Part shown: positions 1-64,000 of the stretch, one piece after another
Numbering within the stretch: the stretch's first letter is position 1
How the letters are laid out: each line of letters starts with the position of its first letter
DNA from: Alphaproteobacteria bacterium
Lineage (GTDB): Bacteria > Pseudomonadota > Alphaproteobacteria > RF32 > CAG-239
DNA: 64,000 bases
Reading direction: 5' to 3'
NCBI GenBank assembly: GCA_017939155.1
Contig: JAGAZZ010000008.1
Location: 5,963 to 69,962 of the forward strand
Notes under the pieces: model-generated
The model's input: only the letters and a program-made list of their open reading frames with translations
Databases searched by the model: none
Told to the model about the DNA's origin: nothing
Made by a program: the position numbers and the translations under genes

Positions 1-2
1 TC

Positions 3-191
3 TATACCCGCAAAGAAGATACCCTCAATATTGCTTTTTCAACCGGGCTTAAGCTTGAAATTGCTAAAAAATCAATTGAAGTGTCATTTAACGCTCAGAA
101 ATTATCTTATCAAAACCGTAAAGCGTTTATTGAAGCAACTTCAAACCAAACTCAAACCGCGCTGATTAAAAAGCAAAACGAAGGGCGCTAA
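3..191 (+). CDS. 3' fragment of an ORF entering from the left edge; unknown function, probably part of the phage-like late operon that follows
   Basis: The frame is open from the window edge to TAA at 189-191 (...TALIKKQNEGR*). There is no start in the window, so it is absent from the ORF track. Confidence 0.3.
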   Translation, partial: YTRKEDTLNIAFSTGLKLEIAKKSIEVSFNAQKLSYQNRKAFIEATSNQTQTALIKKQNEGR

Positions 192-222
192 AAAAAGAGC
201 TGTTAAAAACGTTCTCCCCCAC

Positions 223-251
223 TTGACACTTCTGTCAGACTATGCTAACAA
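223..251 (+). promoter_or_regulatory. sigma70-like promoter candidate
   Basis: Perfect -35 TTGACA at 223-228, 17-nt spacer, weak -10 TAACAA at 246-251. Confidence 0.3.
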
Positions 252-281
252 ATCTTTTAGAATGGCAAAGTGTCATTTGAA

Positions 282-313
282 GGCTTTTAAGGGTTTAAAA
301 GCCGTTTTTTTTT
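282..313 (+). terminator. intrinsic terminator hairpin
   Basis: GGCTTTTAA / TTAAAAGCC 9-bp stem with a 4-nt loop, followed by a run of 9 T. Confidence 0.55.
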
Positions 314-331
314 ATTAATTTTAATCTAAAG

Positions 332-355
332 CCGTGGGTTCCCGCGGTTTTTTTT
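332..355 (+). terminator. second intrinsic terminator hairpin
   Basis: CCGTGG(G) / (C)CCGCGG stem followed by a run of 8 T, immediately upstream of the SD of the 377 gene. Confidence 0.45.
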
Positions 356-376
356 ATTTGATTTTAGGAGAAGAAT

Positions 377-1234
377 ATGACTGTTCAATCAGAAAATTCT
401 AAAGCGGTATACATAGCAAACGGCACAACAACTTCGTTTGCTATACCGTTTTATTTTTTTAATCATGAAATTGCCGTCTATAAGGACGTTAATCAAACGC
501 CGTTAGAGGAAGGCACAGATTATGACTTAAACGGGGCAGGGCGCCCTTCCGGCGGTGAAGTGGTGTTTAAAACAGCGCCCTCGGCAAATACCAAAATCAC
601 GATTAAGCGTAACGTGCCGCTAACCCAGCTCACAACGTTTATCGAAGGCGAAAATTTTCCCGCCAAAGATTATGAAATCTCGCTTGACCGCTTAATTATG
701 GCGCTTCAATCCATCAAAGAAACGCTGACTCATTGTGTCTTGGTTCCTGACGGCGCCGAAAAAACACCCGAAGAAATCTACGAGTTAATGTTGGAAATTA
801 ATGATAACTTCGCCCTTATCAAACAAGTTCCGGCAATGACCGACAAAGTTTTGGAATATTACCAGAAGACCATCGTCTTGTTGCAAAACTATGACACCAA
901 AGAGGAAGTAAACACAAAGCTTGCTTCATATTATACCAAAAGCGAAATCAATACGCTTGTAAACAATAACAAGACGTTAAAGATAACTAATCTATCGGCA
1001 AATGTGGCTAATGTCATCGCCGATGAAACGTATTCGGATTATCCGTATAAATTGGATATTCCTGTTTCTTCAGCCACATCTTCGCACGCGCCGACCGTCG
1101 TTTTTGACCCGGTATCCGCCGTATCGGGCAATTTTGCACCGGTTTCAACGGCGCTTGATGGTTATGTCCGCATTTACTTAAAAGAAGTGCCAGAAGGGCA
1201 AACCATCACGATTCCGGCAATTCTGCTACATTAG
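377..1234 (+). CDS. phage tail-fibre / receptor-binding-like protein
   Basis: 285-aa ORF with ATG and an AGGAG SD. The N-terminus AVYIANGTTTSFAIPFYFF resembles the conserved N-terminal attachment motif of many phage fibre/spike proteins. A holin-like gene follows directly. Confidence 0.45.
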   Translation: MTVQSENSKAVYIANGTTTSFAIPFYFFNHEIAVYKDVNQTPLEEGTDYDLNGAGRPSGGEVVFKTAPSANTKITIKRNVPLTQLTTFIEGENFPAKDYEISLDRLIMALQSIKETLTHCVLVPDGAEKTPEEIYELMLEINDNFALIKQVPAMTDKVLEYYQKTIVLLQNYDTKEEVNTKLASYYTKSEINTLVNNNKTLKITNLSANVANVIADETYSDYPYKLDIPVSSATSSHAPTVVFDPVSAVSGNFAPVSTALDGYVRIYLKEVPEGQTITIPAILLH

Positions 1235-1242
1235 GAGGAGAT

Positions 1243-1560
1243 ATGGAAAGAATCAAAGAAATCTTCATAAGCTACGGCTTATGGGGCGCGTTTTTGGGCT
1301 TGGTAACAATCGTTATCAAGCCTTTTATTTCCATTCGTCAAACACTGCGCGATATGCTCATAACTTTCATTGTGAGTATGCTGGCAGGGCTTTTGGCGGA
1401 ATATATGGACATCCCCAATCCCGTTAAATACGGCATTTCTGGTGTCTGCGGATTATTTGCCGTCAGGCTGTATATGATAATCGACGCAATACTTAAAACC
1501 GCGCAAAGTGACCCTTTCCGTTTCCTCAACTCCCTGAAAGGTAAAGACCCTCATCAATGA
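1243..1560 (+). CDS. holin-like small membrane protein (3 TM)
   Basis: 105 aa with three hydrophobic helices and a charged C-terminal tail. GGAGG SD; sits 8 nt after the fibre-like gene. Confidence 0.45.
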   Translation: MERIKEIFISYGLWGAFLGLVTIVIKPFISIRQTLRDMLITFIVSMLAGLLAEYMDIPNPVKYGISGVCGLFAVRLYMIIDAILKTAQSDPFRFLNSLKGKDPHQ

Positions 1561-1582
1561 GGGTCTTTGCCTCACTTTTTTT
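1543..1582 (+). terminator. intrinsic terminator
   Basis: 11-bp stem AAAGACCCTCA / TGAGGGTCTTT overlapping the stop codon, with a T-run at 1576-1582. Confidence 0.5.
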
Positions 1583-1667
1583 ATTTCACTTTTATCAATT
1601 TTTTTTAAGCCTTTTAAAACAGTTAGCAAAAAAATCTCCTTTTTTGCACATTTTTTTATTTTTCTTA

Positions 1668-1696
1668 TTGACAATCTTAAAAATACTCTGTAAATA
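1668..1696 (+). promoter_or_regulatory. sigma70 promoter of the tRNA gene
   Basis: TTGACA (1668-1673), 17-nt spacer, TAAATA (1691-1696), about 18 nt upstream of the tRNA 5' end. Confidence 0.6.
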
Positions 1697-1713
1697 AAAC
1701 GCTGTCATTTGAT

Positions 1714-1789
1714 GGCGGGATAGCTCAGTCGGTAGAGCAGAGGAATCATAATCCTTGTGTCGTGGGTTCGAATCCCTCTCTCGCTACCA
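1714..1789 (+). tRNA. tRNA-Met (anticodon CAT), elongator type; tRNA-Ile2 (lysidine) is not excluded
   Basis: Hand-folded cloverleaf. Acceptor GGCGGGA / TCTCGCT, D-arm GCTC-AGTCGGTA-GAGC, anticodon loop ATCATAA, T-loop TTCGAAT, encoded CCA. Confidence 0.9.
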
Positions 1790-1829
1790 TTAAAAAGAAA
1801 GACACCTCCTTGTGAGGTGTTTTTCTTTT
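1771..1829 (+). repeat. 59-bp direct repeat, copy 1 (tRNA 3' end from the T-loop plus its terminator)
   Basis: Identical to 1953-2011. Confidence 0.95.
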
Positions 1830-1830
1830 T
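1802..1830 (+). terminator. tRNA terminator
   Basis: ACACCTC / GAGGTGT stem followed by TTTTCTTTTT; duplicated at 1984-2012. Confidence 0.7.
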
Positions 1831-1952
1831 AATTGATTTACAGACAGGGGATGAGAACCCATAAGTGGGTTCGACACCAGCGAAAGGCGGGCGGAAGAAC
1901 GCCGGTCGGCTGAAAGCCGAAGAGCGCCAGTGCGGCGGAGTGAAACGACGTC

Positions 1953-2011
1953 AATCCCTCTCTCGCTACCATTAAAAAGAAAGACACCTCCTTGTGAGGT
2001 GTTTTTCTTTT
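1953..2011 (+). repeat. 59-bp direct repeat, copy 2 (orphan tRNA 3' end plus terminator; att-like)
   Basis: Perfect copy of 1771-1829, separated from it by a 123-bp GC-rich insert. Confidence 0.95.
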
Positions 2012-2049
2012 ATATTAAACTTATATTCCATTCAGTCACAAAAAACGCC

Positions 2050-2421
2050 TCAAAACTGAGGCGCTTCTTGTTTGCTTTTCCCAAACTCTTTCCCTAACGG
2101 TTTTTCAGGATTCCGCCGATAACGAATTTTATCGCCGACTTTTTTATCCCATAAAAAACGAAGCTCGGGAAATTTGTTAAAATCATAAACAATAATCTCC
2201 TGCCGATTGTCAAGTTTAAGCTTGAGTCCGACTGTCCGTTTGTTTTGCTCAATCAGGGGAATCTCTGTCCGGCTGACAATCAAAGCTTCTTCCCACTCAG
2301 ACACACTAAGGCAAACCGGCGCTTCATGGGAAAACATCCCGCACAACCAAAATGCAAGCCCAATCACGCTCAAAGAGAGCCAAACCTCAGGCGAACAAAA
2401 AAATAATTTAATCTTCCTCAT
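2050..2421 (-). CDS. hypothetical membrane-anchored protein
   Basis: The ORF track gives 2050-2478, but that start is TTG. The ATG at 2421 gives MRKIKLFF followed by a TM helix. No recognisable motif. Confidence 0.4.
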   Translation of the reverse strand: MRKIKLFFCSPEVWLSLSVIGLAFWLCGMFSHEAPVCLSVSEWEEALIVSRTEIPLIEQNKRTVGLKLKLDNRQEIIVYDFNKFPELRFLWDKKVGDKIRYRRNPEKPLGKEFGKSKQEAPQF

Positions 2422-2503
2422 AATATCTAAACAATAAAATTTTCCCTCATCTATTAAACTATTTCTAAAAAAAATCAATCAAAATTTTTTTTTTACCTCT
2501 GGC

Positions 2504-2532
2504 TTGACAAGACCTAAAAAAATCATATATTA
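2504..2532 (+). promoter_or_regulatory. sigma70 promoter candidate
   Basis: TTGACA at 2504-2509, 17-nt spacer, ATATTA at 2527-2532. Confidence 0.45.
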
Positions 2533-2572
2533 TCTCCTTGAGTAAAAATTATTTAACTAAATTATTTTATTT

Positions 2573-2917
2573 ATGAAAAAATTATTTAATAAAACCACGC
2601 ATCTCATTCGTTTGGGCTTGCAACCGTCCTATCGCCGCAAGCAACAGCTCAAAAGGGGACGCAAACTATGGCTTATTTTAAATAAAAATCTTCCTCAAGC
2701 CACCGGCAACGCATTTGATGACGAGCCACGACTTGAAAGATTTAAAGTAAGAATAAGCACACTTCCATCTCTAGACCAACAAGCCCTCAAAAAATGGCTT
2801 GAGTATCAACTAAAAGAGTTAAAGAGAACGGCTCCCGAAGACATAACTTATCTTGTTGAAAAACACGAAGCCACACTTCGTCAAATCTATCAGGAGCATT
2901 TGGATTTAATTCCCTAA
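2573..2917 (+). CDS. hypothetical basic protein
   Basis: 114-aa ORF with ATG, a promoter upstream and a terminator directly after the stop. No motif recognised. Confidence 0.45.
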   Translation: MKKLFNKTTHLIRLGLQPSYRRKQQLKRGRKLWLILNKNLPQATGNAFDDEPRLERFKVRISTLPSLDQQALKKWLEYQLKELKRTAPEDITYLVEKHEATLRQIYQEHLDLIP

Positions 2918-2944
2918 AACAGCCCTAAACCGGCTGTTTTTTTT
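2917..2944 (+). terminator. intrinsic terminator
   Basis: AAACAGCC / GGCTGTTT stem followed by a T-run. Confidence 0.6.
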
Positions 2945-3386
2945 ATGCCTTTTTAAACTCAGCCGCAGCCGTTCTGGCAAGCTCGTCACAACGTTCGTTT
3001 TCCTGATGTCCGGCGTGTCCCTTAACCCAGACAAAACGAATTTCGTGCTTATTCCTTAGCTCATCTAACTCTTGCCATAACTCGACATTTTTAACCGCAG
3101 ATTTTTTATTAGCCGTTTTCCAGCCGTTTTTCTTCCACGAATAAATCCATTTTTCAATTCCGTCCATCACATACCGGCTGTCGGTGTAAAGCGTAATGTT
3201 GCAAGGCTCTTTTAAGGCTTTAAGCCCCTCAATAACAGCTTGTAGTTCCATCCTGTTGTTAGTCGTTTCCGCTTCTCCGCCGGACATTTCTTTTTCTAAA
3301 TCTTTATATCTTAAAATCACGCCCCATCCGCCGGCTCCGGGGTTTCCCGAACACGCACCGTCCGTAAATATTTCAATCCGTTTCAT
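2943..3386 (-). CDS. rnhA: ribonuclease HI
   Basis: [52 protein letters not shown]: the full RNase H1 signature with DEDD residues. Confidence 0.95.
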
Positions 3387-3396
3387 AAAACTAACC

Positions 3397-4464
3397 TCAC
3401 ACTTCCGTTCTTAAATACTGCGAAAAAAACTCATTGGCCAAAACCGCCAAATCTGCGTTCTTTTTAAGCCCTTGCGCCACAAAAGAGCGTAAATCGTTTT
3501 TAGAAACAAAAATCCGAAAGCTCTTCGGCGTTGCTTCATCCGCCCCGATAACTCCTTCAAGCAAAAAATCTTCCGTAATGTCATCAGAAAATTTAATCAC
3601 CGCTTTAGCACACGAAAACAGCGCCCGCGGCGGCACCCGCATTTCTAACGGCGTAATCAGATTAATCGAGTTATGCGCGGCTGACAAATTCTCAAGCTGG
3701 CTGTCATAATAAAAATTAACCTTGTTTTTATCGCCGCCCAAACAAAGTGTGTTGCACGACAAATAAACCTCTTTGGCAACGGCATTGGAATTATTTTCCG
3801 CCAACAACGAAAACCGCACCTTAACAAAGTTCTCTTTTTTCTTGCTCTTTTTTGGCGCGACAAAAATATCATCTTCGCTGTCTTTACCCGCCAACACCGT
3901 TTTATCTGCAATCACAAGCTCAATATTCGGTTGCGGACGTTTGCCGAACATTCCCGCAATCACGGCATACGGGGCAGGGACGTTGTTAGACCCTGAGCGG
4001 ATATAAATTTGACTGCCGGTCGTTGTCATCAACGGCGCAATTTCCGATTTTGGAATATACGTTGCCAAAAAGCCGTCCCCGTTTTTATCTTCACCGATAA
4101 TATGGTTTCTAACCTTGTTATGCGAAGGAATGGTGCACCCTGAAATAGCGTTTTCAAGCCAACTTAAAAACCTATGCACGTTTTTGACCTTAACCTTGGC
4201 TTTTGCCACATCGCCAATTTCCAAATCTCTCGCGCATTCAACACCCCAAACCAAAACGCCGCCTTCCGAATTGCCAAACGCCGATATAGCTTTAGCCAAA
4301 TTCCTCCTGTCGTTTTGATGTAATGTCCGCATAGATTTACCATCCGACGCCGCTTGTTTAAAGTCTAAAAACAGCTCCTCGGTCTGCCGGTTTTCAATAA
4401 ACTCGTCAATAGCATCTTCCCCGAAATAAATCAGCTTTTCAAAAATATCTTCCGCGCGTGACAT
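3397..4464 (-). CDS. AlbA_2 / Schlafen-like (divergent AAA-4) nucleic-acid-binding domain protein
   Basis: N-terminal EELFLDFKQ ... [17 protein letters not shown] matches the AlbA_2 signature. The ATG at 4464 has an AAGGAG SD (the track start at 4467 is GTG). Sits 10 nt upstream of rnhA. Confidence 0.55.
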
Positions 4465-4527
4465 CACAGTTCTCCTTATATTTTTTTACCATCATACCCG
4501 TTTATTCTTAATACCGACTTAACAAAA

Positions 4528-4555
4528 CAAAAAAAGCGCCGCAAACGCAGCGCTA
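4528..4555 (-). terminator. intrinsic terminator after lemA
   Basis: AGCGC / GCGCT stem with a T-run on the minus strand. Confidence 0.5.
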
Positions 4556-4572
4556 AAGTAAAAGAACATAAA

Positions 4573-5181
4573 TTATAAATAATCGCTCGCATCAACGGCT
4601 TTCTTCTCTGCTTCTGCCGCTTCCAAAAATGGATACTCGTCTTTAAGTCCCATCATCTTAGCAAACATTGAGGAGGGGAATATCTCCAGCGCATTTTTAT
4701 ATTCTTTAACCGCCGAGTTATAAAAGCGTCTTGCCGCGGCAATATGTTCTTCGGTTTCTGCCATTGCCTGCTGAGCCGTTGCCATCGCCGTATCAGATTT
4801 AAGCTCCGGATAAGCTTCCGCCTGAATGTTAAAAGACTTCAATGCCTGCGACAAACTTGCATCAGCCTTAAATTTATCCTCATAAGTTGTCGCGTTCATC
4901 GCCGCTTCGCGAAGCTTGGTCACTTCCGTAAACACGCCTTTTTCATGCTCCATATATTTTTTTGCCGCTTTAAGCATATTCGGGATTAAATCATATCTCT
5001 TTTTAAGCTGAACATCAATCCCCGAAGCCGCCTCTTTAACGTTATTTTTCTTACTAATAAGCGAAGCATAAATCGCATAAATCCCGAAAGCAATGCACAC
5101 GCCGCCGATAGCAACCAAACTCGTCACTTCAAATCCAGCCAAAATCAACACAATGCCGACCACAATCAAAACAATTCCCAT
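4573..5181 (-). CDS. lemA: LemA family membrane protein
   Basis: N-terminal TM plus QLKKRYDLIPN..., AYPELKSD and RRFYN motifs typical of LemA. ATG at 5181 with an AGGAG SD. Confidence 0.9.
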   Translation of the reverse strand: MGIVLIVVGIVLILAGFEVTSLVAIGGVCIAFGIYAIYASLISKKNNVKEAASGIDVQLKKRYDLIPNMLKAAKKYMEHEKGVFTEVTKLREAAMNATTYEDKFKADASLSQALKSFNIQAEAYPELKSDTAMATAQQAMAETEEHIAAARRFYNSAVKEYKNALEIFPSSMFAKMMGLKDEYPFLEAAEAEKKAVDASDYL

Positions 5182-5259
5182 CAAATATCTCCTTTAATAA
5201 ATTAGATGTGAAATAATCATACAAAAGAAAGCTTAAAATAGCGTAAACACAAACCTTTT

Positions 5260-7524
5260 TTACCGTCCGCCGTCTACACCAAACATTTTTCCCTTAACGG
5301 CAGCATTGGTTTGGTCAACGCACTTTGCTTTTTGACTTTCATCCTCTCTTCTGCATAAATATTTTTTTGCCGCCGAAGAGGGCACATTATTCAGGTTCTT
5401 CTTAATATCTTTACCAAGCTTTAAGCCAAGTGCGCTGATGTCTTTAAGGCAAGCCTCTTTCCCCTCGGGGCTTTGCGTGGCATATTTTTGCGCCACATTT
5501 CCCCAAAACCCAAGCGATAGCATTTTATCTTCGTTTTTAAGATAAGCCATCTGCAAATCTTTTTTAAGCGCACCGCTCGTATCATGTTTGTCAGCCGTTT
5601 GTGCAATCATATCAAGCATTCCTAAAACCTTATGCAAAGCAGCATTGTTTTTAAGCAAATCAGCTTGTCGTTTTTTGATTATTTTTCTGTCATTCTTAGG
5701 TTGCGCACTCTTTTGCATTTCCCCATATTGTGCATTTGCTTTTTTTGTACACCTTTCCTTTTCTTCTTCAAATTTTGTTCTCACAAGACGCCGTAAGTTT
5801 TCATCGCTGTGTTCAGAAAGGAAGTGTAAAGCCTCCACATATTTAGGATTGTCTTTATTAGTTAAATGAGTGTAAATCACACTATTCATACATTCCTTTA
5901 GCTCAGCGCTAAAACCTTCTTTACGACTTTTGGGGGCGAAATCTCTGACTAACGCAGCCCTAAAAACATCATCTTCCAAGAAATCCCGCTGTTGAACTAA
6001 AGCTATTTCCAAATTTTTTCTTAAAGCGCCGCTTTTATCATATTTTTCGGCAAATTCAGCAATTTCTTTAAGTTGTTCCTTAATTGGCCAATACCCGAAA
6101 CCGGTATCAATAGCCTTATTGTTTAATTCTTCCAAATTCAAAACAGACTCATCTGGCTCTTTTGCTTTTTTACCTCGCAAAGCTTCCACTTCATAATGCG
6201 GAGCCATAGTTTTGCATAAAGCCATAAAATACGGATTATCCATATTTTCCTCTATAACCTTGCTTGCAAAACTCAACAAAGGTTGAATATTGCCTGCATT
6301 ATCTTCAGAAACCGCTGAAGACAAATTTTTACAAATTCTATCTTCCGCATACTTTTTCATATTTTCGCTACACCCGTTGATGCGTGCCAAAATTTCCACA
6401 CCTGATTGAAAGCATAAACTATCATCTTTGTTAAGATGTTCACGTGTCCAAAACATTATTTGCGAATATTTAAGTAATGCAGCCTCTTCCTTATCATTGC
6501 CCAAATAAGGCTTTGTCACAAATTCTTTCATTTTTTCTTGTTCTTGAAAGCGCAACGCCGCGTGTTTCTTGAAATCCTTTGGAGAGCATGATTTATCAAC
6601 AAAAATCAAGGCAACAGGCTTGTTCAAAAGCGACTTAATCATATCTCGTCGCCAGCCGTTTTCACGCAAATATACTCTGCTAAAAAATTTATTTTTAAAT
6701 AAAGTATTCAGTGTCCTTGGCGTGTATGCGCCTTTAATAACCGTCTGCTCTGCAAATTTGGCTAGCTTCTCATCATCAATAACGCCATCACTCTTAAAAA
6801 AGCTTCTAGTCTTTCCGGTTAAGCGGATTTTCCAAACACGTTTAATCGTTTCTTTCAGCACAGAATAAGACGTATAGTATTTTGTGTTGGCATTATCTGA
6901 ACCATACACCGGTTTGCGAAAATTAAACAAAGAATTACGATTACGCCTAACACCGGAAGCATACGTCATGGCTGTCTGATACAAAAAATCTATCGGACCT
7001 TTGGCTCTGAGCATCAATGCGGCAAAGGCAAAACTCTCCGAATGCATTTCATTAAGATAGAGCTTATAATCTCTTCTGTCAGCCAGCTTGCCTTCAGCTT
7101 TTTCTTTACCGCCAAGCTTTGTCTCGGCGTCATTATACATCTTATCGACCGTTTCAGCACTAAATAAGCCGTAATGTTTCTGTAACGAATGCGCCAATTC
7201 GTGATATTTTGTTTGATAATCGTTTGCAGAAAAGGAAAAAAAAGCAGTTCCGCCAAAATTTATTCCGCCGCCGCCTTTTGTTGTATTACCAACGTCAACT
7301 CGATATTCACCGCCGGGTAAGGGGGATAAAACGCCTTGTTCCAACAGCTCTTGTGTCATATCCTTTCCTTTCAGGCGGGACACTTCGCTAATCACTTTCT
7401 GATAGTCATAATGAAAATTATTTTTAATCTCGGAATTGTGAATCTCATTATACGAAAAAACTGCTGTTCCAACCTTTTCGGCAATGGTTTTAATATCTTT
7501 ATTTACATCTGCAGCCTTAACCAT
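5260..7524 (-). CDS. large hypothetical protein with an HExxH metallopeptidase-like motif
   Basis: 754 aa with a GGAGG SD. Carries YHELAHSLQ near the N-terminus and two related internal segments (AEKYDKSGALRKNLEIAL and ADKHDTSGALKKDLQMAYL). No signal peptide. Confidence 0.5.
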   Translation of the reverse strand: MVKAADVNKDIKTIAEKVGTAVFSYNEIHNSEIKNNFHYDYQKVISEVSRLKGKDMTQELLEQGVLSPLPGGEYRVDVGNTTKGGGGINFGGTAFFSFSANDYQTKYHELAHSLQKHYGLFSAETVDKMYNDAETKLGGKEKAEGKLADRRDYKLYLNEMHSESFAFAALMLRAKGPIDFLYQTAMTYASGVRRNRNSLFNFRKPVYGSDNANTKYYTSYSVLKETIKRVWKIRLTGKTRSFFKSDGVIDDEKLAKFAEQTVIKGAYTPRTLNTLFKNKFFSRVYLRENGWRRDMIKSLLNKPVALIFVDKSCSPKDFKKHAALRFQEQEKMKEFVTKPYLGNDKEEAALLKYSQIMFWTREHLNKDDSLCFQSGVEILARINGCSENMKKYAEDRICKNLSSAVSEDNAGNIQPLLSFASKVIEENMDNPYFMALCKTMAPHYEVEALRGKKAKEPDESVLNLEELNNKAIDTGFGYWPIKEQLKEIAEFAEKYDKSGALRKNLEIALVQQRDFLEDDVFRAALVRDFAPKSRKEGFSAELKECMNSVIYTHLTNKDNPKYVEALHFLSEHSDENLRRLVRTKFEEEKERCTKKANAQYGEMQKSAQPKNDRKIIKKRQADLLKNNAALHKVLGMLDMIAQTADKHDTSGALKKDLQMAYLKNEDKMLSLGFWGNVAQKYATQSPEGKEACLKDISALGLKLGKDIKKNLNNVPSSAAKKYLCRREDESQKAKCVDQTNAAVKGKMFGVDGGR

Positions 7525-7595
7525 AAGCGCCTCCTTTAGAGAACTATACTAAAGAGTATACCTTAAATTTCGCTTAAAAACAATAAAAAACGCAC

Positions 7596-7624
7596 AAAAA
7601 AAAGCGCCTTAAACCCGCGCTTTT
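7596..7624 (-). terminator. intrinsic terminator (minus strand)
   Basis: AAAGCGC / GCGCTTT stem with a run of 8 T on the minus strand. Confidence 0.45.
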
Positions 7625-8050
7625 AATAAAAACAAAAACTTGAATTGTAAGATAAAACCAACACATAAATATAGAACAATAATACATTGAAATTAAATAG
7701 CGCCTCTAAAACCAAGCAGGGAAAACTGTCATCTTAAAGGCGCCGAAACTCATTGCGCAATTTCAGACATCTGAAAGGTCTTTTAATAATAACTATAAAC
7801 TAATCGGGCAATCCGTGTATATATTTTAAGCTGAGGGTGGGAAACTTTTGGCCTAAAGTCCACCTCGTATCTCTTAAATTTTCCACCTTATCTATGCTAA
7901 CAAATAGAAACAAAGCATAAATATCCGCGAAATAAAAAAAAGTCCAATAATCAAAAAACATACATATATAATAAACTTAACAAACCATCCTTAAGCTAGA
8001 GCGTCAAAATGATTCGCTCAATCTTTTTTTCACGTTGTTCACAGAAATAT

Positions 8051-8080
8051 AAAAAAAAGCCTCTCCATAAAAGGAGAGGT
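8051..8080 (-). terminator. intrinsic terminator after the 8101-8334 gene
   Basis: CCTCTCC / GGAGAGG stem followed by a T-run on the minus strand. Confidence 0.65.
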
Positions 8081-8100
8081 TAAAAAGACGAAATAAATCA

Positions 8101-8334
8101 CTAATGTTTGAAATTCCAAGTGCCGTCATAAAGCGGAGATATATCCTCTTCCGCGGATTTAGCAATAGCGGCAAGTTGTTTTTCCCATTCTTCATCGACG
8201 GGGGCGTCCTGTCTATGAGCCTCCCACCACTCATAAAAATCAATAGGTTCATGCCTTTTTTTATAAATATACCTCAATACACACACGGCGGCAACGCCAA
8301 CAGCAGACAGTGACCAAAATATTGCTTTGTTCAT
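8101..8334 (-). CDS. small membrane-anchored protein
   Basis: 77 aa with ATG, an N-terminal TM and an acidic C-terminus, plus its own terminator. Confidence 0.45.
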   Translation of the reverse strand: MNKAIFWSLSAVGVAAVCVLRYIYKKRHEPIDFYEWWEAHRQDAPVDEEWEKQLAAIAKSAEEDISPLYDGTWNFKH

Positions 8335-8439
8335 AACACAAAAATTTAAAAGTTTAACATCATAATAAAAAATACTGCCAAAATATTAACGTATTTTTGT
8401 CAAATGTCAAGTCTTTATTCAAAAAAACATCTGTTTGTA

Positions 8440-10188
8440 TCAACGCACCTGATAGAGGATTCCCGCAACATCTTCGCCGTTTTCTTTCCTTAAAACGAGC
8501 GGGTAGGCGTTAATTTCTTTAAAACCAACACTTTCGAGTGTTTTCTTAACATAGTTTTCCGAATGTTTATACCGTCCGTTTGCCATAAGGTAATAGTCTT
8601 TTCCCCGTTCTTCATCAGCCGATTCGACGGAAAACCACACCTCACACCCCAAAAGCTCTTTTAGCACTTCATCAAGCGCTCCCATATAGCAAAACACGTC
8701 AAACGCCACCACCAAATCATACTTATTAAGGGTAGGGCTCTTAGAACGTAAAAAAGACAAAATATCTTGTTGATATAATGCCTCATAATTGCCTTTAGCC
8801 CGAGCCACCTCAAGCATTCCGCCGGAAACATCCACCCCGATAAAAGCATTATCCTTACTTTTAAGCGCCGCCGCGGCTCGTCCCGTACCGCACCCCAAAT
8901 CAAGCACGCGTCCCGTAACACCACCATGAATTTCCTTAAATTTTTCAATAATTTTCGGCTCTAACTTCTCAATCGTTTCATCAAATGTCGCCGCAAAGGT
9001 GTCAAACAGCCCTTCGCTGTACGTTATATCATTATCCGCCGTCCCGCCGCTCATACCGCTCAAGAGTCGTTTGGAAAACACATTATCCGGCTCCTGTTTC
9101 TGCCAATTTTCGGCAATTTTGAGCGCCAACTCAGCATTTTGTTGGAACAATTGCGCCAATGTTTCGGCAATATTGACCATAAAAGTCTTGTTCTCGGGCG
9201 CTTTAATATGCGCGTTAAACATCAGCCCTAAAGCTTCTTCCAAATCTCCGGTTTCTTTTAAGATAAGCGCCAGATTATAGCTGACCTCGGGCTTTTCCGG
9301 TGCCAGCGCCGCCGCTTTGCGATACTCTTCCAAAGCCTCAGTAAACCGCCCGGTCTGATATAACAAAATTCCGTAGTTCAAATGCGCACCGGCAAGTTCT
9401 CTTGTCTGTTCAAAACTCTTAAGATAATATTTCTCTGCTTTGTCAAACTCTTTTTGTGCCAAATAAATATCTGCCGCGCCCAAAAGCGCCGCAACATCTT
9501 TATCATTTAAGTTCAAAACCTTATGATAAAAAATTAAAGAAACGTTAAAATCTCCTTTTTGCTGATAAAACTCAGCCATCGCCAATAGCCCGTCACTCCG
9601 TTCCGGCGCCGCCGCAACCGCACGTTTTAAATATCGCTCCCGAGCCGTCATATCTTCCGCACATTCTGCCGCCTTAAAGTTTGCGAAAAAGCTCGTTTCA
9701 TTTTCATCTGCAATCTTAAAAAGCATCGCTTTATCTTTGCTGTAAAAGCATAAATTCACTCTTGCCTCTTCATAATCACTGTCAATTTCAAGCGCTTTGC
9801 AAAAATCCTTAATTCCGTCTTCAAGCGCACCGCCTAAAGCTTTCCAAACCCCGAGCGTGTTCCACCCTTCCTTAAAATCAGGCTTTAGATAAACAGACTT
9901 GTCTAACGCTTCTCTTGCTTCATTATTTTTATTCAAGGCTTTATAGCTCAAAGCTAAATTAAAAAAATGGGCAAAAAACGGCACCGGCGCATACTTAATC
10001 GCATTCAAAAAACAATCAACCGCTTTAATTTCATCGCCTCTGGCTTGTGCAATCAACCCCAAAAGATTCCACACATCAGAGTTTTCCGGCATAACCTGCA
10101 GCATTTTAAGATAAATTGCCTCCGCCTCATTAAGCGCCCCGGCATTATGCAACTCAACGGCTTTTTGAAACATTAAATCGTATGACAT
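8440..10188 (-). CDS. TPR-repeat protein fused to a class I SAM-dependent methyltransferase
   Basis: Multiple 34-aa TPR-like repeats in the N-terminal ~400 aa. The C-terminus has VLDLGCGTGR (SAM motif I) and VVAFDVF. Confidence 0.8.
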   Translation of the reverse strand: MSYDLMFQKAVELHNAGALNEAEAIYLKMLQVMPENSDVWNLLGLIAQARGDEIKAVDCFLNAIKYAPVPFFAHFFNLALSYKALNKNNEAREALDKSVYLKPDFKEGWNTLGVWKALGGALEDGIKDFCKALEIDSDYEEARVNLCFYSKDKAMLFKIADENETSFFANFKAAECAEDMTARERYLKRAVAAAPERSDGLLAMAEFYQQKGDFNVSLIFYHKVLNLNDKDVAALLGAADIYLAQKEFDKAEKYYLKSFEQTRELAGAHLNYGILLYQTGRFTEALEEYRKAAALAPEKPEVSYNLALILKETGDLEEALGLMFNAHIKAPENKTFMVNIAETLAQLFQQNAELALKIAENWQKQEPDNVFSKRLLSGMSGGTADNDITYSEGLFDTFAATFDETIEKLEPKIIEKFKEIHGGVTGRVLDLGCGTGRAAAALKSKDNAFIGVDVSGGMLEVARAKGNYEALYQQDILSFLRSKSPTLNKYDLVVAFDVFCYMGALDEVLKELLGCEVWFSVESADEERGKDYYLMANGRYKHSENYVKKTLESVGFKEINAYPLVLRKENGEDVAGILYQVR

Positions 10189-10249
10189 ATCAATTCCTTA
10201 CTTCAAAATTCTAAAATCACCTGCAGGCTCTGCCTGCACCCAGCCCTCC

Positions 10250-11005
10250 CTAAAAATCATCTAACATCCGCCACAACTCTGCAATATCTGCGTCGCTTCC
10301 CAGCCTATGGTCAGAGTCTTTAAGAAGCACCACTTTCACATCATCGCTTAAAACTTTCTCTGCAATCAGCAGAGCCGTCCGCCAGTCTAAAGATTTATCT
10401 TTCATTCCCTGTAACAACCGCACCTTGCCCGAAAAAGGAATAACCTCTTTATCAAGCAATAAATTTTCCTCAGCCGATTCAATCATCTTTTTTGTAATAA
10501 CATACTTAAAATCTTCTACCGGAAACTCAAGCTTGCCATATTTTTCTAAAATCTCTTTATGTTTAGGCTGAAAATACGCTTCAAAATAGGTTTTCAAAAA
10601 ATCTGGTGCCGCCGCTAACCCAAACACTCCTTTGATTTTTTTTGGAAAACGGCACGCAGCCAACAGCGACAGCCACCCGCCAAGCGAAGCCCCTCCCACC
10701 ACAACATCGCCGTCAATCATCTCATCGATAATTTCAAAAAGCTGTTGTTTATAAGTATTTAGCGTTGTTTCTTCAAATCGGCTCACATCTTCTCCATGTC
10801 CCGCCAGCTCATAGCGCACAAATCCCCGACCATGCTTTAAACACCATTTTTTTATCTCCTCAGGCTTGCGCCCAAACGGGTCAGAACAAAATCCGTGTGT
10901 ATAAACCACAGTAAAATTTTGAGTTTTTAAAGCCTCAGGCTTAATATGTTCAATAAATGTGGTGTGTCCGTTTTTAAATGTGAATTTTTGCATAAGGCGC
11001 CTCAT
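10250..11005 (-). CDS. alpha/beta hydrolase
   Basis: HGF oxyanion region, nucleophile elbow GGASLGGW, and C-terminal DSDH. Confidence 0.75.
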   Translation of the reverse strand: MRRLMQKFTFKNGHTTFIEHIKPEALKTQNFTVVYTHGFCSDPFGRKPEEIKKWCLKHGRGFVRYELAGHGEDVSRFEETTLNTYKQQLFEIIDEMIDGDVVVGGASLGGWLSLLAACRFPKKIKGVFGLAAAPDFLKTYFEAYFQPKHKEILEKYGKLEFPVEDFKYVITKKMIESAEENLLLDKEVIPFSGKVRLLQGMKDKSLDWRTALLIAEKVLSDDVKVVLLKDSDHRLGSDADIAELWRMLDDF

Positions 11006-11038
11006 AAAGTTAACTTGATTAGAGGTATATATACTAAA

Positions 11039-12202
11039 ATGAGTAAAGATAAAGTAAAAGCTCCGGTTGTTTTGCAGGTTTTGCCCGAATTAGGGCAGGG
11101 CGGCGTTGAATTAGGCACGGTGCAGATTGCCGAAGCATTGAGCCATAACGGCATAAAAAACTATGTTGCCAGTCAGGGCGGCAGGCTGGAGTTTCAACTT
11201 GAAAGAATAGGTGTCAAACATTTCAAGCTTCCCTTAAAGAGCAAAAATCCTTTTAAAATAATAGCTAACGCCAACAAACTCGCCGAAATTATCAAAAAAG
11301 AGGGTATAAATATCGTTCACGCCCGTTCGCGTGCTCCCGCTTGGAGCGCTTATCTTGCCGCCAAAAAAGCCGGCGTGCATTATATGACCACGTTTCACGG
11401 CACTTACGGTCTGGGTCCTAAAGGCATAAAAAAACTCTATAATCAGGTGATGACCTTTGGTGAAAAAGTTATTGTGATTTCTTCGCATATCAAACGCCAC
11501 GTCATGGAAAATTATCACACCCCCGAAGATAAACTCGTGTTTATTCATCGTTGCGTGGATACTGAAAAGTTTAATCCGGCTTCCGTTACGCCTGAACGCC
11601 TGAAAAATATGATAGAGCAATACGAATTGCCGACAGATAAAAAAATCATCCTGCTCATCGGTCGTTTAACCCGTTGGAAAGGTCAAGAACTTTTAATTGA
11701 CGCTCTGTCCAAGATTAAAGACCGCGGTGACTTTCATTGCGTCTTCACCGGTGATGACCAGGGGCGCACCAAATACACCGAAGGGCTGATAAACAAAATT
11801 AAAGAATACAATATGCAGGGAATGTTTACATTCATCAAGCATACTGACGATGTGCCTGCCTTAATGAAAGCCTGCGATATTGTCGTTTCCGCCTCCATTG
11901 AGCCTGAGGCGTTTGGGCGGATTGCGGCTGAAGGTGAAGCCATGGGCAAAATCGTTCTTGCTTCAAACATTGGCGGTTCACTTGATAACTTAAAAGACGG
12001 CGTCACCGGACGCCACTTCATCTCAGGCAATGCTGAAGATTTAAGCCAAAAACTTGACTGGGCTTTAAGCCTGCCGGAAAGCGAACGCAAAAAAATCTCC
12101 ACGGCTGCTGAAAATTTTGTAAAAGAAAACTTTACAAAACAAATAATGTGTGATAAAACGCTAGCCGTCTATCGCTCATTGATAGACAAAGATAATAACT
12201 AA
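11039..12202 (+). CDS. glycosyltransferase family 4 (GT-B)
   Basis: N-terminal GGVE motif, a C-terminal EPEAFGR.. E(x7)E-type motif, and GR.T..KG. The ATG at 11039 was chosen because the track start at 10946 overlaps the divergent gene. Confidence 0.85.
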   Translation: MSKDKVKAPVVLQVLPELGQGGVELGTVQIAEALSHNGIKNYVASQGGRLEFQLERIGVKHFKLPLKSKNPFKIIANANKLAEIIKKEGINIVHARSRAPAWSAYLAAKKAGVHYMTTFHGTYGLGPKGIKKLYNQVMTFGEKVIVISSHIKRHVMENYHTPEDKLVFIHRCVDTEKFNPASVTPERLKNMIEQYELPTDKKIILLIGRLTRWKGQELLIDALSKIKDRGDFHCVFTGDDQGRTKYTEGLINKIKEYNMQGMFTFIKHTDDVPALMKACDIVVSASIEPEAFGRIAAEGEAMGKIVLASNIGGSLDNLKDGVTGRHFISGNAEDLSQKLDWALSLPESERKKISTAAENFVKENFTKQIMCDKTLAVYRSLIDKDNN

Positions 12203-12225
12203 CTTTAAGACTAAAGGGGTATAAA

Positions 12226-14154
12226 ATGATTAAGATTGAACTGCCTGACGGCAGCATAAAGGAAGTTGCAAGCCCAATTTCAGGGCTCGAACTTGCAGAA
12301 AGTATAAGTCATAATCTGGCTGAGGCCGCATTAGCCGTTGAGATTAACGGCACATTAAAAGATGTCACTACCCCGATAACTACCAACGCCAAAGTGCGCC
12401 TTATTACCTCTAAAGATAAAGAGGGCTTGGAAATCCTGCGCCACTCTTGCTCACACGTTATGTCTGAAGCCGTTAAAGAACTTTGGCCGGATGTTCAAGT
12501 CACCATTGGTCCGTTCATTGAAAACGGTTTTTATTACGACTTTTCAAGAAAAGAACCTTTTACTACCGAAGATTTTGAAAAAATCGAAGCAAAAATGCAC
12601 GAAATCGTTAAACGCAACGAAAAGATTACGCGTGAAGTCGTCAGCCGTGAACAGGCAATTGCTTTGTTTAAAGCTCGTGGCGAGCACTACAAAGTTGAAA
12701 TTATTGAAGATTTGCCTGCAGACGCCGAAATTTCATTATATCGTCAAGGTGAATATGTTGACCTCTGCCGCGGACCGCACGTTCCTTCAACCGGAAAAAT
12801 CGGTGACGCTTTCAAATTAATGAAAGTTGCCGGCGCATATTGGCGCGGCGATTCGAACAACGAAATGTTGCAACGAATCTACGCAACCGCATGGGCGAAC
12901 AAAAAAGACTTAAAAGAATATTTAGACCGCATGGAAGAAGCCGCCAAGCGTGACCATAGAAAACTCGGTCGGGAGATGGATTTGTTCCACTTTGAACCGG
13001 AATATGCTCCCGGTGCTGTTTTTTGGCATGATAAAGGTTATAAAGTATACCGCCGCTTAATCGAATATATGCGTAACCGTCAAGACCATAACGGTTATGA
13101 AGAAATCTCCACCCCGCGCATTATGGACAGATGTTTGTGGGAAACTTCCGGTCACTGGGAAAAATACGGCGCGCATAACTATTCCGGACAAACCGAAGAC
13201 GGCAAAATGTTCTGCATTAAGCCGATGAACTGCCCCGGCGGCTTGCTCGTTTATAAACAAGGTCTGAAAAGTTATCGTGACCTGCCGTTAAGATTGGCGG
13301 AGTTCGGCAAGGTAAACCGTTATGAAGCTTCCGGCGCTTTGATGGGCTTAATGCGTGTCCGTGAGTTCACGCAAGACGATGCACACATCTTCTGCACACC
13401 GGAGCAAATGGAAGAAGAATGTATCTCCACCATGAAGTTGATTTTTGATATTTATAAAGACTTCGGTTTTGATAAAATCAAAATCTATCTTTCCACCCGT
13501 CCCGAAAAACGTATCGGTTCGGACGAAATTTGGGATATATCAGAAAAATCTTTGGCAAACGCGCTGGAAAAACACGGCTACGAATATGAAATCAACGAAG
13601 GCGAGGGCGCTTTCTACGGTCCGAAGCTGGAGTTCATTTTGCGTGACGCTATCGGTCGTGAATGGCAATGCGGTACAATTCAGGTAGATATGAACCTCCC
13701 GCAACGTTTTGATATTTCTTATATCGGTGAAGACGGCGAAAAGCACCAGCCGGTGATGTTGCACCGGGCGCTATTCGGCTCAATCGAGCGCTTTTTGGGT
13801 ATCTTGATTGAACATCACGCAGGAAAATTGCCGCTATGGCTCTCTCCTGAACAAGTTGTTGTTATGCCGGTTGTTTCCGCGTTTGACAACTACGCGGAAG
13901 TTGTTGCCAAGACATTGCGTGCCGCAGGTCTTACCGCTAAAACCGACCTGCGCAATGAAAAGATTAACTATAAAATCCGCGAACACTCTTTAGAAAAAAT
14001 TCCGGTCATTATGGTTGTCGGCGCTAAAGAAGAAGCAGACAAGACGGTCACTATCCGCCGCCTGGGCTCTGAAAAGCAAGAAGTCAAACCGTTAACGGAG
14101 GCTGTTGCCGAGCTGGTTAAAGAAGCGCAAATGCCGCACTTAACCGAAGCTTAA
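12226..14154 (+). CDS. thrS: threonine--tRNA ligase
   Basis: TGS N-terminus, editing-domain HSCSH, class II core (FRRL-like, GFYYD, RVREFTQDDAHIF) and an anticodon-binding C-terminus. Confidence 0.97.
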   Translation: MIKIELPDGSIKEVASPISGLELAESISHNLAEAALAVEINGTLKDVTTPITTNAKVRLITSKDKEGLEILRHSCSHVMSEAVKELWPDVQVTIGPFIENGFYYDFSRKEPFTTEDFEKIEAKMHEIVKRNEKITREVVSREQAIALFKARGEHYKVEIIEDLPADAEISLYRQGEYVDLCRGPHVPSTGKIGDAFKLMKVAGAYWRGDSNNEMLQRIYATAWANKKDLKEYLDRMEEAAKRDHRKLGREMDLFHFEPEYAPGAVFWHDKGYKVYRRLIEYMRNRQDHNGYEEISTPRIMDRCLWETSGHWEKYGAHNYSGQTEDGKMFCIKPMNCPGGLLVYKQGLKSYRDLPLRLAEFGKVNRYEASGALMGLMRVREFTQDDAHIFCTPEQMEEECISTMKLIFDIYKDFGFDKIKIYLSTRPEKRIGSDEIWDISEKSLANALEKHGYEYEINEGEGAFYGPKLEFILRDAIGREWQCGTIQVDMNLPQRFDISYIGEDGEKHQPVMLHRALFGSIERFLGILIEHHAGKLPLWLSPEQVVVMPVVSAFDNYAEVVAKTLRAAGLTAKTDLRNEKINYKIREHSLEKIPVIMVVGAKEEADKTVTIRRLGSEKQEVKPLTEAVAELVKEAQMPHLTEA

Positions 14155-14171
14155 AGAAAAGAAAAAAATAA

Positions 14172-14205
14172 AACGCGGAGCCTCAAAACTCCGCGTTTTT
14201 CTTAT
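14172..14205 (+). terminator. thrS terminator
   Basis: AACGCGGAG / CTCCGCGTT stem followed by TTTTCTT. Confidence 0.75.
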
Positions 14206-14260
14206 TTGTTAACAGCTTATTAAACTTCTTTTTGTAAAATAACAAAAAAAAGGAGGACTT

Positions 14261-15016
14261 ATGCCAAACAAATATGCCGCATTATTTTTAACGCTTATAC
14301 TGTCAACCCCGGTTTTAGCAGAAGTTGACATAAAACGCTATATCACCCCGGACGATGTCCAATGTTCACTCAAAGCCCCGCAAAACATTATGTTTTGCAC
14401 TGATAACGACGGTGCACCGATTACCGGTGAAATGGTCAAATATTTTGAAGGCACGATAATTAGACTTTACACCCTAAAAGACGGAATCCTTGACGGCACC
14501 GGGTATGTTTACTACACCGACGGCACGCCAAAATCAGAAATTCCCTACATCCAGGGTCAAGTTAACGGCATAATGAAAAAATATGACCGCATGGGCAAAT
14601 TAAGCGAAGAAATACCTTATCAAAACAATAAAAAAGAGGGTATCGCCAAATATTATGACGAAAAAGGCTCCCTTATCAGCCAAATGGTCTATTTAGATGA
14701 TGAGCCGAACGGTGATATGTATATCTATGACAGTTTAAAAAAAATCCCCCTCTATCGCCTAAAAAACCTCAGCGGTCAGTTTATCTCCGGCACCTATACT
14801 TATCAAATTGCCGATACTAAACTCAAAACCGTCCAAATTCCGGACGTAATCATCACGGCGTTTAATAAAAAATGTCTTGATTTTCAACCCGCACTTACCA
14901 CGTCGCCTTGCGCCGCATTTTATAACCAAAATTCTGAATGTGACCAAGCCTGGCGAAAGAGAAATCGCCAAGCCGTGCGCGCCTACCTAAAAACCTGCGG
15001 AGAGGAAAATGAATAA
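14261..15016 (+). CDS. secreted MORN-variant (YwqK-like) repeat protein
   Basis: Signal peptide ending ...PVLAEV. Repeated G...Y...G....E.PY..G...G units (YYTDGTPKSEIPYIQGQVNG, KKEGIAKYYDEKG). Confidence 0.6.
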   Translation: MPNKYAALFLTLILSTPVLAEVDIKRYITPDDVQCSLKAPQNIMFCTDNDGAPITGEMVKYFEGTIIRLYTLKDGILDGTGYVYYTDGTPKSEIPYIQGQVNGIMKKYDRMGKLSEEIPYQNNKKEGIAKYYDEKGSLISQMVYLDDEPNGDMYIYDSLKKIPLYRLKNLSGQFISGTYTYQIADTKLKTVQIPDVIITAFNKKCLDFQPALTTSPCAAFYNQNSECDQAWRKRNRQAVRAYLKTCGEENE

Positions 15017-15584
15017 TCTCAAACGTTTAAGAAAAGAGCAGGGGTTAACCGTCACCGAACTGGCCCGCCGCCTCTCCATCTCGCAAGCTAATTTAACCAA
15101 AATAGAAAATTCTCAAATCGGGCTAAAACCGGATTTAGCTGAAAAAATTGCCGCTATCTTAAACGTTTCACCACAGGCTATTGAGCCGCAAAATGCTCTC
15201 AAACAGCCAAACGGCTTAACCGAGCTTGAAATCATTAATCCCGAGGTCTTAAATCTGCCGGCACACACAACGCTTCCAATCCTAAATCAGCTCCCAACCA
15301 AGACTTGCTTTTTATACATAATGCCTGATGACACAATGGCGCCGACCCTCTTAAAACACGAGCTTGTGATTGTTGACACCTCTTGCCAAAATTTTCAGGA
15401 AAACGGGCTTTATCTCTTAAAAACACAAGACAATTTTGAGCTTGTCCGCCTGCAACGCTTTAAAGAGAACCAAGTCAAAGTCATCTTTGATAATAAAAAC
15501 TACGAAAGTTATGAAATTCCCGCTTCAGAGCTCACGATTAAAGCCAAAATCCTTTATGCCGTAAACTTAAAAAAGCTCGGCTGA
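15009..15584 (+). CDS. XRE-family HTH plus S24 (LexA/cI)-like domain regulator
   Basis: N-terminal LRKEQGLTVTELARRLSISQANLTKIE HTH. The C-terminus is S24-like, but PDDTMAP replaces GDSM. Overlaps the previous gene by 8 nt. Confidence 0.7.
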   Translation: MNNLKRLRKEQGLTVTELARRLSISQANLTKIENSQIGLKPDLAEKIAAILNVSPQAIEPQNALKQPNGLTELEIINPEVLNLPAHTTLPILNQLPTKTCFLYIMPDDTMAPTLLKHELVIVDTSCQNFQENGLYLLKTQDNFELVRLQRFKENQVKVIFDNKNYESYEIPASELTIKAKILYAVNLKKLG

Positions 15585-15785
15585 TATATCAATATTGTGT
15601 ATTTTTATTAAAAAAATATTGTTTTGCCCCATATTTTAGATATGTTGAAATTAAAGGTTCCTTTTTTGTCAGCAGCGCGCTAAAAATGGACAATAAATAA
15701 ATTCAAAGACTTATTGAAGCACCTTTTTCTTTTTTGCTGCGTATAAAAAAGGAACGTTTAAAGTACGCAAATAAAGAGGAAAACA

Positions 15786-18700
15786 ATGTTACAAAAAAGC
15801 CAAATACGCCGCAAAACGATTTTTTTTATGAGTATATTTAGCCTGCTTTTCTGCCAACTTATGTTTGCAACGAGGCCTAGCGCAAATGAGAATCCGACCC
15901 CGGAACAAATCTATAACGCAGCCAAGATTCGTGATGGCAAAGCTCTGCAAAACTATAAGAAATTTATTAACATTGAAGATGAAAACGGTCAAACTGCCCT
16001 CTGTTTGGCTCAACAAAATAAAGATAAATACAGTTACGAAATGCTCCTTGTTTTCGGGGCAGACCGTGAGGTGGACTGTCACGATGACAAAGACCCGATT
16101 TGTGCTATCGTCGTTGGTGAAAAATTAAAATTATCTCCCGCCGGTGCGTGGATTTTAGCCGGAACGGCAACCGCCGGGGCTATTGCCGGAATTGCCGCCG
16201 GAACAGATTTGATTAATCATCACGAGCCCTGTCCCGAAGGTTATTCCAAACGCTACAAAACCGTGGCTGATTGCGGTGTCACCGGTGCCGAGGGGTGGCT
16301 CTGGGAAGATGGCGGCATACATCACCGCGACCAATGCGGCAAATGTACCCCGAAAGAATATGACACCGGCTGTTCCATCTTATACCAATCCGTAGCAGAT
16401 TGCGGACCGCATGCAGGCGAGGGCTGGGAATGGTCAGCTTCCGGCTATTCGGGAGATGTATGGTGCGGTATCTGTACCCCGAAAATATGCCCGACAACCG
16501 AATCTCCAACCACGCGCGGCTCTTCAACTTTTTATCACACACCCTACCATTGCCCGATAAGAAAGTTTATGAAGCCGACCGCGCCCACACACGCCGGTTG
16601 GTATGGTGAAGAAGAATGTTTTACCTGTAACTATCAATGCGATGAAAAGACCGGCTTTGCCACGCAAACCGCTTGTCAAACCAATGCTGAGGGCGCTATT
16701 GGCTTCACTTGCCAGCTAGACCCCGCAACCCAATGTTATTATCGCTCTCACACGCCAAATCCCGATGCGCCGGACGGCGGCAAAAACGAATGTCCTGTGA
16801 CTGAATCCACCACCACACGCGGCTCTTCAACACTCTATAATATTCCTTATCACTGCCCCATCATCAAATTTATGAAGCCGACCACCCCCACACACGCCGG
16901 TTGGTCAGGCGATGAAGAATGCTTTACCTGTAATTATCAATGTGATGAAGAAACGGGCTTTGGCTCCCAAACCACTTGTCAAACCAATGACGAGGGCGGT
17001 ATCGGTTATACCTGCCAGCTAGACCCAACCTCAAAATGTTATTACCGCTCCCACACCCCCGACCCGGATAATCCGGACGGCGGCAGAAATGACTGTCCGG
17101 TTGATACTGCCCCAAATCGTATCGGTTCAAAAGTGGACTATATCAACCAAGCTTACTGTCCGACAAAACAATATATGACCGCAACCGGTGTTGAACGTGT
17201 CGCTTATAGCGGCGAAGAGGGGTGCTATACCTGTCTGTATAACTGTGATGAAGAAACAGGCTTTGCTTCCCAAACCGCTTGTCAAACCAATGACGAGGGC
17301 GCGACCGGTTACACCTGCCAGCTAGACCCAAGCTCTCAATGTTATTACCGTTCCCACACGCCAAACCCGGATAATCCCGATGGCGGGGAAAACGAATGTC
17401 CTAACACGGACTCTAAAACCACGCGTGGCTCATCAACCTTATATAATATCCCCGAGCATTGCCCGACAATTAAATATATGAAGCCGACCACCCCGACCTC
17501 AGCCGGCTGGTCAGGCGAAAAAGAATGTTTCACCTGTAATTATCAATGCGATGAAGAAACAGGCTTTGCTAATCAAACCACTTGCCAAACCAATGAAGCA
17601 GGCGCCACTGGCTATATATGCCAGCTAGACCCAACCTCAGGCTGTTATTATCGCTCGACCACGCCTAACCCTGATAATCCTGACCCTGGCAAAAAAGAGT
17701 GTCCGGTAGATAATGCTCAAAACCGTATTGGTTCAAAAATTGAATATATCAACCAAAACGCTTGTCCCACCAAGCAATATATGACCGTAACCGGTGTCGA
17801 ACCCGGCGCATATAGTGGTGAAGACCGTTGTTATACTTGTTTATACAACTGCGATGAAAAAGAGGGGTTTGCTTCAGAAACAACCTGTAAAACCAACGAA
17901 GCAGGCGCCATTGGCTACACTTGCCAGTTAGACCCCAAATCAGGCTGTTATTATCGCTCGACCACGCCTAACCCTGATAATCCTGACCCTGGCAAGACCC
18001 CGTGTACATCCCCCTTTGATGTCAAATATCAAGAAGTTTCAGACTGTGTCAAATACAACGGCGGTACAACCGATGGTTGGAATTGGACACAAAGCGGTTG
18101 GTCTGGCGAAGAAAAATGCGGCAATTGTGAAGCCAAAGCGTGTACGGCACCAAGCTCAACAGAGTATGAATCCACTGCAAACTGTCCTCCTCTTCCCAAC
18201 AAAATCGCCGTTGCCGTCCAAGCAACCGGCAACTACGCCGGCTCTGACCCGTGTAATGAATGTATTTACTGGTGCGACCCCGCACAACGTTCCTTTTCCA
18301 CACCGGAAGCCTGCGAAGCTAACGCCGCTGGTTCACAATGTATAGAAGCTGACGGTTGCTGGGTTGTTAAAGACGATTGTCCCGAAGGGTATCACACCTG
18401 GATACAAAATTGTAATAACAAGCAACATCCCTCAGGCTGGAAATTAGAATCTAACGGAAGCTCTAACGGCATAAGTTGTAATAAATGTGTTGAAATACCT
18501 TGCAGTCCTGCAAATGTAACCGATGTTTCAACTTGCGGGTCAACCGGAGCAGCCGGTTGGGAACTGGTTAGCAATGGTTATTCCGGAAATGACCTTTGCC
18601 AAATCTGTCAGGCTCTCACCTGTCCAAGCTCTGAAGAAACAGGGAGTTGCAGTGCGGGAACTTATGAAAACGTAACCGCCACTCCATCGGGAAATTATGC

Positions 18701-21700
18701 CGGAAACACACCGTGTTATAACTGTGATTACAGCTGTCGTAATTCTTATGAATCCAAAACAGAATGTGAAGCTGCCGCAGCAAGTACGCAATATTGCAAA
18801 GAAGCAACAACCAACATCACCTGTTGGTATCCGGTAGAATACGCTTGCCCATCAGGATATACGGCAGGCTTGAAAAAAGAAGACTGTGACACCTATAAAA
18901 ACGGTCATTATTACGACCAAACAATCGTCGTCCCCGATAGTGAAAACTCTCAAGGAATAGATAGCGAAGGTAATATAGCAAATTGTTATCAATGCGGTTT
19001 CAATTGTATCGGAGAGCACGATAACCAACCCTTAGTCACAGACAAAACCGCTCAAGGCTATGTTTATTTTAAGCTTTGGGATAATCCGGAATGTTATCTC
19101 CAAAAGCTCCCCGGAGACGGCAGTTACGGGCAATGTGTTGACAAAGACGAAAAAATTGGCTCGGCATATCCTGAAAGCTATATAAACGCGGAAGGTTGCC
19201 CGAAGATTCAAAACGCTGTGACAACAACAAACGAAAGCAGTTGGCAAATAGTAGAGCTCGTCGGTTTCTATTACGCCAGTGAACAATGCTATCTGTGCGC
19301 CAGCAATCCTTGTTCGAACCAAAAGACCGGAACCGATACACAATGCAATCAAACCGGTTTCACTAAAGGAGAAGTAGATGCTTCCATCACTTCGGGTACA
19401 ACAGCTTGCTATACCTGCAGTTGCGACACTGCAAACGGCTATTATGCTTCAGAAAGCGAAGTACCTGACTGTGCTGATAATGTTAAAAGTGTCAGCAACT
19501 ATAATGGTATGACCTGCTACTATTGCGGAACATCAACAGCCTCCTTGCTCTCCTTATTAAATGATACTGTCAACAATCAAACCCGAATAGTTTATCACGA
19601 AGAGGGAGATTATCAGGGAATTGCCAACATTAATGCTGGCGCCTCAGCCCCGATAGAGGGAGACCCGTTAAGCGGTGACGCCACAGCCTCGCTCACGCTT
19701 TATAATAGCGCGTCCAACGCCAAAATCGCATTACAGGCAGGACAAAACCGCACAACCTATAACGCTAAAGCTAACGGAACAGATGCCGAAAATGCAGTTT
19801 CCGCCAAAGGTGAACTTAACCTCATTATGCAAGACGGCGCCAATAATGTAACCGCCGCCGGCATAACCACCAATGATAACGCTTATAATGCCTATGCCGA
19901 GGGCAACGCCATAGCCGAAGGCAGAATTAATATAGAAGATACCAAATCTGCCACCAACGTCATTTATGGTATATCATCCGCGCGCAACGCATATAACGCT
20001 TATGCCAACCAAGAGCTGGCGCAAGCTTCGGGCACTATCAACATCAATACCATCACCGACAAACAAGCCTACGGTATATTTGCCGCTCAAGACATTTATA
20101 ACCAAACAGACAACCAACAAACCAGTATCGTTAATGTGCGCGGTACCGGTTCGGGGGACATCTATGGTCTGTATTCTAAGTCCGGCAATATTTATAACAG
20201 CGGGGAGGTAAATGTTTCTTCCGCGTCCGGTAATGCTTACGGTCTTTATCTTGAAAACGGCAATAACAGCCAAATTGAAAACAGCGGTCAAATTACCGTT
20301 TCAAGCAATGAGAAATCTGCCTACGGCATTTATGTCAAAGACGCTGAAAACGGCGTCACCGTTACCAATACCGGCTCAATAACCGCCACCGGCGATAGCC
20401 AAAGCCGCGGTATCAAAATTGAGCAAAATGGTCAAAACGCCACCGTCATCAACCAAGGTCAAATCACCGTTAATGGGGCACTAAATGCCGAAGAGTCCGC
20501 CATAGATTTAGGCGGCGGCAAGTTTGCTAACGCCGGCGAGATTAAATTTATCGGCGCGCAAAACCTTGATGTCTTAAACGGTAAATTCACACTTGAAAAA
20601 GGTGGGCACATAGAAGCTGACGTTTTAAGTGGTGACTTAACTATCGGCACCTCCGTTGTCAAAGAGGGCTTTAAAGATACTTATGTGGAAGAGGGGGCGA
20701 TAAAAGCTCAAGATATTCAAGACTTAAATCTCTCTTCAGAATCAGCCTTATTCACCGCTCAAGTCAAGAAAAACGCCAACGAAAACCTCTATGACGCCGA
20801 GGCAAACCGTCGCAATTTCAATGAGTTTACCCCCAATAGTTCCATCGGCAACTATCTGGAAAATAACTATCATCAGGAAAAACTGGCACAACTGTTTGAA
20901 AAGTTAAAATCCGCTAACTCTGACGCTATCCTTGCCGCCGACATCTTAAAGCAAACCGGCGCGGACATCTTGCCCAACTTGGCGCAAGAAAACTTAATGG
21001 CGTTAAGAAACTCGGCTGAGGTCATCACCGACGCTGTTCTGGCTGATAACGATGAGGAAAACCGTGTTATCTCCGGCGCTGACGCTTATTTCCAAGACGC
21101 AGAAGCCAAAAACGGCGTCACCGGTTATGATAACACCACGGCAACAGCCTATATGTTTGGCGATAAGCGCTTAGACAATAAAAACCGCTTAGGCTTAGGT
21201 TTATCCTATATGCAGATGTCAAGCTCTTATGACAACGGCGGCAGTCGTACGCAAAACTTTGTTTCCTTGTTCTTCCCGTGGTTGCACAAATTCACCGAAA
21301 AGCTCAAACTGGCCTCGGTCTTAAACTTCGGCTACGGCTGGGGCAAATTTGACCGCGGTATCGGCAACGAAGCTGACCTGACCGACTATATCTATGGTCT
21401 AAGCAACAAACTTATCTACTCTATGAATTTAGCAGATATAGCAGAACTTGAGCCGGCTTTAATGTTTAACGTCCAGGGCTACACCGCCGATGATATGAAT
21501 ATGGGTGACCTTAAAGTCAAACAAAGTAATCATATCTCTGCCGAAGCAGGAATTGGTCTATACATCAAGAAAAGCTTTTCTGATGAAAAATACGGCAAGC
21601 TGACCGCTCGTCTTGGCGGTGCTTATTATCACGAGTTTGCCAACCCGTATCGCCGAATCAGGGCAGGGTTCGCTGATGGCGTCGGCAGTTTCAGCATAAA

Positions 21701-21854
21701 CGACTATGCCGGCATATATAGCCGTGACCGCGCCGTTCTCTCTGCTATGCTGAACTATGAATACAAGCGCATTGCGCTATATTTGAAGTACAATCGCTTC
21801 ATACAGCGTAAAAACAGCCAAAACTTGGATATGGGCGTTAAATATAACTTCTAA
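15786..21854 (+). CDS. classical (type Va) autotransporter with a Cys-rich modular passenger
   Basis: 2022 aa. It has a signal peptide, one ankyrin-like unit, Cys-rich modules, beta-helix-type repeats (AYGIY.., YGLYS.., SRGIKI) and a C-terminal beta-barrel ending ...MGVKYNF. Confidence 0.85.
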   Translation: MLQKSQIRRKTIFFMSIFSLLFCQLMFATRPSANENPTPEQIYNAAKIRDGKALQNYKKFINIEDENGQTALCLAQQNKDKYSYEMLLVFGADREVDCHDDKDPICAIVVGEKLKLSPAGAWILAGTATAGAIAGIAAGTDLINHHEPCPEGYSKRYKTVADCGVTGAEGWLWEDGGIHHRDQCGKCTPKEYDTGCSILYQSVADCGPHAGEGWEWSASGYSGDVWCGICTPKICPTTESPTTRGSSTFYHTPYHCPIRKFMKPTAPTHAGWYGEEECFTCNYQCDEKTGFATQTACQTNAEGAIGFTCQLDPATQCYYRSHTPNPDAPDGGKNECPVTESTTTRGSSTLYNIPYHCPIIKFMKPTTPTHAGWSGDEECFTCNYQCDEETGFGSQTTCQTNDEGGIGYTCQLDPTSKCYYRSHTPDPDNPDGGRNDCPVDTAPNRIGSKVDYINQAYCPTKQYMTATGVERVAYSGEEGCYTCLYNCDEETGFASQTACQTNDEGATGYTCQLDPSSQCYYRSHTPNPDNPDGGENECPNTDSKTTRGSSTLYNIPEHCPTIKYMKPTTPTSAGWSGEKECFTCNYQCDEETGFANQTTCQTNEAGATGYICQLDPTSGCYYRSTTPNPDNPDPGKKECPVDNAQNRIGSKIEYINQNACPTKQYMTVTGVEPGAYSGEDRCYTCLYNCDEKEGFASETTCKTNEAGAIGYTCQLDPKSGCYYRSTTPNPDNPDPGKTPCTSPFDVKYQEVSDCVKYNGGTTDGWNWTQSGWSGEEKCGNCEAKACTAPSSTEYESTANCPPLPNKIAVAVQATGNYAGSDPCNECIYWCDPAQRSFSTPEACEANAAGSQCIEADGCWVVKDDCPEGYHTWIQNCNNKQHPSGWKLESNGSSNGISCNKCVEIPCSPANVTDVSTCGSTGAAGWELVSNGYSGNDLCQICQALTCPSSEETGSCSAGTYENVTATPSGNYAGNTPCYNCDYSCRNSYESKTECEAAAASTQYCKEATTNITCWYPVEYACPSGYTAGLKKEDCDTYKNGHYYDQTIVVPDSENSQGIDSEGNIANCYQCGFNCIGEHDNQPLVTDKTAQGYVYFKLWDNPECYLQKLPGDGSYGQCVDKDEKIGSAYPESYINAEGCPKIQNAVTTTNESSWQIVELVGFYYASEQCYLCASNPCSNQKTGTDTQCNQTGFTKGEVDASITSGTTACYTCSCDTANGYYASESEVPDCADNVKSVSNYNGMTCYYCGTSTASLLSLLNDTVNNQTRIVYHEEGDYQGIANINAGASAPIEGDPLSGDATASLTLYNSASNAKIALQAGQNRTTYNAKANGTDAENAVSAKGELNLIMQDGANNVTAAGITTNDNAYNAYAEGNAIAEGRINIEDTKSATNVIYGISSARNAYNAYANQELAQASGTININTITDKQAYGIFAAQDIYNQTDNQQTSIVNVRGTGSGDIYGLYSKSGNIYNSGEVNVSSASGNAYGLYLENGNNSQIENSGQITVSSNEKSAYGIYVKDAENGVTVTNTGSITATGDSQSRGIKIEQNGQNATVINQGQITVNGALNAEESAIDLGGGKFANAGEIKFIGAQNLDVLNGKFTLEKGGHIEADVLSGDLTIGTSVVKEGFKDTYVEEGAIKAQDIQDLNLSSESALFTAQVKKNANENLYDAEANRRNFNEFTPNSSIGNYLENNYHQEKLAQLFEKLKSANSDAILAADILKQTGADILPNLAQENLMALRNSAEVITDAVLADNDEENRVISGADAYFQDAEAKNGVTGYDNTTATAYMFGDKRLDNKNRLGLGLSYMQMSSSYDNGGSRTQNFVSLFFPWLHKFTEKLKLASVLNFGYGWGKFDRGIGNEADLTDYIYGLSNKLIYSMNLADIAELEPALMFNVQGYTADDMNMGDLKVKQSNHISAEAGIGLYIKKSFSDEKYGKLTARLGGAYYHEFANPYRRIRAGFADGVGSFSINDYAGIYSRDRAVLSAMLNYEYKRIALYLKYNRFIQRKNSQNLDMGVKYNF
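16488..18002 (+). repeat. five tandem 303-nt (101-aa) Cys-rich modules inside the autotransporter gene
   Basis: Module starts (CP..) fall at aa 235, 336, 437, 538 and 639. There are two alternating subtypes in the order A-A-B-A-B. Confidence 0.9.
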
Positions 21855-21878
21855 CGTCTAACCAAACCAAAAAGAATA

Positions 21879-21910
21879 AACGCTCGTCTTGCGGGCGTTT
21901 TTCTTTTCCC
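21879..21910 (+). terminator. autotransporter terminator
   Basis: ACGCTCG / GCGGGCGT stem followed by TTTTTCTTTT. Confidence 0.6.
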
Positions 21911-22119
21911 TAAATTCTCTAAAAACTCTCCTCAAAGCATTATTCACATAACCCTGAATATTTCAGAACAGGAAAAACAAAAACTCATAAAAACGAAGAA
22001 CTAACATATTAAATAAAAACGATTATTCAAAAATATTCATCTTAAAATAAAAGCTGGACAAATATTCAAATGTTGAATATTTTATTTTACTTTCCTCTCA
22101 AATAGCTCCTCCAAGCCAT

Positions 22120-22146
22120 AAAAAAAACGCCCCCGAAGGAGCGTTC
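22120..22146 (-). terminator. terminator of the LRR gene
   Basis: AACGCTCC / GGGGCGTT stem followed by 8 T on the minus strand. Confidence 0.6.
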
Positions 22147-22168
22147 ATTGCTTAAAACCCTATGCAAA

Positions 22169-22954
22169 CTAAGCAAGAATAGCTTCAACTGCTTTTTCCA
22201 AATCAAACAAGCGTTGTTTTTCAAAGGCAATGCCAAGCCGAACGGAAGAAGCGTATTCTTTAAGCGTTTCCGCTTCTTTAGCCCCCACCATCGTCGGACG
22301 GCGACCAAGCGAAAACAGCCAATCGCGATTATCTTGGGCAATTTTTTGAAAATCGAGTGGCACACCGCGCATAATCACGAGCGAGCGATTTGCCTTAAAG
22401 CGCTCAGCCACTTTTTCAATCACCAAATCAGACATCCTGGGCTCAGGCCAAATCAAATGGGCAATGTGGCTCTGCGAGATAAACTCTGCCAAATCAAGCA
22501 ACTGCTCATCTGTAAAATAGCAACCACTTAAATCCAAATAAATCAAACCTTCCAGACTTCTGATTGTTTGCAAAAACAAATCAAACAAAATCGCATTATC
22601 AGAAAACATAAAACATTTCAGAGCAACGCTCGTCAATTTTTTCTTGAATTTAAGACGGGTAAGGATATTTCTCAAAATTTCATTATCAACCGCCATAGAT
22701 TGCATAACACTTTGGCGCACAACGCCGCGGGCACTGCCATAGAGATTATCCCCAAAATCATCAGTAACAAAGTTTTCAGCTGCACCGATACCAATGGAAA
22801 TTTTTTTCAATTCCGTTGCCGATTCAATCCAACCATAAGTTTCTGCTACATCAGTTTTTTTATAACACGGACGTTTTAAAACAATTTCATTTGCGCGGGC
22901 GTCATAATACCCGAAAGTATTTCTTGTGCCGCAATCATTCGTTAATTTACGCAT
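22169..22954 (-). CDS. leucine-rich-repeat (RNI-like) protein
   Basis: LIYLDLSGCYFTDEQLLDLAEFI.. and neighbouring ~28-aa L-rich units. No signal peptide. Confidence 0.5.
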   Translation of the reverse strand: MRKLTNDCGTRNTFGYYDARANEIVLKRPCYKKTDVAETYGWIESATELKKISIGIGAAENFVTDDFGDNLYGSARGVVRQSVMQSMAVDNEILRNILTRLKFKKKLTSVALKCFMFSDNAILFDLFLQTIRSLEGLIYLDLSGCYFTDEQLLDLAEFISQSHIAHLIWPEPRMSDLVIEKVAERFKANRSLVIMRGVPLDFQKIAQDNRDWLFSLGRRPTMVGAKEAETLKEYASSVRLGIAFEKQRLFDLEKAVEAILA

Positions 22955-23269
22955 ACAGTCCTCTCCAGCATAAGGGTTAAAGTTTCAACAAAAAGTTGTA
23001 TGTTCATAAAACATACCGAAACGATAATCGGTTTTTTTATTAAAAGCAACATATTTTTCCCTATTTATTGTATTTTATCACAATTAAAATTCAAAGATGT
23101 ATATAACAGAGTATATCAAAAAAAGTTAAAATCCGTTTTAGCGTAAAAAAAATTGTCCTCTTTTCCTGAATTTATGCGGCAAAACTCAATAAAAGCATTT
23201 GCACCCCCAAAAAAACGGTTTTATACTCAAAACCAATCAAAAAACGCACTTAAACTTAGGATAATTTTC

Positions 23270-24679
23270 ATGAATATTTCTCTAGATGGACAATATTTTC
23301 CCCAAATAACTCTCGTTTTATCAACACTTGTTATATTTTTGCTCGCTTTACTAGCCGCTCTTGGCTGCAAATCTGCCGCCAAAACGCATAAACTCAAATC
23401 ATTAGAGCAGGATTTATCCGAAAAAGAGCTAAACCTCGCGCTTCTTTCCGCCCGATTCGCCGATATTGAGGCTCTTTTAGCTAAAGCCGAACAAAAAAAC
23501 GCTGATTTATCAAATGCTTTAAGTGCCTCCTCCGAGCAACTGACAGCTCTAACCGCCACCACCAAAGCCAAAGAAGAAAGCTTAAATGAAAAAATCGCTT
23601 TTTTAGAGAAAATCAAAGAGGATTTAACCTTAAAATTTAAAAACATCTCTCAAGAAATCGCCGACACCCAGCGCCAAACCGCCTCAAAAGAACAAAAAGA
23701 AGCCCTTTCAACCGTCATCACACCTTTTGCCGAACAACTAAAGGCTTTCAAAGCCGAAGTTGCCGCCGCCAGAGAAGAAAGCGTGAAAGCAAAATCAAGC
23801 CTTGATACGCAGCTTATAAACCTTTCCAACTTAAATTTAGCCTTAAGCAAAGACGCGCAAAATTTAGCCGACGCCTTAAAAGGCTCCAAAAAAGCCCAAG
23901 GCTGTTGGGGCGAATGCCGCTTAGGGCGGATTTTGGAAATTTCCGGTCTTGTGCTCGGTCAAGACTATGACACCGAAGAAACCTTTAAGAATGAAGACAA
24001 AAAGCTCTATCGCCCCGACGTTATCGTCCATCTGCCCGAAAACCGCGACATTATTATAGACTCAAAAGTTTCCTTAAACGACTATCTTGAAGCCGTCAAC
24101 GCCGAAGATGATGACAACCGGCAAAAAGCCCTGCAAAAAAACACTGCCGCCATCAAAGCTCATATTGACGAGCTCTCCGCCAAAGAATACCAAAACCTCT
24201 TAAAAGACCGCACGCTAAACTATGTCATTATGTTTATTCCGGTTGAAAGCGCTTATATCGCCGCGTTAGAATATGACCACGCGCTTTATGACTATGCCTA
24301 CAAGAAAAACATCATTTTAGCCACGCCGCTGTCTTTGTTGCCAACCCTGCGCACCGTGGAAAACCTATGGCGGATAGACAGTCAAAACCGTAATGTGCAA
24401 AAAATTGCCGAACTCGGCGGCAAAATCTATGACAAGCTTGCAGATTTCGTTAATGATATGAAATCCTTAGAGCGCGGCTTAAATCAAGCCAACGGCGCAT
24501 ACGCTAAAGCGATGACCAAACTTCAGGGCAGGGGCGGTGCGCTCTCTCAGGCCGAAAAAATGCGGCTTCTGGGGGCAAAAACCAACAAACTTGTTAACCT
24601 CTCCTTAAATGATAATGACATACAATCCTTAGAAACACCGGATAATGACCTTCTGGCCTTAGAAATTTTGGGAGATTAA
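23270..24679 (+). CDS. rmuC: DNA recombination protein RmuC
   Basis: N-terminal TM, a long coiled coil, and the C-terminal RmuC nuclease-like core (RPDVIVHLP, IIDSKVSL, VIMFIP). ATG at 23270; the track start at 23153 is TTG. Confidence 0.9.
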   Translation: MNISLDGQYFPQITLVLSTLVIFLLALLAALGCKSAAKTHKLKSLEQDLSEKELNLALLSARFADIEALLAKAEQKNADLSNALSASSEQLTALTATTKAKEESLNEKIAFLEKIKEDLTLKFKNISQEIADTQRQTASKEQKEALSTVITPFAEQLKAFKAEVAAAREESVKAKSSLDTQLINLSNLNLALSKDAQNLADALKGSKKAQGCWGECRLGRILEISGLVLGQDYDTEETFKNEDKKLYRPDVIVHLPENRDIIIDSKVSLNDYLEAVNAEDDDNRQKALQKNTAAIKAHIDELSAKEYQNLLKDRTLNYVIMFIPVESAYIAALEYDHALYDYAYKKNIILATPLSLLPTLRTVENLWRIDSQNRNVQKIAELGGKIYDKLADFVNDMKSLERGLNQANGAYAKAMTKLQGRGGALSQAEKMRLLGAKTNKLVNLSLNDNDIQSLETPDNDLLALEILGD

Positions 24680-24681
24680 CT

Positions 24682-25746
24682 ATGAAAAAAATCGTCTTTA
24701 CCGGCGGCGGTTCTGCCGGACACATCACACTAAACTTAGCCCTTATCCCTTATTTTTTAGAAAAAGGCTGGCAAGTCACCTACATCGGCTCTAAAGGCGG
24801 TATGGAAGAAGAATTAATCAAAAAATACCCCGAAGTCACCTATCAAAGCGTCTTAACCGGCAAACTTCGCCGCTATTTTTCCTTCAAAAACCTTGTTGAT
24901 ATGGCAAAAATCCCTCTAGGTTGTTTGGAAGCCTATATTAAATTAAGAAAAATCAATCCGGACGTTGTCTTTTCCAAAGGCGGTTTTGTTTCTTTTCCAG
25001 TTGTCATCGGCGGCTATCTGAACCGAAAAAAAATCTATATGCACGAATCAGACATCACTCCCGGTCTTGCCAATAAAATGAGCCTGCCGTTTGTGGATAC
25101 ATTCTTCACCACCTTTGCTGACACCATCAACACTATCTCTCAAAAAAATAAAGTCCGTTACATTGGTCCCGTCCTTTCAGACCGTTTGTTTAACGGCAGC
25201 AAAGCATCAGGCGCCGCGTTCACGGGTCTGACTGCAGACAAACCGGTGATTATGTTCATTGGCGGCAGTCTGGGCGCTAAAAGCTTAAATGATGCCGTGG
25301 CAAAAAATCTCCCCGAGCTCTTAAAAAAATATCAGATTATCCATATCGCCGGCAAAAACGGCTTTAATCCGGAGCTCAAAGCCGAAGGCTACGCGCAATA
25401 CGAATTTGTCGACACTAAATTAAAAGACTTAATGGCTCTTGCAGACATTGTTATCTCAAGAGCCGGTTCAAACGCTATTTTTGAGTTGGCAAGCCTGCAA
25501 AAACCAATGGTCTTGGTTCCGTTGCCAAACACATCTTCAAGAGGAGAGCAGGGGTTAAACGCGCAAAATTTCAAAGCCAAAGGCTATGCTGAAATCATTA
25601 AAGATGAAGACATCGCCACACCTGAAATTCTTTTTGCCACGCTTGAAAAAATATTAAACAACAAACAAGCCTATCTCAACGCTTTTGCTAAAACCCCGAT
25701 AAAAATCACCACAGCCGAAACCTTGGCGCAAGAAATTATGTCATAA
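24682..25746 (+). CDS. murG: MurG-type GT28 N-acetylglucosaminyltransferase
   Basis: MKKIVFTGGGSAGH G-loop, TGKLRRYFS, SKGGFVS.P, HESD, IGGSLGA, and AGSNAIFEL ... P.. ..GEQ..NA. Confidence 0.8.
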   Translation: MKKIVFTGGGSAGHITLNLALIPYFLEKGWQVTYIGSKGGMEEELIKKYPEVTYQSVLTGKLRRYFSFKNLVDMAKIPLGCLEAYIKLRKINPDVVFSKGGFVSFPVVIGGYLNRKKIYMHESDITPGLANKMSLPFVDTFFTTFADTINTISQKNKVRYIGPVLSDRLFNGSKASGAAFTGLTADKPVIMFIGGSLGAKSLNDAVAKNLPELLKKYQIIHIAGKNGFNPELKAEGYAQYEFVDTKLKDLMALADIVISRAGSNAIFELASLQKPMVLVPLPNTSSRGEQGLNAQNFKAKGYAEIIKDEDIATPEILFATLEKILNNKQAYLNAFAKTPIKITTAETLAQEIMS

Positions 25747-25763
25747 TTTCACAAAAAACCATA

Positions 25764-25865
25764 TTTTTTGTATATTTTGTATATTTTTTGCTTGCATTCT
25801 CGCTTTTTTTGCGGTATAGTTGACAGAGTTAAAAATATTATTAATCAATTAAAAAAATAAGAATT
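25764..25865 (+). repeat. ~100-bp promoter/leader cassette, copy 1
   Basis: About 90% identical to 26696-26794. Contains TGTATATTT x2. Confidence 0.85.
25792..25820 (+). promoter_or_regulatory. sigma70 promoter
   Basis: TTGCAT, 17-nt spacer, TATAGT. Confidence 0.6.
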
Positions 25866-26663
25866 ATGAAACTTAAGGATTTTTTTGACACGAAAGTGTG
25901 TGTGGTTTTGTTTCTGCTGATACTTAGCCAAATCTTGTTAGTACTTGCTGTTTTTGGAGTATTTGATGGTTTTAAACCTTCCAAGAGTGTAGAAACCCCG
26001 CTGACAGGCGACTTCGTTTCTTTCACCGAACAAGCCGAAAACGGCGACACGCTGACTGGTGTGAAAAACATCAAAACCGGCGCCATCATCGTCACTCCGC
26101 AGATGATAGACAGCATTCAGGTGATGAAAAAAGCTTTTGCCGTCTATGTCAACGATGGTAAGGGAAGTATTTTCGCTTACCGCCTTGATGGCAGTCCGTT
26201 AGACGAAAATGACAATGCCTTTTTGGTATTTGAGGAAAAGTTTTTGCACAACGCTAAAGAACCGATATACATTGGTTATCAAGAGCGAGGAAAAACTTTT
26301 TACTTCCCCAAAACCGACGAAGTTGTTCTCGGCACCGAGTATTACTTAGGCTCAAAGCATATCTTTATCCAAGAAGATATTGCAGATGGTCATTGTTGGA
26401 GCCTGAGAACAACCAACGGTAAACAAACATGGCGCTTCATCTCTTGGGAGATTTTTCTCATCAAAGACATGAGCTCTGAAGCCGAAACATTCTGCATTGG
26501 CTTGCCAAACGAAGACAAAGAAGTTGTCCTTTACGACGTTAACGGCACAGAGCTGAAAACTGTTTCCGCCTCTCGCTGGAACAAAGCCAAAAGCCTCATG
26601 CGTGGTAACAAAAAAATTGGTACAGCCGAGTACCTGGAATGTAAAAACATCGCTAAAATCTGA
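25866..26663 (+). CDS. paralog family protein 1 (signal-anchored, unknown function)
   Basis: 265 aa. Shares SVETPLTGDFVSFTE..ENGDTLTGVKNIKTGA.IV.PQMIDSIQV and a C-terminal SRWNKAK...YLECKN.AKI with the next gene. Confidence 0.75.
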   Translation: MKLKDFFDTKVCVVLFLLILSQILLVLAVFGVFDGFKPSKSVETPLTGDFVSFTEQAENGDTLTGVKNIKTGAIIVTPQMIDSIQVMKKAFAVYVNDGKGSIFAYRLDGSPLDENDNAFLVFEEKFLHNAKEPIYIGYQERGKTFYFPKTDEVVLGTEYYLGSKHIFIQEDIADGHCWSLRTTNGKQTWRFISWEIFLIKDMSSEAETFCIGLPNEDKEVVLYDVNGTELKTVSASRWNKAKSLMRGNKKIGTAEYLECKNIAKI

Positions 26664-26695
26664 CAAAAAAGCGCAACACCATCAAGGTTGTTGCG

Positions 26696-26794
26696 TTTTT
26701 TTGTATATTTTGTATATTTTTTGCTTGCATTCTCGCTTTTTTTGCGTTATAGTTAAAGGAGTTAAAAATATTATTAATCAAAAAAATTAAAATT
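26696..26794 (+). repeat. promoter/leader cassette, copy 2
   Basis: See 25764-25865. Confidence 0.85.
26725..26753 (+). promoter_or_regulatory. sigma70 promoter
   Basis: TTGCAT, 17-nt spacer, TATAGT. Confidence 0.6.
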
Positions 26795-27550
26795 ATGAAA
26801 AATTATTTTTTTATGGCAATCGCTATGCTTTGCCTTTGCCTAACCGGTTGCAACAAGTTCAAGAGTGTAGAAACCCCGCTGACAGGCGACTTCGTGTCGT
26901 TCACCGAATTAAGTGAAAACGGCGACACGCTGACTGGTGTGAAAAACATCAAAACCGGCGCCGTCATCGTCGCTCCGCAGATGATAGACAGCATTCAGGT
27001 TTTAGAAAAGGCTTTTGCCGTCTATGTCAACGACGAAGAGGCGAGCATCTTAGCCTATCGCCTTGATGGCAAGCTGATAGACCAAAGCGAGGATGCACCG
27101 TTCCTCGTTTTTGAGGAAAAACACCCTCAAGGCGCCAAAGCACCGGTTTACATTGGTCACAGGGAGTGGAACAAAGTATTCTACTTCCCGGAAAAACAAG
27201 AAAGTGTAAAAGGTCAAAAATTCTACTTTGGCTTAAAACACGTTTTCATTGAGAAGGATGAGAAAAACTGGTTTTTCAAAACGCTTGCAAGCGACGCCAG
27301 CTGGAAACTGTTTCTGAAATCAGCTGATGATGAATTTTATCTGATAAAAGACATCGCAGCCAAAGAAGAAACCTTCTTTATCGGGCTTCTAAATCCGGAA
27401 AGTGGAAATATCCATCTTTTCACGCCAACAGGCGAAAAAGTAAAAGTGATTTCATCCTCTCGCTGGAACAAAGCCAAGAAACAGGCACGCCGTAGCACTC
27501 AGATTGGCAACGCCAATTACATTGAGTGCAAAAACGTCGCCAAAATTTAG
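26795..27550 (+). CDS. paralog family lipoprotein 2
   Basis: Lipobox LCLTGC; paralogous to 25866-26663. Confidence 0.75.
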   Translation: MKNYFFMAIAMLCLCLTGCNKFKSVETPLTGDFVSFTELSENGDTLTGVKNIKTGAVIVAPQMIDSIQVLEKAFAVYVNDEEASILAYRLDGKLIDQSEDAPFLVFEEKHPQGAKAPVYIGHREWNKVFYFPEKQESVKGQKFYFGLKHVFIEKDEKNWFFKTLASDASWKLFLKSADDEFYLIKDIAAKEETFFIGLLNPESGNIHLFTPTGEKVKVISSSRWNKAKKQARRSTQIGNANYIECKNVAKI

Positions 27551-27610
27551 TAAAAAGTGCAGCAACCCTCCTGGTTGTTGCATTTTTTTTGTATATTTTG
27601 TACAAACAAC

Positions 27611-27638
27611 TTGCAAAATAAAATTTACCCGTTATACT
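27611..27638 (+). promoter_or_regulatory. sigma70 promoter
   Basis: TTGCAA, 16-nt spacer, TATACT, preceded by a partial TGTATATTTTGTA motif. Confidence 0.5.
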
Positions 27639-27685
27639 TGAGCTCTATAAAATTACTTTTATGTCTAATTAAAAAAATATTTATT

Positions 27686-28387
27686 ATGAAAAATCCAAAA
27701 TTTATTATGTTAGCTGTCTTGGCTGTTTTCATGGTCACATCATGCAGCCGACCGGCAAACGAAAAAGAGTTAAACAACAATTTGACGGCTTTCACGTTCA
27801 CCACTGATGACGGTAAAACCTTAACCGGTATCAAGAACAAAGAAACCAATGAGAGTGTCATCGAACCCGTCGAGTCTTCTTCGGTTATGACGGACAAGCA
27901 CGTTATCGTTATCACGGATACCCATGAACGCAAACACGTTTACACCCTGGAGGGCATAAAACTCGGCTTGTTTGATAACTGGACACATTGGATAGCAGAA
28001 GACAGAAATTACTACCACGGCACAAATTATAACAAAAATTGTTATTATTTCCCTGATAAAAAGTTATTCTGCAAAGCCACATCAGCTTATTGTGCCGCCA
28101 ACACATTGCTTTTAGAAAAGAACAATTGCTGGCAGGTGATAGACTTTCAAGGCAACACACTCTCAACGCTCAAAAAACCGTTTTGGATTGTAAAAAGCCT
28201 GCAAAAAAGGGACGGTGAAAAACTTTTCATCGTTCGCAAACAAGGCGTTGGCTACGCCATCACACACATTGATGGCTCAAATCCGAAAAAAGTTTCAAAA
28301 TCCGCCTGGAAAAAGATTGAAAAAAGTCTTACCAATCTTGAAAAAAAGAGCAACGGCGTGATTTATGCTGAAACGGACAAACTCTAA
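27686..28387 (+). CDS. paralog family lipoprotein 3 (distant)
   Basis: ATG at 27686 gives MKNPKFIMLAVLAVFMVTSC (lipobox). Shares TLTGIKNKETNE.VIEP and a C-terminal SAWKKIEK with the two upstream genes. Confidence 0.7.
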   Translation: MKNPKFIMLAVLAVFMVTSCSRPANEKELNNNLTAFTFTTDDGKTLTGIKNKETNESVIEPVESSSVMTDKHVIVITDTHERKHVYTLEGIKLGLFDNWTHWIAEDRNYYHGTNYNKNCYYFPDKKLFCKATSAYCAANTLLLEKNNCWQVIDFQGNTLSTLKKPFWIVKSLQKRDGEKLFIVRKQGVGYAITHIDGSNPKKVSKSAWKKIEKSLTNLEKKSNGVIYAETDKL

Positions 28388-28395
28388 AAGAAAAA

Positions 28396-28430
28396 AACCG
28401 GAAGCTTCAAGCTTTCGGTTTTTTTTAAGA
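28396..28430. terminator. bidirectional terminator
   Basis: AACCGGAAGC / AGCTTTCGGTT imperfect stem flanked by an A-run and a T-run. Confidence 0.6.
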
Positions 28431-28463
28431 CAAATTCAAATACACACGTGCTGATAACAACTT

Positions 28464-28628
28464 TTATTCATCATCAAGCTCTTCCTCGTCATCGGACAAT
28501 TCCACCAGCTTTCCGACAAGTTTATCAATTTTGCCGGAAAGGCGCTCTTTGCTAAACCAAGCCGCCGCACTAACACCGGCAACAGCCATAGCCGCAGAAA
28601 TACAAATCAGAAAATCTTTTTTCTTCAT
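28464..28628 (-). CDS. small membrane-anchored acidic protein (54 aa)
   Basis: Hand-translated as MKKKDFLICISAAMAVAGVSAAAWF...DDEEELDDE*. It is below the ORF-track size cutoff. Confidence 0.35.
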   Translation of the reverse strand: MKKKDFLICISAAMAVAGVSAAAWFSKERLSGKIDKLVGKLVELSDDEEELDDE

Positions 28629-28748
28629 AAAATTAAAAGTTTAGAAGTGAATACTTAAATTTTGTTTTGTATCAAAGAATAATAACTTAATAATACCAAA
28701 ACAAGCACACTGTACAGCCGTTTCTAAAAAAAGTAAAGCCTTTTTTAT

Positions 28749-29729
28749 CTACTTAATCCGCCTAAACCAAAACCCTTGCATCCGCTCAAAAAAGAAGCTT
28801 TTTTGATAAGAAATCTCATCTTTAAGTCCCGTTTTCAGGTCAAACAACACATCTTCGCTTAATTTCTTTAAGATAAGAAAACGCACCAAACGCCCCAACG
28901 AAAATTTTTCATGAAGTTTGCAAAGCCTTTTTAATAACATAACATTAAGCGCCGTCTGCCACTCTTCAATCCGCTCATCGGTTAACAAAAGAATCTGCTT
29001 AGTTAATTTCTTCTGCCAAAACCGTCTTAAGAAGAAAAAGGGGATTTTATCCAAATTATAATGCAAAAAATGCCAAAAATCCTCTGTTTTATACCCCAAA
29101 CGCACATCATCCCAGTCAATAAACGCCGAAAGTTTGCCTTTTTGAAATAAAATCTGATTATTAAAAAAATCACCGTGAATAAGGCAAAGCCGTTTTTTAT
29201 CATAATAAAGCGTTTGCAAATCTATTTGTTGAAGAAACCCCAAACAAAGCCTGTTCTTAAAGCTGTTTTTTTCTTCAAGGCGTTCTTTAAGTCCTTGTGC
29301 CAAAACAAAATTTTCATCTAAAGCAGGTTCGTGCTCCGCTGGTGCTTTTAACACGGAAAATGCTTGATAAGCTGCAAAAATCTCTTTCATTTGAGCAAAA
29401 GAAATCTGTCGGCGGGGCAGGGGATTCCCGTAATTTTTCTGTATGGTTCCATCCGCCTTGCCATACTTAAAAACGCTGTCATATTGCACACCGGCAAGCA
29501 CCGGAACATCTTTGATATGCTCGCTTAAAAACGCTGTCGTTTTATTTAATTTGTACGGGTTTTTCAGCACTTTAACCACAAAATTTTCATCATTTACTTT
29601 AACAAAAAAGTCATAGCTGAACTCGCCGCCGCGAAATTGCTTAAAATAATGAAGCTTCTTACAAAAAACTTTATCCTCAAGAAAGCCCCTAAAAGCCTTC
29701 TCCTCTTGTTTTTTCATTATGTAAACCAT
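28749..29729 (-). CDS. aminoglycoside/choline-kinase-type phosphotransferase (APH fold)
   Basis: LIHGDFFNNQILF (HGDxxxxN catalytic loop) and FIDWDD (Mg-binding). The track start at 29738 is TTG. The ATG at 29729 sits right after the shared inverted repeat, as in the paralog. Confidence 0.75.
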   Translation of the reverse strand: MVYIMKKQEEKAFRGFLEDKVFCKKLHYFKQFRGGEFSYDFFVKVNDENFVVKVLKNPYKLNKTTAFLSEHIKDVPVLAGVQYDSVFKYGKADGTIQKNYGNPLPRRQISFAQMKEIFAAYQAFSVLKAPAEHEPALDENFVLAQGLKERLEEKNSFKNRLCLGFLQQIDLQTLYYDKKRLCLIHGDFFNNQILFQKGKLSAFIDWDDVRLGYKTEDFWHFLHYNLDKIPFFFLRRFWQKKLTKQILLLTDERIEEWQTALNVMLLKRLCKLHEKFSLGRLVRFLILKKLSEDVLFDLKTGLKDEISYQKSFFFERMQGFWFRRIK

Positions 29730-29731
29730 AA

Positions 29732-29922
29732 AGTCCAAGTCCTAAAGTCCGGGTTACACTCTCCATAAACCACCGTCTAGTTTATCTATTATTTTTGTAT
29801 CCTGCTAATTTTTTCTTGTCAACCTAAATAATTAAAATTCCCTGTTTTTTCATTTTAAACTTTATTAAAGTTTCAACTCTCCATAAACGGTCGTTTATGA
29901 CTAGGAGCTAAGGACTTGGACT
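29732..29922. promoter_or_regulatory. divergent control region with inverted and palindromic repeats
   Basis: AGTCCAAGTCCT (29732-29743) pairs with AGGACTTGGACT (29911-29922). CTCTCCATAAAC occurs twice in the same orientation (29759, 29877), each opening an ATAAAC...GTTTAT palindrome. Confidence 0.5.
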
Positions 29923-29926
29923 AACG

Positions 29927-30880
29927 ATGACTAACACATTCAATAAACAAAATAAAAAACAACTCAAAACCTTCCTCGAACACAACATATTTCATTCTAA
30001 ACTGATGAATTTCCGCCAATTTCACTCTGGCGGTATGAGTTATAATTTTTATGCCTCAACGCCAAACGATTCCTATTTTATAAAACTCTTAAAAAGACCC
30101 TATAAACCAAACCCTATTATCCAGCTTATTCAGCCAAACCTACTAAAAATCCCCGCATTTCAAGGCCTGAAAATAGAAAAGCTTTTTTATTTTCAAAACC
30201 AAAGCGGCTTCATTCAAAAATATTATGGCACAACGCTTCCCTATAAAGACATCACAACAAAACAAATAAACGAAATATTAAACGCTCACCAAATACTAAC
30301 GTCTTTAAACGTTCCTGTCAGTAAAGATTTTATAAAAACAAAATACATTCAATCTTATGAAGCACTAAAATTAAAATCAGAACAAAGCAATACCTTGCAA
30401 TACCGTTTGATAAGATTCTTTTTGGCTCAAATTTCCCCCAAAACGCTTATTTACGAGTCTTCAAAATTAAAAGTGATACACGGTGATTTTCACGCCCGCC
30501 AAATTCTTTTTAAAAATGGGCACCTTTTTGCTTTCATTGACTGGGAAGATTGCCGTTTCGGTTATCCGGCTGAAGATTACTGGTATTTTATATGGTACAA
30601 CCAAAAACCCGGCCTAAATCTGCTAAAAAATATCTTATCTCGTGCAAAAATAGCAAAACAAATTTTAAACCGCTCATCCGTCCCCTATAATGAATGGGAA
30701 ACCGCAATAAATATATATTTATTATCAAAGCTTGAAGCTATGTCTCATAAAATAAGTCTCGGCAGAATAATTCGCTTTGTATCCGCAAGAAATTTTGCTC
30801 TAAAATTATTAACGAAAATCAAACAAAAAGAAGCAAAAACATCTTTGTTACAACCAAAAATTTTACCTATATCGATATAA
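29927..30880 (+). CDS. APH-fold phosphotransferase, paralog of 28749-29729
   Basis: VIHGDFHARQILF and FIDWEDCRFGYPAEDYW; collinear with the divergent neighbour. Confidence 0.75.
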   Translation: MTNTFNKQNKKQLKTFLEHNIFHSKLMNFRQFHSGGMSYNFYASTPNDSYFIKLLKRPYKPNPIIQLIQPNLLKIPAFQGLKIEKLFYFQNQSGFIQKYYGTTLPYKDITTKQINEILNAHQILTSLNVPVSKDFIKTKYIQSYEALKLKSEQSNTLQYRLIRFFLAQISPKTLIYESSKLKVIHGDFHARQILFKNGHLFAFIDWEDCRFGYPAEDYWYFIWYNQKPGLNLLKNILSRAKIAKQILNRSSVPYNEWETAINIYLLSKLEAMSHKISLGRIIRFVSARNFALKLLTKIKQKEAKTSLLQPKILPISI

Positions 30881-30941
30881 TCCCCATTCAAAAACGACCT
30901 CATTAACAATAACCCCCGCATAAAGCGGGGCTTATCGTTAA

Positions 30942-31033
30942 TGGCGGAGAGATAGGGATTCGAACCCTAGGTACCCCGAAAAGAGTACAATTGATTTCGA
31001 GTCAACCGCATTCGACCACTCTGCCATCTCTCC
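30942..31033 (-). tRNA. tRNA-Ser (anticodon CGA)
   Basis: 92-nt class II tRNA. GGAGAGA acceptor, anticodon loop CTCGAAA, long variable arm, GGTTCGAATCC T-arm, encoded CCA. Confidence 0.9.
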
Positions 31034-31098
31034 AATGCCTCTCGTTTATAGCGCACAAAAAATAAAAAGCAAGCACTTTTTTTTGACTTTCCACTTGC

Positions 31099-32502
31099 TT
31101 ATCTCTCAAACGTTTTCCCCCGAACATACATCGTACCGTTGCCCCAACGATTAAGCTGCTCAATAACTTCCTTTTGTCCTAAAATTTTATCAACGCTGTT
31201 TGTTTGGTATTTATCAATCATTTGAGCAAACCAAACCGCCACCTCGCCAATGCCGACCTTACCTTTGTCCGTGTTAATCGTTCCATAATTAACCGCTTTT
31301 TGCGCCTCAATTCCGTGAATTTCTTTATAAATTTTATCCTCAAGCGCTAAAGAATAAAGCGTAGGTCCGAGCTCTGCAAGCCAATCGCACTCGGTATAAG
31401 TCTCTGTAAAGACATCAATATCTTCCTTATAATCATCCTGCGGCGTTTCCATCGAAACCGGTTCTTGTTGCATCACGTGCTGAAGCTCGTGAATAAGAAT
31501 TGTCCCAACCGGCGAATAATCCCCTTTAGCCAATTTTCCCGTGGCATCCACATTCAAACTAAGCTCCAGTTTATCACCTCCTTTAAAATAAAAAGCAACC
31601 GAGTTACAATTATCATCTTCATCAACTTTCGTAAACGCCCATAGCCCTTTATCTTTAACCTCATTTTTTTCAAGCCAATCCTTCAACATCGTTCGGCTAA
31701 TAGCGTTTGCCGCTACGCTGTCTTGAGGCGAAATCATAAAACGGTCATTATTGCTGTATAAAGCGCGCGCAAACTTTTCCACCCCCGGATAACGCATAGC
31801 TCGTTCCTCAAATTTGACATAATCCTGATAATATCGCCCGAACACTTCCGCTCGTTCATCAATCCAGCCCTCTTTTTTCTCCATAACCTCATCATAATCA
31901 TCACTATACTGCACCACTTTTTCAAAATAAAGAAACGCCTTCATATTGTTGTAATCTTTCAAATCAACCTCATTTTCCGTCCCTTTGATACGGCTGATTT
32001 GCGAGAGCATTTTCACCGCCTGCAATTCATACTCGTTCTTTTGCTCTAACGTTAGGGCAGGGCTCTCCTGCACATCTTTAACAACTTTAATCCCGTTTTT
32101 GATAATTTCCCAAAAATTCTCCGCATTTTCTATCCTGTGGTTAAAATCAAAATCAGTCAACACCGGCACATCTTTGCCTTTCATCAGCGCCTCGATATAA
32201 GCCCCGTCAAGCGGCTCTTTGTCACAAAGTGCCGTCAGATGATAGGTCTTGACCACTTCATTATAAACAGATTTCCACTCGGCGCGTAGCTCAACTTTAT
32301 CCTGCTCGTTAGGCGCAACCTTACCTTCAAAAGAAGCATTGTTATTACGACACGAAAACGTCACCATCATCGCTGACGCCAACATAAACGGTCGCGCTTT
32401 TTGCAAAAGCCGTTTCGGCAAAACCAACGGCGGCACGCCTTTTGAAGTAGAAAAAGCTTTTACTTTTCCTGTTAAAAACCCGCTGTAAACATCAGCTTTC
32501 AT
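31099..32502 (-). CDS. hypothetical protein with an HELQHVMQQ metallopeptidase-like motif
   Basis: 467 aa with ATG and an AGGAG SD. A hydrophobic segment ...MMVTFSC lies at aa ~40-52, and the HExxH..QQ motif at aa ~335. Confidence 0.5.
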   Translation of the reverse strand: MKADVYSGFLTGKVKAFSTSKGVPPLVLPKRLLQKARPFMLASAMMVTFSCRNNNASFEGKVAPNEQDKVELRAEWKSVYNEVVKTYHLTALCDKEPLDGAYIEALMKGKDVPVLTDFDFNHRIENAENFWEIIKNGIKVVKDVQESPALTLEQKNEYELQAVKMLSQISRIKGTENEVDLKDYNNMKAFLYFEKVVQYSDDYDEVMEKKEGWIDERAEVFGRYYQDYVKFEERAMRYPGVEKFARALYSNNDRFMISPQDSVAANAISRTMLKDWLEKNEVKDKGLWAFTKVDEDDNCNSVAFYFKGGDKLELSLNVDATGKLAKGDYSPVGTILIHELQHVMQQEPVSMETPQDDYKEDIDVFTETYTECDWLAELGPTLYSLALEDKIYKEIHGIEAQKAVNYGTINTDKGKVGIGEVAVWFAQMIDKYQTNSVDKILGQKEVIEQLNRWGNGTMYVRGKTFER

Positions 32503-32511
32503 CTCATGCTC

Positions 32512-32778
32512 CTAACCCACAAACACAACCTTGGCAAGTTTGCTGTTTTTAAGAAAAAACGCATTATTTCTTTCTGCCACAAAAAGATAGCGCCTCATTT
32601 TAAGCGCCAACATTAAATCTTCATGCACAAACCCGACCTCAACGCTCTCATTTCCGCTTTTTAAAACGGCAGATTGCTCGCCTTCATTGATTTCAAGCCG
32701 CATATCCATAGCAAAATTAAGCCCGGAAACCAACTCCAGCAGCACTTCGCCCATTTCATTTAATAAAAAACATCCCAT
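32512..32778 (-). CDS. small hypothetical protein
   Basis: The ATG at 32778 has a GGAG SD (the track start at 32784 is TTG). Sits 10 nt downstream of the HExxH gene. Confidence 0.4.
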   Translation of the reverse strand: MGCFLLNEMGEVLLELVSGLNFAMDMRLEINEGEQSAVLKSGNESVEVGFVHEDLMLALKMRRYLFVAERNNAFFLKNSKLAKVVFVG

Positions 32779-32849
32779 CGACAACTCCGGTTATTTCTTA
32801 ACACATACCGAAGTATACCTCATTTTTTGTCTGAATACAAGCAAAAAAA

Positions 32850-33638
32850 TCAAGCAATAACCCGTCTGATATAAGAAATATCATCAAGCCACGGCTGAAC
32901 ATCGTTTGGAATGCCGTGTCCGGTTTCCATCGTCAAAAGGGCTCCCTCATCGGTAAACTCACGCACCAAGCGCCGTAAATCATAATTCCCCTCGCCATAA
33001 TGCAAGTGGCTGTCGTTCGTGCTCTCAACTTCACCATCGCATAAATGATACATCGAGGGTTTTAACGCCTTAAACCCGCTCAAAACTTCATAAATATCGC
33101 GTTTAGAACTGTTTGCCCCGCAAATTGCGTGTGAAAAATCAAGGCAGAACTTAGCCCCGGTTTCCTCAATAAAACGCTTAATTTCCTCAACCGTCACGCC
33201 GTGCAAAAGCCGTTTTGTCTGCGAGCAATACGCCGGCAAATTTTCAACTGTCAAACGTGCATCGTTCATTGCCTTAAATTGTCGGATACTTTCCGCCAAA
33301 CACGCTTCACCGACACCGCACCCGGGGTGTAAAATAATCATCTCTGCGTTAAGCAAATCCGCAAACTGTTGCGCTGCTTCCAAACGCTTCTTATTGTTGT
33401 CAAATTCTTCTTTAACTGCCAAATCAAGCCCTTGCATAGCGTGTGAAGCGTGAATAATCGTTTTAATTTGCCCAAACCGCGCCTTAACTTCTTCTTTTAT
33501 CTCTTCAAACAAAAAGGGCAGGGCAAACAACTCCAAATAATCGAATTTTCCTTCTTTAAGTGCTTTCTCTGCGTCTGCCACAAAATCAATATTTTTTACA
33601 AAATCTTTAGACCAAAGCTTTAAACCAAACCGTCGCAT
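32850..33638 (-). CDS. xylose-isomerase-like TIM-barrel (AP endonuclease 2 superfamily) protein
   Basis: Pattern of H/D/E metal ligands (IIHASH, ILHPG, TVENL, CLDFSHA, LHLCDG, HLHYGEG). ATG at 33638. Confidence 0.55.
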   Translation of the reverse strand: MRRFGLKLWSKDFVKNIDFVADAEKALKEGKFDYLELFALPFLFEEIKEEVKARFGQIKTIIHASHAMQGLDLAVKEEFDNNKKRLEAAQQFADLLNAEMIILHPGCGVGEACLAESIRQFKAMNDARLTVENLPAYCSQTKRLLHGVTVEEIKRFIEETGAKFCLDFSHAICGANSSKRDIYEVLSGFKALKPSMYHLCDGEVESTNDSHLHYGEGNYDLRRLVREFTDEGALLTMETGHGIPNDVQPWLDDISYIRRVIA

Positions 33639-33756
33639 TTTTACCCCCGAAAACAATTAAAGTCCGCCGAAAGTATACGCAACCGCATAAAAAAAATCAA
33701 GCCTTTTCTATAAAAAAAACTGCCAAACACCTCAAACGAGATATTTGGCAGAAAAT

Positions 33757-34167
33757 TTAATTTTCCTCTTCAGGAAAGATGTCCTGAATCACCTTGACCC
33801 ACTTATACGGCATAAACCACCGTAAAGCCAAGGTTACAGGCAGGATTACTGCGCTCCAATTCCACTCGGTGGCAAAGAGCGCCAAAAAGCCATACAGAAG
33901 CACCATAACAGCTATCCAATAGCTTCTGTAAAACTTCCAACTGGCTTCGCTGGTATGGTAAAATATTTCCACCGACAGCCAAATCAAAGCCATTGCCCCA
34001 AACCAAGCCAAGTAGCCTTGACGGATGAAAATGTTGCATAACTCTTCAACCGTAGCGGCACTCAAGCCTACAGCCAAGACGAATGACGCCATTGACACAA
34101 CGATGGTCATAAACCACACCACGTCCTCATACTTTTTCAGAGGTTCTTTGATTTTTTTATTTTCCAT
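33757..34167 (-). CDS. 4-TM membrane protein
   Basis: 136 aa with four hydrophobic helices. Confidence 0.5.
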   Translation of the reverse strand: MENKKIKEPLKKYEDVVWFMTIVVSMASFVLAVGLSAATVEELCNIFIRQGYLAWFGAMALIWLSVEIFYHTSEASWKFYRSYWIAVMVLLYGFLALFATEWNWSAVILPVTLALRWFMPYKWVKVIQDIFPEEEN

Positions 34168-34519
34168 AATTTTATATTTAAATAATATATTGTTAAACAG
34201 TTATAGAATACCACATTTTTCACCTTTTGGCAACAAAAAAATATTCCCTAAAAACACAATCCCCTCCATACGTCATTGCGAGGCGTGTGACGTGAGTCAC
34301 ATATCGCCGTGGCAAACTTCTCTTAGTGCTGCTAGCGAGCATAGCGAACGCAGCAACACTTAGTTGTTCGTACAAGTAGAAGCGAAGCTTCGTAACGGTA
34401 CAATCCATAACTTGTGCAAAGCACACTTTTTTATTGTGGATAACCCCAAACAAAACTTGCCCTAAAGCCCACTCTAATAATTACACTAAAACCGTTTCTA
34501 ACATCAAAAGGAGAGTCAA

Positions 34520-35113
34520 ATGAAAAAGAAAATGCTTAGCCTCATCTTAGCTATCCTCATCTCAGGCACAATGTCCGCCGCTGCAACCGAAGACACAATG
34601 GGGCAGGAATGGGAAAAAATCTCAATTTATGACATTAAAAATCCGGCCACGCTATTTGGCGAAGAATGGGCAGCTGTCGCCGCCGGAAACAAAGAAAGCT
34701 TTAACGCCATGACAATCGGCTGGGGGCAATTCGGCATTTTATGGAAACGCCCGATTATGACAATTTATGTCGCTCCCGAACGCTATACAAACGAATTTCT
34801 TGATAAAAATGAATACTTTACGGTCACCGGCTTCCCGCAAACACAAAAACAAGCCTTAGTCTATATCGGCACACACTCCGGCCGCAATGAAGACAAGCTC
34901 GCCAAAGCCGGATTAACCCCAATCTTCACCCCTTTGGGCAATCCGATTTTTAAAGAGGCAAATCTCGCTGTTGAATGTAAAATCATTTATAAAGAACCAT
35001 TTAAGAGCGAACTCTTAGACCAAAAAGCCAAAGACCTCTACGCTGCCAAGAAAATCACGCCCCATGTTCAATACATTGGTGAAGTCATAAACGTTTGGCG
35101 CAAAAAAGAATAA
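34520..35113 (+). CDS. flavin-reductase-like domain protein with an N-terminal signal sequence
   Basis: NAMTIGWGQFGILWKRPIMTIYV.PERYT.EF...EYFTV resembles the split-barrel FMN-binding family. Confidence 0.5.
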   Translation: MKKKMLSLILAILISGTMSAAATEDTMGQEWEKISIYDIKNPATLFGEEWAAVAAGNKESFNAMTIGWGQFGILWKRPIMTIYVAPERYTNEFLDKNEYFTVTGFPQTQKQALVYIGTHSGRNEDKLAKAGLTPIFTPLGNPIFKEANLAVECKIIYKEPFKSELLDQKAKDLYAAKKITPHVQYIGEVINVWRKKE

Positions 35114-35132
35114 CCAACGCCGATAAACAAAA

Positions 35133-35167
35133 AATCGCCAACTCCTCAAAGTTTGGCGATTTTTTTA
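35133..35167 (+). terminator. intrinsic terminator
   Basis: AATCGCCAA / TTGGCGATT stem followed by a T-run. Confidence 0.7.
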
Positions 35168-35212
35168 AACTCTAATAGATTGTAAGCTCTACTGCAAACT
35201 TATTATCTGCAA

Positions 35213-35710
35213 TTATAAAGCGACATCTATGTCTTGGATTTGTTTTTTACGTTGATACGTTTTTCCGTTTTTGCGGAAAAATTCCCCGATAAGGATTTGA
35301 GCACCGCCGGAACAAAGCACGGCTCTGGTGTATTTTCCGCTACCATCCGGCGTAAAATGAATCATCGGTTCATAGTCGACCAGAGCCGAATAAAGGCATT
35401 CACCGGAATCTGCGCTATACAGTGCAATGCACCAATACCCCGAAGCACCAAAAGGGTCGCGATATCTCCAAAAAACAAACAAACGCAGCGCCTCATTAAA
35501 TGACATCTTGTACTCAGGCGAAAGAATAACCCTGCCTTGTTTTGCAAGACCATACTCCGTCCAACTTCCGCCAAAAATACTATACCCTTGTTTGGTTATC
35601 AGATGACAGCCGCCATACTTTGTGTAAGTAATTGTGCTACCGGCATTGGCAGGAAGCGTCAAACACACGCTGCAAAAAACTACAGCTAACAAAAAAATAA
35701 TTCTTTTCAT
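35213..35710 (-). CDS. secreted hypothetical protein
   Basis: Signal peptide MKRIIFLLAVVFCSVCLTLPANA. Confidence 0.5.
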   Translation of the reverse strand: MKRIIFLLAVVFCSVCLTLPANAGSTITYTKYGGCHLITKQGYSIFGGSWTEYGLAKQGRVILSPEYKMSFNEALRLFVFWRYRDPFGASGYWCIALYSADSGECLYSALVDYEPMIHFTPDGSGKYTRAVLCSGGAQILIGEFFRKNGKTYQRKKQIQDIDVAL

Positions 35711-35974
35711 AAATACAGTTTTTTAATGTTATACAAAATCTTTATCTTCATAATACTCTTAATGAACGCTAATATAAAGATTTTTTTTTAAAAAGCAATC
35801 TTTTTTTGTCATTTTTGATGAAATTTCCTAAATTTTCCTCAAAAGAGCAGGGCGCTGATAACAAAAATTTATTTAATATTGCCTTTACTTTTAATAAAAA
35901 CATCTTGACAAAAAAACTCAAATGATTATCGTAAGCCGGTATTTTTTATTATTTTAAAACTAAATTTATTTATT

Positions 35975-36631
35975 ATGTCAAATTCTTTCACATCAACTCT
36001 TGGCGTGATAACGTTCAACGAGTTCAAAACATTGTTTTACCGTACGTTAGCGGAAAAAACAGCAAAAAATCCCAAACTTTTGACCAATAAAAGCAGGGAA
36101 TACGCCAAAGCTTTGTCTTTGCAAACAAGCGAATCAGACAACTATGATTTCAAAACAGACCTCAAAATCGGCTTTGAAAAGCTCTATGACATCACGACCG
36201 AAATCGCTGATAAAATCAAAGCCGGAGCTCTTGTAAATAGCTGGACATCGCTTCTGTTAAAACACTGGGAAGACCCTGATAAAACTGTTAAAACAATGTT
36301 TAACCTGTTAGCGGGCTCTTATGCCGACATACTCTTATTAAAAGGGAGCAGGGTGCTCTTAAACCCTGTTTTTATGTTTGACAAAGACCTCATTAAATCA
36401 TATTTGGAAACACCGCAAAACGTTACGTCTTCTTTTGTAGCAGCACCGCTGCCGTTGTACCTTCACATGGAATACTTCTATTTTGAAAACTCCCCGGCAA
36501 CGCCGTCATGCTACAAACAGCAAAATATCGGAACGGAATTTGTAAAGCGCTTTTTTAACGCTATAAACAGCTATTCCGCCGTCTTGCCTCAAGAAAACGT
36601 AAAAAGAACTTTCCAAGATTATCTAAAATGA
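35975..36631 (+). CDS. hypothetical protein
   Basis: 218-aa ORF followed by a strong terminator. No motif recognised. Confidence 0.45.
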   Translation: MSNSFTSTLGVITFNEFKTLFYRTLAEKTAKNPKLLTNKSREYAKALSLQTSESDNYDFKTDLKIGFEKLYDITTEIADKIKAGALVNSWTSLLLKHWEDPDKTVKTMFNLLAGSYADILLLKGSRVLLNPVFMFDKDLIKSYLETPQNVTSSFVAAPLPLYLHMEYFYFENSPATPSCYKQQNIGTEFVKRFFNAINSYSAVLPQENVKRTFQDYLK

Positions 36632-36641
36632 ATGAACAAAT

Positions 36642-36670
36642 AGCCGGACCAAACCTCCGGCTGTTTTTTT
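36642..36670 (+). terminator. intrinsic terminator
   Basis: AGCCGGA / TCCGGCT stem followed by 7 T. Confidence 0.7.
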
Positions 36671-36990
36671 ACCCCCAAACCGCCAAAAGAGTAGGTAGAT
36701 ATTAACGAACAAAATCCTACCAATAGTTCCAACTTGATTATACCACACCAACCAACAGCACAAAACACTTCAATTCCAACAAAAAGATACAGCACAGCTT
36801 GCCAAGCTAAAAGCAATAAAACCAAAACCTTATCTGCAAATTTTCCTAATCATAACCTTGAACAACACACCATTTATCAACTCTTTACTTTAACAACAGA
36901 AAAAACTCAAACCTCATAATCAAAACTTCACAACCTCAAATAAATCCCAAAATTCACACCTCCAACTCCCCCTCTCCATAATTCGACACC

Positions 36991-37018
36991 TTGTCGCATA
37001 ATATATATTACAATTTCC
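36991..37018 (+). other. degenerate dif-like site (attL of the inserted element)
   Basis: TTGTCGCATAA|TATATA|TTACAATTTCC. The first 20 nt are identical to 45302-45321, and the right arm has diverged. Confidence 0.6.
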
Positions 37019-37045
37019 CATTTCCAATAGAGATGGGGATTTTCT

Positions 37046-37747
37046 ATGTTTTCGATTTGTCCGCAAAAAGTATTTACAAACAAAAGGTTAACATCAACAG
37101 ACTTACGTGTTTATCTCTCAATACAAGGATTCGCTAATCAAGAGGGATATTGTTACCCGTCTATTGCCAAAATTGCTACAACTTTAGGCGTATGCCGCAG
37201 AACAATAGAACGGAGCTTATCACGCCTCGAAAAAGAGCAGGTAATAGCCCGCTCAAAACGTATTAAAAATGACGGCGGATATACTTCAAACGGCTATTAC
37301 TTAAAATTAGAGCCCAAAGGCGAAAACATCAATGAAACAGCCGCTTTAAACGATACGACAAATATGACGCAGGGTATACGGCAAGATTGTCGCATACCTA
37401 GCGACACAAATGACGCAACGAACTATAATCAATGTAATAATAATAATTTTAATTTTAATAATACGCGTGCGTGCGCACGCGAAGAACTCGGCAACGAATA
37501 TGTGCAGGCGGAGATAACAGAGGAAGACCGCCAAGCCGTACAAGTCGCCAAATGTTATTCTCAAAATTACAGATTTATCAAGCTACCGGACGGAAAAATC
37601 GCCATTCGTCCTGCGGCTGGCTTTGTGCTGTCTGAAACACCAGCCGCTCAAGCCATTGTTGACTGCTTAACCTATAAATTTGGCTATGACGTCATTCTTG
37701 TAGATTTTAATCAACATTTTTTAGGCGAAATTGAGATAAGGAGTTAA
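37046..37747 (+). CDS. winged-helix/HTH replication-initiator-like or regulatory protein
   Basis: LTSTDLRVYLSIQGFANQEGYCYPSIAKIATTLGVCRRTIERSLSRLEKEQVI resembles phage/plasmid replication HTH domains. It has an Asn-rich linker and no HUH motif. Confidence 0.5.
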   Translation: MFSICPQKVFTNKRLTSTDLRVYLSIQGFANQEGYCYPSIAKIATTLGVCRRTIERSLSRLEKEQVIARSKRIKNDGGYTSNGYYLKLEPKGENINETAALNDTTNMTQGIRQDCRIPSDTNDATNYNQCNNNNFNFNNTRACAREELGNEYVQAEITEEDRQAVQVAKCYSQNYRFIKLPDGKIAIRPAAGFVLSETPAAQAIVDCLTYKFGYDVILVDFNQHFLGEIEIRS

Positions 37748-37751
37748 ACCT

Positions 37752-37964
37752 ATGTATATTTTAAAAATTTTTATCAAAAATGAAAAAGGCGCGTATGTGC
37801 AAATTAAAAAATTTGAGCTTTCAGGCAAACTCGACAATGAGGCACGCACTAGAGGCGAAAAAATAGCCAAAAGCCACAATCCAAACGCAATAGCGTATTT
37901 TGAGGAAATACCTGCTGATATTGACGCAGGACGTAAACTCAAAGAAGTAACAAGGGGGATGTAA
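37752..37964 (+). CDS. small phage protein
   Basis: 70 aa; its stop overlaps the next start (TAATG). Confidence 0.45.
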   Translation: MYILKIFIKNEKGAYVQIKKFELSGKLDNEARTRGEKIAKSHNPNAIAYFEEIPADIDAGRKLKEVTRGM

Positions 37965-38221
37965 TGGCAGAAGTAGTAGGACGTATGACTTGTCCGGTTT
38001 GCGGCGAGGAAATGCAAGATTTAAAAGTTAACAAAAACCAAAAACTTTATATGTACTGCGACAATGGCTGTTGCATAAGGCTAAATTCCAAACAAAGCCG
38101 CTACATCCGCGCCCAACTGGCGCAAAAAAAGGCGGTGAGTGTGGCAAAATTAGGCTATATCCGCCCAATAACCAAATTTGACGAAAGATTATTAAACGAC
38201 GATGACGAAGACGAATTTTAG
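37964..38221 (+). CDS. zinc-ribbon protein
   Basis: CPVCG ...(17)... CDNGCC, with an acidic tail. Confidence 0.5.
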   Translation: MAEVVGRMTCPVCGEEMQDLKVNKNQKLYMYCDNGCCIRLNSKQSRYIRAQLAQKKAVSVAKLGYIRPITKFDERLLNDDDEDEF

Positions 38222-38233
38222 AAAGGTAAATCA

Positions 38234-38722
38234 ATGACAAACGAAAATATTTTAAACAACGGCGGCAACGTAAGCGATGAAGAATTTGCAGAGATTAACG
38301 AAACAGTATTTGAGGAAACCAAACCGCAAGCCGTTGTTTTATCAACAGAAGAATTTAACCAACGTTTTATCGAAATGTTTGATATGTTCGGCGATATATG
38401 GGATATGCCGGAGTTCAAAATTAATCACGAAAAAACGCTTGAAGTCGCAGGGGCTAAGCTAACAGCCGGAAAGCTCTACAATCTTGCGCAAAAATATCCG
38501 CTAATGCACTTTTTGATTGAGCCATCCGGCGGCTGGTTTGGAGATTTTTGGTTAATTGGCGTTTTTTGCTGGAGTAAGGCGGATATTGTCAGCCGGAAAG
38601 TGTCCGGCTTAACCCTTGCCGGAAAAATCCGTAACTTTTTCCAAAAAACGAGGGGTAAAATGCAAGAAACAAGCCTTTTCAAACGTTTATTTCATAAAAC
38701 AGATGCAAAGGTTAAAAAATGA
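38234..38722 (+). CDS. hypothetical phage protein (acidic N-terminus, hydrophobic segment near aa 100-120)
   Basis: 162 aa; overlaps the ATPase start (ATGA). Confidence 0.45.
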   Translation: MTNENILNNGGNVSDEEFAEINETVFEETKPQAVVLSTEEFNQRFIEMFDMFGDIWDMPEFKINHEKTLEVAGAKLTAGKLYNLAQKYPLMHFLIEPSGGWFGDFWLIGVFCWSKADIVSRKVSGLTLAGKIRNFFQKTRGKMQETSLFKRLFHKTDAKVKK

Positions 38723-39351
38723 TTAAGAAAGACGTGCAAGCGCGCCGAATAGGAATATTTGGCGCATCCGGTAGCGGGAAGACCACAAAGGCGCTTGATT
38801 TGGTGGAAAAAGTCACCCGTTTAATCGCCTTTGACCCGCTGGACGATTTAACCAAAATCAAAACCCGTATTTCAGATATGAACTATCTGAAGAATTTTGT
38901 CATAAAAAACTATGCAAAGGGCTTCCGTGTCCGCTTCGTACCGGAACTCGGCAAAGCAAAAGAGCAGTTATCCGAAATTAGCCTTTTCTTGCGCGAATTA
39001 CAGGCAGGCTATAAGTTCAACCGGCACAATGCGCTTGTCACGCTGTTTGTCGATGAGCTTGATACAAGCTTCCCGCTCAATATCAGCCGTTCAATGACTG
39101 ATAACGGATTTTATTTTCTCTGTTGCCGAGGGCGACACTACGGGATAAACATTGTCGGTATTAGTCAGCGTATGAGTTTAGTCGATTTGCCTTTTCGCGC
39201 GAACTTATCAGACTTGTTCGTTTTCCGGCTTGCAGATTTTAACGACATCAAAGCGGCAGTTCAAATGCTTGGCACACCATACCGACAACGTATTGTCGAT
39301 TTAACCAACTTTAAATACATCTACAAAAACCCTGAGGGAGTAATAAAATGA
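38719..39351 (+). CDS. small P-loop ATPase (genome-packaging-type / Zot-N-like)
   Basis: Walker A GASGSGKTT and Walker B TLFVDELD. It is 210 aa with no TM, and sits just upstream of the capsid-size gene. Confidence 0.7.
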   Translation: MIKKDVQARRIGIFGASGSGKTTKALDLVEKVTRLIAFDPLDDLTKIKTRISDMNYLKNFVIKNYAKGFRVRFVPELGKAKEQLSEISLFLRELQAGYKFNRHNALVTLFVDELDTSFPLNISRSMTDNGFYFLCCRGRHYGINIVGISQRMSLVDLPFRANLSDLFVFRLADFNDIKAAVQMLGTPYRQRIVDLTNFKYIYKNPEGVIK

Positions 39352-39500
39352 CGTTTTATGTAATCGTGTATAATTCTTGGCGGGGTATTGATGTTTTTGA
39401 ATTTAACACAGAAGCAATGGCACAATGTTTTATTCGCAACAACGAAGTAAAAGAGTTCGTTATAATTCAGGGAACACTAATTGAAAAAACTATAAACTAA
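39348..39500 (+). CDS. small phage protein (50 aa)
   Basis: Hand-translated as MTFYVIVYNSWRG...; ATGA overlap with the ATPase stop. Confidence 0.4.
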   Translation: MTFYVIVYNSWRGIDVFEFNTEAMAQCFIRNNEVKEFVIIQGTLIEKTIN

Positions 39501-39614
39501 ATTTTCTTATATAACGTACATATACATACATAAGGCAGGCGCGACTTGCGTAATGTTAAAACGGTAGGTAAACATAACCTATCGTTTTTTTAATTTTAAC
39601 AGAGGGGAAAACCT

Positions 39615-39704
39615 ATGAAATCATTACTTAAAATTATGGCAGGCGTTGTCGCTGGTATTTATGTTTACGAATACATCAAATCTGCAACATCAAAATCTAA
39701 ATAG
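39615..39704 (+). CDS. 29-aa single-TM peptide
   Basis: MKSLLKIMAGVVAGIYVYEYIKSATSKSK with a GAGGGG SD. Confidence 0.4.
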   Translation: MKSLLKIMAGVVAGIYVYEYIKSATSKSK

Positions 39705-39715
39705 GAGAAACGCTA

Positions 39716-40579
39716 ATGTCACAGGTAAAAAAAATCCTTATCCACGAATCAAAGGCTATCAGTGCCGGAACAATTTTGACCTATAATGTGCCGTCATTTG
39801 ATACGATTGACGACATCGTTCTTGAGTTCTTAAATTCCGGCGCCGCCGCAACCAAAGCAAACGTTTTAGCTGGTGTTGGCAAAATTGCCCTAAATATCAA
39901 CGGCGAACAGGTAGTTAATCTGCCTATCGCGCGTTTGTATGACATTTACGCCGCGCTCGGAACAGAAGTCACCCAAAACTTAACCAACTGTATCGGTTTG
40001 AATATAGGGCGTTATCTGTTCAAAGACTCGAACAATGAAGACTACTTTGCGTATGGTTGCGCCGATATTCAGACAATTCAGGTTCAAGTTTACCTCAATT
40101 CAACTGTTACCGGCTTGACAGATTGCCAAGTTAGCACAATCCGCCGCGCAACTAACCAGTCTCTTGGCTCTTATATCAAAGCTATCAACTACCCGCAGAC
40201 AATGAACACCACCGGTATTTCAACGGTTGACACTTTGCCGCGTGATAGCAATGAAGCTTATTTGTCAATTATGGCGCACAACGGCGGCGGTGCAATCTCA
40301 GGCGGTGAATGTGTTGTCAACGGTAACTCGGTATTTGACCCTATCAGTCAGTCTTTAGATGATTACATCGTCAACGCTCGCGGTTTAGCCGCTGTTTCCG
40401 GTGTGTTTAACTACTCTTTCTCAGACGGCGCCGTAAAAGGTATTTTACCTATGCAAGGCGTAACTGAGTTGCGTTTGAAAACCACTTTTACAACCGCACC
40501 GACAAATGGAAACTACGACCTTGTCGCCGTTTCTATTCGTAACGTACCGGCTCAAATGCTTAAAGCCGTTGCCGCTTAA
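39716..40579 (+). CDS. putative major capsid protein
   Basis: 287 aa with no TM and an AGGAGA SD, followed by a GC stem-loop. Its position after the ATPase and its size resemble tailless-phage MCPs. This is an inference only. Confidence 0.45.
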   Translation: MSQVKKILIHESKAISAGTILTYNVPSFDTIDDIVLEFLNSGAAATKANVLAGVGKIALNINGEQVVNLPIARLYDIYAALGTEVTQNLTNCIGLNIGRYLFKDSNNEDYFAYGCADIQTIQVQVYLNSTVTGLTDCQVSTIRRATNQSLGSYIKAINYPQTMNTTGISTVDTLPRDSNEAYLSIMAHNGGGAISGGECVVNGNSVFDPISQSLDDYIVNARGLAAVSGVFNYSFSDGAVKGILPMQGVTELRLKTTFTTAPTNGNYDLVAVSIRNVPAQMLKAVAA

Positions 40580-40593
40580 AGGTTTTTCAAATC

Positions 40594-40612
40594 GGGCGGG
40601 TCGCTCCCGCCC
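40594..40612 (+). terminator. GC-rich stem-loop after the capsid-size gene (attenuator / mRNA stabiliser)
   Basis: GGGCGGG TCGCT CCCGCCC, with no strong T-run. Confidence 0.3.
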
Positions 40613-40632
40613 ACTTTAGGAGATTTAGATAA

Positions 40633-40875
40633 ATGTCAGATAATGCAGGAAATTCTACGAGTTGGTGGCAATGGATTGCAAACACGGCGCAAGAAGTTTA
40701 TCAAACAAAATTAGGCGCTGATGTAGCAATGAAAAACTCGGAAGTATTAGCTCAACAGCAAGAAGATAATAACACTTTGTCATTTTTGGGAATGACATTG
40801 CATAAGGATACGCTTCTTTGGGTCGGTGGCGGTACGTTGCTGGTTGTTTTGGTTGTAGCGCTTTTAAGGAAGTAA
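40633..40875 (+). CDS. small membrane protein (C-terminal TM)
   Basis: 80 aa; ...LLWVGGGTLLVVLVVALLRK. Confidence 0.5.
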   Translation: MSDNAGNSTSWWQWIANTAQEVYQTKLGADVAMKNSEVLAQQQEDNNTLSFLGMTLHKDTLLWVGGGTLLVVLVVALLRK

Positions 40876-40879
40876 TAAA

Positions 40880-41161
40880 ATGAGTTCGAGCCAAAACAAC
40901 GCAGACGCAAATAGAAATACAGGCGGATATATTGGAGAATTAGAGGCAAACCTTGGCCTTGATGACGCTTTCAATAATCTTTTTGCAGGATTTGGCTCAT
41001 CCAGCGCAACCGCAAACTCAGGCTTATCAACTGGCAACTGGGGAACTCACTCATCTTCCATCAACATAGACAGCCCGACAATGAGCTTGTCAAAAATGAT
41101 AACGTTTTGCGGTGTAGCTCTTATCGGATATTGGCTTTTTAAGAAAATAGCGAGGAAGTAA
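40880..41161 (+). CDS. small membrane protein (C-terminal TM)
   Basis: 93 aa; ...MITFCGVALIGYWLFKKIARK. Confidence 0.5.
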   Translation: MSSSQNNADANRNTGGYIGELEANLGLDDAFNNLFAGFGSSSATANSGLSTGNWGTHSSSINIDSPTMSLSKMITFCGVALIGYWLFKKIARK

Positions 41162-41568
41162 TGGGGTTATTTAGTTCAAAATCAAAATCTAGCTCAAAAA
41201 CGACCACAAATTACACCGATAATTCAACAAATAACGAATCCGCGGCAAGTTTAGGGGCTTTGTCACACGACAACGTAGTTGTCGGCGCAGGTTCAACCTA
41301 TAACTACACGGAGGGCGGATTGACCGGCGAGAATTTAAAGAACTTGCTCGGCACGGTTGAAACTCTGAATGAACAGACAAATAGCGCTTGGGATAGTTAT
41401 GTAACAGGCGTTCAAAAATCAGCTGAAAAAGCAATGGACACAACCGCGCAAGCCTATGCGGAATCCGATAGCGAATTAAGAAACATCATAGACGCAGTGA
41501 AACCTATCGCTTTATACGCCGCAATCGCCGCAGTTTTTTATTTCATTTTTAGGGGGAAGAAATGGTAA
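41161..41568 (+). CDS. membrane-anchored protein (C-terminal TM)
   Basis: 135 aa with a Ser/Thr/Asn-rich N-terminus; ...PIALYAAIAAVFYFIF. Confidence 0.5.
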   Translation: MGLFSSKSKSSSKTTTNYTDNSTNNESAASLGALSHDNVVVGAGSTYNYTEGGLTGENLKNLLGTVETLNEQTNSAWDSYVTGVQKSAEKAMDTTAQAYAESDSELRNIIDAVKPIALYAAIAAVFYFIFRGKKW

Positions 41569-42179
41569 GCAATATAAATCTAGGTTCGGTTCAAGCGCCA
41601 TACTGGGAGCAAACTATCACTTTGCCGCCACACGGTTATCATAAAGTTCAATACGTTACCGATAACTTTCAACTTTTATCAACAAGCCTGCCAAACGCTT
41701 TAAAAGTGAGTTTTGGCGGTTCTATGATTGACACGCCTTTCCGCGCCGGTATGGGCTACCGTTTAACAGAGCCGGTACAGTTTGTAGAGCTAAGAAACGA
41801 CAACGATGTTGAATTAACTGTTGATTTTGTGCTGGGTATCGGACAAATTCAAGATAATCGTCTAAACGTGGTTGGACAAATTGACACTAGAACAACTTTG
41901 TTAGGTTATACTAAAATAGAATTTAACCATTTTAGTTTAAATGCAGGCACGACCGGCGCACGACCATCACCAAAAAACGGAATTATAGCATATAGCGTTA
42001 CAAAAGGAACACTCAGACTTAGATTAACACCACCCGGCGGAAGCTCTGATAGCGTGTATATAGAACTCCAAGAAGGACAATCATTTGAGTTTCCATCATC
42101 ACAACAAATATTAATTTATTACCAAAATCCCTCAAGTTCAGCCAAAGTCGAATTCAATCTATTTGTGGGAGAATACTAA
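41562..42179 (+). CDS. hypothetical structural protein (vertex/spike-associated?)
   Basis: 205 aa, soluble, overlapping its neighbours; lies immediately before the tail-collar gene. Confidence 0.4.
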   Translation: MVSNINLGSVQAPYWEQTITLPPHGYHKVQYVTDNFQLLSTSLPNALKVSFGGSMIDTPFRAGMGYRLTEPVQFVELRNDNDVELTVDFVLGIGQIQDNRLNVVGQIDTRTTLLGYTKIEFNHFSLNAGTTGARPSPKNGIIAYSVTKGTLRLRLTPPGGSSDSVYIELQEGQSFEFPSSQQILIYYQNPSSSAKVEFNLFVGEY

Positions 42180-42694
42180 TGACAATATTTAGCGGAGGTG
42201 GAAATAGTGGTGTAAAAGCAGGTTCTCTCTTAATGTGGGCGACAAACACTCCTCCTGAGGGGTATTTACTATGTGATGGTTCTGCTGTTTCTCGAACGAC
42301 CTATTCAGAACTTTTTAAAGTCATTGGCACAACTTTTGGCGCTGGAAATGGCTCAACAACATTTAATTTACCTACACTTAAAATTCCCGATGGAGCTGGA
42401 AATTTCACGGTGTATGGTGATGGAAACGCATTGCGTTGCCAAAATGGAGCGGGTCAACTTGGATATATGACAGCGCACCACGGGTCAGACGGTGAAGCCT
42501 ACCCAACGTTTTATACAACAAATGATATTGTAACAACTGGAGGAGGTGTCGGTTCAACCCCGAAATCTACTGCAAATGTTGCCTATGGCTTAGCACAAAA
42601 ATCTGTGGTAAGTTTGCAAGAAAACAAATCAACTGGTTTATATGTCGATTTTTCAGCTGAAACTTCAAATATAACTGCAATTATCAAATATTAG
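42179..42694 (+). CDS. phage tail-collar-domain (receptor-binding type) protein
   Basis: GSLLMWATNTPPEGYLLCDGSAVSRTTYSELFKVIGTTFGAGNGSTTFNLPTLK matches the tail-collar consensus (P.GW..CdG..l....Y..Lf..iG..fG.g....F.lPdl). Confidence 0.75.
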   Translation: MTIFSGGGNSGVKAGSLLMWATNTPPEGYLLCDGSAVSRTTYSELFKVIGTTFGAGNGSTTFNLPTLKIPDGAGNFTVYGDGNALRCQNGAGQLGYMTAHHGSDGEAYPTFYTTNDIVTTGGGVGSTPKSTANVAYGLAQKSVVSLQENKSTGLYVDFSAETSNITAIIKY

Positions 42695-42704
42695 GAGAAA
42701 TCAA

Positions 42705-43085
42705 ATGAAAGCTTATAAATACGACACCGAAAATCACAAATATTTAAAGGAAGTCACTTGTCAGTTAGACCCTTTGGAAACAATAAAAGCAGGAGAAAAT
42801 ATTTGGTTATTGCCTGCAGATTGCACATTTAAAGAGCCTTTACCACAAAAAGAGGGATATTTTGTTAAATTTGACGGAAATGATTGGATTTATGAAGAAA
42901 TACCACAACCGGAGCCGACACCTGAGCTGGTTCTTACATACGCCGATTTACGCCGCGCCGAATATCCGGCAATTCCTGAACAGTTAGATATGATTTACTG
43001 GGACAAGGTAAAAGGCACAAATAGATGGGAAGAAAAAATCAGCGAAATCAAAGCAAAATATCCGAAAGTTGATTTAAATGATTAA
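42705..43085 (+). CDS. hypothetical protein (fibre-chaperone-like position)
   Basis: 126 aa directly after the receptor-binding gene. No firm motif. Confidence 0.35.
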   Translation: MKAYKYDTENHKYLKEVTCQLDPLETIKAGENIWLLPADCTFKEPLPQKEGYFVKFDGNDWIYEEIPQPEPTPELVLTYADLRRAEYPAIPEQLDMIYWDKVKGTNRWEEKISEIKAKYPKVDLND

Positions 43086-43536
43086 GTGGTTAGCATACAT
43101 AGCCGCCGCTTATGTGGCATATAGAATATTAAAAAAGGGGTACGATATGACCAACGACCAAACAGATTATTTAGCCCGCACAATTTGGGGAGAAGCAAGA
43201 GGCGAGGGCGCTCGTGGTATGCAAGCAGTCGGCAACGTGATTATGAATCGCGTAAAAGCCGGCGGTTGGTATGGGGCAAGTATAAAAGACGTAGTTTTAA
43301 AGCCATATCAGTTCAGCGCGTGGAACGTTGGCGACCTCAACCGCGCTAAAATGTTAAACGCCACACCGGCACAATTATCAACTGCGCGAAAAATCGCCGA
43401 ACAACTACAATCTGGCGCATTACCTGATATAACCGGTGGCGCAACAAACTACCACGCAACCGGTATTTCGCCGTTGTGGGCGAAGAAAATGACCAAAACG
43501 GTACAAATCGGCAACCATATTTTTTATAAAGAGTAG
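43078..43536 (+). CDS. SleB-type cell-wall hydrolase with an N-terminal membrane anchor
   Basis: TM segment WLAYIAAAYVAYRIL, then LARTIWGEARGEG..GMQAVGNVIMNRV...PYQFSAWN (Hydrolase_2 signature). Confidence 0.8.
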   Translation: MIKWLAYIAAAYVAYRILKKGYDMTNDQTDYLARTIWGEARGEGARGMQAVGNVIMNRVKAGGWYGASIKDVVLKPYQFSAWNVGDLNRAKMLNATPAQLSTARKIAEQLQSGALPDITGGATNYHATGISPLWAKKMTKTVQIGNHIFYKE

Positions 43537-43544
43537 GGGGATAA

Positions 43545-43691
43545 ATGGGATATTTAGTTAGTTTTTTAGGCGGTGCGCTTGGTTGGGCTATTTTCGATAA
43601 AACAACCGAAAACGGCACAAAAAGCCTAAATTTAGTCGGATTGGCGGCACAAATGCTCGTCATCTATTGGGTTTACAAAAAATTGAAGTAA
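43545..43691 (+). CDS. 48-aa two-TM protein (holin-like)
   Basis: Hand-translated as MGYLVSFLGGALGWAIF...LAAQMLVIYWVYKKLK. Confidence 0.4.
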   Translation: MGYLVSFLGGALGWAIFDKTTENGTKSLNLVGLAAQMLVIYWVYKKLK

Positions 43692-43702
43692 AGGAGAAAA
43701 CA

Positions 43703-43900
43703 ATGTGGGGAACATTCTTAAAATTAGGCGGTTCATTGCTCGCAGGCTTAGGTATTGATTGGGCGTGGGATTCCTATCAAGAATCACAAGCCACGGCTGT
43801 CGAACAAGCGCAAATGAATAAACAGGCAAACTGGGGAAAGTGGATTCTAATCTCAGCGGCTGTTCTAGCAGGTTATTCAATGCTTAAAAAAGGACGGTAA
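43703..43900 (+). CDS. 65-aa two-TM protein
   Basis: ATG at 43703 after an AAGGAG SD; MWGTFLKLGGSLLAGLGI...WILISAAVLAGYSML. Confidence 0.45.
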   Translation: MWGTFLKLGGSLLAGLGIDWAWDSYQESQATAVEQAQMNKQANWGKWILISAAVLAGYSMLKKGR

Positions 43901-43903
43901 ACT

Positions 43904-44053
43904 ATGACGCAAGAGCTATTTAATCAATTACTGGCAAATAGCCCTATCGTTGGCGTTTTAATTTACTATGGGCAAAAAATCGTTCAAATCACTGAACGAC
44001 TTTCAAAAGTTGAGGGAATAATCTATGAACATTTTGGAAAAAATGAAAAATAA
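43904..44053 (+). CDS. 49-aa small protein
   Basis: Hand-translated as MTQELFNQLLANSPIVGVLIYYGQ... Confidence 0.35.
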   Translation: MTQELFNQLLANSPIVGVLIYYGQKIVQITERLSKVEGIIYEHFGKNEK

Positions 44054-44156
44054 AAGTTTTTGGGCAGGATTTTTGACTGCCTTTGCCGGTTTGGTTGGCG
44101 GTAGTCTTTCCGTACCGGATTTTTTAATCTCAATCATTAATTTAATAGGAGGCTAG
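44025..44156 (+). CDS. 43-aa single-TM protein
   Basis: MNILEKMKNKSFWAGFLTAFAGLVGG...; overlaps the previous ORF out of frame. Confidence 0.35.
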   Translation: MNILEKMKNKSFWAGFLTAFAGLVGGSLSVPDFLISIINLIGG

Positions 44157-44159
44157 GAT

Positions 44160-44291
44160 ATGGCTACACGCAAAAAACGCACATCCACGCGTAAAAAAAC
44201 GACTGCTAAACGCAAAGTTACAACACGCAAAAGAAAAATAACGAGAAAAAAGAAGAGTAGGGGCTTTCTTGCCGACTTTTTAAACTCGTAA
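44160..44291 (+). CDS. 43-aa extremely basic (Lys/Arg/Thr-rich) peptide
   Basis: MATRKKRTSTRKKTTAKRKVTTRKRKITRKKKSRGFLADFLNS with a GGAGG SD. Confidence 0.4.
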   Translation: MATRKKRTSTRKKTTAKRKVTTRKRKITRKKKSRGFLADFLNS

Positions 44292-44306
44292 AACTAAAGT
44301 TTTAAT

Positions 44307-44335
44307 TTGACTTTCTCATTTTTATTTCTCATAAT
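44307..44335 (+). promoter_or_regulatory. strong sigma70 promoter of the lipoprotein gene
   Basis: TTGACT, 17-nt spacer, CATAAT. Confidence 0.6.
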
Positions 44336-44370
44336 CTCTTAAAAGGTTTAAACTTTTAGGAGATTATTTG

Positions 44371-44736
44371 ATGAAAAAGTTGATTCTAGCAAGTATCTTA
44401 ATGCTTACAGCTTGCGCAACAGGTCCGAAAGATAGTGAAGTCGTTACTATTTTAAGTTATGAAAAATATACTGATTTATATGTAAATGACGAACTTGTCG
44501 GAATCAGCCACACACAAACAAGATTACCCTACAAAAACGCAAAAGAAACAAAAATTTACGGCAAGAAGCAGGGATGTCAAACAGTAGAGCTAAATGTTGA
44601 ATACGAATTTGATACGCCTATGCTCTTAAATCCTACAAATATCTTATATGTGCCTGAAAAATATTTAAGTTGGGACTGGTGGCGTCCATCTGAGGGAAAA
44701 ACACTATACAACGTGACACCTATTTGTAAAAACTAG
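44371..44736 (+). CDS. lipoprotein (element cargo, moron-like)
   Basis: MKKLILASILMLTAC lipobox. It has its own promoter and a TAGGAG SD. The track start at 44368 is TTG. Confidence 0.7.
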   Translation: MKKLILASILMLTACATGPKDSEVVTILSYEKYTDLYVNDELVGISHTQTRLPYKNAKETKIYGKKQGCQTVELNVEYEFDTPMLLNPTNILYVPEKYLSWDWWRPSEGKTLYNVTPICKN

Positions 44737-45148
44737 CCAATTTTACGTTTTTAATAGTGAGATAAGTTCGTACAGTAGCCGGAGTAACCTTTAGAACTTC
44801 GGCTATTTTTTTAACCGGAATATCGCATGCAGCCATCTTTTGCGCTGCATAAACCTTATGCGGGCGTATGCGCTTTTGCCATAAACTAAATTGTGCATCA
44901 ATTTTGCTCTCAATAAACCGAAGAGGCAACTCCATTTCATTAGCTATTAAAGATTTACTCTCTTCATAGCCAAATCCCGACATCAAATAATTATACAATT
45001 TGAGCGTAATCTTTGTACGTTCAAGTGCGTATGTATTTATTTTAGGGCAATTTAGAGCAAATTCTTTTATTTCTTTCATATACCGCAAAATACTATCAAA
45101 TGAATCATTTAATTCGCGTTCAACCCGCGATACTTGTAAATAGTCCAT
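44720..45148 (-). CDS. HTH DNA-binding protein (candidate lysogeny regulator)
   Basis: C-terminal VKKIAEVLKVTPATVRTYL HTH. It is the only minus-strand gene in the element. ATG at 45148 with an AAGGA SD. Confidence 0.55.
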   Translation of the reverse strand: MDYLQVSRVERELNDSFDSILRYMKEIKEFALNCPKINTYALERTKITLKLYNYLMSGFGYEESKSLIANEMELPLRFIESKIDAQFSLWQKRIRPHKVYAAQKMAACDIPVKKIAEVLKVTPATVRTYLTIKNVKLASFYK

Positions 45149-45301
45149 AGTCAAATCCTTGTGAATAATCTTAAATATTTATTAATTAATTTGTTATATA
45201 TGTTATGTATATAAAAAAATAAATTTAAAACAACTCATTTTTCTTAACGATTTTTTAAGTGTTTGGATTTATTTTGAAATAAATGAAGAGGGTTAATGGG
45301 G

Positions 45302-45329
45302 TTGTCGCATAATATATATTATGTATACT
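45302..45329 (+). other. candidate chromosomal dif site (XerC/XerD recombination site; attR)
   Basis: TTGTCGCATAA|TATATA|TTATGTATACT in 11-6-11 layout with a 16-bp palindromic core. It is close to the E. coli and B. subtilis dif sequences as recalled. Confidence 0.65.
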
Positions 45330-45473
45330 AAATACACAAAAGGGGGCTTATATCAATTTTTTAAACAAATATTCTAATAAATCACTTTAACAGATTTTAG
45401 ACCATTTTTAACCTAAATGACCGCTCAGAGCGAGCTCAGCTTAAAAAATCATATAAATACACTTCAGCTCGCT

Positions 45474-45510
45474 AAAAAAGCTCCGTACAGACAAACCGCA
45501 ACGGAGCTTT
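45474..45510 (-). terminator. intrinsic terminator (minus strand)
   Basis: AGCTCCGT / ACGGAGCT stem followed by 6 T on the minus strand, just downstream of the phosphatase pseudogene. Confidence 0.6.
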
Positions 45511-45535
45511 CTAAATACAAAATAACACCAAACGT

Positions 45536-46198
45536 CTAAGACGCGTTATTAAGATTCAAAGCAGCAAGCTTATCTTTTGGTTTCACACCCCATTCTTTAA
45601 CACTCCAAAATTTATCACCATCTTCTTTTTCTAAAACACAAACGCCACCGGTACCAACTTTGATGTCAAATTCTTCAGCAAATTTAGCAAAATCGCCCGT
45701 CAGATGCGGCGCAAAGCGAATAATACCATTAGAGCTGACCACCAAAACCGTCTTGTTGTGGTAATCACGCTCAATTTCATCGGCAAATTCTTTCCACGCT
45801 TAAATAATACCTTTAACAGATACGTTCCATCCCTCAGGCACAATAGCCTCCCTATTCCAGGCATCCATTGCGTCCTGACCGATACGAGCAATCACCTCAT
45901 CTTCGGTTTTGGCTTCATCCGGTCCGTAATCAATCTCGGTAAAACGAGTATCGCTTTTAAGTGCAATATCTTTATCCAGCGCTGCAATCGCCAGCCTCGC
46001 GGTTTCTGTCGTTCTCTTTAACGGCGCTGCGAACACAACAGACGGAATAAATGAGCGCATTTTCAAATATTTGCCAACATTTGTACCTCTTTCGGTTTCG
46101 ACCAATGGCAAATCCGTCCGAGCACCAACGCGAAGCGGTGTCTGTTCTTTAGTAAAGGTGTTGCCATGCCGTGCAATAACAATTCTTGTCGTCATCAT
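45536..46198 (-). pseudogene. histidine phosphatase (PGAM/CobC-like) gene interrupted by one in-frame TAA
   Basis: The N-terminal ORF has the RHGNT motif. The stop is at 45800-45802. The same frame continues AWKEFADEIERDYHNKTVLVVSSNGIIRF with no other stop. The expected SHG is SNG. Confidence 0.7.
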
Positions 46199-46204
46199 AA
46201 GCTC

Positions 46205-47014
46205 CTAAAATTCGCCGTATTTCTCAAATAAAGCCTCTGCGCGCTTCAAATCCTCAGGAGAATCAACCCCGCTCATTCCCTCAAACGCGCCATAATCCAC
46301 TTTGGCAATCTTGATTTTCATTCCGTTTTCTAAAAATCTCAGTTGTTCCAAACCTTCAAGTTTTTCATAAACACCTTCTTCTAACTCTTTGAACTTAAAC
46401 AAAGAATCATATTTATAGCCATAAAGACCGATATGCCGCAAAACAGGGCTTCTCCCGCCCTTTTCCCGCAAATCTGCCTCTTTGCGCACCGCCGGAATAA
46501 TGTTTTTAGAAAACCATAACGCATAGCCGTTTTTATCCGCCACACAAGTTGTTCCCGAAAATGGCGTTGTTTTTTTGCTCTCACGCAACTTGTCCAAAGC
46601 TTCCCAAGAAAGCTCCGTGCAAGGCGTAACCAAATCAACACTTTTATCTTCTTCAAACGCCTTAATCAGTTCTTCAATAAACCAAGGCGGACAAACCGGA
46701 TTATCTCCTTGTAAATTAATAATCAATTCCGGCTTTTCACCAAGAGTTTTAACCGCTTCGCACACTCGGTCTGAGCCCGTCTTGCATTTATCCGAAGTCA
46801 TCAAACACTCAACGCCGTGCTCGTCGCAAAAGCTCTTAATCCGTTCATCTTCGGTTGCCACCACAATACGCGCTTGTGCGTTTTTTGTACCTTTCTTGGC
46901 AATTTCATAAACTCTTAAGAGCATTTCTTTGCCGGCAATTTTAGCCAGCGGTTTCCCCGGAAAGCGAGAAGAGCCGTAACGTGCCGGAATAACCACCAAA
47001 GTTTTAACCATCAT
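46205..47014 (-). CDS. kdsB: 3-deoxy-manno-octulosonate cytidylyltransferase
   Basis: VVIPARYGSSRFPGKPL, NLQGDNP and related CMP-KDO synthetase motifs. Confidence 0.93.
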   Translation of the reverse strand: MMVKTLVVIPARYGSSRFPGKPLAKIAGKEMLLRVYEIAKKGTKNAQARIVVATEDERIKSFCDEHGVECLMTSDKCKTGSDRVCEAVKTLGEKPELIINLQGDNPVCPPWFIEELIKAFEEDKSVDLVTPCTELSWEALDKLRESKKTTPFSGTTCVADKNGYALWFSKNIIPAVRKEADLREKGGRSPVLRHIGLYGYKYDSLFKFKELEEGVYEKLEGLEQLRFLENGMKIKIAKVDYGAFEGMSGVDSPEDLKRAEALFEKYGEF

Positions 47015-47179
47015 TCATTCTCCAAAAATAAATCCATAGCCTAAGATTAGCAAAAACCGGCTCTTTCCTGCAAGCTTAAAAAAAAAGTTGTGCACAGCCG
47101 CTCTTCCCTTTTTGTTCTTATTTTGTCCTTAAGATGAAAAACACCTCACCAAGACCGCTTTTAAGAAAACTAAAAGGTT

Positions 47180-48337
47180 TTATCTGCCCTTTTTATTCCC
47201 TTGCTGCCATTGAGCATGAAGCGGCCATTCCCAAAGCGTCAATTTCTCAGTTTTGTCCTTATCCCGTTTATTCATCTCAGCCAGCAACTCCTCAGTCATA
47301 AAATGTCTGACGGTTTTATAAACCGCTTTACCTTGAGAAGCCATATTTTTGAGTTTGTTCAAAATTTTCTTATCGCTGTCAGCATAAAATTTTTCACAAA
47401 AATCATCTTTCATAACTTTAGGCACATCATTGCCTTTTTTATCCTTGATAAAATTACCTTTTCTATCTTTTTTGCACGGCATATACCAATGAAAATCCAA
47501 CGTATAAATCGAACAATGCACAAATCCTTTGTCTTTAACCAAATACACCGGCAAATCAAGCAAATCTTGAGCGCTCCAATGTCCTTTCAGCACCTGTTCA
47601 CACAAATAAGCCCGTTTCAAAATGCCGACCGGCGTGCGCCAGCCGCTGATTTTGCGCCCCAAAACATCAACATTCTCGTTCTTTCGCAAAGACTTATAAT
47701 ATTCTGAGTTTTTAAACCCTTTAGTCCCCCAGCAATACCCTAACCCGATACTGCACAAAAGCTCTTCATTGCTAAGCGAGCGCCCGACGCTATCTCCGAG
47801 CACCGGCACAAGCTCCATGTCAATATAACGCGTATTATAAACCACATCATCTTCAAATGTCAGTCGTTCCCCTTCACAAACTGCACGCTTATTGCCCTGC
47901 TCATCATAAAGCACCGTGAATCCGGAACCAACCGTTGGCGTCCCTTTTACCGCCGTTTTGGCTGTTTTTCTGGTTCTTTTCAAAACTCTTTTCTTGCCTC
48001 TTTGGATATGCCCGTCCGAAAAAGTATTTTCCGAAAACCCTTCAATAGCATAAATAACCGTCATAATTTCCGGCTTCAAAGCCTTTAACCGCGCTAAATT
48101 GCCATATTTATCAGAATGCTTATTGCCCACATAATCAATATAAACCTGAGTGCTGTCCTTATCATCCAAAACGCTGACCGTTTCTTTTTTATTTGTTACT
48201 TCTTTGCCATCATAAACTGCCTTGTCAACACCAACAACGCCGGCAAGCATTGCGGTCAAAACCGCTGCCTTATATTTCTTGATTTTATAAAAACTGAACT
48301 TATTGTTCTTCGTCACATTATTCTTTTTATTTTCCAT
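47180..48337 (-). CDS. hypothetical membrane-anchored protein
   Basis: 385 aa with an AGGAGGG SD and an N-terminal TM. IEGFSE...TVGSGFT is faintly lysozyme-like, and I do not rely on it. Confidence 0.5.
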   Translation of the reverse strand: MENKKNNVTKNNKFSFYKIKKYKAAVLTAMLAGVVGVDKAVYDGKEVTNKKETVSVLDDKDSTQVYIDYVGNKHSDKYGNLARLKALKPEIMTVIYAIEGFSENTFSDGHIQRGKKRVLKRTRKTAKTAVKGTPTVGSGFTVLYDEQGNKRAVCEGERLTFEDDVVYNTRYIDMELVPVLGDSVGRSLSNEELLCSIGLGYCWGTKGFKNSEYYKSLRKNENVDVLGRKISGWRTPVGILKRAYLCEQVLKGHWSAQDLLDLPVYLVKDKGFVHCSIYTLDFHWYMPCKKDRKGNFIKDKKGNDVPKVMKDDFCEKFYADSDKKILNKLKNMASQGKAVYKTVRHFMTEELLAEMNKRDKDKTEKLTLWEWPLHAQWQQGNKKGR

Positions 48338-48390
48338 AAGCCCTCCTTTATATCGCTAGTTAATTTTTATATCACACTTTTGACCGTAAT

Positions 48391-49665
48391 TCAATCCCTT
48401 TTTTCAAAATTATTTTTCTCTAAAACCCGTAAATAAACTTTTTCCCCATCCTCTCTTCTTTCCAAAATTTTCCCCAAACGATAAGCTTTAGCAATGCCGG
48501 CTCCGTCCGTCACATCAAAACGAAGCTCTTTTATCTGCCGGCAAGAAAAAAGTTTCTCCTCAAGCATAGCTAAGAAATCTGCCACGCCATCGCCCGTCAA
48601 AGCCGAAACACCAACTCTGTTTTCCTTAAGATTTTGGCAAACCAGCGCCCTGCCCTCATCGCTCAAACAGTCGATTTTATTATAAACCTCAATATAGCGC
48701 TTGGAAAACTCGATTTTCTCGAGCCCAAGTTCGTGCAAAACTTCTAACACGTCTGCCCGTTGTTTCTTATAAAGCGGATTGCTCACATCAATCACGTGGA
48801 CAATAACATCTGCCTCAAGCACTTCTTCCAATGTCGCCCGAAATGCCATCACCAACTCATGCGGCAAATCCGAAATAAACCCCACCGTATCCGATAAAAT
48901 TATCTCGCGCCCTGCCCCAAACTCAACCTTGCGCATCGTCGGGTCAAGCGTGGCAAAAAGCATATCCTCCGCCATCACCTGAGCTTTGGTAATAAAATTA
49001 AACAGTGTAGACTTACCCGCGTTCGTATATCCGGCAAATGCTGCATGCGGATAAGGCACCCTCTTGCGCGCGAGCCTCTGCACGCTCCGCGTTTTTTTAA
49101 CTTTTTCAAGCTCTTTTTTAATCTTTAAAATGCGCTCGCCCAAATGCCGTTTATCAAGCTCAATTTGGGTTTCGCCCGGTCCGCCCAAAAATCCGCCGCC
49201 GCCGCGTTGCCGCTCCAAATGCGTCCAACTCCTGACCAACCGCCCCTTTTGGTAGCTCAAATGCGCAAGCTCAACCTGAAGTTTGCCCTCTTTGGTCTGC
49301 GCCCGTCTTCCGAAAATCTCTAAAATAACTGCCGTCCGGTCAATAACTTTAAGCTCAAGCGCTTTCTCCAAATTGCGCTGTTGCACCGGAGATAACGCAC
49401 CGTCCACCACAACCAGCTCAACCTCATTTTCAAGACATTCGCTTTTAAGTTTTTCGACTGTTCCTTTGCCGAAAAACAGCCCGGCCGTCGGCTTATCAAG
49501 CTTAATGCTTTTAACAAAAACAGCCGTCTGCCCCATCGCTCTGACCAGACCTTCAGCTTCTTCCATTCTTTTTTCTTCATCAAAAGAAGCGCTCAAACCA
49601 AGACTGCGAATAATAGGACAAACAACGGCTGTTTTCGTTTGCTTTTCTTTTTTACTCAAAAACAA
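48391..49665 (-). CDS. hflX: GTPase HflX
   Basis: HflX N-domain; G1 GYTNAGKST, G3 DTVGF, G4 NKID. TTG start 2 nt after the hfq stop. Confidence 0.95.
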   Translation of the reverse strand: MFLSKKEKQTKTAVVCPIIRSLGLSASFDEEKRMEEAEGLVRAMGQTAVFVKSIKLDKPTAGLFFGKGTVEKLKSECLENEVELVVVDGALSPVQQRNLEKALELKVIDRTAVILEIFGRRAQTKEGKLQVELAHLSYQKGRLVRSWTHLERQRGGGGFLGGPGETQIELDKRHLGERILKIKKELEKVKKTRSVQRLARKRVPYPHAAFAGYTNAGKSTLFNFITKAQVMAEDMLFATLDPTMRKVEFGAGREIILSDTVGFISDLPHELVMAFRATLEEVLEADVIVHVIDVSNPLYKKQRADVLEVLHELGLEKIEFSKRYIEVYNKIDCLSDEGRALVCQNLKENRVGVSALTGDGVADFLAMLEEKLFSCRQIKELRFDVTDGAGIAKAYRLGKILERREDGEKVYLRVLEKNNFEKRD

Positions 49666-49667
49666 TG

Positions 49668-49886
49668 CTAGTCTTCAACCACATCAACCGGAGTTGCCGG
49701 CATAATCGTTGAAATTGCGTGCGCATACACAAGTTGCGTATGCCCGTCACGCCTCAAGAGCAAAGATGAAGCATCAAACCAGGTAATAACGCCTTGCAGT
49801 TTAACGCCATTAATCAAAAAAACGGTAACCGAAACCTTTTTGTCTTTAATATCGTTCAAAAAATCAACTTGTGCATTTGTAGTCAT
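49668..49886 (-). CDS. hfq: RNA chaperone Hfq
   Basis: [19 protein letters not shown]...[22 protein letters not shown] (Sm1/Sm2 motifs). Confidence 0.95.
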
Positions 49887-49997
49887 TTTTCATTTCCTTA
49901 TTATATTTTTCCCTTGCGTTTTCGATTATCTCGACCCCGCATCTGTTTTATACACGCGTTTTGGTTAATATAATCTAAATATTATAAAAAAAAACTT

Positions 49998-50921
49998 CTA
50001 CTCTTTCATAAAAAAAGATTTTTCACTCTCTAATGCCAAAAGTCGCTCTCTTGCTTCTAAAGCCGCTGCCTCTCTTTTTTCATCCTCAAGCGCCAAAACC
50101 CTCATCGTCATCGCAGCCATATCATCTTTACTGTCAAACCAATGCACATTATGATAAAACAGCCTCTCCAACGGCTCTTTATAATTAGTCAACACCGGTC
50201 TGCCGTAACTCATCACATCATACACCGCATACGGCACATAATCCTTATCATCAACACCATTTTCGCCCATTTCATACACCACGAGTCTGGCACTTGAAAG
50301 CTCTTTCTTTTTCATCTCCTCAGACAACCCGGCAAACGTCCTGCCGCTATATACTTTAGCATCTAAACTCTGCAAAAACGCCTCATACTCTGAATTTTTA
50401 TACTCATAAATATACAAAACATCAGCTAAATAAGAAGGTTTTAGCGCCTCATGCTTCACCGCTCCGCCTTCCAAAAAATCAATCTTCAGAGTATCTTTAA
50501 GCGCATTTTGAAGCCCTTTTTGTGAAGAAAGGTAATAGTCATACCTCTGCAACTCTTCACGATATATCGTCTCCATCCGCTGAATGTAAAATACATTGAG
50601 CGCTTTTTCATTTGTCCTTAAATCATAAAAAGGTTCAAACCCGCGCACATAAACATTAATCCCTGCTCTATCAAAGAGTTTCGGATAAAGCCTTCCGGCA
50701 TAAGCCGTCCCCCAAACCCGATAGCCGTTCTCCTCAAACCGTTTTTTTAGATAAGCAAGCGCCGCCATAAAATCATAATCCAGTTCTTCCCTCGGTGTGC
50801 TGACACGAAACACGACATGTTTGGCTGTCACTTCCCGAAAAACACACCTCTCTAAATAAATTCCACACACAAAAATCGTCGTACTCAAAAAGACACCAAA
50901 AAAAATCCGCCATTCACGCAT
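49998..50921 (-). CDS. hypothetical membrane-anchored protein
   Basis: The ATG at 50921 has an AGGAG SD, and an N-terminal TM follows. It overlaps the upstream gene by 8 nt. Confidence 0.5.
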   Translation of the reverse strand: MREWRIFFGVFLSTTIFVCGIYLERCVFREVTAKHVVFRVSTPREELDYDFMAALAYLKKRFEENGYRVWGTAYAGRLYPKLFDRAGINVYVRGFEPFYDLRTNEKALNVFYIQRMETIYREELQRYDYYLSSQKGLQNALKDTLKIDFLEGGAVKHEALKPSYLADVLYIYEYKNSEYEAFLQSLDAKVYSGRTFAGLSEEMKKKELSSARLVVYEMGENGVDDKDYVPYAVYDVMSYGRPVLTNYKEPLERLFYHNVHWFDSKDDMAAMTMRVLALEDEKREAAALEARERLLALESEKSFFMKE

Positions 50922-51975
50922 CTCTCTCTCCTTTCTTCTTATCTCGAACATACGCTTTCATCACTTTAATCATTTCAGAAATTGCCTGTTCGGAACCAAA
51001 ACGTCTTTTGGTAATAAGATAGGCTTCATAAGCTTTCCTTTTGCGCTCCAGAGGATGGTTAAGATAATAAGTCACCAGCGCTCTGAACTCTGCCTCGTTC
51101 TTATACATAACAATCGCATCGCCGTAAATTTCCTCAATCTCCGCCATATAATCAGAAATCAAAAACCCCTTTGCCGCCGTCACATCAAAAATTCTGTTGG
51201 AGATAAACCCGGCTTCAATCATATCTTCTCTCGTGTCATTAAACACAATATCAGCCGAGGAATAATAATATTTCAGCTCATCGCCGGAAATTTGTTCTCC
51301 TTTATGCAAATAAAGCTTGTCTTGAGGCAATACCCTCTCCCACCCAATACCGTAAATATCAAGTTCAAGCCCGTTTTTTAACGCCAAATCAACCGTTTTT
51401 CTGGTTTTGGCATCCGGATATAAATTTCCGACAAATAACAGCTTTGTTTTGTGTTTTTCACTAAATGCCGGATAAAACTTATCAAATCTCGTAAACTGCG
51501 GCATAAAGTGCGAATTAATCCCTAATTTTCGATATTCTCTGTCTTTTTTAAGCGAACCGGTAAAAACAATATCCGCATTTTTAACTTCCTCAATCTTATA
51601 AGGAATAGTCTCATATAAAACCGCAACCCTGTCCCTATCAATCGCCCCATGATAAGAGTTAAGCTGCAGCTCAGGATAAGCCCGCATATAAATATCAATC
51701 CCTTCTTTGAAATTTTTATTAGCGTATGTATCCTCAATCGCATAAATTTCCGTTTGCATTCCCTGCCGGTTCAGCTCTGCCGCCATATCTTCAGCCAAAT
51801 ACTTTTCTCCCAAAGGATAAGCCTTGTCTTCCAAAGACTTATGATGCGTCACCGGCAAATTAATAACTGCCTTACCGTAATCAAGCGCAAACGGTCCTTG
51901 GTCCTTTTGGTAAAAATAGCCAAAAACGCCGCCCAAAATCAGTAAAACACTTAAAATAAAGATATTTTTTTTCAA
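50914..51975 (-). CDS. CgeB-like / DUF3880-type glycosyltransferase-like protein
   Basis: N-terminal TM. The C-terminal half reads FVGNLYP...YGIGW...SNRIFDVTAAKGFLISD...F...E...YL.HP.ER, typical of the CgeB family. TTG start. Confidence 0.5.
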   Translation of the reverse strand: MKKNIFILSVLLILGGVFGYFYQKDQGPFALDYGKAVINLPVTHHKSLEDKAYPLGEKYLAEDMAAELNRQGMQTEIYAIEDTYANKNFKEGIDIYMRAYPELQLNSYHGAIDRDRVAVLYETIPYKIEEVKNADIVFTGSLKKDREYRKLGINSHFMPQFTRFDKFYPAFSEKHKTKLLFVGNLYPDAKTRKTVDLALKNGLELDIYGIGWERVLPQDKLYLHKGEQISGDELKYYYSSADIVFNDTREDMIEAGFISNRIFDVTAAKGFLISDYMAEIEEIYGDAIVMYKNEAEFRALVTYYLNHPLERKRKAYEAYLITKRRFGSEQAISEMIKVMKAYVRDKKKGERDA

Positions 51976-52122
51976 AAATCATCGCTCCTTTACACAAAAC
52001 ACATCAAAAAAATACCTCTCTTAGTCTTTTTCGCAACAAAAATAAAGCGTTAACCCCAAAAAAACTTTTTTTAAATCAAAAAAAGGCCGCCCGCAGGCAG
52101 CCTCTCGAAAACAGAACTTGAA

Positions 52123-53592
52123 TTATCTTTTCTTCAAAGTCGGGAACATAATCACATCGCGCAACGTCGCCGCATTGGTCAAAAGCTTGGCCAGTCTGTC
52201 CATGCCCATTCCCATACCGGTTGTCGGCACAAAACCGTAAGAAAGAGCGTCAATAAAGCTCTCATCAAGCATTTGTGCTTCATCATCGCCGTTTTCACGT
52301 TCTGCCATCTGCGCCTTAAAGCGTTCCATCTGTTCTAAAGGATTCGAAAGCTCGGAATAAGCACAGCCAAGCTCCATCCCCAAAAGATAAGTGTCAAAAT
52401 GTTCCACCAAACGCGGATTGTCGCGGTGGGTCTTGGCTAAAGGCGAAATATCTTTTGGCATATCAGACACATGGATAGGCTCAATCAAAGTCTGCTCAAC
52501 TTTTTCGTCAAAAACTTCCTGCACCACCTTGCCCCAGTTGGAACAATGCTCGGCATCCACACCAACCGATTTAGCCAGCGCCCGTGCTTCTTCAACCGTT
52601 TCAACGCTCAAAAAGTCCGCGCCGGTCTCACGCTTAATCAAATCAATAATTGAAACTTTCGGAAACGGCTTGGAAAAGTCAATCTCATGCCCGTCCAAAA
52701 CCAGCTTGTCCGTCCCGAACACTTTATTAACCACAAAACGCACCAAGCGTGACATCAAATCCGCCATATCATTATAATCGCCGTATGCCATATACGCTTC
52801 AAGTCCGGTAAATTCCGGCACGTGGTTCTTGTCAATACCTTCATTGCGATAGTTTTTGCCGATTTCAAACACGCGGTCAATACCGCCTACAACCAACTTT
52901 TTCAAATAAAGCTCGGTTGCCACGCGCAAATAAAAATCATTATCCAGCGCGTTATAATGTGTCACAAACGGTTTGGCGTTTGCTCCGCCCATAATCGGGT
53001 GAAACGTCGGCGTTTCCACCTCTAAAAATTCGTTAGAATTAAAAAACTCGCGCACGGCAGAAACAATCTTGCATCTGGTAATCAAAATCTCTTTGGCTTC
53101 ATCATTGATAATCAAATCAACATAGCGCTTGCGATACCTTGTTTCAACATCTGTCAAACCATGAAATTTTTCCGGCAACGGTTCCAAAGACTTGGCAATA
53201 ATATCAAACTTCTCCGCCGCAACCGAAAGCTCACCTCGAGGCGTCCGACGAATAAACCCGCTCACCCCGACAATATCACCAATATCCAAACACTTCAAAA
53301 GTTTTAAATTGTCCTCATCCAAATGGCACTTATGGCAAAACAGTTGAATGTTGCCCGTCTTGTCTTTCATATCAATAAACATACCGTCATTTCTGACAGC
53401 CATCGCCCGCCCGGCCACGGTCACGCGGTCTTCGGTGTTTTCCCCGTTTGCCAAATCCTTGTATTTTTCTTGCAAATCTTTAGCAAAACTATCTGGTTTA
53501 AAAGTATAAGGATAAGGGTTATACCCCATCTCTTCAAGCTTAGCAAGTTTGTTAAGGCGGCTCTGCCGCTGTTCGCTGATTTCTTCTGCCAT
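52123..53592 (-). CDS. lysS: lysine--tRNA ligase, class II
   Basis: OB-fold N-domain and class II motifs (FLEVETP, YLRVATELYLKKL, VFEIGKNYRNEG, GMGMGMDRL). ATG at 53592; the track start at 53598 is GTG. Confidence 0.95.
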   Translation of the reverse strand: MAEEISEQRQSRLNKLAKLEEMGYNPYPYTFKPDSFAKDLQEKYKDLANGENTEDRVTVAGRAMAVRNDGMFIDMKDKTGNIQLFCHKCHLDEDNLKLLKCLDIGDIVGVSGFIRRTPRGELSVAAEKFDIIAKSLEPLPEKFHGLTDVETRYRKRYVDLIINDEAKEILITRCKIVSAVREFFNSNEFLEVETPTFHPIMGGANAKPFVTHYNALDNDFYLRVATELYLKKLVVGGIDRVFEIGKNYRNEGIDKNHVPEFTGLEAYMAYGDYNDMADLMSRLVRFVVNKVFGTDKLVLDGHEIDFSKPFPKVSIIDLIKRETGADFLSVETVEEARALAKSVGVDAEHCSNWGKVVQEVFDEKVEQTLIEPIHVSDMPKDISPLAKTHRDNPRLVEHFDTYLLGMELGCAYSELSNPLEQMERFKAQMAERENGDDEAQMLDESFIDALSYGFVPTTGMGMGMDRLAKLLTNAATLRDVIMFPTLKKR

Positions 53593-53906
53593 AATCACTC
53601 ATCCGTTAAAGTTACATAAAAACTTTTTCGCTTATACCACACCCGACAAATTTTGCAAGCATTTTTTACGCTTCATATTTTCACACTTCACCATAACTAG
53701 AGCACCCAATAAATACTCTATCCGCCACACACTCCAGAAAAGGAGGTCGAGATTTGAGTCTTATGGAGATGGGCTTGGTATTTCTTAAAAATCCTAGTGT
53801 ACATAGAGGTACATGAATTTTTGAAACAAAATTTCCTCCTATCACACACTCCAACCAAGAAGGTCGAGAAAGTGCGGGGACCTCAAAGGATGTCCGCTCA
53901 TAAACC

Positions 53907-53952
53907 GGAGCGTACAAATAGGTACGTGACCCGACCGAAGACAGGCTTCCAT
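53907..53952 (+). repeat. 46-bp perfect direct repeat, copy 1
   Basis: GGAGCGTACAAATAGGTACGTGACCCGACCGAAGACAGGCTTCCAT; identical to 54148-54193. Confidence 0.95.
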
Positions 53953-54032
53953 CCGCCCCAATCTCAACTCAGGCTTAAAAAACGCGGAATTTTGCGAGAT
54001 AGCCCTGAATGTCCTGCAAGGGCTCGCAGAGT

Positions 54033-54057
54033 AAAAAAAGCCCAGTGGGCTTTTTTT
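54033..54057. terminator. perfect bidirectional terminator hairpin inside the repeat element
   Basis: AAAAAAAGCCC AGT GGGCTTTTTTT. Confidence 0.7.
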
Positions 54058-54147
54058 ACCGAGAGCTATAGCTGTTGTAAGTGCGCGACTTGCCGGCAAC
54101 GGCAACCAAGCAAACTCTACAACTGGCTTGACCGAACAGCGTGAGAA

Positions 54148-54193
54148 GGAGCGTACAAATAGGTACGTGACCCGACCGAAGACAGGCTTCCAT
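54148..54193 (+). repeat. 46-bp perfect direct repeat, copy 2
   Basis: See 53907-53952. Confidence 0.95.
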
Positions 54194-54224
54194 TCAGGAG
54201 CTAGCTCACAAAATTACACGTTTT

Positions 54225-54836
54225 TTACCGGAACTTCCAAACCACCGTGCACGTATCATCACTACACCCGCAAATAGCCTCAAGAATATCGGGATTAATA
54301 AATCCGGTCTCTTCACTCTTTAAGATATTGCGCGATTTAATGTCTTTAGGTTGCGTGCTTGCATAAATTTCATCTAAAACGCCGGACGGGGTCGCACTGG
54401 GGTATCCCCCTACGGCAATTAAATTATCAAATTTTAACTTAATTAACGCCTGACAGCCCATTTTGCTTAATCCTTGAAAAGAAATTTCATAAGCGCCTGT
54501 ATGGTTATCTCCACTTAAAGAGGAAGAAAACAAATCCACACCGCCCAAATAAGAGTTAACTGCTTCATTAAACCCTTCGCGAAACATCTTTTTTGGAAAA
54601 AATTTTAAGGAAACCGCCAGCTTATAGTCCAATCCTTCATAATTGCTGGAGTTTTTGCCCATCATATCTTGGATATTGCGAGTAATTTCGCCGAGTTCAT
54701 CAATGCAGCCGTTGATTTTAAGTTTTTCAACACTGTTCTTATAACTGCGAATACCCAAATAGCCCAAAAACAGAAAAGCTACAAAGGCCGCAAGCTTATA
54801 GATAAGTCCAACTTTTTGTTTCTTAAAATTAGCCAC
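54225..54836 (-). CDS. hypothetical membrane-anchored protein
   Basis: 203 aa with a GTG start and an N-terminal TM (LAAFVAFLFLGYLGI). Confidence 0.45.
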   Translation of the reverse strand: MANFKKQKVGLIYKLAAFVAFLFLGYLGIRSYKNSVEKLKINGCIDELGEITRNIQDMMGKNSSNYEGLDYKLAVSLKFFPKKMFREGFNEAVNSYLGGVDLFSSSLSGDNHTGAYEISFQGLSKMGCQALIKLKFDNLIAVGGYPSATPSGVLDEIYASTQPKDIKSRNILKSEETGFINPDILEAICGCSDDTCTVVWKFR

Positions 54837-54994
54837 GTTCTGCCACCAATAAACACAATAACCGGTTTTTAAAACACACGAATAACATTATGCTTTAGTT
54901 TTAGTATTATCAAGAAAAAATAATATCTTATCCTCACCAACCTCGTTTTTATCTTCGACCGCCGCACATTAAATTAAAAAACAAGCCCTCAAAC

Positions 54995-56602
54995 CTATTT
55001 GGCACCATAATTCTTCAACACCCCGATAATAGCCTGGTTTCCACCCTTTTCGGCGCAATCTAAAACTGTTTCCCGATAAAAACTTTTACCATTTACATCC
55101 GCTCCGTTCTCCAAAAGCAGTCGCACAATATTTTCATGCCCATTTTTAACTGCCAAAACAAGCGCCGTTTCTTTATAGTTATCCCGAACGTTCACATCAG
55201 CCCCCGCTTGCAGCAACAGCCGGACAATATCCTCATTTCCCTTCTCTGCAGCAATCATCAACGCCGTACCACCCCAAAAATCTGTCGTCTGCTGATTAAC
55301 ATCCGCCCCTTTTTCCAACAATTTACGCACCATGGCTAAATCATTATTTTGCACAGCTTCCATTAATACGGTACGCCCCTGATTATCTCCTTGGTTAATA
55401 TCTGCTCCTGCTTCCAACAAAACATCAAAAGTGTTCTTATCTCCATAAATATTATCGGCAAAGTTATACGCATCATGCAAAGCACCGCCTCCACGAACAG
55501 CTTGCTTGTTAATATCAGCCCCCTTGTTTAACAGAAGTTTGATTGCCGCTTCTCCCTCCTCGGTCTGAGAGGCAATCATCAATGCTGTTTCGCCCAATGC
55601 ATTTTCAATATTAACATCTGCTCCTTTAGCAAGCAACATTTTAATAATTTGCAAATTGCTCTCACGTCCCGCATATTCCGCCGCATACATCAACGCTGTT
55701 TTTTGCTCTTTATCCTGCAAATTAATCAACGCCCCATGAGCCAATAAAAATTCAACCGCCGTCACGTCCGCCCTTTTGCAAGCTTCCATTAGAGGTGTTC
55801 TGCCGAAATCATCGCGCTCATTAACATCAGCCCCGGCTTCAATCAGCATTTCCGTCATCTCTAAAGCTTCTCGCTTGTTTTTCTCTGCCAACATTTCAAA
55901 CCCATCATCACCCAAAACCATTAACTGCGCCAATCCGGCTTTTCCATCTTGCAAATCAGCAAAAATTTTATATTTAGCAACATCATCAATCCCCGTTAAA
56001 GCATAAGAGATAAGGCTGTCCCCATATTTTCCGCGCGCGGTTATATCAGCCCCAAAATCCAGCAATGTATTGATAATGCTGACATCTTTTCTCTCTGCTG
56101 CCATCATCAAAGCCGTCATTTCATGCACATCTCTGAGTTCAGTATCCGCCCCGTTTTCCAATAAAAGCTCAACCATATCGCCGCGCCCCGCCGCAAGGGC
56201 TGACATCAGCGGCGTCAGCCCTTTACTTTGGTAAAACTTAGTTTCTTCCCGACCATTATAATATCCGACGGAATAACTCAAATCCGCCATACGCGCATTC
56301 ACATCCGCTCCATTTTTTAACAAAATTTCCGCAATATTTTTATACCCGCCTTTAACTGCCGCCAGCAAAGCCGTATTTTCCGCACCATCTCGTTGATTAA
56401 CATCCGCCCCTTCCTCTAAAAGCGCTTGCACCCGTTGGTCATCCCCTCTTTGCACTGCCGCAATCAAATCAACATTGCTTTGTTTTCTAATGTCTTGAAT
56501 TTTATTATATTTTTCAACCGTCATGGCTTCCAAATCAAACGCCCTAACCTCTCCCGTAAACGCTTCCAAAGCCAACAACACGCCGAACATAATATTTTTC
56601 AT
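54995..56602 (-). CDS. secreted ankyrin-repeat protein
   Basis: More than 12 units of the G.TALM.A...G...IV.LLL..GADVN type. The ATG at 56602 has a GGAGG SD and gives a signal peptide MKNIMFGVLLALEAF. Confidence 0.9.
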   Translation of the reverse strand: MKNIMFGVLLALEAFTGEVRAFDLEAMTVEKYNKIQDIRKQSNVDLIAAVQRGDDQRVQALLEEGADVNQRDGAENTALLAAVKGGYKNIAEILLKNGADVNARMADLSYSVGYYNGREETKFYQSKGLTPLMSALAAGRGDMVELLLENGADTELRDVHEMTALMMAAERKDVSIINTLLDFGADITARGKYGDSLISYALTGIDDVAKYKIFADLQDGKAGLAQLMVLGDDGFEMLAEKNKREALEMTEMLIEAGADVNERDDFGRTPLMEACKRADVTAVEFLLAHGALINLQDKEQKTALMYAAEYAGRESNLQIIKMLLAKGADVNIENALGETALMIASQTEEGEAAIKLLLNKGADINKQAVRGGGALHDAYNFADNIYGDKNTFDVLLEAGADINQGDNQGRTVLMEAVQNNDLAMVRKLLEKGADVNQQTTDFWGGTALMIAAEKGNEDIVRLLLQAGADVNVRDNYKETALVLAVKNGHENIVRLLLENGADVNGKSFYRETVLDCAEKGGNQAIIGVLKNYGAK

Positions 56603-56743
56603 AAAAAATTCCTCCCAAATCAATAATCACTTTTGAAAGTTATCGCAAATATTTAAACAAATACTTAAAAAGTCATTTTTTCCCTTGAAAACAAAAAAAC
56701 ACCCCTTATATCAACCAAACCACACTTCCACGGAAAACAGCTC

Positions 56744-57631
56744 ATGAATTGGATAATCCTAAGCCTCATCTATGCCTTAACCAACGCTTTTTACACCACC
56801 TACAACGACAAGCGTAATTTTAACGGCTATGTTTTAGGGATATGGCGCGGATTCGGCATAAGCCTGTTTGTCCTGCCTCTATTCATCACCCTGCCATCAT
56901 TAGAGCTCCCGTCCTCATATTTTCTTATACTCATTCTCCAAGGTTTAATGATTGGCGTCTATGACAGCCATATATTCTTTGCCTCAGCAAAATTCGGCGG
57001 ACACGCCAGCTCCGGCTTTATGGCCACCACCGTGCTTTTAACCGTTTTCTTATGGTGGACAATAGATTTTAACGAACTCGCCGCTCTCTTCAAAAATCAG
57101 CCCTACCTCATCACGCTAATGCTCATCTTATCCGGCTTTTCCATCAGCTATTGGCAGATGATGAAAGTCCACGTCAGCAAACAAGCCGAAAGTTATCTCT
57201 ATCCCGCCGTTTTTGCCCTTGCTTTAATGAGTATCGCCACGCGCTACATCGCTCTCCACGGCGGCTCTGCTTATGCCGGCGTGGTATGGTATTTAAGCGT
57301 TTCCTGCTTTGTCAGCGGTCTGTACAATACGGTTATGTTTATTTTCACGCCCCTCACTTCAAACACACCGCAAACGCACCACCCCAAACTCAAAACCCTC
57401 ATCGCCCCTTTTTCGAAAGGGCAAGGTTTTTGGCTTATTGCCTTAAGTATTACCCTAATCACCGCCAAAACCCTGGCCTTAAGGCTGGCCCAAAACCCGG
57501 GCTATGTCATAGCTTTGCTCTTAACCTCACCGTTAATTTCCGATTCGATAGAAAAAAAACAAATCCACCTCACCCCTGCCTCGCTCTTAACCTTAATGTT
57601 TTTAATCCTCCTCCTGCTCCTCGTATCATAA
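56744..57631 (+). CDS. polytopic membrane protein (about 10 TM, DMT-like)
   Basis: 295 aa, uniformly hydrophobic helices. Confidence 0.5.
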   Translation: MNWIILSLIYALTNAFYTTYNDKRNFNGYVLGIWRGFGISLFVLPLFITLPSLELPSSYFLILILQGLMIGVYDSHIFFASAKFGGHASSGFMATTVLLTVFLWWTIDFNELAALFKNQPYLITLMLILSGFSISYWQMMKVHVSKQAESYLYPAVFALALMSIATRYIALHGGSAYAGVVWYLSVSCFVSGLYNTVMFIFTPLTSNTPQTHHPKLKTLIAPFSKGQGFWLIALSITLITAKTLALRLAQNPGYVIALLLTSPLISDSIEKKQIHLTPASLLTLMFLILLLLLVS

Positions 57632-57683
57632 AACGCCCTCACTTCATAACAAAAAAAGACTGCCTAAAGCAGTCTTTTTTAAT

Positions 57684-59090
57684 TCAAGCATTTTTGCCTT
57701 TTCCCCAACAATCTATGTTGAAAAAGCTGACAATATCCATAATATCATCAGAACTGGCTTTAGCCCAAATCGGCTTATCAAGCCCAAAATTCAGGTCATA
57801 AACCAAAATCTTGTTATCACGCTCAACGCGCAACAACCGACCCTCCGAAGAAGCAGCAGACAATCCGCTGAGCACCTCTTTGCCGTCTTTGAAAATAGAA
57901 AACGAAGTCCCTCCCTTGTTTGCAATGAGATAATAGCCAAACTTCTCATCAACGGAAATAAATTCTTCCGCCGAACATAAGAGACCGCCATTCATATCAT
58001 ACAAAGAATAGAGCGATTGTCCGAAGAACGCGTTTTCTTTTTCCACCAAAATCAACCCGCATTCATCATACACGCTGACTTTGTCAAAATCCTCAGCTAC
58101 TTTAATTTTTTCAGGCAAATAAAGCACTTCTTTGTCGTTTTCCATAAGGGTAAAACACTTATCTTCCAAACAAGTCCCTAAAGCCTTGTCTTCATCAAGA
58201 AACGAAAGATATTGTCCCTTAGAATCAAACAAACAGCAACCATCCTCAACAAGCACTTCCAAACAGCCGTTTTTGTGCTCAATCACATCAACCACGCCTG
58301 ACATCTCCTGATGCCCGTCTGCATTGTAAAGTGCATTTTTCTTAATGCCGCAGCTGGGATACTCCGGGTAATTAATACCGCGATACATCCCGTTAGCATA
58401 CACTTCATAATCCATATACTTGGAAAGAATAACCTTTCCTGTTGAATCATAAAGCGTTTTGCCGTAATACGACGAAATGCCCATAAATTTCTTATGACCC
58501 AAAATTTTGACATCTTGCTCTAAAAGAAGTGTCTCGGCAAAGCTTTCAGGGTCAACTGCTAAAATCTTATCCGCATAAAAGAGGATAAACAATTCGCCGT
58601 TCCCCTTAAAGCTGATAAAACCGTTAGCGTACAAAATGCCTTTTTGGTTATAAAGCATTAAGTACCCCTCTTCATCACTCACGATAGCAAAACAGCCGTC
58701 ATCAGTCACCTCAACGCTGTTGATATTGCTTTTAACCAAATCACCGTTCGGCGCATACAAAAAGAGGACACCTCTTTTCTTAACCGTAAACCAGCACCCC
58801 GAATAAAAAACAACCTTATCAGCATCGTCAACCAGACATTTGCCGTCCGGTGTATAAACACGACGGACATACATCCCCTCTTTCACAAAACTAAGGCAAC
58901 TAAAACCGGTTTTATAAACATACCCGTCCACCAAACCGCTCACAACCTTGGTTCCGTCCGGAGAATAAAGCGTTAAGACGCCGTCTTTGCTGATGATTTT
59001 TGCCTGATTTTCAAAAATAAGGCAATCATCAACCCCTTCTGCCGCAAGCTTGCCGCTTTTGACATCAAAAAATACTCTGTTTGTTTCCAT
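57684..59090 (-). CDS. repeat protein (beta-propeller-like, LY.pdG units)
   Basis: 468 aa with recurring ~40-aa units containing LY.P(D/N)G..(V/L). Confidence 0.5.
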   Translation of the reverse strand: METNRVFFDVKSGKLAAEGVDDCLIFENQAKIISKDGVLTLYSPDGTKVVSGLVDGYVYKTGFSCLSFVKEGMYVRRVYTPDGKCLVDDADKVVFYSGCWFTVKKRGVLFLYAPNGDLVKSNINSVEVTDDGCFAIVSDEEGYLMLYNQKGILYANGFISFKGNGELFILFYADKILAVDPESFAETLLLEQDVKILGHKKFMGISSYYGKTLYDSTGKVILSKYMDYEVYANGMYRGINYPEYPSCGIKKNALYNADGHQEMSGVVDVIEHKNGCLEVLVEDGCCLFDSKGQYLSFLDEDKALGTCLEDKCFTLMENDKEVLYLPEKIKVAEDFDKVSVYDECGLILVEKENAFFGQSLYSLYDMNGGLLCSAEEFISVDEKFGYYLIANKGGTSFSIFKDGKEVLSGLSAASSEGRLLRVERDNKILVYDLNFGLDKPIWAKASSDDIMDIVSFFNIDCWGKGKNA

Positions 59091-59268
59091 AAAAATAATT
59101 TTTTAAAATTAAACTTCTAAAATAACACATTCATAAAAAAAATAATAAAATAACTTTTCTTTGCTATCATAAAAGAATCAAAAAGTAAAGCAATTTTTGT
59201 CCATATAATTAAAAAGTGCCGCTTTCATCACAAAAACGGCACCTATAAAGAAGACAAAACTCTGTTTT

Positions 59269-60393
59269 TTAAGAAAATAATTTTCCCCAAAAACTTTTTT
59301 CCTCAACGCTCGCTTCTTCTTCAAATTTTTTCAAACACTCTTTTTGAGCATCGCTGAGCTTTGTCGGAATAACCACCTTAAACAAAACAAACAAATCCCC
59401 CCGTCTGTCCGTCGTTCCCATATAGCGCATACCTTTGCCTTTAAGCCGTAGCCTGTCGCCGGGCTGGGTACCGGGTTTAATTTCAACCTCAATTTCCTCA
59501 CCGTCAATGCCTTTAAGCTTAAAATTGCCGCCCAAAGCCGCTTTAGCCATAGAAATCGGCTGCTCAACAAACAAATCAGCCCCGTCGCGTTCAAACACCT
59601 TATGTGGCTTAACGCTGACAAAAACATACAAATCCCCTTTAGGACCGCCGTTCTTGCCAACTTCACCCTCACCCGAAACGCGCATTCTGACGCCATTTTC
59701 GATTCCCGCCGGAATTTTAACTTTCAAAGACTTTTCAATCCGTTCTTTACCGGTACCGCGGCATTTTTTGCACTTGTCAACCACAACGCGCCCTGTGCCT
59801 TTACATTGCGGGCAAGTTGTTTCAAACACAAAGAATCCCCCTTGTTGCGTCCGAACTTTACCACTACCGCCACAGGTTGCGCAAACCGGAGGCTCTTTGC
59901 CGTCTGCCGTGCCGTGTCCGTGACAGGCATCGCACGCTTGCGAGGTTGTGATGTTAATTTCTTTTTCAAGTCCGGTAAAAGCTTCCTCTAAAGAAAGCGT
60001 CATATCATAACGAATATCATCGCCGCGTTTGGCATAATTTCTCGCTCTTGAACGCCCCTGCCCGGTAAATTCCGAAAAAATATCCGAAAACACGTCGGCA
60101 AATCCGGCTCCCGTAAAATCAAACCCGTTAAACGGATTACCGCCGGCACCGCCGCCCATACCGCCGGCAAAAGCCTGATGCCCGTAGCGGTCATACGCTG
60201 CCCGCTTCTGTTCATCTTTTAAAACCTCATAGGCTTCGTTAATATCCTTAAACTTTGCCTCAGCCTCTTTATTATCCGGATTGCGGTCGGGGTGATATTG
60301 CATGGCAAGCTTGCGATACGCTTTTTTTATCTCATCTGCGGACGCCGTCTTCTGCACGCCCAAAACGCTGTAATAGTCCTCTGTCGTACTCAT
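59269..60393 (-). CDS. dnaJ: molecular chaperone DnaJ
   Basis: J-domain with HPD, a G/F-rich linker, four CxxCxGxG zinc-finger repeats and a C-terminal substrate-binding domain. Confidence 0.97.
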
Positions 60394-60525
60394 CTAAATC
60401 AACCGTTACTCAAAAATTATCACTAAATCTTAAAGTTATTTAGGAATTTTTAACTCTCATTGCAAGCTTTTTATCCGTGCTGTAAACATTTTTGTAAATT
60501 TAATAACATTTTTACCCTCTCATTC

Positions 60526-60690
60526 CCCCATTTAAAACCGAAAATTCCCCCCACCTCATAGGGAATTTACCCTCAACTCAATTCGCATCAATGATGACGC
60601 TTTGCTTGAGGATGAATTGAGGCGCGCGGTGTACAAACTAAGTACATAAGCGACTCAATTCGCCTCAATGATGACACTTTAGCACATCCC
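60526..60690. repeat. mosaic GC-rich intergenic repeat element
   Basis: Opens with CCCCATTTAAAACCGAAAAT, as does 61198. Contains two 28-nt direct repeats (60576-60603 and 60653-80) and a GCGGTGTACAAA..GTACATAAG module. Confidence 0.8.
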
Positions 60691-60692
60691 CC

Positions 60693-61058
60693 CTAACATC
60701 CAGACGTTGCAACACTTGTCACATATCCATCCTTAAGCCTAACCTTAACCATGCACGTCATCCCCGAAGTCCCCGCACCGGGCGTATTATATGAAATCAT
60801 CTCCCCTGTCCCGCTTGGACGGTAATTGGTGTAATAAACCCACATTTCTTCATTTTCTCCAAGCTTTTCAACCTGATTGGGCGCCCCGTTAGCGTTAAAC
60901 AGAGCCGTTTTGCTCTGTCCGCTATATGCACTGACAGGAAGCACCGGATACTCCGGACCACGATGCGCTCTACCTCTGCCGCCGCAGGTCAAACAATCAC
61001 ACCCCATAAGCGCTAAAACAGCCCCGAAAACGACCGCCGCAATATATCTCTTTTTCAT
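60693..61058 (-). CDS. small lipoprotein (BamE/SmpA-like?)
   Basis: The ATG at 61058 has a GGGAGG SD; lipobox VLALMGC. Confidence 0.55.
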   Translation of the reverse strand: MKKRYIAAVVFGAVLALMGCDCLTCGGRGRAHRGPEYPVLPVSAYSGQSKTALFNANGAPNQVEKLGENEEMWVYYTNYRPSGTGEMISYNTPGAGTSGMTCMVKVRLKDGYVTSVATSGC

Positions 61059-61197
61059 ATTTCCTCCCAAAAATAAAATCCGCCAAACAATATAATCTTT
61101 CCAAACGCCAAAACAACCCCGTAAAAACAAAAAGCAGAGCAAAAACCCTGCTTTCATCATAAAAAAAGAGCCGTTTTAGCAATTTGACCGGTACTAT

Positions 61198-61505
61198 CCC
61201 CATTTAAAACCGAAAATCACCCCTTAGGGTGATTTTGCCTCGGGGCGCAAAGACGCAAAAAAAGTCCGGTGGACTGTTTTTGCCGAGCGCTATAGCAGCT
61301 CTTAGCGAACGGCTTGGCGGTAACGCCAACTAAGTAAGCCTAGAGCTGGCTTGACCGAAGCGCAGTTGCTGAACACCCCGTGTGAAGCCTACGAAGCAAG
61401 ACGGATTAAGTGCCATGCTAGAGGTAAATTCCCGACCGCGGTGTACTAGAGCGTACATAAAGGAGGTGATTTGCTTTCATGACCGGTGCTATATGAGCCC
61501 CCATT
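61198..61505. repeat. mosaic GC-rich intergenic repeat element
   Basis: Starts CCCCATTTAAAACCGAAAAT and ends ...CCCCCATTTT. It shares the terminator hairpin, GCTATAGC, a two-tier hairpin and TTGACCGAA with 54033-54140. It also contains GCGGTGTACTAGAGCGTACATAAAGGAGG. Confidence 0.8.
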
Positions 61506-61506
61506 T

Positions 61507-61884
61507 TTATTTACAATCGCTCCAAACATCTGTGACGTACGTCTTATAAAACTCAACCGTCAAATTGCATAAACTCCCCGGCTTATAGTTTTTAAGTTTA
61601 TTATAGCGCACAATTTTTCCTTTACCTTTAGCGCTGTTATAATCTATATAATACGTCCAGCGGATAACCTCATTGCCGACATACTTGGCGTGCATCGGCT
61701 CTTCAAAGTCATCAAAGAAGTCCCTAATCTGCTGTCCTTCATTAATCTTAAAACCGGCGGCTTCAAAAACTCTGCCCTTTGGCGGCACATATCCTTCTTC
61801 AGGTTCATAATACCGCCACCTTTCCTGACTTTGGCAAGCCCCGAGCATTAAAACTAAAACGGCTAAAACACTAAAAAAACGCAT
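61507..61884 (-). CDS. small lipoprotein (BamE/SmpA-like?)
   Basis: The ATG at 61884 has a GGGAG SD; lipobox LMLGAC. The C-terminus is similar in pattern to 60693-61058. Confidence 0.55.
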   Translation of the reverse strand: MRFFSVLAVLVLMLGACQSQERWRYYEPEEGYVPPKGRVFEAAGFKINEGQQIRDFFDDFEEPMHAKYVGNEVIRWTYYIDYNSAKGKGKIVRYNKLKNYKPGSLCNLTVEFYKTYVTDVWSDCK

Positions 61885-61904
61885 GGCATTACTCCCAAAA
61901 AACA

Positions 61905-62999
61905 TTATTCCAAAAGCTCTCTGATAATTTCATCTAAAACCAAAAATCCTTTATCAGTCGCTCTAATATGACAATTATCATAATACACTAAATTTAATTC
62001 CGCAAGCCTCAATAACGCTTTCATATTCAAAAAATCAAAGAGAGGCACCCCTGACACCTCAAAAAAGCGCTCTGCGTCTATTCCCTCACGAACCCTCAAC
62101 CCCATAAATAAAAGCTCTTCTGCCCGCTCTAATGCTGAAATTTCTTCTTTAATCTCTCCGTCAACTGTCGCATAAATTTTGCCATGCGTTTTAAGCCGCC
62201 CATGCGCCCCCTCACCAATACCGATATAATCTCCCCCTTGCCAATAAGTCAAGTTATGTACGCTTCTGTTTGCCTCATCTAAAGCAAAATTAGACACTTC
62301 ATAGCGTTCAAGTCCCTTTGAGCGCAAATAAAAAACCGTTTGTTCATAAAGCCTTGCCGCGTCCTTTTCATCCATCGGCTCAATATTTTTCTTATAAAAT
62401 ACCGTTCCTTCTTCAATTGAAAGCTCATAAAGGGAAATGTGCTTCAAACCGAATGTAAGCGCCAAATCAATCTCTTTTTGCCACGCTCCCCAAGTCTGTC
62501 CCGGTCTGGCATAAATCAAGTCAATTGAAAACTTATCAAAAGCCGTCGCCCCAAGCTCCATGGCGTTAAGCGCTTCATCAAGGGAATGTATCCGCCCCAA
62601 AAATTTCAGCCCTGCCGGCTCAAGCGCCTGCACGCCAAGCGATAAACGGTTCACACCGGCACGCCGAAAGTCAAGAAACTTTTCTTTTTCAAACGTGTTC
62701 GGATTAGCTTCTAAGCTGATTTCCGCCCCGCTTTTAAGCGCAAAATGCCCGGCAATCTCCGCCAACACGCGCTCAACCGCACGAGCTGATAACAAAGACG
62801 GCGTCCCCCCGCCAAAAAACACTGATTTCACCTTTCTCTTGCCGCAAAGCTCAGCAAAACGCCTAATCTCGTCCAAATAACGGGCAACCAACGCTTCCTC
62901 GTCAAACACTTTCGGCTGAAGCGCCCGAAAAAAATCGCAATAAGGACACCTGCTCTTGCAATACAAAAAATGAATATAAATCGCTAAATCATCAAACAC
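61905..62999 (-). CDS. hemW: radical SAM heme chaperone HemW / HemN-like protein
   Basis: IYIHFLYCKSRCPYCDF (CxxxCxxC), GGGTPS, and a HemN_C-like C-terminus. GTG start. Confidence 0.88.
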   Translation of the reverse strand: MFDDLAIYIHFLYCKSRCPYCDFFRALQPKVFDEEALVARYLDEIRRFAELCGKRKVKSVFFGGGTPSLLSARAVERVLAEIAGHFALKSGAEISLEANPNTFEKEKFLDFRRAGVNRLSLGVQALEPAGLKFLGRIHSLDEALNAMELGATAFDKFSIDLIYARPGQTWGAWQKEIDLALTFGLKHISLYELSIEEGTVFYKKNIEPMDEKDAARLYEQTVFYLRSKGLERYEVSNFALDEANRSVHNLTYWQGGDYIGIGEGAHGRLKTHGKIYATVDGEIKEEISALERAEELLFMGLRVREGIDAERFFEVSGVPLFDFLNMKALLRLAELNLVYYDNCHIRATDKGFLVLDEIIRELLE

Positions 63000-63008
63000 A
63001 ATTCAAAA

Positions 63009-63104
63009 TCCATCAATAAAAAGGCATAACCGTTTCCAATTCCATCAATAAAAAGGCGTAGCCGTTTCCAATTTCATCAATAAAAAGGCGTAGCCGTTTC
63101 CATG
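63009..63104 (+). repeat. 3 x 32-bp tandem repeat
   Basis: TCCATCAATAAAAAGGC(A/G)TA(A/G)CCGTTTCCAAT, with units at 63009, 63041 and 63073. Confidence 0.9.
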
Positions 63105-63182
63105 GGTGCGATAAAGTGCAATGCTTGAGTGTAAATTTCCGACTGCGGTGTACAAAAAGCGTACATAAAGGAGGAAATTTAC
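63105..63182. repeat. member of the GTGTACA..GTACATAAAGGAGG repeat family forming a long hairpin
   Basis: GTAAATTTCC (63131-40) pairs with GGAAATTTAC (63173-82). The loop carries GCGGTGTACAAAAAGCGTACATAAAGGA. Confidence 0.75.
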
Positions 63183-63183
63183 C

Positions 63184-63936
63184 TCAATGATTGTGCTTTT
63201 GCGCGCCCCCATTCCCTAACTCTTGACATTTACACTCTATCCTCTCTTCCAACGCCGCCATAAACTCCTTCTTCGACCCATAATCAGATACCCTCATCGG
63301 CGCCATAAATTCAAACGTCACCACACCGGGCTTTCTTAAAAACGCCCCCTTGGACCAACACAAATCAGAATTAAGCGCCACCGGCACAACCTCTTGCTTT
63401 AACCCCTCGGCCAAAAACACAATACCGGACTTATAGCCCTTAACCTGCCCGTGTTTACATCTTGTCCCTTCGGGGAAAATAATAATTGAACGCCCGTTTT
63501 TCACTCTGTCAAGCGCCGCTTTCAACATTCCTTTCATCGCTTTTGCGCCGGCGCCCCTGTCCACCGGAATCATTCCGTAAAGCGCCTGTCCCCACCCAAA
63601 CAGCGGAATATAAGTCAGCTCTTTTTTCAAAACAAACACCGAGTTTGGAATAATATGCGTGTAAGCATACGTTTCAAACGCCGATTCGTGCTTGGAGGCA
63701 AAAATAACTCCCGGCTTAATGTATTCTTCCCCCTTAACCACAATTTTAATCCCTGTAAGCTTAAGCATACCGCCCCAAATCAGCGGATGAAGCCCCTTGT
63801 CCCACATCTTAATCATCGCTTTTCGTGAAAAAACACCAACCAAGATGCACAAGCTAAACCCCACCGCCTGCACCGGATAAAAATATAAATTAGCCACCAA
63901 AGAACGCAAAAAAAGTCCGATATTTTTCATACTCAT
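63184..63936 (-). CDS. plsC: 1-acyl-sn-glycerol-3-phosphate acyltransferase
   Basis: N-terminal TM, a KHESAFE (HX4-acidic) block, and FPEGTR. Confidence 0.85.
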   Translation of the reverse strand: MSMKNIGLFLRSLVANLYFYPVQAVGFSLCILVGVFSRKAMIKMWDKGLHPLIWGGMLKLTGIKIVVKGEEYIKPGVIFASKHESAFETYAYTHIIPNSVFVLKKELTYIPLFGWGQALYGMIPVDRGAGAKAMKGMLKAALDRVKNGRSIIIFPEGTRCKHGQVKGYKSGIVFLAEGLKQEVVPVALNSDLCWSKGAFLRKPGVVTFEFMAPMRVSDYGSKKEFMAALEERIECKCQELGNGGAQKHNH

Positions 63937-64000
63937 AACCTCAAAATATGATATTGCAGATAAACTGCCAAAAACTTGGCATACTCCGCCGTTAAAAACC

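Follow-up and report, generated by a model that had tools for sequence, protein, structure and literature searches.

Origin of an integrase-less 8.3-kb segment

In a 64-kb stretch of DNA (the window), a phage-like segment without a recognisable integrase gene lies between two direct repeats, and the question arises how it entered the chromosome. The original prediction had read the repeats as dif-like sites and the segment as a Xer-mediated insertion. [quoted passage not shown] Our analysis indicates that the segment at 36991-45329 is most probably the complete prophage of a temperate Vinavirales phage which integrated by way of host XerC/XerD at such a 28-bp dif-type site.

The window contains two exact copies of the 20-mer TTGTCGCATAATATATATTA, one at 36991-37010 and the other at 45302-45321; they lie on the + strand, 8311 bp apart as predicted. 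No further copy was found in the window at up to three mismatches, and none of 100 shuffles in a control contained two matches. The right copy extends into a full dif-type 28-mer with an 11-6-11 layout of XerC arm, centre, and XerD arm; the exact motif CATAA-N6-TTATG occurs once in the 64 kb, at 45308. The left copy keeps the left arm and the centre and reads on as ...TTA-CAATTTCC, its right arm being degenerate. Both copies had been described correctly, and the match counts given for the right copy are arithmetically correct when set against the E. coli and B. subtilis dif sequences that were quoted.

The 8311-bp segment is missing from other assemblies of this bacterium. Contigs L001 and L003 have a single intact 28-mer with identical flanks, and the window minus the 8311 bp is collinear with L001 (98.1% identity, with a 5.1-kb match spanning the site). 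The repeats are thus genuine junctions of an insertion, as had been proposed. At attL, the host XerC arm and central hexamer are joined to the phage's degenerate XerD-side arm, while the host-type site is regenerated at attR (Table 1). In a further contig, L004, the same site is occupied by a different phage variant.

Gene content of the prophage

The gene complement of the element comprises a double-jelly-roll (DJR) capsid protein, a packaging ATPase, a collar-domain spike, a SleB-type lysin, and a replication initiator (Table 1). The phage is predicted to be tailless and membrane-containing, with a circular dsDNA genome of about 8.3 kb, similar to PM2. All ORFs are intact, and their content and order are the same, gene for gene, as in the circular relative L010 (141-bp terminal overlap, genome of 8339 bp). 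With the capsid model, the top Foldseek match was PM2 P2 (2vvf; TM 0.76/0.81, E 1e-17), and homologs of the protein match Pfam P2_C and P2_N. No ORF of the element matched an integrase, recombinase or transposase family in Pfam or PHROGs, in agreement with the original prediction, which had also named a nearby site-specific recombinase as possible counter-evidence; none was matched among the called genes in the rest of the 64-kb window.

Table 1. Coordinates of the att sites and genes of the prophage in the window
Feature	Position	Strand	Evidence
attL, hybrid site TTGTCGCATAA-TATATA-TTACAATTTCC	36991..37018	+	Left flank identical to empty-site contigs L001, L003
Replication initiator, N-terminal winged-helix (HTH_36)	37046..37747	+	Pfam HTH_36 2e-14; PHROG replication-initiation families, best 1e-16
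Two small early ORFs: 70 aa; 85 aa with CxxC...CxxxC zinc-ribbon-like motifs	37752..38221	+	phrog_13559 (unknown function)
162-aa putative assembly factor (PM2 ORF h / Jorvik gp6 slot), directly 5' of ATPase	38234..38722	+	Position, Jorvik synteny
Genome-packaging ATPase, FtsK/HerA type (P9-like), Walker A GASGSGKT	38719..39351	+	phrog_2666 3e-15
50-aa ORF, P7 position, between ATPase and capsid genes	39348..39500	+	Position only
Double-jelly-roll major capsid protein (PM2 P2-like)	39716..40579	+	AlphaFold pLDDT 91.5; Foldseek
Three small proteins (80, 93, 135 aa), C-terminal transmembrane helices	40633..41568	+	Hydrophobic C-termini in translations
205-aa putative structural protein (P10/vertex position)	41562..42179	+	Role inferred from position
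Receptor-binding spike, N-terminal phage tail-collar domain, variable C-terminus	42179..42694	+	Pfam Collar 8e-22
126-aa protein similar to tail-fibre assembly chaperones	42705..43085	+	phrog_9114 7e-11; phrog_105; phrog_7290
SleB-type cell-wall hydrolase (endolysin), N-terminal membrane anchor	43078..43536	+	Pfam Hydrolase_2 3e-24; PHROG endolysin 4e-28
Five very small ORFs, clustered	43545..44291	+	Translations
122-aa predicted lipoprotein (lipobox LTAC), variable cargo slot between lysis genes and regulator	44368..44736	+	
144-aa putative regulator, C-terminal helix-turn-helix	44720..45154	-	HTH matches weak
attR, intact 28-bp dif-type site TTGTCGCATAA-TATATA-TTATGTATACT	45302..45329	+	Identical to single site in L001, L003

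Most relatives have the 85-aa early ORF; the 70-aa ORF is limited to L006 and L007, the two closest. The 162-aa protein is present in relatives and the 205-aa protein in all of them; neither had a family match in Pfam or PHROGs. The 80-, 93-, and 135-aa proteins, whose order is kept in relatives and is syntenic with Jorvik, are likely the inner-membrane proteins of the virion in the P3/P8 positions. Conservation of the spike among relatives is confined to its N-terminus. The cluster of five very small ORFs is kept in close relatives; four of the five are hydrophobic and may encode holins or lysis factors, and the fifth (44160-44291) encodes a 43-aa Lys/Arg-rich peptide. In L033, the cargo slot holds a hexapeptide acetyltransferase in place of the predicted lipoprotein. 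The fast-evolving 144-aa regulator is the sole leftward gene and adjoins attP, where other Vinavirales have P15/XafT or TR_Z1. It contains no DUF3653 and matches neither gp a nor gp c of PM2, and it is at most a possible counterpart of the TR_Z1 of HGV-1.

Junctions of related prophages

The Xer-type insertion pattern of the original prediction is borne out by the junction architecture in the window and recurs in relatives in other hosts. In L006-L009, L017, and L028, TTGTCGCATAA and the central hexamer are retained at both junctions and a conserved XerD arm is present at just one of the two, where the host site is regenerated. Among these relatives the XerC arm is invariant, while the central hexamer varies by host (TATATA, TGAATA, TGTCTA, or TCTATA) and is the same at attL and attR within a lysogen, with one 1-nt exception. 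The circular L010 carries the predicted attP, TTGTCGCATAA-TATATA-TTATTTAGAAT. Variants with the XerD arm and centre instead were found in L100, L013, and L016. In a related host, the prophage lies in the opposite orientation in most lysogens and no intact XerC-XerD site is left there, an arrangement that is not predicted by a simple Xer model.

Properties of the host 28-mer

The host of the 8.3-kb prophage is an uncultured gut alphaproteobacterium. Its 28-mer is intergenic and lies near kdsB, with CATAA/TTATG inner inverted repeats and a GC content of 21% compared to 41% in the window. Published alphaproteobacterial dif sites have a very similar left arm and centre, for example that of Bartonella quintana, which reads TTATCGCATAA TATATA TTATGGAATTT when reverse complemented (PMC2731167). 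A GC-skew extremum, which the original prediction had proposed to look for, does not fall at the site: both GC and GC3 skew are negative to its left and to its right (-4.7 kb to +69 kb, in coordinates of the window), and GC3 skew (+ strand) is negative for genes of either orientation. A switch at the site is likewise absent in L006, L007, L025, and every metagenomic contig that shares this flank context. As the host genome shows no skew switch, the 28-mer is identified as dif from its sequence, from its conservation, and from how the site behaves in other lineages.

A metagenome scan yielded 91 stretches with the site, each with a single match, of which 80 were loaded and analysed. No contig appeared twice among those listed, with contigs of up to 536 kb. 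The retrieved flanks were free of phage genes in 73 of the 80 analysed stretches, which together carried 14 different central hexamers. Among 16 independent flank contexts, 15 show a downward step in GC skew across the site, and in 10 the sign turns from + to -, as would be expected for a replication terminus.

These data bear on an unlikely reading that shares the prophage but takes its target in this host clade to be a second, ectopic dif-like site and not the working dif. XerCD would act on it at a distance from the terminus, or else it would be used by a paralogous host tyrosine recombinase whose gene lies elsewhere. This reading would fit the skew data, in which no switch appears over at least 42 kb on the left side of the site and 24 kb on the right side, given published distances between dif and skew peak with a median of 7.3 kb and a third quartile of 21 kb, as well as an arrangement that is stable over several species of the host clade and the survival of related-host lysogens without an intact site at the locus. 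However, distances of up to 200 kb have been published (PMC2731167), the site is single-copy on every contig listed, and it coincides with a terminus-like skew step in most other lineages. Moreover, both arms of the 28-mer are conserved over at least 16 unrelated flank contexts, which indicates a host function rather than a scar.

Proposed route of integration

The insertion itself, its junction anatomy, the identity of the phage, and the pattern across its family are shown by the data. For integration by host XerC/XerD, we infer both the recombining enzymes and the order of strand exchange. The attP consists of a perfect copy of the host XerC-binding arm, the host central TATATA, and a degenerate XerD-side arm keeping only the innermost TTA. 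Host XerC and XerD would synapse attP with the 28-bp dif-type site, and strand exchange within the central region would yield a hybrid, crippled attL on the left and an intact, host-type attR on the right. Since an intact attR is regenerated, a usable dimer-resolution site would remain for the host. No Xer activation factor was recognised in the element and no XafT (DUF3653) homolog is present; on the latter ground we give a slight preference to an exchange that is initiated by XerC and independent of FtsK, with a Holliday junction that would be resolved by replication or by XerD. Alternatively, a phage factor that escaped recognition may drive a TLC-phi-like XerD-first reaction, the candidate being the HTH protein adjoining attP.

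It is very improbable that the phage itself encodes an unrecognised recombinase, with the 144-aa HTH protein, the 162-aa protein, and the replication initiator as candidates, and resembles dif by mimicry or coincidence. Several element proteins are without family assignment and the HTH protein always adjoins attP, but signatures of tyrosine or serine recombinases, DDE, or HUH enzymes occur in no ORF, and identity of the regulator beside att falls to <30% among relatives with an invariant XerC arm. The half of attP that is conserved corresponds exactly to the host arm plus centre, with the centre tracking the host, and the variants with XerD arm and centre would fit two host proteins but hardly one phage enzyme. 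Scarcely tenable is a defective remnant or satellite with repeats that arose as a target-site duplication by transposition or as a product of homologous recombination: although the finds of Yutin et al. in gut data are mostly prophages (PMC9502842), the element's gene set is intact and shared with circular L010, circular HGV-1 genomes of 8343 and 8271 bp have been reported (PMC9502842), and the repeat is not duplicated target DNA, the empty site already having the full 28-mer and the left copy being a hybrid.

Comparison with known systems

The original prediction regarded a capsid-bearing IMEX as unusual. However, Xer/dif integration had been proposed earlier for Vibrio phage NO16 (PMC9966536) and Rhodobacter phage Jorvik (OP588643; PMC10589892), and the class was formalised as 'dif-type DJR phages' (PMC12715192); the prophage described here is another such case. 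The Vibrio phages of this type (including NO16/fNo16 and PM2) are likewise tailless DJR phages treated as IMEXs (PMC9966536, PMC12715192). Their attP is full-length, left-armed, or right-armed, and left- and right-armed variants also occur in the family of the element; further likenesses are the regeneration of dif at one junction, tandem arrays, and a variable cargo region beside the lysogeny module. In contrast, P15 (a DUF3653/XafT homolog) and the P16 repressor flank their attP whereas the element has no DUF3653 protein, their hosts are gammaproteobacterial, the ATPase is 26% identical (fNo16), and the capsid protein gave no BLAST match.

[quoted passage not shown] However, TLC-phi is a satellite of filamentous phages and needs XafT, of which the element has no recognised homolog, to activate XerD-first exchange. 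Jorvik is an integrase-less, circular 8.8-kb Vinavirales phage of an alphaproteobacterium with equivalent gene order and a short attP resembling the XerC-side half of dif, and its attB location varies among hosts (PMC10589892). It differs in its att, TCCGATAATCAGTATT, and in its lysins (M15 peptidase and SLT); the ATPase is only 25% identical to Jorvik P9 (E 3e-10), and the capsid proteins have no detectable sequence similarity.

HGV-1 belongs to the human-gut Vinavirales (clade A, proposed 'Mestraviridae') described by Yutin et al. in 2022 (PMC9502842), who called the integration mechanism unclear and did not identify att sites. It shares with the element a capsid protein of 70% identity, a genome of ~8.3 kb, alphaproteobacterial hosts, a SleB-type lysin as reported for Vinavirales of Alphaproteobacteria, a replication gene that is often replaced, and the absence of a P15 homolog (PMC9502842). 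In contrast to HGV-1, the junctions, empty sites, and attP are defined for the element.

The repeats are the junctions of an insertion at a dif-type site

The 20-mer TTGTCGCATAATATATATTA occurs exactly twice in the window, on the + strand in both cases and with a spacing of 8311 bp, as originally predicted. No further copy was found in the window at up to 3 mismatches, and the two-copy outcome was obtained in 0 of 100 shuffles. The right copy (attR) reads TTGTCGCATAA TATATA TTATGTATACT and the left copy (attL) reads TTGTCGCATAA TATATA TTACAATTTCC, bearing out the proposal of an 11-6-11 dif-like site (XerC arm, central hexamer, XerD arm) on the right and of a copy with a degenerate right arm on the left. 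The palindromic core CATAA-N6-TTATG has exactly one occurrence in the 64-kb window.

Empty sites were located via public assemblies encoding the neighbouring KdsB. One such contig (L002) contains the entire element in identical form and probably is the one from which the window derives. Two others, L001 (601 kb) and L003, encode a KdsB identical to that of the window, and in both of them the phosphatase gene is directly followed by the 218-aa gene that in the window is located to the left of the element. A single TTGTCGCATAATATATATTATGTATACT is present at this junction, bordered as in the window by ..attcgacacc (left) and aaatacacaa.. (right). This is the single 28-mer that the prediction had expected of related genomes. 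The window minus 8311 bp is collinear with L001, with one 5.1-kb match of 98.1% identity spanning the site. The empty-site 28-mer and attR have the same sequence, indicating that a functional-looking dif is regenerated at one junction. In a further contig (L004) the host flank is that of the window and a different phage-side sequence is found beside it at the same site, indicating an independent integration. The repeats are therefore insertion junctions. A second dif-like remnant at window position 35749 was rejected, as its arms are unlike either Xer arm, and so was a tRNA-targeting island, as the nearest tRNA gene is 6 kb from the junction.

The element encodes a double-jelly-roll capsid and no recombinase

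All genes of the element are located on the + strand except one leftward HTH gene beside the right junction. No ORF of the element matched a recombinase family in Pfam and PHROG scans, in agreement with the prediction that none encodes an integrase, and no recombinase is annotated elsewhere in the window. The 287-aa protein had no Pfam match of its own. Its AlphaFold model (pLDDT 91.5) was used for a Foldseek search, in which P2 of phage PM2 (2vvf) ranked first (TM 0.76/0.81, E 1e-17) and other double-jelly-roll (DJR) capsid proteins ranked next. The packaging ATPase shares 26% identity with that of fNo16 and 25% with P9 of the Rhodobacter phage Jorvik.

Features of the element and its surroundings (window coordinates)
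Feature	Position	Strand	Remarks
2022-aa autotransporter	15009-21854 (region)		largest gene of the window
tRNA-Ser	30942-31033		nearest tRNA
20-mer, left copy	36991-37010	+	
attL	36991-37018		
Replication initiator		+	HTH_36 (Pfam, 2e-14); PHROG replication-initiation families
Small early ORFs		+	after replication initiator
P-loop ATPase, 210 aa		+	FtsK/HerA-type; adjoins capsid gene; phrog_2666 at 3e-15
Capsid protein, 287 aa		+	homologs match P2_C and P2_N (PM2 coat protein domains)
Three small membrane proteins		+	C-terminally anchored; directly after capsid gene
Structural protein, 205 aa		+	after membrane proteins
Spike		+	tail-collar domain; after 205-aa protein
Chaperone-like protein		+	after spike
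Cell-wall hydrolase		+	SleB-type; after chaperone-like protein
Tiny hydrophobic ORFs		+	after hydrolase
43-aa ORF	44160-44291		
Lipoprotein	44368-44736	+	slot between lysis genes and att-proximal regulator
HTH gene, 144 aa (att-proximal regulator)		-	beside right junction
20-mer, right copy	45302-45321	+	
attR	45302-45329		
kdsB	46205-47014	-	

The PM2 P2-type DJR capsid, the FtsK/HerA-type ATPase, the conserved structural module and the SleB-type lysin are features of the Vinavirales group HGV-1, and an HGV-1 capsid protein given in the supplement of PMC9502842 shares 70% identity with that of the element. In that study (Yutin et al., 2022), the human-gut Vinavirales groups HGV-1 to HGV-3 were placed in clade A and described as mostly prophages of Alphaproteobacteria. 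SleB-type lysins were found in phages of Alphaproteobacteria, replication genes were variable and clade A had no P15 homolog. Circular HGV-1 genomes had 8343 and 8271 bp, and HGV-1 accounted for most reads mapping to capsid genes of Varidnaviria (tailless phages) in human-gut metagenomes. The integration mechanisms of these prophages were stated to 'remain unclear' (PMC9502842). A circular dsDNA genome of about 8-10 kb and an internal lipid membrane are also typical of the group. A circular relative (L010) was identified by a 141-bp terminal overlap and has a net length of 8339 bp, and the three membrane-anchored proteins encoded after the capsid gene may belong to such a membrane. Another contig, L031 (8619 bp), was rejected as a circular genome, as it is not circular, contains no attP and is apparently broken in the replication gene.

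The capsid family is large, comprising 226 clusters in the protein collection, many of them on contigs of about 8 kb. No match to GenBank phages was obtained with the DNA of the element (megablast) or, against the same phages, with the capsid protein (tblastn). An IMG/VR scan with the capsid alignment gave no confirmed relative at the sensitivity used, and hhalign detected no significant similarity between the capsid profile and the capsid protein of Jorvik. The MAGs to which four phage contigs (L009, L010, L013 and L014) are assigned bear the names Bacteroidaceae, Acutalibacteraceae, Lactobacillales and Elusimicrobium. Some of these contigs are short or circular, and the probable reason is mis-binning, not a broader host range.

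The cargo slot by the regulator varies among close relatives: it holds a lipoprotein gene in the window and a hexapeptide-repeat acetyltransferase gene in L033 (14529-14981) and L006, reminiscent of the hypervariable region reported from DJR prophages of Vibrio. The 43-aa ORF consists almost wholly of Lys, Arg and Thr (MATRKKRTSTRKKTTAKRKV...) and is 95% conserved in L006 and L007; its product may serve to condense DNA or to interact with membranes.

Related phages carry a conserved half-site at their attachment sites

Attachment sites were compared at 12 loci from species-representative genomes (gut or rumen MAGs in every case) and at more loci from metagenome assemblies. Across the junctions of the relatives the XerC-type arm is invariant and the phage-side arm is not conserved. 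The centre differs by host and is common to both junctions of each lysogen, with L006 as the exception.

Junction sequences of related lysogens
Contig	attL	attR
L007	TTGTCGCATAA TATATA TTAGGCTTATA	TTGTCGCATAA TATATA TTATGTATACT
L008	...TGAATA TTATATTATCC	...TGAATA TTATGTATAGT
L009	...TGTCTA ATATTTATATT	...TGTCTA TTATGTATAGT
L017	...TCTATA TTTATCGGAGA	...TCTATA TTATGTATAGT
L006	centre TATATG	centre TATATA

In the circular relative L010, attP reads TTGTCGCATAA TATATA TTATTTAGAAT. A second, inverted dif-like site was not found in this circle or in the element, each having a single XerC-arm site only. Contig L011 contains two attP-like junctions, at 7055 and 14992 (7937 bp apart), and the phage left end follows again after the second, 72 bp before the contig ends. 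This arrangement indicates either prophages arrayed in tandem or a circle that was read through or assembled onto an integrated copy. The more distant L013 (15153-15180) and L016 (7396-7423) as well as L100 (3876-3903) have a mirror-image attP, with an intact XerD-type arm and the centre on the phage. In these right-armed members the intact 28-mer is regenerated at the other end, and the phage lies inverted on the other side of the 28-mer. The same split into left-armed and right-armed phages is known from dif-type DJR phages of Vibrio (PMC12715192).

As read from these junctions, the conserved half-site, one host arm together with a 6-bp overlap that matches the host, is characteristic of strand exchange by paired tyrosine recombinases recognising the host site. 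For the two kinds of half-site, XerC-arm and XerD-arm, the simplest explanation is the action of a pair of host proteins, XerC and XerD. The structural interpretation in the original prediction, an IMEX-type insertion at dif-like sites, was right according to the junctions, the empty sites and the relatives. When the right-armed L100 and L069 were compared with L058 and L103, L100 and L058 were found to share the host context and the centre TATGTA, which is asymmetric.

The host site has sequence properties of dif and lies away from a GC-skew switch in this clade

The 28-mer has the canonical layout with palindromic inner arms, and its left arm TCGCATAA is that of E. coli and alphaproteobacterial dif. 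The reverse complement of Bartonella quintana dif is TTATCGCATAA TATATA TTATGGAATTT and Agrobacterium dif is TAATCGCATAA GATATA TTATGGAACTT (PMC2731167); left arm and centre of the 28-mer closely match the former. The site is intergenic and contains 6 G/C in 28 nt (21%), compared to 41% for the window. A metagenome scan with the motif TTGTCGCATAA-N6-TTATGTATAST yielded 91 gut or rumen stretches with one match each, and no contig occurred twice among those listed (up to 536 kb). No phage genes were present in the retrieved flanks of 73 of the 80 stretches that were loaded and analysed. Fourteen different central hexamers were found with invariant arms at 80 loci, the second centre base taking all four values. 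This variation is of the same kind as that reported for dif by Carnoy and Roten (2009), where the centre is constant within a species and variable between species, with the second position being the most variable (PMC2731167). Their criteria for dif also comprise a single copy per chromosome and the presence of XerC and XerD in the genome; in this host, xerC and xerD are located beyond the about 74 kb covered here.

GC skew steps in the terminus direction across the site in 15 of 16 independent flank contexts, with a change of sign from + to - in 10 of the 16. In the clade of the window (kdsB context), GC skew is negative on both sides of the site. Over about 74 kb in all, from -4.7 kb to +69 kb (window 1-64000 with extensions of 4.7 kb to the left, L020, and 5.1 kb to the right, L022), almost every gene, in either orientation, has a negative GC3 skew on the + strand. 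The same pattern without a switch was observed in L006, in L007, in all metagenomic contigs with kdsB context and in L025. Since the skew is uniformly negative over this range, the site is at least 42 kb (left) or at least 24 kb (right) from any switch. This distance exceeds the published third quartile of dif-to-skew distances (21 kb), with distances of up to 200 kb being known (PMC2731167). The location near the cumulative GC-skew maximum that is typical for dif according to Carnoy and Roten, and for which the original prediction had proposed a check, was accordingly not found in this genome, and a second dif-type site may be present elsewhere in it. From layout, arms, centre variation and the skew steps in the other contexts, we conclude that the 28-mer is the putative dif of this bacterial group, displaced from the skew switch in the clade of the window.

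The strand bias itself is very strong and uniform, with GC3 skews mostly between -0.2 and -0.6 regardless of gene orientation. The GC3 sign is negative for the prophage genes too, although GC skew over the full element is slightly positive. The 2022-aa autotransporter gene is not on the strand favoured by the skew and is preceded by a gene for a LexA/CI-like protein (HTH_3 and Peptidase_S24). In the right flanks of L008, L009, L012 and L017 (e.g. L008:15862-20352), which come from other host lineages, the site is located beside a three-gene - strand operon with similar gene lengths, and in hosts related to that of L025 an ABC-transporter operon (OppC-type permease and ATPase) adjoins the site.

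Lysogens in inverted orientation

The site of one related host species, of the 'Azospirillum sp. 47_25' type, inferred from L028, is TTGTCGCATAA TATATA TTATGTATAAA. At five of the six retrieved places in this host (set L025-L030), the prophage is inverted relative to L028. One junction of the inverted lysogens reads TTGTCGCATAA TATATA TTATGCG(A/G)ACA, consisting of two XerC-type arms, and the other reads ATCCCGTTTTT TATATA TTATGTATAAA, consisting of a degenerate arm and the XerD arm (L025, near 6986-7013 and 15502-15529; the L028 junctions are at 6914-6941 and 15541-15568). The inverted orientation is the commoner one and leaves no canonical XerC-XerD site at the locus. Apparently, the left-armed attP recombined in the 'wrong' alignment, which is possible because the centre TATATA is palindromic.

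Potential mechanism of Xer recombination

The attP of the element consists of a good XerC arm, a centre identical to that of the host and a degenerate XerD arm that keeps the innermost T, and in this it resembles the attP of TLC-phi. For TLC-phi, the affinity of XerD for the degenerate arm is low, and XafT drives an XerD-first, FtsK-independent exchange (PMC6744903, PMC9226527). In PM2-like Vibrio phages, attP is flanked by P15, which is regarded as a XafT homolog (PMC12715192) and is pfam12375 in Yutin's annotation (PMC9502842). The gene in the corresponding position here encodes the 144-aa protein, which has a C-terminal HTH only. No match to XafT (DUF3653) was obtained for any ORF of the element or for eight homologs of the att-proximal regulator, and the regulator showed no profile similarity to PM2 gp a and gp c (P15/P16 homology). 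It diverges to <30% identity within the family, and a homolog search returned only three close clusters. The regulator motifs in the supplement of PMC9502842, examined for identity with TR_Z1, gave no match. The element therefore differs from TLC-phi-type IMEXs in having no recognisable XafT, and from those of the CTX-phi type, which are ssDNA phages with an attP folded from two inverted dif-like sites, in being a DJR capsid phage.

Two routes may account for the exchange. In the first, which we slightly favour, XerC would start the exchange and the Holliday junction would be resolved by replication or by XerD. XerC-first exchange is independent of FtsK. In the second, XerD would be activated by an unrecognised factor. 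We consider it conceivable, if rather unlikely, that a new factor for Xer activation or directionality, unrelated to XafT/P15, is encoded by HGV-1 phages, with the rapidly evolving HTH protein by attP as the candidate, that the target in this clade is a Xer site well away from the fork meeting point, and that the palindromic TATATA lets the phage integrate either way round, in one form leaving the host with no canonical XerC-XerD site.

Relation to known dif-type phages

Use of a dif-like site has been proposed for the integrase-less tailless Vibrio phage NO16 (PMC9966536). The integrase-less Rhodobacter phage Jorvik (8.8 kb), for which the same has been proposed, has an alphaproteobacterial host, a short half-dif attP and a variable attB location (PMC10589892). 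A few tailless prophages of Vibrio have also been found at dif, and both host recombinases and integrases of their own were considered by the authors, with no decision between the two (PMC11630473). The statement 'dif-type DJR phages = IMEXs' has been made for Vibrio (PMC12715192). Because dif-like site use had already been proposed for several integrase-less tailless phages, the notion in the original prediction that a capsid-bearing IMEX would be unusual is out of date. New here is that a putative Xer mechanism can be assigned to the HGV-1 phages of the gut, for which empty sites and a circular attP are now available. The lack of a XafT homolog is likewise new, as are two anomalies, namely lysogens in the wrong orientation and the position of the site off the skew switch. 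Gut Alphaproteobacteria thereby join the hosts in which Xer is putatively exploited by capsid-forming phages, and a lineage with no XafT homolog provides a natural test case for XerCD activation outside cell division. The defined att sites give exact prophage borders and empty-site references, and the search motif TTGTCGCATAA-N6-TTATGTATA(C/G)T retrieves lysogens as well as hosts from gut and rumen datasets.

The attB of Jorvik (OP588643; L024, 1-16) lies between rcc01836 and rcc01837, about halfway through the gene numbering of R. capsulatus. Going by locus-tag numbers only, and if the numbering starts near the origin, this attB may correspond to dif at the terminus, instead of being an odd location within the RuBisCO operon.

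Follow-up and report, generated by a model that had tools for sequence, protein, structure and literature searches.

What kind of element lies between positions 37011 and 45321 of the 64,000-nucleotide stretch of DNA analysed here (the window), and how did it enter the chromosome? The first-pass annotation had taken the genes at 38719–42694 for the virion module of a tailless icosahedral phage with an internal membrane, of the PRD1/PM2 lineage, in an element of about 8 kb. The distance from one copy of a flanking 20-nt repeat to the other gives the element a length of exactly 8,311 bp, and we consider it, with a probability of about 0.88, to be a complete prophage of a predicted tailless, icosahedral, internal-membrane dsDNA phage of the PM2-like Vinavirales. 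Its lineage is a published one, clade A of the PM2-like human-gut Vinavirales (HGV), and its host is an uncultured gut alphaproteobacterium; the host contigs belong to MAGs of Alphaproteobacteria recovered from the gut of mice, ruminants and humans. All features are given on the + strand, except for one regulator candidate on the − strand.

Gene content and major capsid protein

Every gene listed at first pass for 38719–42694 was found in the sequence. The module itself probably starts further to the left, at 38234, and to the right it includes at least a gene ending at 43085, which resembles those for tail-fibre assembly, and the lysin gene, which ends at 43536. The order of the genes is that of PM2: a P14-like gene, a gene in the ORF h position, the ATPase, a tiny membrane protein, the capsid protein, small membrane proteins, the vertex protein and the lysin. 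No match to terminase, portal, tape-measure or tail tube/sheath families was obtained for the 18 ORFs compared with Pfam, 10 of which were also compared with PHROGs, in keeping with the absence of such genes remarked on earlier. One family is an exception by name, phrog_2666, which is labelled 'terminase large subunit' and is matched by the ATPase over the C-terminal part of the profile.

Placement in the PRD1/PM2 lineage is supported by a P2-type double jelly-roll capsid protein together with a P9-type ATPase. The first-pass annotation had made its reading depend on a capsid fold for the 287-aa protein (39716–40579), and the AF2 model of this protein is indeed a capsid-type double jelly-roll (pLDDT 90, pTM 0.88). 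A Foldseek search with the model placed PM2 P2 (2vvf_A) first, with an E value of 1.8e-17 and TM scores of 0.76/0.81, followed by the capsid proteins of PBCV-1, STIV and PRD1, and hhalign also matched the protein to PM2 P2 (prob 82%, E 1e-5, 212 columns). A Pfam scan of the protein itself gave no match; its homologues match P2_C above the cut-off and P2_N weakly, under its cut-off. Over 286 aa, the protein shares 70% identity with a published 'PM2-like, HGV_A' capsid protein. As modelled, it is a PM2-P2-type double jelly-roll major capsid protein.

The signals described around this ORF are also present, with TAGGAGA 8 nt upstream and a GC-rich hairpin (GGGCGGG-TCGCT-CCCGCCC, 40594–40612), without a T run, on its 3' side; the hairpin may act in attenuation or mRNA stability. 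Another hairpin, at 39558–39588, has a 12-pair stem and a T run and may serve as a terminator between the early and ATPase genes and the structural genes.

Packaging ATPase

The 210-aa Walker A/B ATPase at 38719–39351 carries both of the motifs reported for it (GASGSGKTT and LFVDELD). Its best match in the phage collection is the ATPase of NO16 (26% identity), it matches PM2 P9 with an E value of 1e-4, and its profile matches Jorvik P9 with a probability of 98.8% (E 9e-17). Against the PDB the profile matches HerA (5e-17), FtsK (2e-6) and STIV B204 (2.4e-6). The protein falls among the packaging ATPases of FtsK/HerA type, together with the P9 proteins of PM2, NO16 and Jorvik, and is a P9-type genome-packaging ATPase of the FtsK/HerA superfamily.

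The ATPase is also the protein from which an inovirus-like filamentous element could be argued, since Zot is nominally its best Pfam match (E 5.4e-4), at 19.9 bits, below the cut-off of 20.3, and the Zot N-domain structure 2r2a matches its profile at 3.8e-6. Under this reading the ATPase would be a Zot/pI assembly protein, and inoviruses too integrate at dif via XerCD. However, HerA (5e-17) and P9 from Jorvik, PM2 and NO16 give far stronger matches, inspection of the sequence revealed no C-terminal membrane domain, and the element encodes proteins foreign to inoviruses, namely a capsid protein of double jelly-roll fold, a vertex protein, a fibre and a cell-wall hydrolase. The first-pass annotation had set a Zot/pI grouping alongside inovirus-type coat proteins against its own proposal; the Zot match is weak and inovirus coat proteins are absent from the element. 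We give an inoviral identity next to no credence, the double jelly-roll capsid fold having already refuted it.

A second alternative is a phage like FLiP or PhiCjT23 (Finnlakeviridae), with an ssDNA genome, a membrane and a double jelly-roll capsid. Such a capsid, a genome of 8–9 kb, a temperate lifestyle and dif-type integration are discussed for PhiCjT23 as well, and the type of nucleic acid in the virion cannot be read from a prophage. Against this, the capsid protein matches PM2 P2 best and the genes follow the PM2 order, a P9-type packaging ATPase is present, the replication initiator is DnaD-like rather than a rolling-circle HUH endonuclease, and the capsid protein falls in the published HGV group of the Vinavirales. 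We therefore regard a finnlakevirus as very unlikely and a dsDNA member of the Vinavirales as the preferred reading.

Candidate vertex protein and a probable exchangeable fibre

The 205-aa protein at 41562–42179 consists, in its AF2 model (pLDDT 83.6), of two beta-sandwich domains, an N-terminal and a C-terminal jelly-roll joined by a linker; in 31 homologues the N-terminal 105 aa or so are conserved and the C-terminal part is variable. Its fold had been singled out for checking. The best viral matches, in BFVD, are Autolykiviridae proteins (E 2e-8 and 1.6e-6), while in the PDB cellular bicupins come first, and STIV A223 and PM2 P1 appear at about 1e-3 among many cupins. Comparison of its profile with PM2 P1, Jorvik P1 and NO16 GP14 gave no match. 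From its modelled fold, position and viral structural neighbours the protein is a candidate penton, or vertex base.

The tail-collar-domain protein reported next to it is encoded at 42179–42694 (171 aa; Pfam Collar, E 7.6e-22) and matches the long tail fibre 8kec in the PDB (E 1e-4). All that it has in common with other proteins is the collar domain; the C-terminal 100 aa or so are unique in the protein collection searched. Among relatives the same slot is filled instead by Peptidase_S74, Gp10_C or Gp34_trimer/Gp53-like_C domains. The proposal that a collar fold provides the vertex or receptor-binding protein is plausible, and in this group of phages such proteins are annotated 'fiber' by Yutin et al.; we consider this protein the probable receptor-binding protein. 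The following gene (42705–43085, 126 aa) resembles tail-fibre assembly chaperones (PHROG tail-fibre-assembly families, 1.1e-5 and 6.6e-4) and accompanies the collar gene in two relatives (L010 and L015). Together the two genes form a swappable, putatively receptor-binding cassette.

Other genes of the element

The leftmost gene (37046–37747) encodes a winged-helix replication initiator of the HTH_36 / DnaD-like type (Pfam HTH_36, 2.2e-14; DnaD_N, 3e-4), with matches to PHROG replication-initiation families down to 1e-16. DnaD-like wHTH initiators are among the interchangeable replication genes of Vinavirales (Yutin 2022, PMC9502842). A 70-aa protein without family match (37752–37964), conserved in close relatives only, is followed by a zinc-ribbon protein (37964–38221), the positional and weak sequence counterpart of the PM2 transcription factor P14 (hhalign prob 52%, E 1.5e-4; tblastn match to the P14 gene, E 8.6e-4), whose motif CPxCG...C..C is invariant in 8 relatives. 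The 162-aa protein at 38234–38722 takes the position of PM2 ORF h, a putative membrane-vesicle assembly factor. Its gene lies directly upstream of the ATPase gene in all relatives, which is where homologues of ORF h / PRD1 P10 are found (PMC9502842); the assignment is positional, since hhalign matched the protein neither to PM2 gp h nor to Jorvik gp6.

The two tiny ORFs noted after the ATPase gene encode a 50-aa soluble protein (39348–39500; 56% identical in close relatives) and a 29-aa hydrophobic protein, MKSLLKIMAGVVAGIYVYEYIKSATSKSK (39615–39704). The latter, which has a 29-aa counterpart at the same place in L004, is the positional counterpart of the PM2 membrane protein P7, small P7-like genes being known between the ATPase and capsid genes (PMC9502842). 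Downstream of the capsid gene are the three small proteins described earlier, each ending in a hydrophobic helix. The first, of 80 aa (40633–40875; hydrophobic segment 58–80), is in the position of PM2 P3 and matches it weakly (hhalign prob 20%, E 1e-3). The others, of 93 aa (40880–41161; conserved in relatives) and 135 aa (41161–41568; transmembrane segment 109–131; conserved in all relatives, down to 59% capsid identity), are candidate virion membrane proteins.

[quoted passage not shown] Five small ORFs conserved in relatives follow (43545–44291), four with hydrophobic segments and one of 43 aa rich in Lys/Arg; by position and by analogy with PM2 P17/P18 the four may be holins or lysis factors. 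A 122-aa lipoprotein (44368–44736; lipobox LTAC), an accessory or lysis gene product, is also encoded in L003, L007 and L008, with a hexapeptide transferase in its place in L004. The 144-aa protein at 44720–45154 (−) has a C-terminal HTH, with weak HTH matches only; its gene is at the same position in all relatives and divergent from rep in the circular form, and it may be a repressor or regulator.

Integration at a dif-like site

The insertion is exact and lies in a 28-bp dif-like site, which conspecific genomes carry unoccupied. The left site, attL (36991–37018), has a host XerC-type arm, TTGTCGCATAA, a central TATATA and a degenerate phage-derived XerD-type arm, TTACAATTTCC. The right site, attR (45302–45329), is a complete dif-like site, TTGTCGCATAA-TATATA-TTATGTATACT, and a perfect 20-nt direct repeat, 8,311 bp apart, joins attL to 45302–45321. 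Two prophage-free conspecific contigs (L016 and L018), with flanks 98% identical, carry a single site equal in sequence to attR; the junction falls at attL with an overlap of exactly 20 nt. The attL layout is common to 5 further distinct integrated relatives, and the attL/attR asymmetry recurs in L004–L008 and L015, the central 6 nt agreeing within each genome. The 8.5-kb contig of one relative, L003, closes into a circle: its ends overlap by 141 nt, and its only site lies between regulator and rep. No integrase, transposase or recombinase domain was detected among the ORFs scanned. The borders, the empty site, the one-copy circle and the lack of an integrase point to integration through host XerCD, as proposed for Jorvik and NO16.

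An unrecognised recombinase of the element acting at a dif lookalike, for which the 144-aa HTH protein and the replication initiator would be candidates, has in our view a modest outside chance. Across the 64-kb window no change in the sign of the GC skew coincides with the insertion site, so the site may be away from the replication terminus, and genes for XerC and XerD are not evident in the window. The attB locations of Jorvik-like prophages are variable (PMC10589892), and in the literature the use of XerCD by Vinavirales phages (Jorvik, NO16) is worded as 'likely', 'suggesting' or 'hypothesized'. On the other hand, no recombinase domain was found in the ORFs scanned, and the attL/attR asymmetry is that expected of Xer exchange. 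The 28-bp site is built as XerC arm, 6-nt spacer and XerD arm, and 20 of its 28 positions are identical to those of E. coli dif. The host-side XerD arm, TTATGTATA(C/G)T, is kept across host species with differing flanking genes.

The prophage looks intact. That it might be a cryptic or domesticated chromosomal remnant, derived from Vinavirales and no longer making particles, is suggested by the fact that the three contigs with exactly the same capsid protein are all integrated copies, and gut Vinavirales are found almost only as prophages (Yutin 2022, PMC9502842). However, the core ORFs are all full length and collinear with the circular relative, and there are many stand-alone contigs of relatives of about 8 kb. 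Some conspecific genomes carry the element and others, with flanks 98% identical, lack exactly this segment, which implies that it moved recently; the fast evolution of the receptor-binding slot suggests selection on infection. A remnant is accordingly improbable, and we retain the reading of a complete prophage.

Proposed life cycle

The circular genome and the host site would recombine by the action of host XerC/XerD, so that attL becomes a hybrid whose XerD arm is degenerate and a full dif is restored at attR, in the manner of the VGJ phage. After excision, the DnaD-like initiator would recruit host replication. Capsid trimers may build on a vesicle bearing the small C-terminally anchored proteins, with the DNA packaged at a vertex by the ATPase. 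The 205-aa two-jelly-roll protein would form the pentameric vertex base, and the tail-collar protein, folded with its chaperone-like neighbour, the exchangeable receptor-binding fibre upon it. Lysis would be brought about by the SleB-type hydrolase and small membrane proteins.

Relationship to known systems

The filamentous Vibrio phages CTX-phi and VGJ-phi are Xer-exploiting integrative elements without a recombinase of their own, in which attP mimics dif and a functional dif is regenerated on one side. The present element is like them in all three respects, but they are ssDNA phages, whereas it is a predicted icosahedral double jelly-roll phage. PM2, for its part, is known as a lytic phage. 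Pseudoalteromonas phage PM2 (Corticoviridae; AF155037) provides the best match to the capsid fold among all solved structures, and shares a similar ATPase and the gene order P14, ORF h, P9, P7, P2, P3 onwards. It differs in its 10-kb genome, its rolling-circle Rep (P12), its P5 and P6, and its spike, which is the single 335-aa protein P1. In the present element the initiator is DnaD-like, the lysin is of the SleB type, the lifestyle is temperate, and a fibre is encoded separately from the 205-aa vertex protein.

Vibrio phage NO16 (Asemoviridae; MH730557; PMC13552765, PMC9966536) has the closest ATPase in the phage collection, a run of ATPase, capsid and small membrane protein genes, and dif-like sites with proposed XerCD integration. 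Its solved penton, GP14, has two jelly-rolls with a flexible link, the architecture modelled here for the 205-aa protein, and is encoded beside the trimeric spike GP13. The capsid profile matches the NO16 capsid weakly (prob 30%), and no sequence similarity to GP14 was detected for the 205-aa penton candidate. NO16 differs in its gammaproteobacterial host and in its spike, a carbohydrate-binding beta-sandwich protein rather than a tail-collar fibre.

Rhodobacter phage Jorvik (Mestraviridae, ICTV 2025; OP588643; PMC10589892), a circular dsDNA phage of 8,762 bp, is similar in size and also has an alphaproteobacterial host, dif-like attP/attB sites, no integrase, proposed use of XerCD, a clearly homologous P9 ATPase (prob 98.8%) and structural genes in PM2 order. 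Its 328-aa P2, from an ICTV exemplar of Mestraviridae, was not detected by our capsid family profile, nor its P1 spike by our vertex-protein profile. Its ATPase gene is on the strand opposite the capsid gene, it has M15 and Slt hydrolases and an acetyltransferase, and its annotated attP differs in sequence. Jorvik has been described as the smallest known membrane-containing dsDNA phage (PMC10589892); the present element, at 8,311 bp, is smaller.

The closest relatives are the HGV clade A prophages (Yutin et al. 2022, Viruses 14:1842, PMC9502842), with which the element shares the capsid protein (70% identity over 286 aa), an alphaproteobacterial host, a SleB-type lysin, a DnaD-like initiator, a P14-like factor, a gene in the ORF h position, a tiny gene between ATPase and capsid, and a tail-collar-domain 'fiber' gene. 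The novelty implied at first pass does not hold, because this lineage of gut prophages was already described in 2022. The mechanism by which HGV prophages integrate was called unclear there, the transposase of HGV-2 excepted. In comparison, the present element has a fibre whose C-terminal part is unique in the protein collection searched, and what is new here is the documentation of its exact borders, of a set of dif-like attL, attR, attB and attP sites and of an empty site.

Virion gene block

In the first-pass annotation, the virion module (38719-42694) of the element, which here spans 8,311 bp at 37011-45321, was read from sequence as resembling a tailless phage of the PRD1/PM2 (double jelly-roll) lineage. 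The gene order on which that reading drew was reproduced in our ORF list, and every item could be located in the sequence. An ATPase of 210 aa (38719-39351, motifs GASGSGKTT and LFVDELD) is followed by a 50-aa ORF (39348-39500) and a hydrophobic 29-aa ORF (39615-39704), which lies under the length limit of the ORF tool and was read from the sequence, a 29-aa gene also being called in a relative. The 287-aa capsid ORF (39716-40579) has TAGGAGA 8 nt upstream, and a hairpin, GGGCGGG-TCGCT-CCCGCCC, lies at 40594-40612. Three small proteins of 80, 93 and 135 aa come next, then a 205-aa ORF (41562-42179) and a 171-aa ORF (42179-42694) that matches Pfam Collar (E 7.6e-22). The three small proteins carry hydrophobic helices at their C-terminal ends and occupy the place of P3, P8 and P10 equivalents between the capsid and vertex genes; their homology to PM2 P3 is weak. 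Together with the analyses that follow, this arrangement supports the original interpretation of the element as a PM2-like phage, with a predicted tailless icosahedral virion and a predicted internal lipid membrane.

Upstream of the ATPase, the gene at the position of ORF h, an assembly factor like PRD1 P10, is conserved among the relatives, and hhalign found nothing when the profile of the 162-aa protein was compared with PM2 gp h and Jorvik gp6. A 144-aa HTH protein (44720-45154, minus strand) sits at the genome border, the slot where a TR_Z1 regulator is expected in clade A of the human-gut double jelly-roll phages. Promoter and terminator scans gave counts not above shuffled expectation, so only single hairpins are cited here, as inferred features. 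One such hairpin, of 10 pairs followed by TTTTCT, lies at 37015-37039 in the phage-derived arm of attL, before the start of the DnaD-like initiator gene (rep) at 37046, and could insulate rep against read-through from the host. A 43-aa protein (44160-44291) in which about half of the residues are Lys or Arg (MATRKKRTSTRKKTTAKRKVTTRKRKITRKKKSRGFLADFLNS) is 95% conserved in close relatives and could be a candidate for DNA condensation. The SleB-type hydrolase (43078-43536) opens with a hydrophobic stretch (MIKWLAYIAAAYVAYRIL) and, by analogy with signal-anchor-release endolysins, may be exported or tethered to the membrane.

Capsid protein

Taken alone, the 287-aa protein found no match in PDB sequences, Pfam or PHROGs, nor in the GenBank phage collection by tblastn up to E 10, and a pattern scan of IMG/VR with the capsid alignment returned no relative. 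A large protein collection contained 226 homologues, many of them from contigs of ~8 kb. Those at 59-78% identity exceed the Pfam cut-off for P2_C, the C-terminal domain of the PM2 coat protein P2, and P2_N is weak in the homologues, under its cut-off; the window's own protein has no Pfam match even at E 1. A capsid profile of 28 sequences aligned with PM2 P2 in hhalign over 212 columns (prob 82%, E 1e-5), and the AlphaFold model made from that capsid alignment reached a pLDDT of 90.1 and a pTM of 0.88. When this model was searched against the PDB with Foldseek, PM2 P2 (2vvf_A) came first (E 1.8e-17, TM 0.76/0.81), and the double jelly-roll capsids of iridovirus, PBCV-1, STIV and PRD1/PR772 came next in rank.

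The predicted structure thus has the double jelly-roll fold that had been proposed for this protein, with PM2 P2 as its best PDB match. A non-capsid fold would have counted against the PM2-lineage reading; as the fold of the model is of capsid type, the reading stands on this point. The link to PM2 was reached only by way of homologues, profile and predicted fold, and standard annotation would overlook this prophage.

Packaging ATPase and other phage types

A gene for a P9-type FtsK/HerA packaging ATPase sits just upstream of the capsid gene. The only matches of this ATPase in the phage collection were to the 'putative ATPase' of eleven NO16-type vibriophages (26% identity, E 1e-7), and BLASTP against PM2 P9 gave E 1e-4. 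An alignment of the ATPase, its relatives, NO16 and PM2 has Walker A, Walker B and a GR..G...SQR..D block in common. By profile comparison the protein groups with FtsK/HerA rather than with Zot/pI, as the reading of the first-pass annotation required: Jorvik P9 was matched with prob 98.8% (E 9e-17), and the PDB matches include HerA (5e-17), FtsK (2e-6) and the STIV packaging ATPase B204 (2.4e-6).

The alternative, that the element is an inovirus, was considered at this point. Pfam Zot is nominally the top Pfam match of the single ATPase sequence, at 19.9 bits against a cut-off of 20.3, and a chain of 2r2a, a Zot N-domain, scored 3.8e-6 against the ATPase profile; on these scores, Zot-like proteins are distant relatives of the P-loop group to which the ATPase belongs. 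An inovirus was rejected because the capsid is of the double jelly-roll type, the ATPase has no transmembrane segment and a lysin is present. Nor does the element have the combination that marks the Inoviridae, in which an ATPase of the Zot family has a membrane domain, the coat proteins are small and helical, and a lysin is lacking.

The further claim that genes of tailed phages are lacking needs a qualification. Among 18 ORFs compared with Pfam, 10 of them also with PHROGs, no portal, tape-measure, tube or sheath match appeared, and one terminase-named PHROG did. This is phrog_2666, annotated 'terminase large subunit'; the ATPase match to it (3e-15) is confined to the C-terminal portion of the profile, which has 555 positions, and the matching protein is, judging from its motifs and profile matches, a small ATPase of the FtsK/HerA type.

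Candidate vertex protein and fibre cassette

The 205-aa protein has 31 homologues, in which the N-terminal ~105 residues are conserved and the C-terminal halves are variable. Jelly-roll folds had been sought here too, and two were found in the predicted model (pLDDT 83.6), which consists of beta-sandwich domains at residues 14-92 and 118-204 with a low-confidence linker between them. The best two matches in a viral structure library were proteins of 187 and 201 aa from the Vibrio phages 1.249.B (2e-8) and 1.057.O (1.6e-6), both Autolykiviridae of the order Vinavirales. Against the PDB the top matches were cellular bicupins, which have two jelly-rolls, with STIV turret A223 and the PM2 spike P1 among the cupins at ~1e-3. 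Sequence profiles gave no match to PM2 P1, Jorvik P1 or NO16 GP14. In NO16, cryo-EM has revealed a penton, GP14, made of a proximal and a distal jelly-roll with a flexible link, and the trimeric spike GP13 is encoded by a separate, adjoining gene (PMC13552765, PMC9966536). As the element has a comparable predicted layout, a two-jelly-roll protein with a separate fibre gene beside it, we regard the 205-aa protein, with moderate confidence, as a candidate penton base.

In the protein collection searched, the adjoining 171-aa collar protein has only its ~60-aa collar domain in common with the 4,389 matches, its C-terminal ~100 residues being unique. Among solved structures, a long tail fibre of a phage (8kec, 1e-4) comes nearest to it. 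The gene that follows encodes 126 aa, matches PHROG tail-fibre-assembly families (1e-5 and 7e-4) and accompanies the collar gene in the related contigs L010 and L015. In relatives that are otherwise collinear, the same slot holds a 330-aa protein with an endosialidase-chaperone domain (L003), a T4 Gp10_C-like protein (L004 and L006) or a Gp34_trimer plus Gp53-like_C protein (L007). These differing tail-fibre modules suggest that the slot between the candidate penton and the lysin is a modular receptor-binding cassette that is shared with tailed phages. Such genes were labelled 'fiber' in a figure of Yutin et al. 2022, with pfam07484 proteins of ~161 aa in the supplement (PMC9502842).

Prophage borders and integration site

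The element is bounded by a perfect 20-nt direct repeat, TTGTCGCATAATATATATTA, at 36991-37010 and 45302-45321. Conspecific contigs were recovered by lookup of the neighbouring host KdsB protein, and these comprised the window's own contig k141_78032 (180 kb), L016 (601 kb) and L018. In L016 and L018 the host genes that flank the element are directly adjacent, and by BLAST the flanks are 98% identical and meet with an overlap of exactly 20 nt. The empty site (attB) is TTGTCGCATAA-TATATA-TTATGTATACT, and its junction gives an insert of 8,311 bp. A 218-aa ORF at 35975-36631 was rejected as part of the element, since it also stands beside the empty site in L016 and L018 and is thus host DNA. Integration into a tRNA gene was likewise rejected, the nearest tRNA (30942-31033) being 6 kb away.

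The public version of the window's contig (ENA ERZ28019245 k141_78032) differs from the window by one base in 20.8 kb. The change, T>A at 45802, replaces a Lys codon by the stop TAA in a minus-strand host gene (45536-46198) for a His_Phos_1 phosphatase, which has 219 aa in the public contig and is split into ORFs of 132 and 69 aa in the window. Elsewhere in the host sequence, a plus-strand ORF of 2,022 aa (15786-21854) lies in a region of higher GC, about 0.46-0.51.

The site has the layout of dif, an arm, a 6-nt spacer and an arm, and 20 of its 28 positions agree with E. coli dif. The complete site is found at attR (45302-45329); attL (36991-37018) retains the left arm and the spacer, and its right arm is unrelated. 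One hybrid and one full site after integration, with an attP that mimics a 28-bp attB of dif type, are as in Xer-exploiting integrative elements (IMEX). This asymmetry is repeated in L004-L008 and L015, where the spacer is the same in attL and attR inside each genome and varies among genomes. Conservation of the right arm on the host side, TTATGTATA(C/G)T, extends to host species whose flanking genes are unrelated, as would be expected for dif. GC skew in the 64-kb window is negative on both sides of the insertion site, with no sign change, and the site may therefore lie away from the replication terminus. No integrase, transposase or resolvase domain was found in any ORF scanned. A dif-type layout in an element with no recombinase of its own would be the signature of one that borrows host XerC/XerD, as has also been proposed for Jorvik (PMC10589892) and NO16 (PMC13552765, PMC9966536).

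L003, a related contig of 8,480 nt, has a 141-nt end overlap and is therefore circular (~8.34 kb), with a single copy of the site (attP) located between rep and the regulator gene on the minus strand. When the genome is circular, attP precedes the start codon of rep by ~35 bp and falls within the region from which regulator and rep diverge; integration would consequently part rep from its upstream sequence.

Further arrangements were seen in the relatives. L010 (27.9 kb) has identical att-like sites at 7053-7071 and 14990-15008, 7,937 bp apart and with near-identical flanks, which suggests either prophages in tandem or an assembled concatemer of a relative that is smaller still (~7.9 kb). In L004, which has 91% capsid identity and sits where the window's element does in the chromosome, a hexapeptide-repeat transferase takes the place of the lipoprotein gene, and a second such gene lies directly outside attL (the pair is at L004 6506-6961 and 14529-14981); the outer gene may be left over from an earlier element at the site.

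Integrity of the prophage

All contigs that encode this exact capsid protein are integrated copies, as might be expected if the element were a defective remnant that no longer yields particles. We consider such a remnant very improbable, since the core genes all have their full length and keep the order of the circular relative, host genomes that are nearly identical differ in whether they carry the element, and many relatives occur as stand-alone contigs of ~8 kb.

Possible mechanism and significance

This gut lineage may use host XerCD to integrate, in the manner of VGJ, at the true dif of the chromosome, and it may also have a two-component, symmetry-mismatched vertex with an exchanged fibre cassette; to both parts jointly we assign a probability of roughly 0.45. 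The vertex would consist of a pentameric base of two jelly-rolls bearing a trimeric fibre. The cassette of fibre tip and chaperone would come out of the pool of tail-fibre genes in tailed phages and be freely swapped; in the relatives, the slot contains collar, endosialidase-chaperone, T4 gp10-like or gp34/gp53-like modules. Neither the dif/XerCD integration of the gut lineage nor its two-component vertex is stated in the literature that we found on these phages.

Tailless membrane-containing phages are under-detected, and capsid searches of IMG/VR (pattern scan) and the GenBank phage collection gave no relative of this one. Among the varidnaviruses of the mammalian gut, this PM2-like group is the main one. 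The practical gain lies in the base-exact prophage borders, the complete attB/attP/attL/attR set, which reveals integration of the gut clade at a dif-type site, the matched pair of lysogen and non-lysogen contigs, and evidence of tail-fibre module exchange between the receptor-binding slot and tailed phages, all of which should ease the design of host-range and induction experiments and of prophage callers. If the reading is right, this element of 8.3 kb and its relatives of ~7.9 kb would also rank with the smallest dsDNA phages that contain a membrane and are autonomous. The advance is a modest one, in that the result will not surprise a specialist and its use lies in the borders and att sites.

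Relationship to known phages

The element is not new in kind. Vinavirales genomes are circular dsDNA of ~8-10 kb, and here the insert is 8,311 bp and the relative L003 is circular. The linear genome of the Tectiviridae, the PRD1-like phages, ends in inverted terminal repeats and encodes a protein-primed DNA polymerase of family B; no such polymerase was found in the ORFs scanned, L003 forms a circle, and the element integrates at a specific site. In the Mestraviridae (ICTV 2025), whose exemplars are Jorvik and Marinomonas phage YY, the ATPase of Jorvik is clearly related (prob 98.8%), whereas its P2 was not reached by our shallow capsid profile of 28 sequences (hhalign prob 3%), a result with which membership in this family is still compatible.

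The closest comparison is with the survey of human-gut double jelly-roll phages by Yutin et al. 2022, most of which are Vinavirales prophages in Alphaproteobacteria, in the groups HGV-1 to HGV-3 of clade A (PMC9502842). Those prophages have SleB-type lysins, ORF-h and P7-like genes, P14-like factors and fibre genes, and their initiators are interchangeable, being DnaD-like or of other kinds. Their integration mechanism 'remains unclear' save for the HGV-2 transposase (PMC9502842). Dif-type sites fill this gap for the present lineage, and XerCD/dif integration, if true, would answer the question that the survey left open; the dif/Xer idea was published later for Jorvik-like alphaproteobacterial phages (PMC10589892) and for vibriophages (PMC13552765, PMC9966536).

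As hosts we found MAGs of uncultured Alphaproteobacteria from the gut of mouse, roe deer, sheep and human. L008, L009 (the same contig as L003) and L012, a 167-kb 'Lactobacillales' contig, come from MAGs labelled Bacteroidaceae, Acutalibacteraceae and Lactobacillales; where the contig is small or circular, a binning error probably accounts for the label. The capsid protein is 70% identical over 286 aa to one labelled 'PM2-like HGV_A' (Supplementary File S1, PMC9502842), which, with the alphaproteobacterial hosts, places the element within the published HGV group. As in clade A, where a SleB-superfamily hydrolase stands in place of PM2 P5 and the host is alphaproteobacterial, the element encodes a Hydrolase_2 protein (2.8e-24) and resides in Alphaproteobacteria MAGs.
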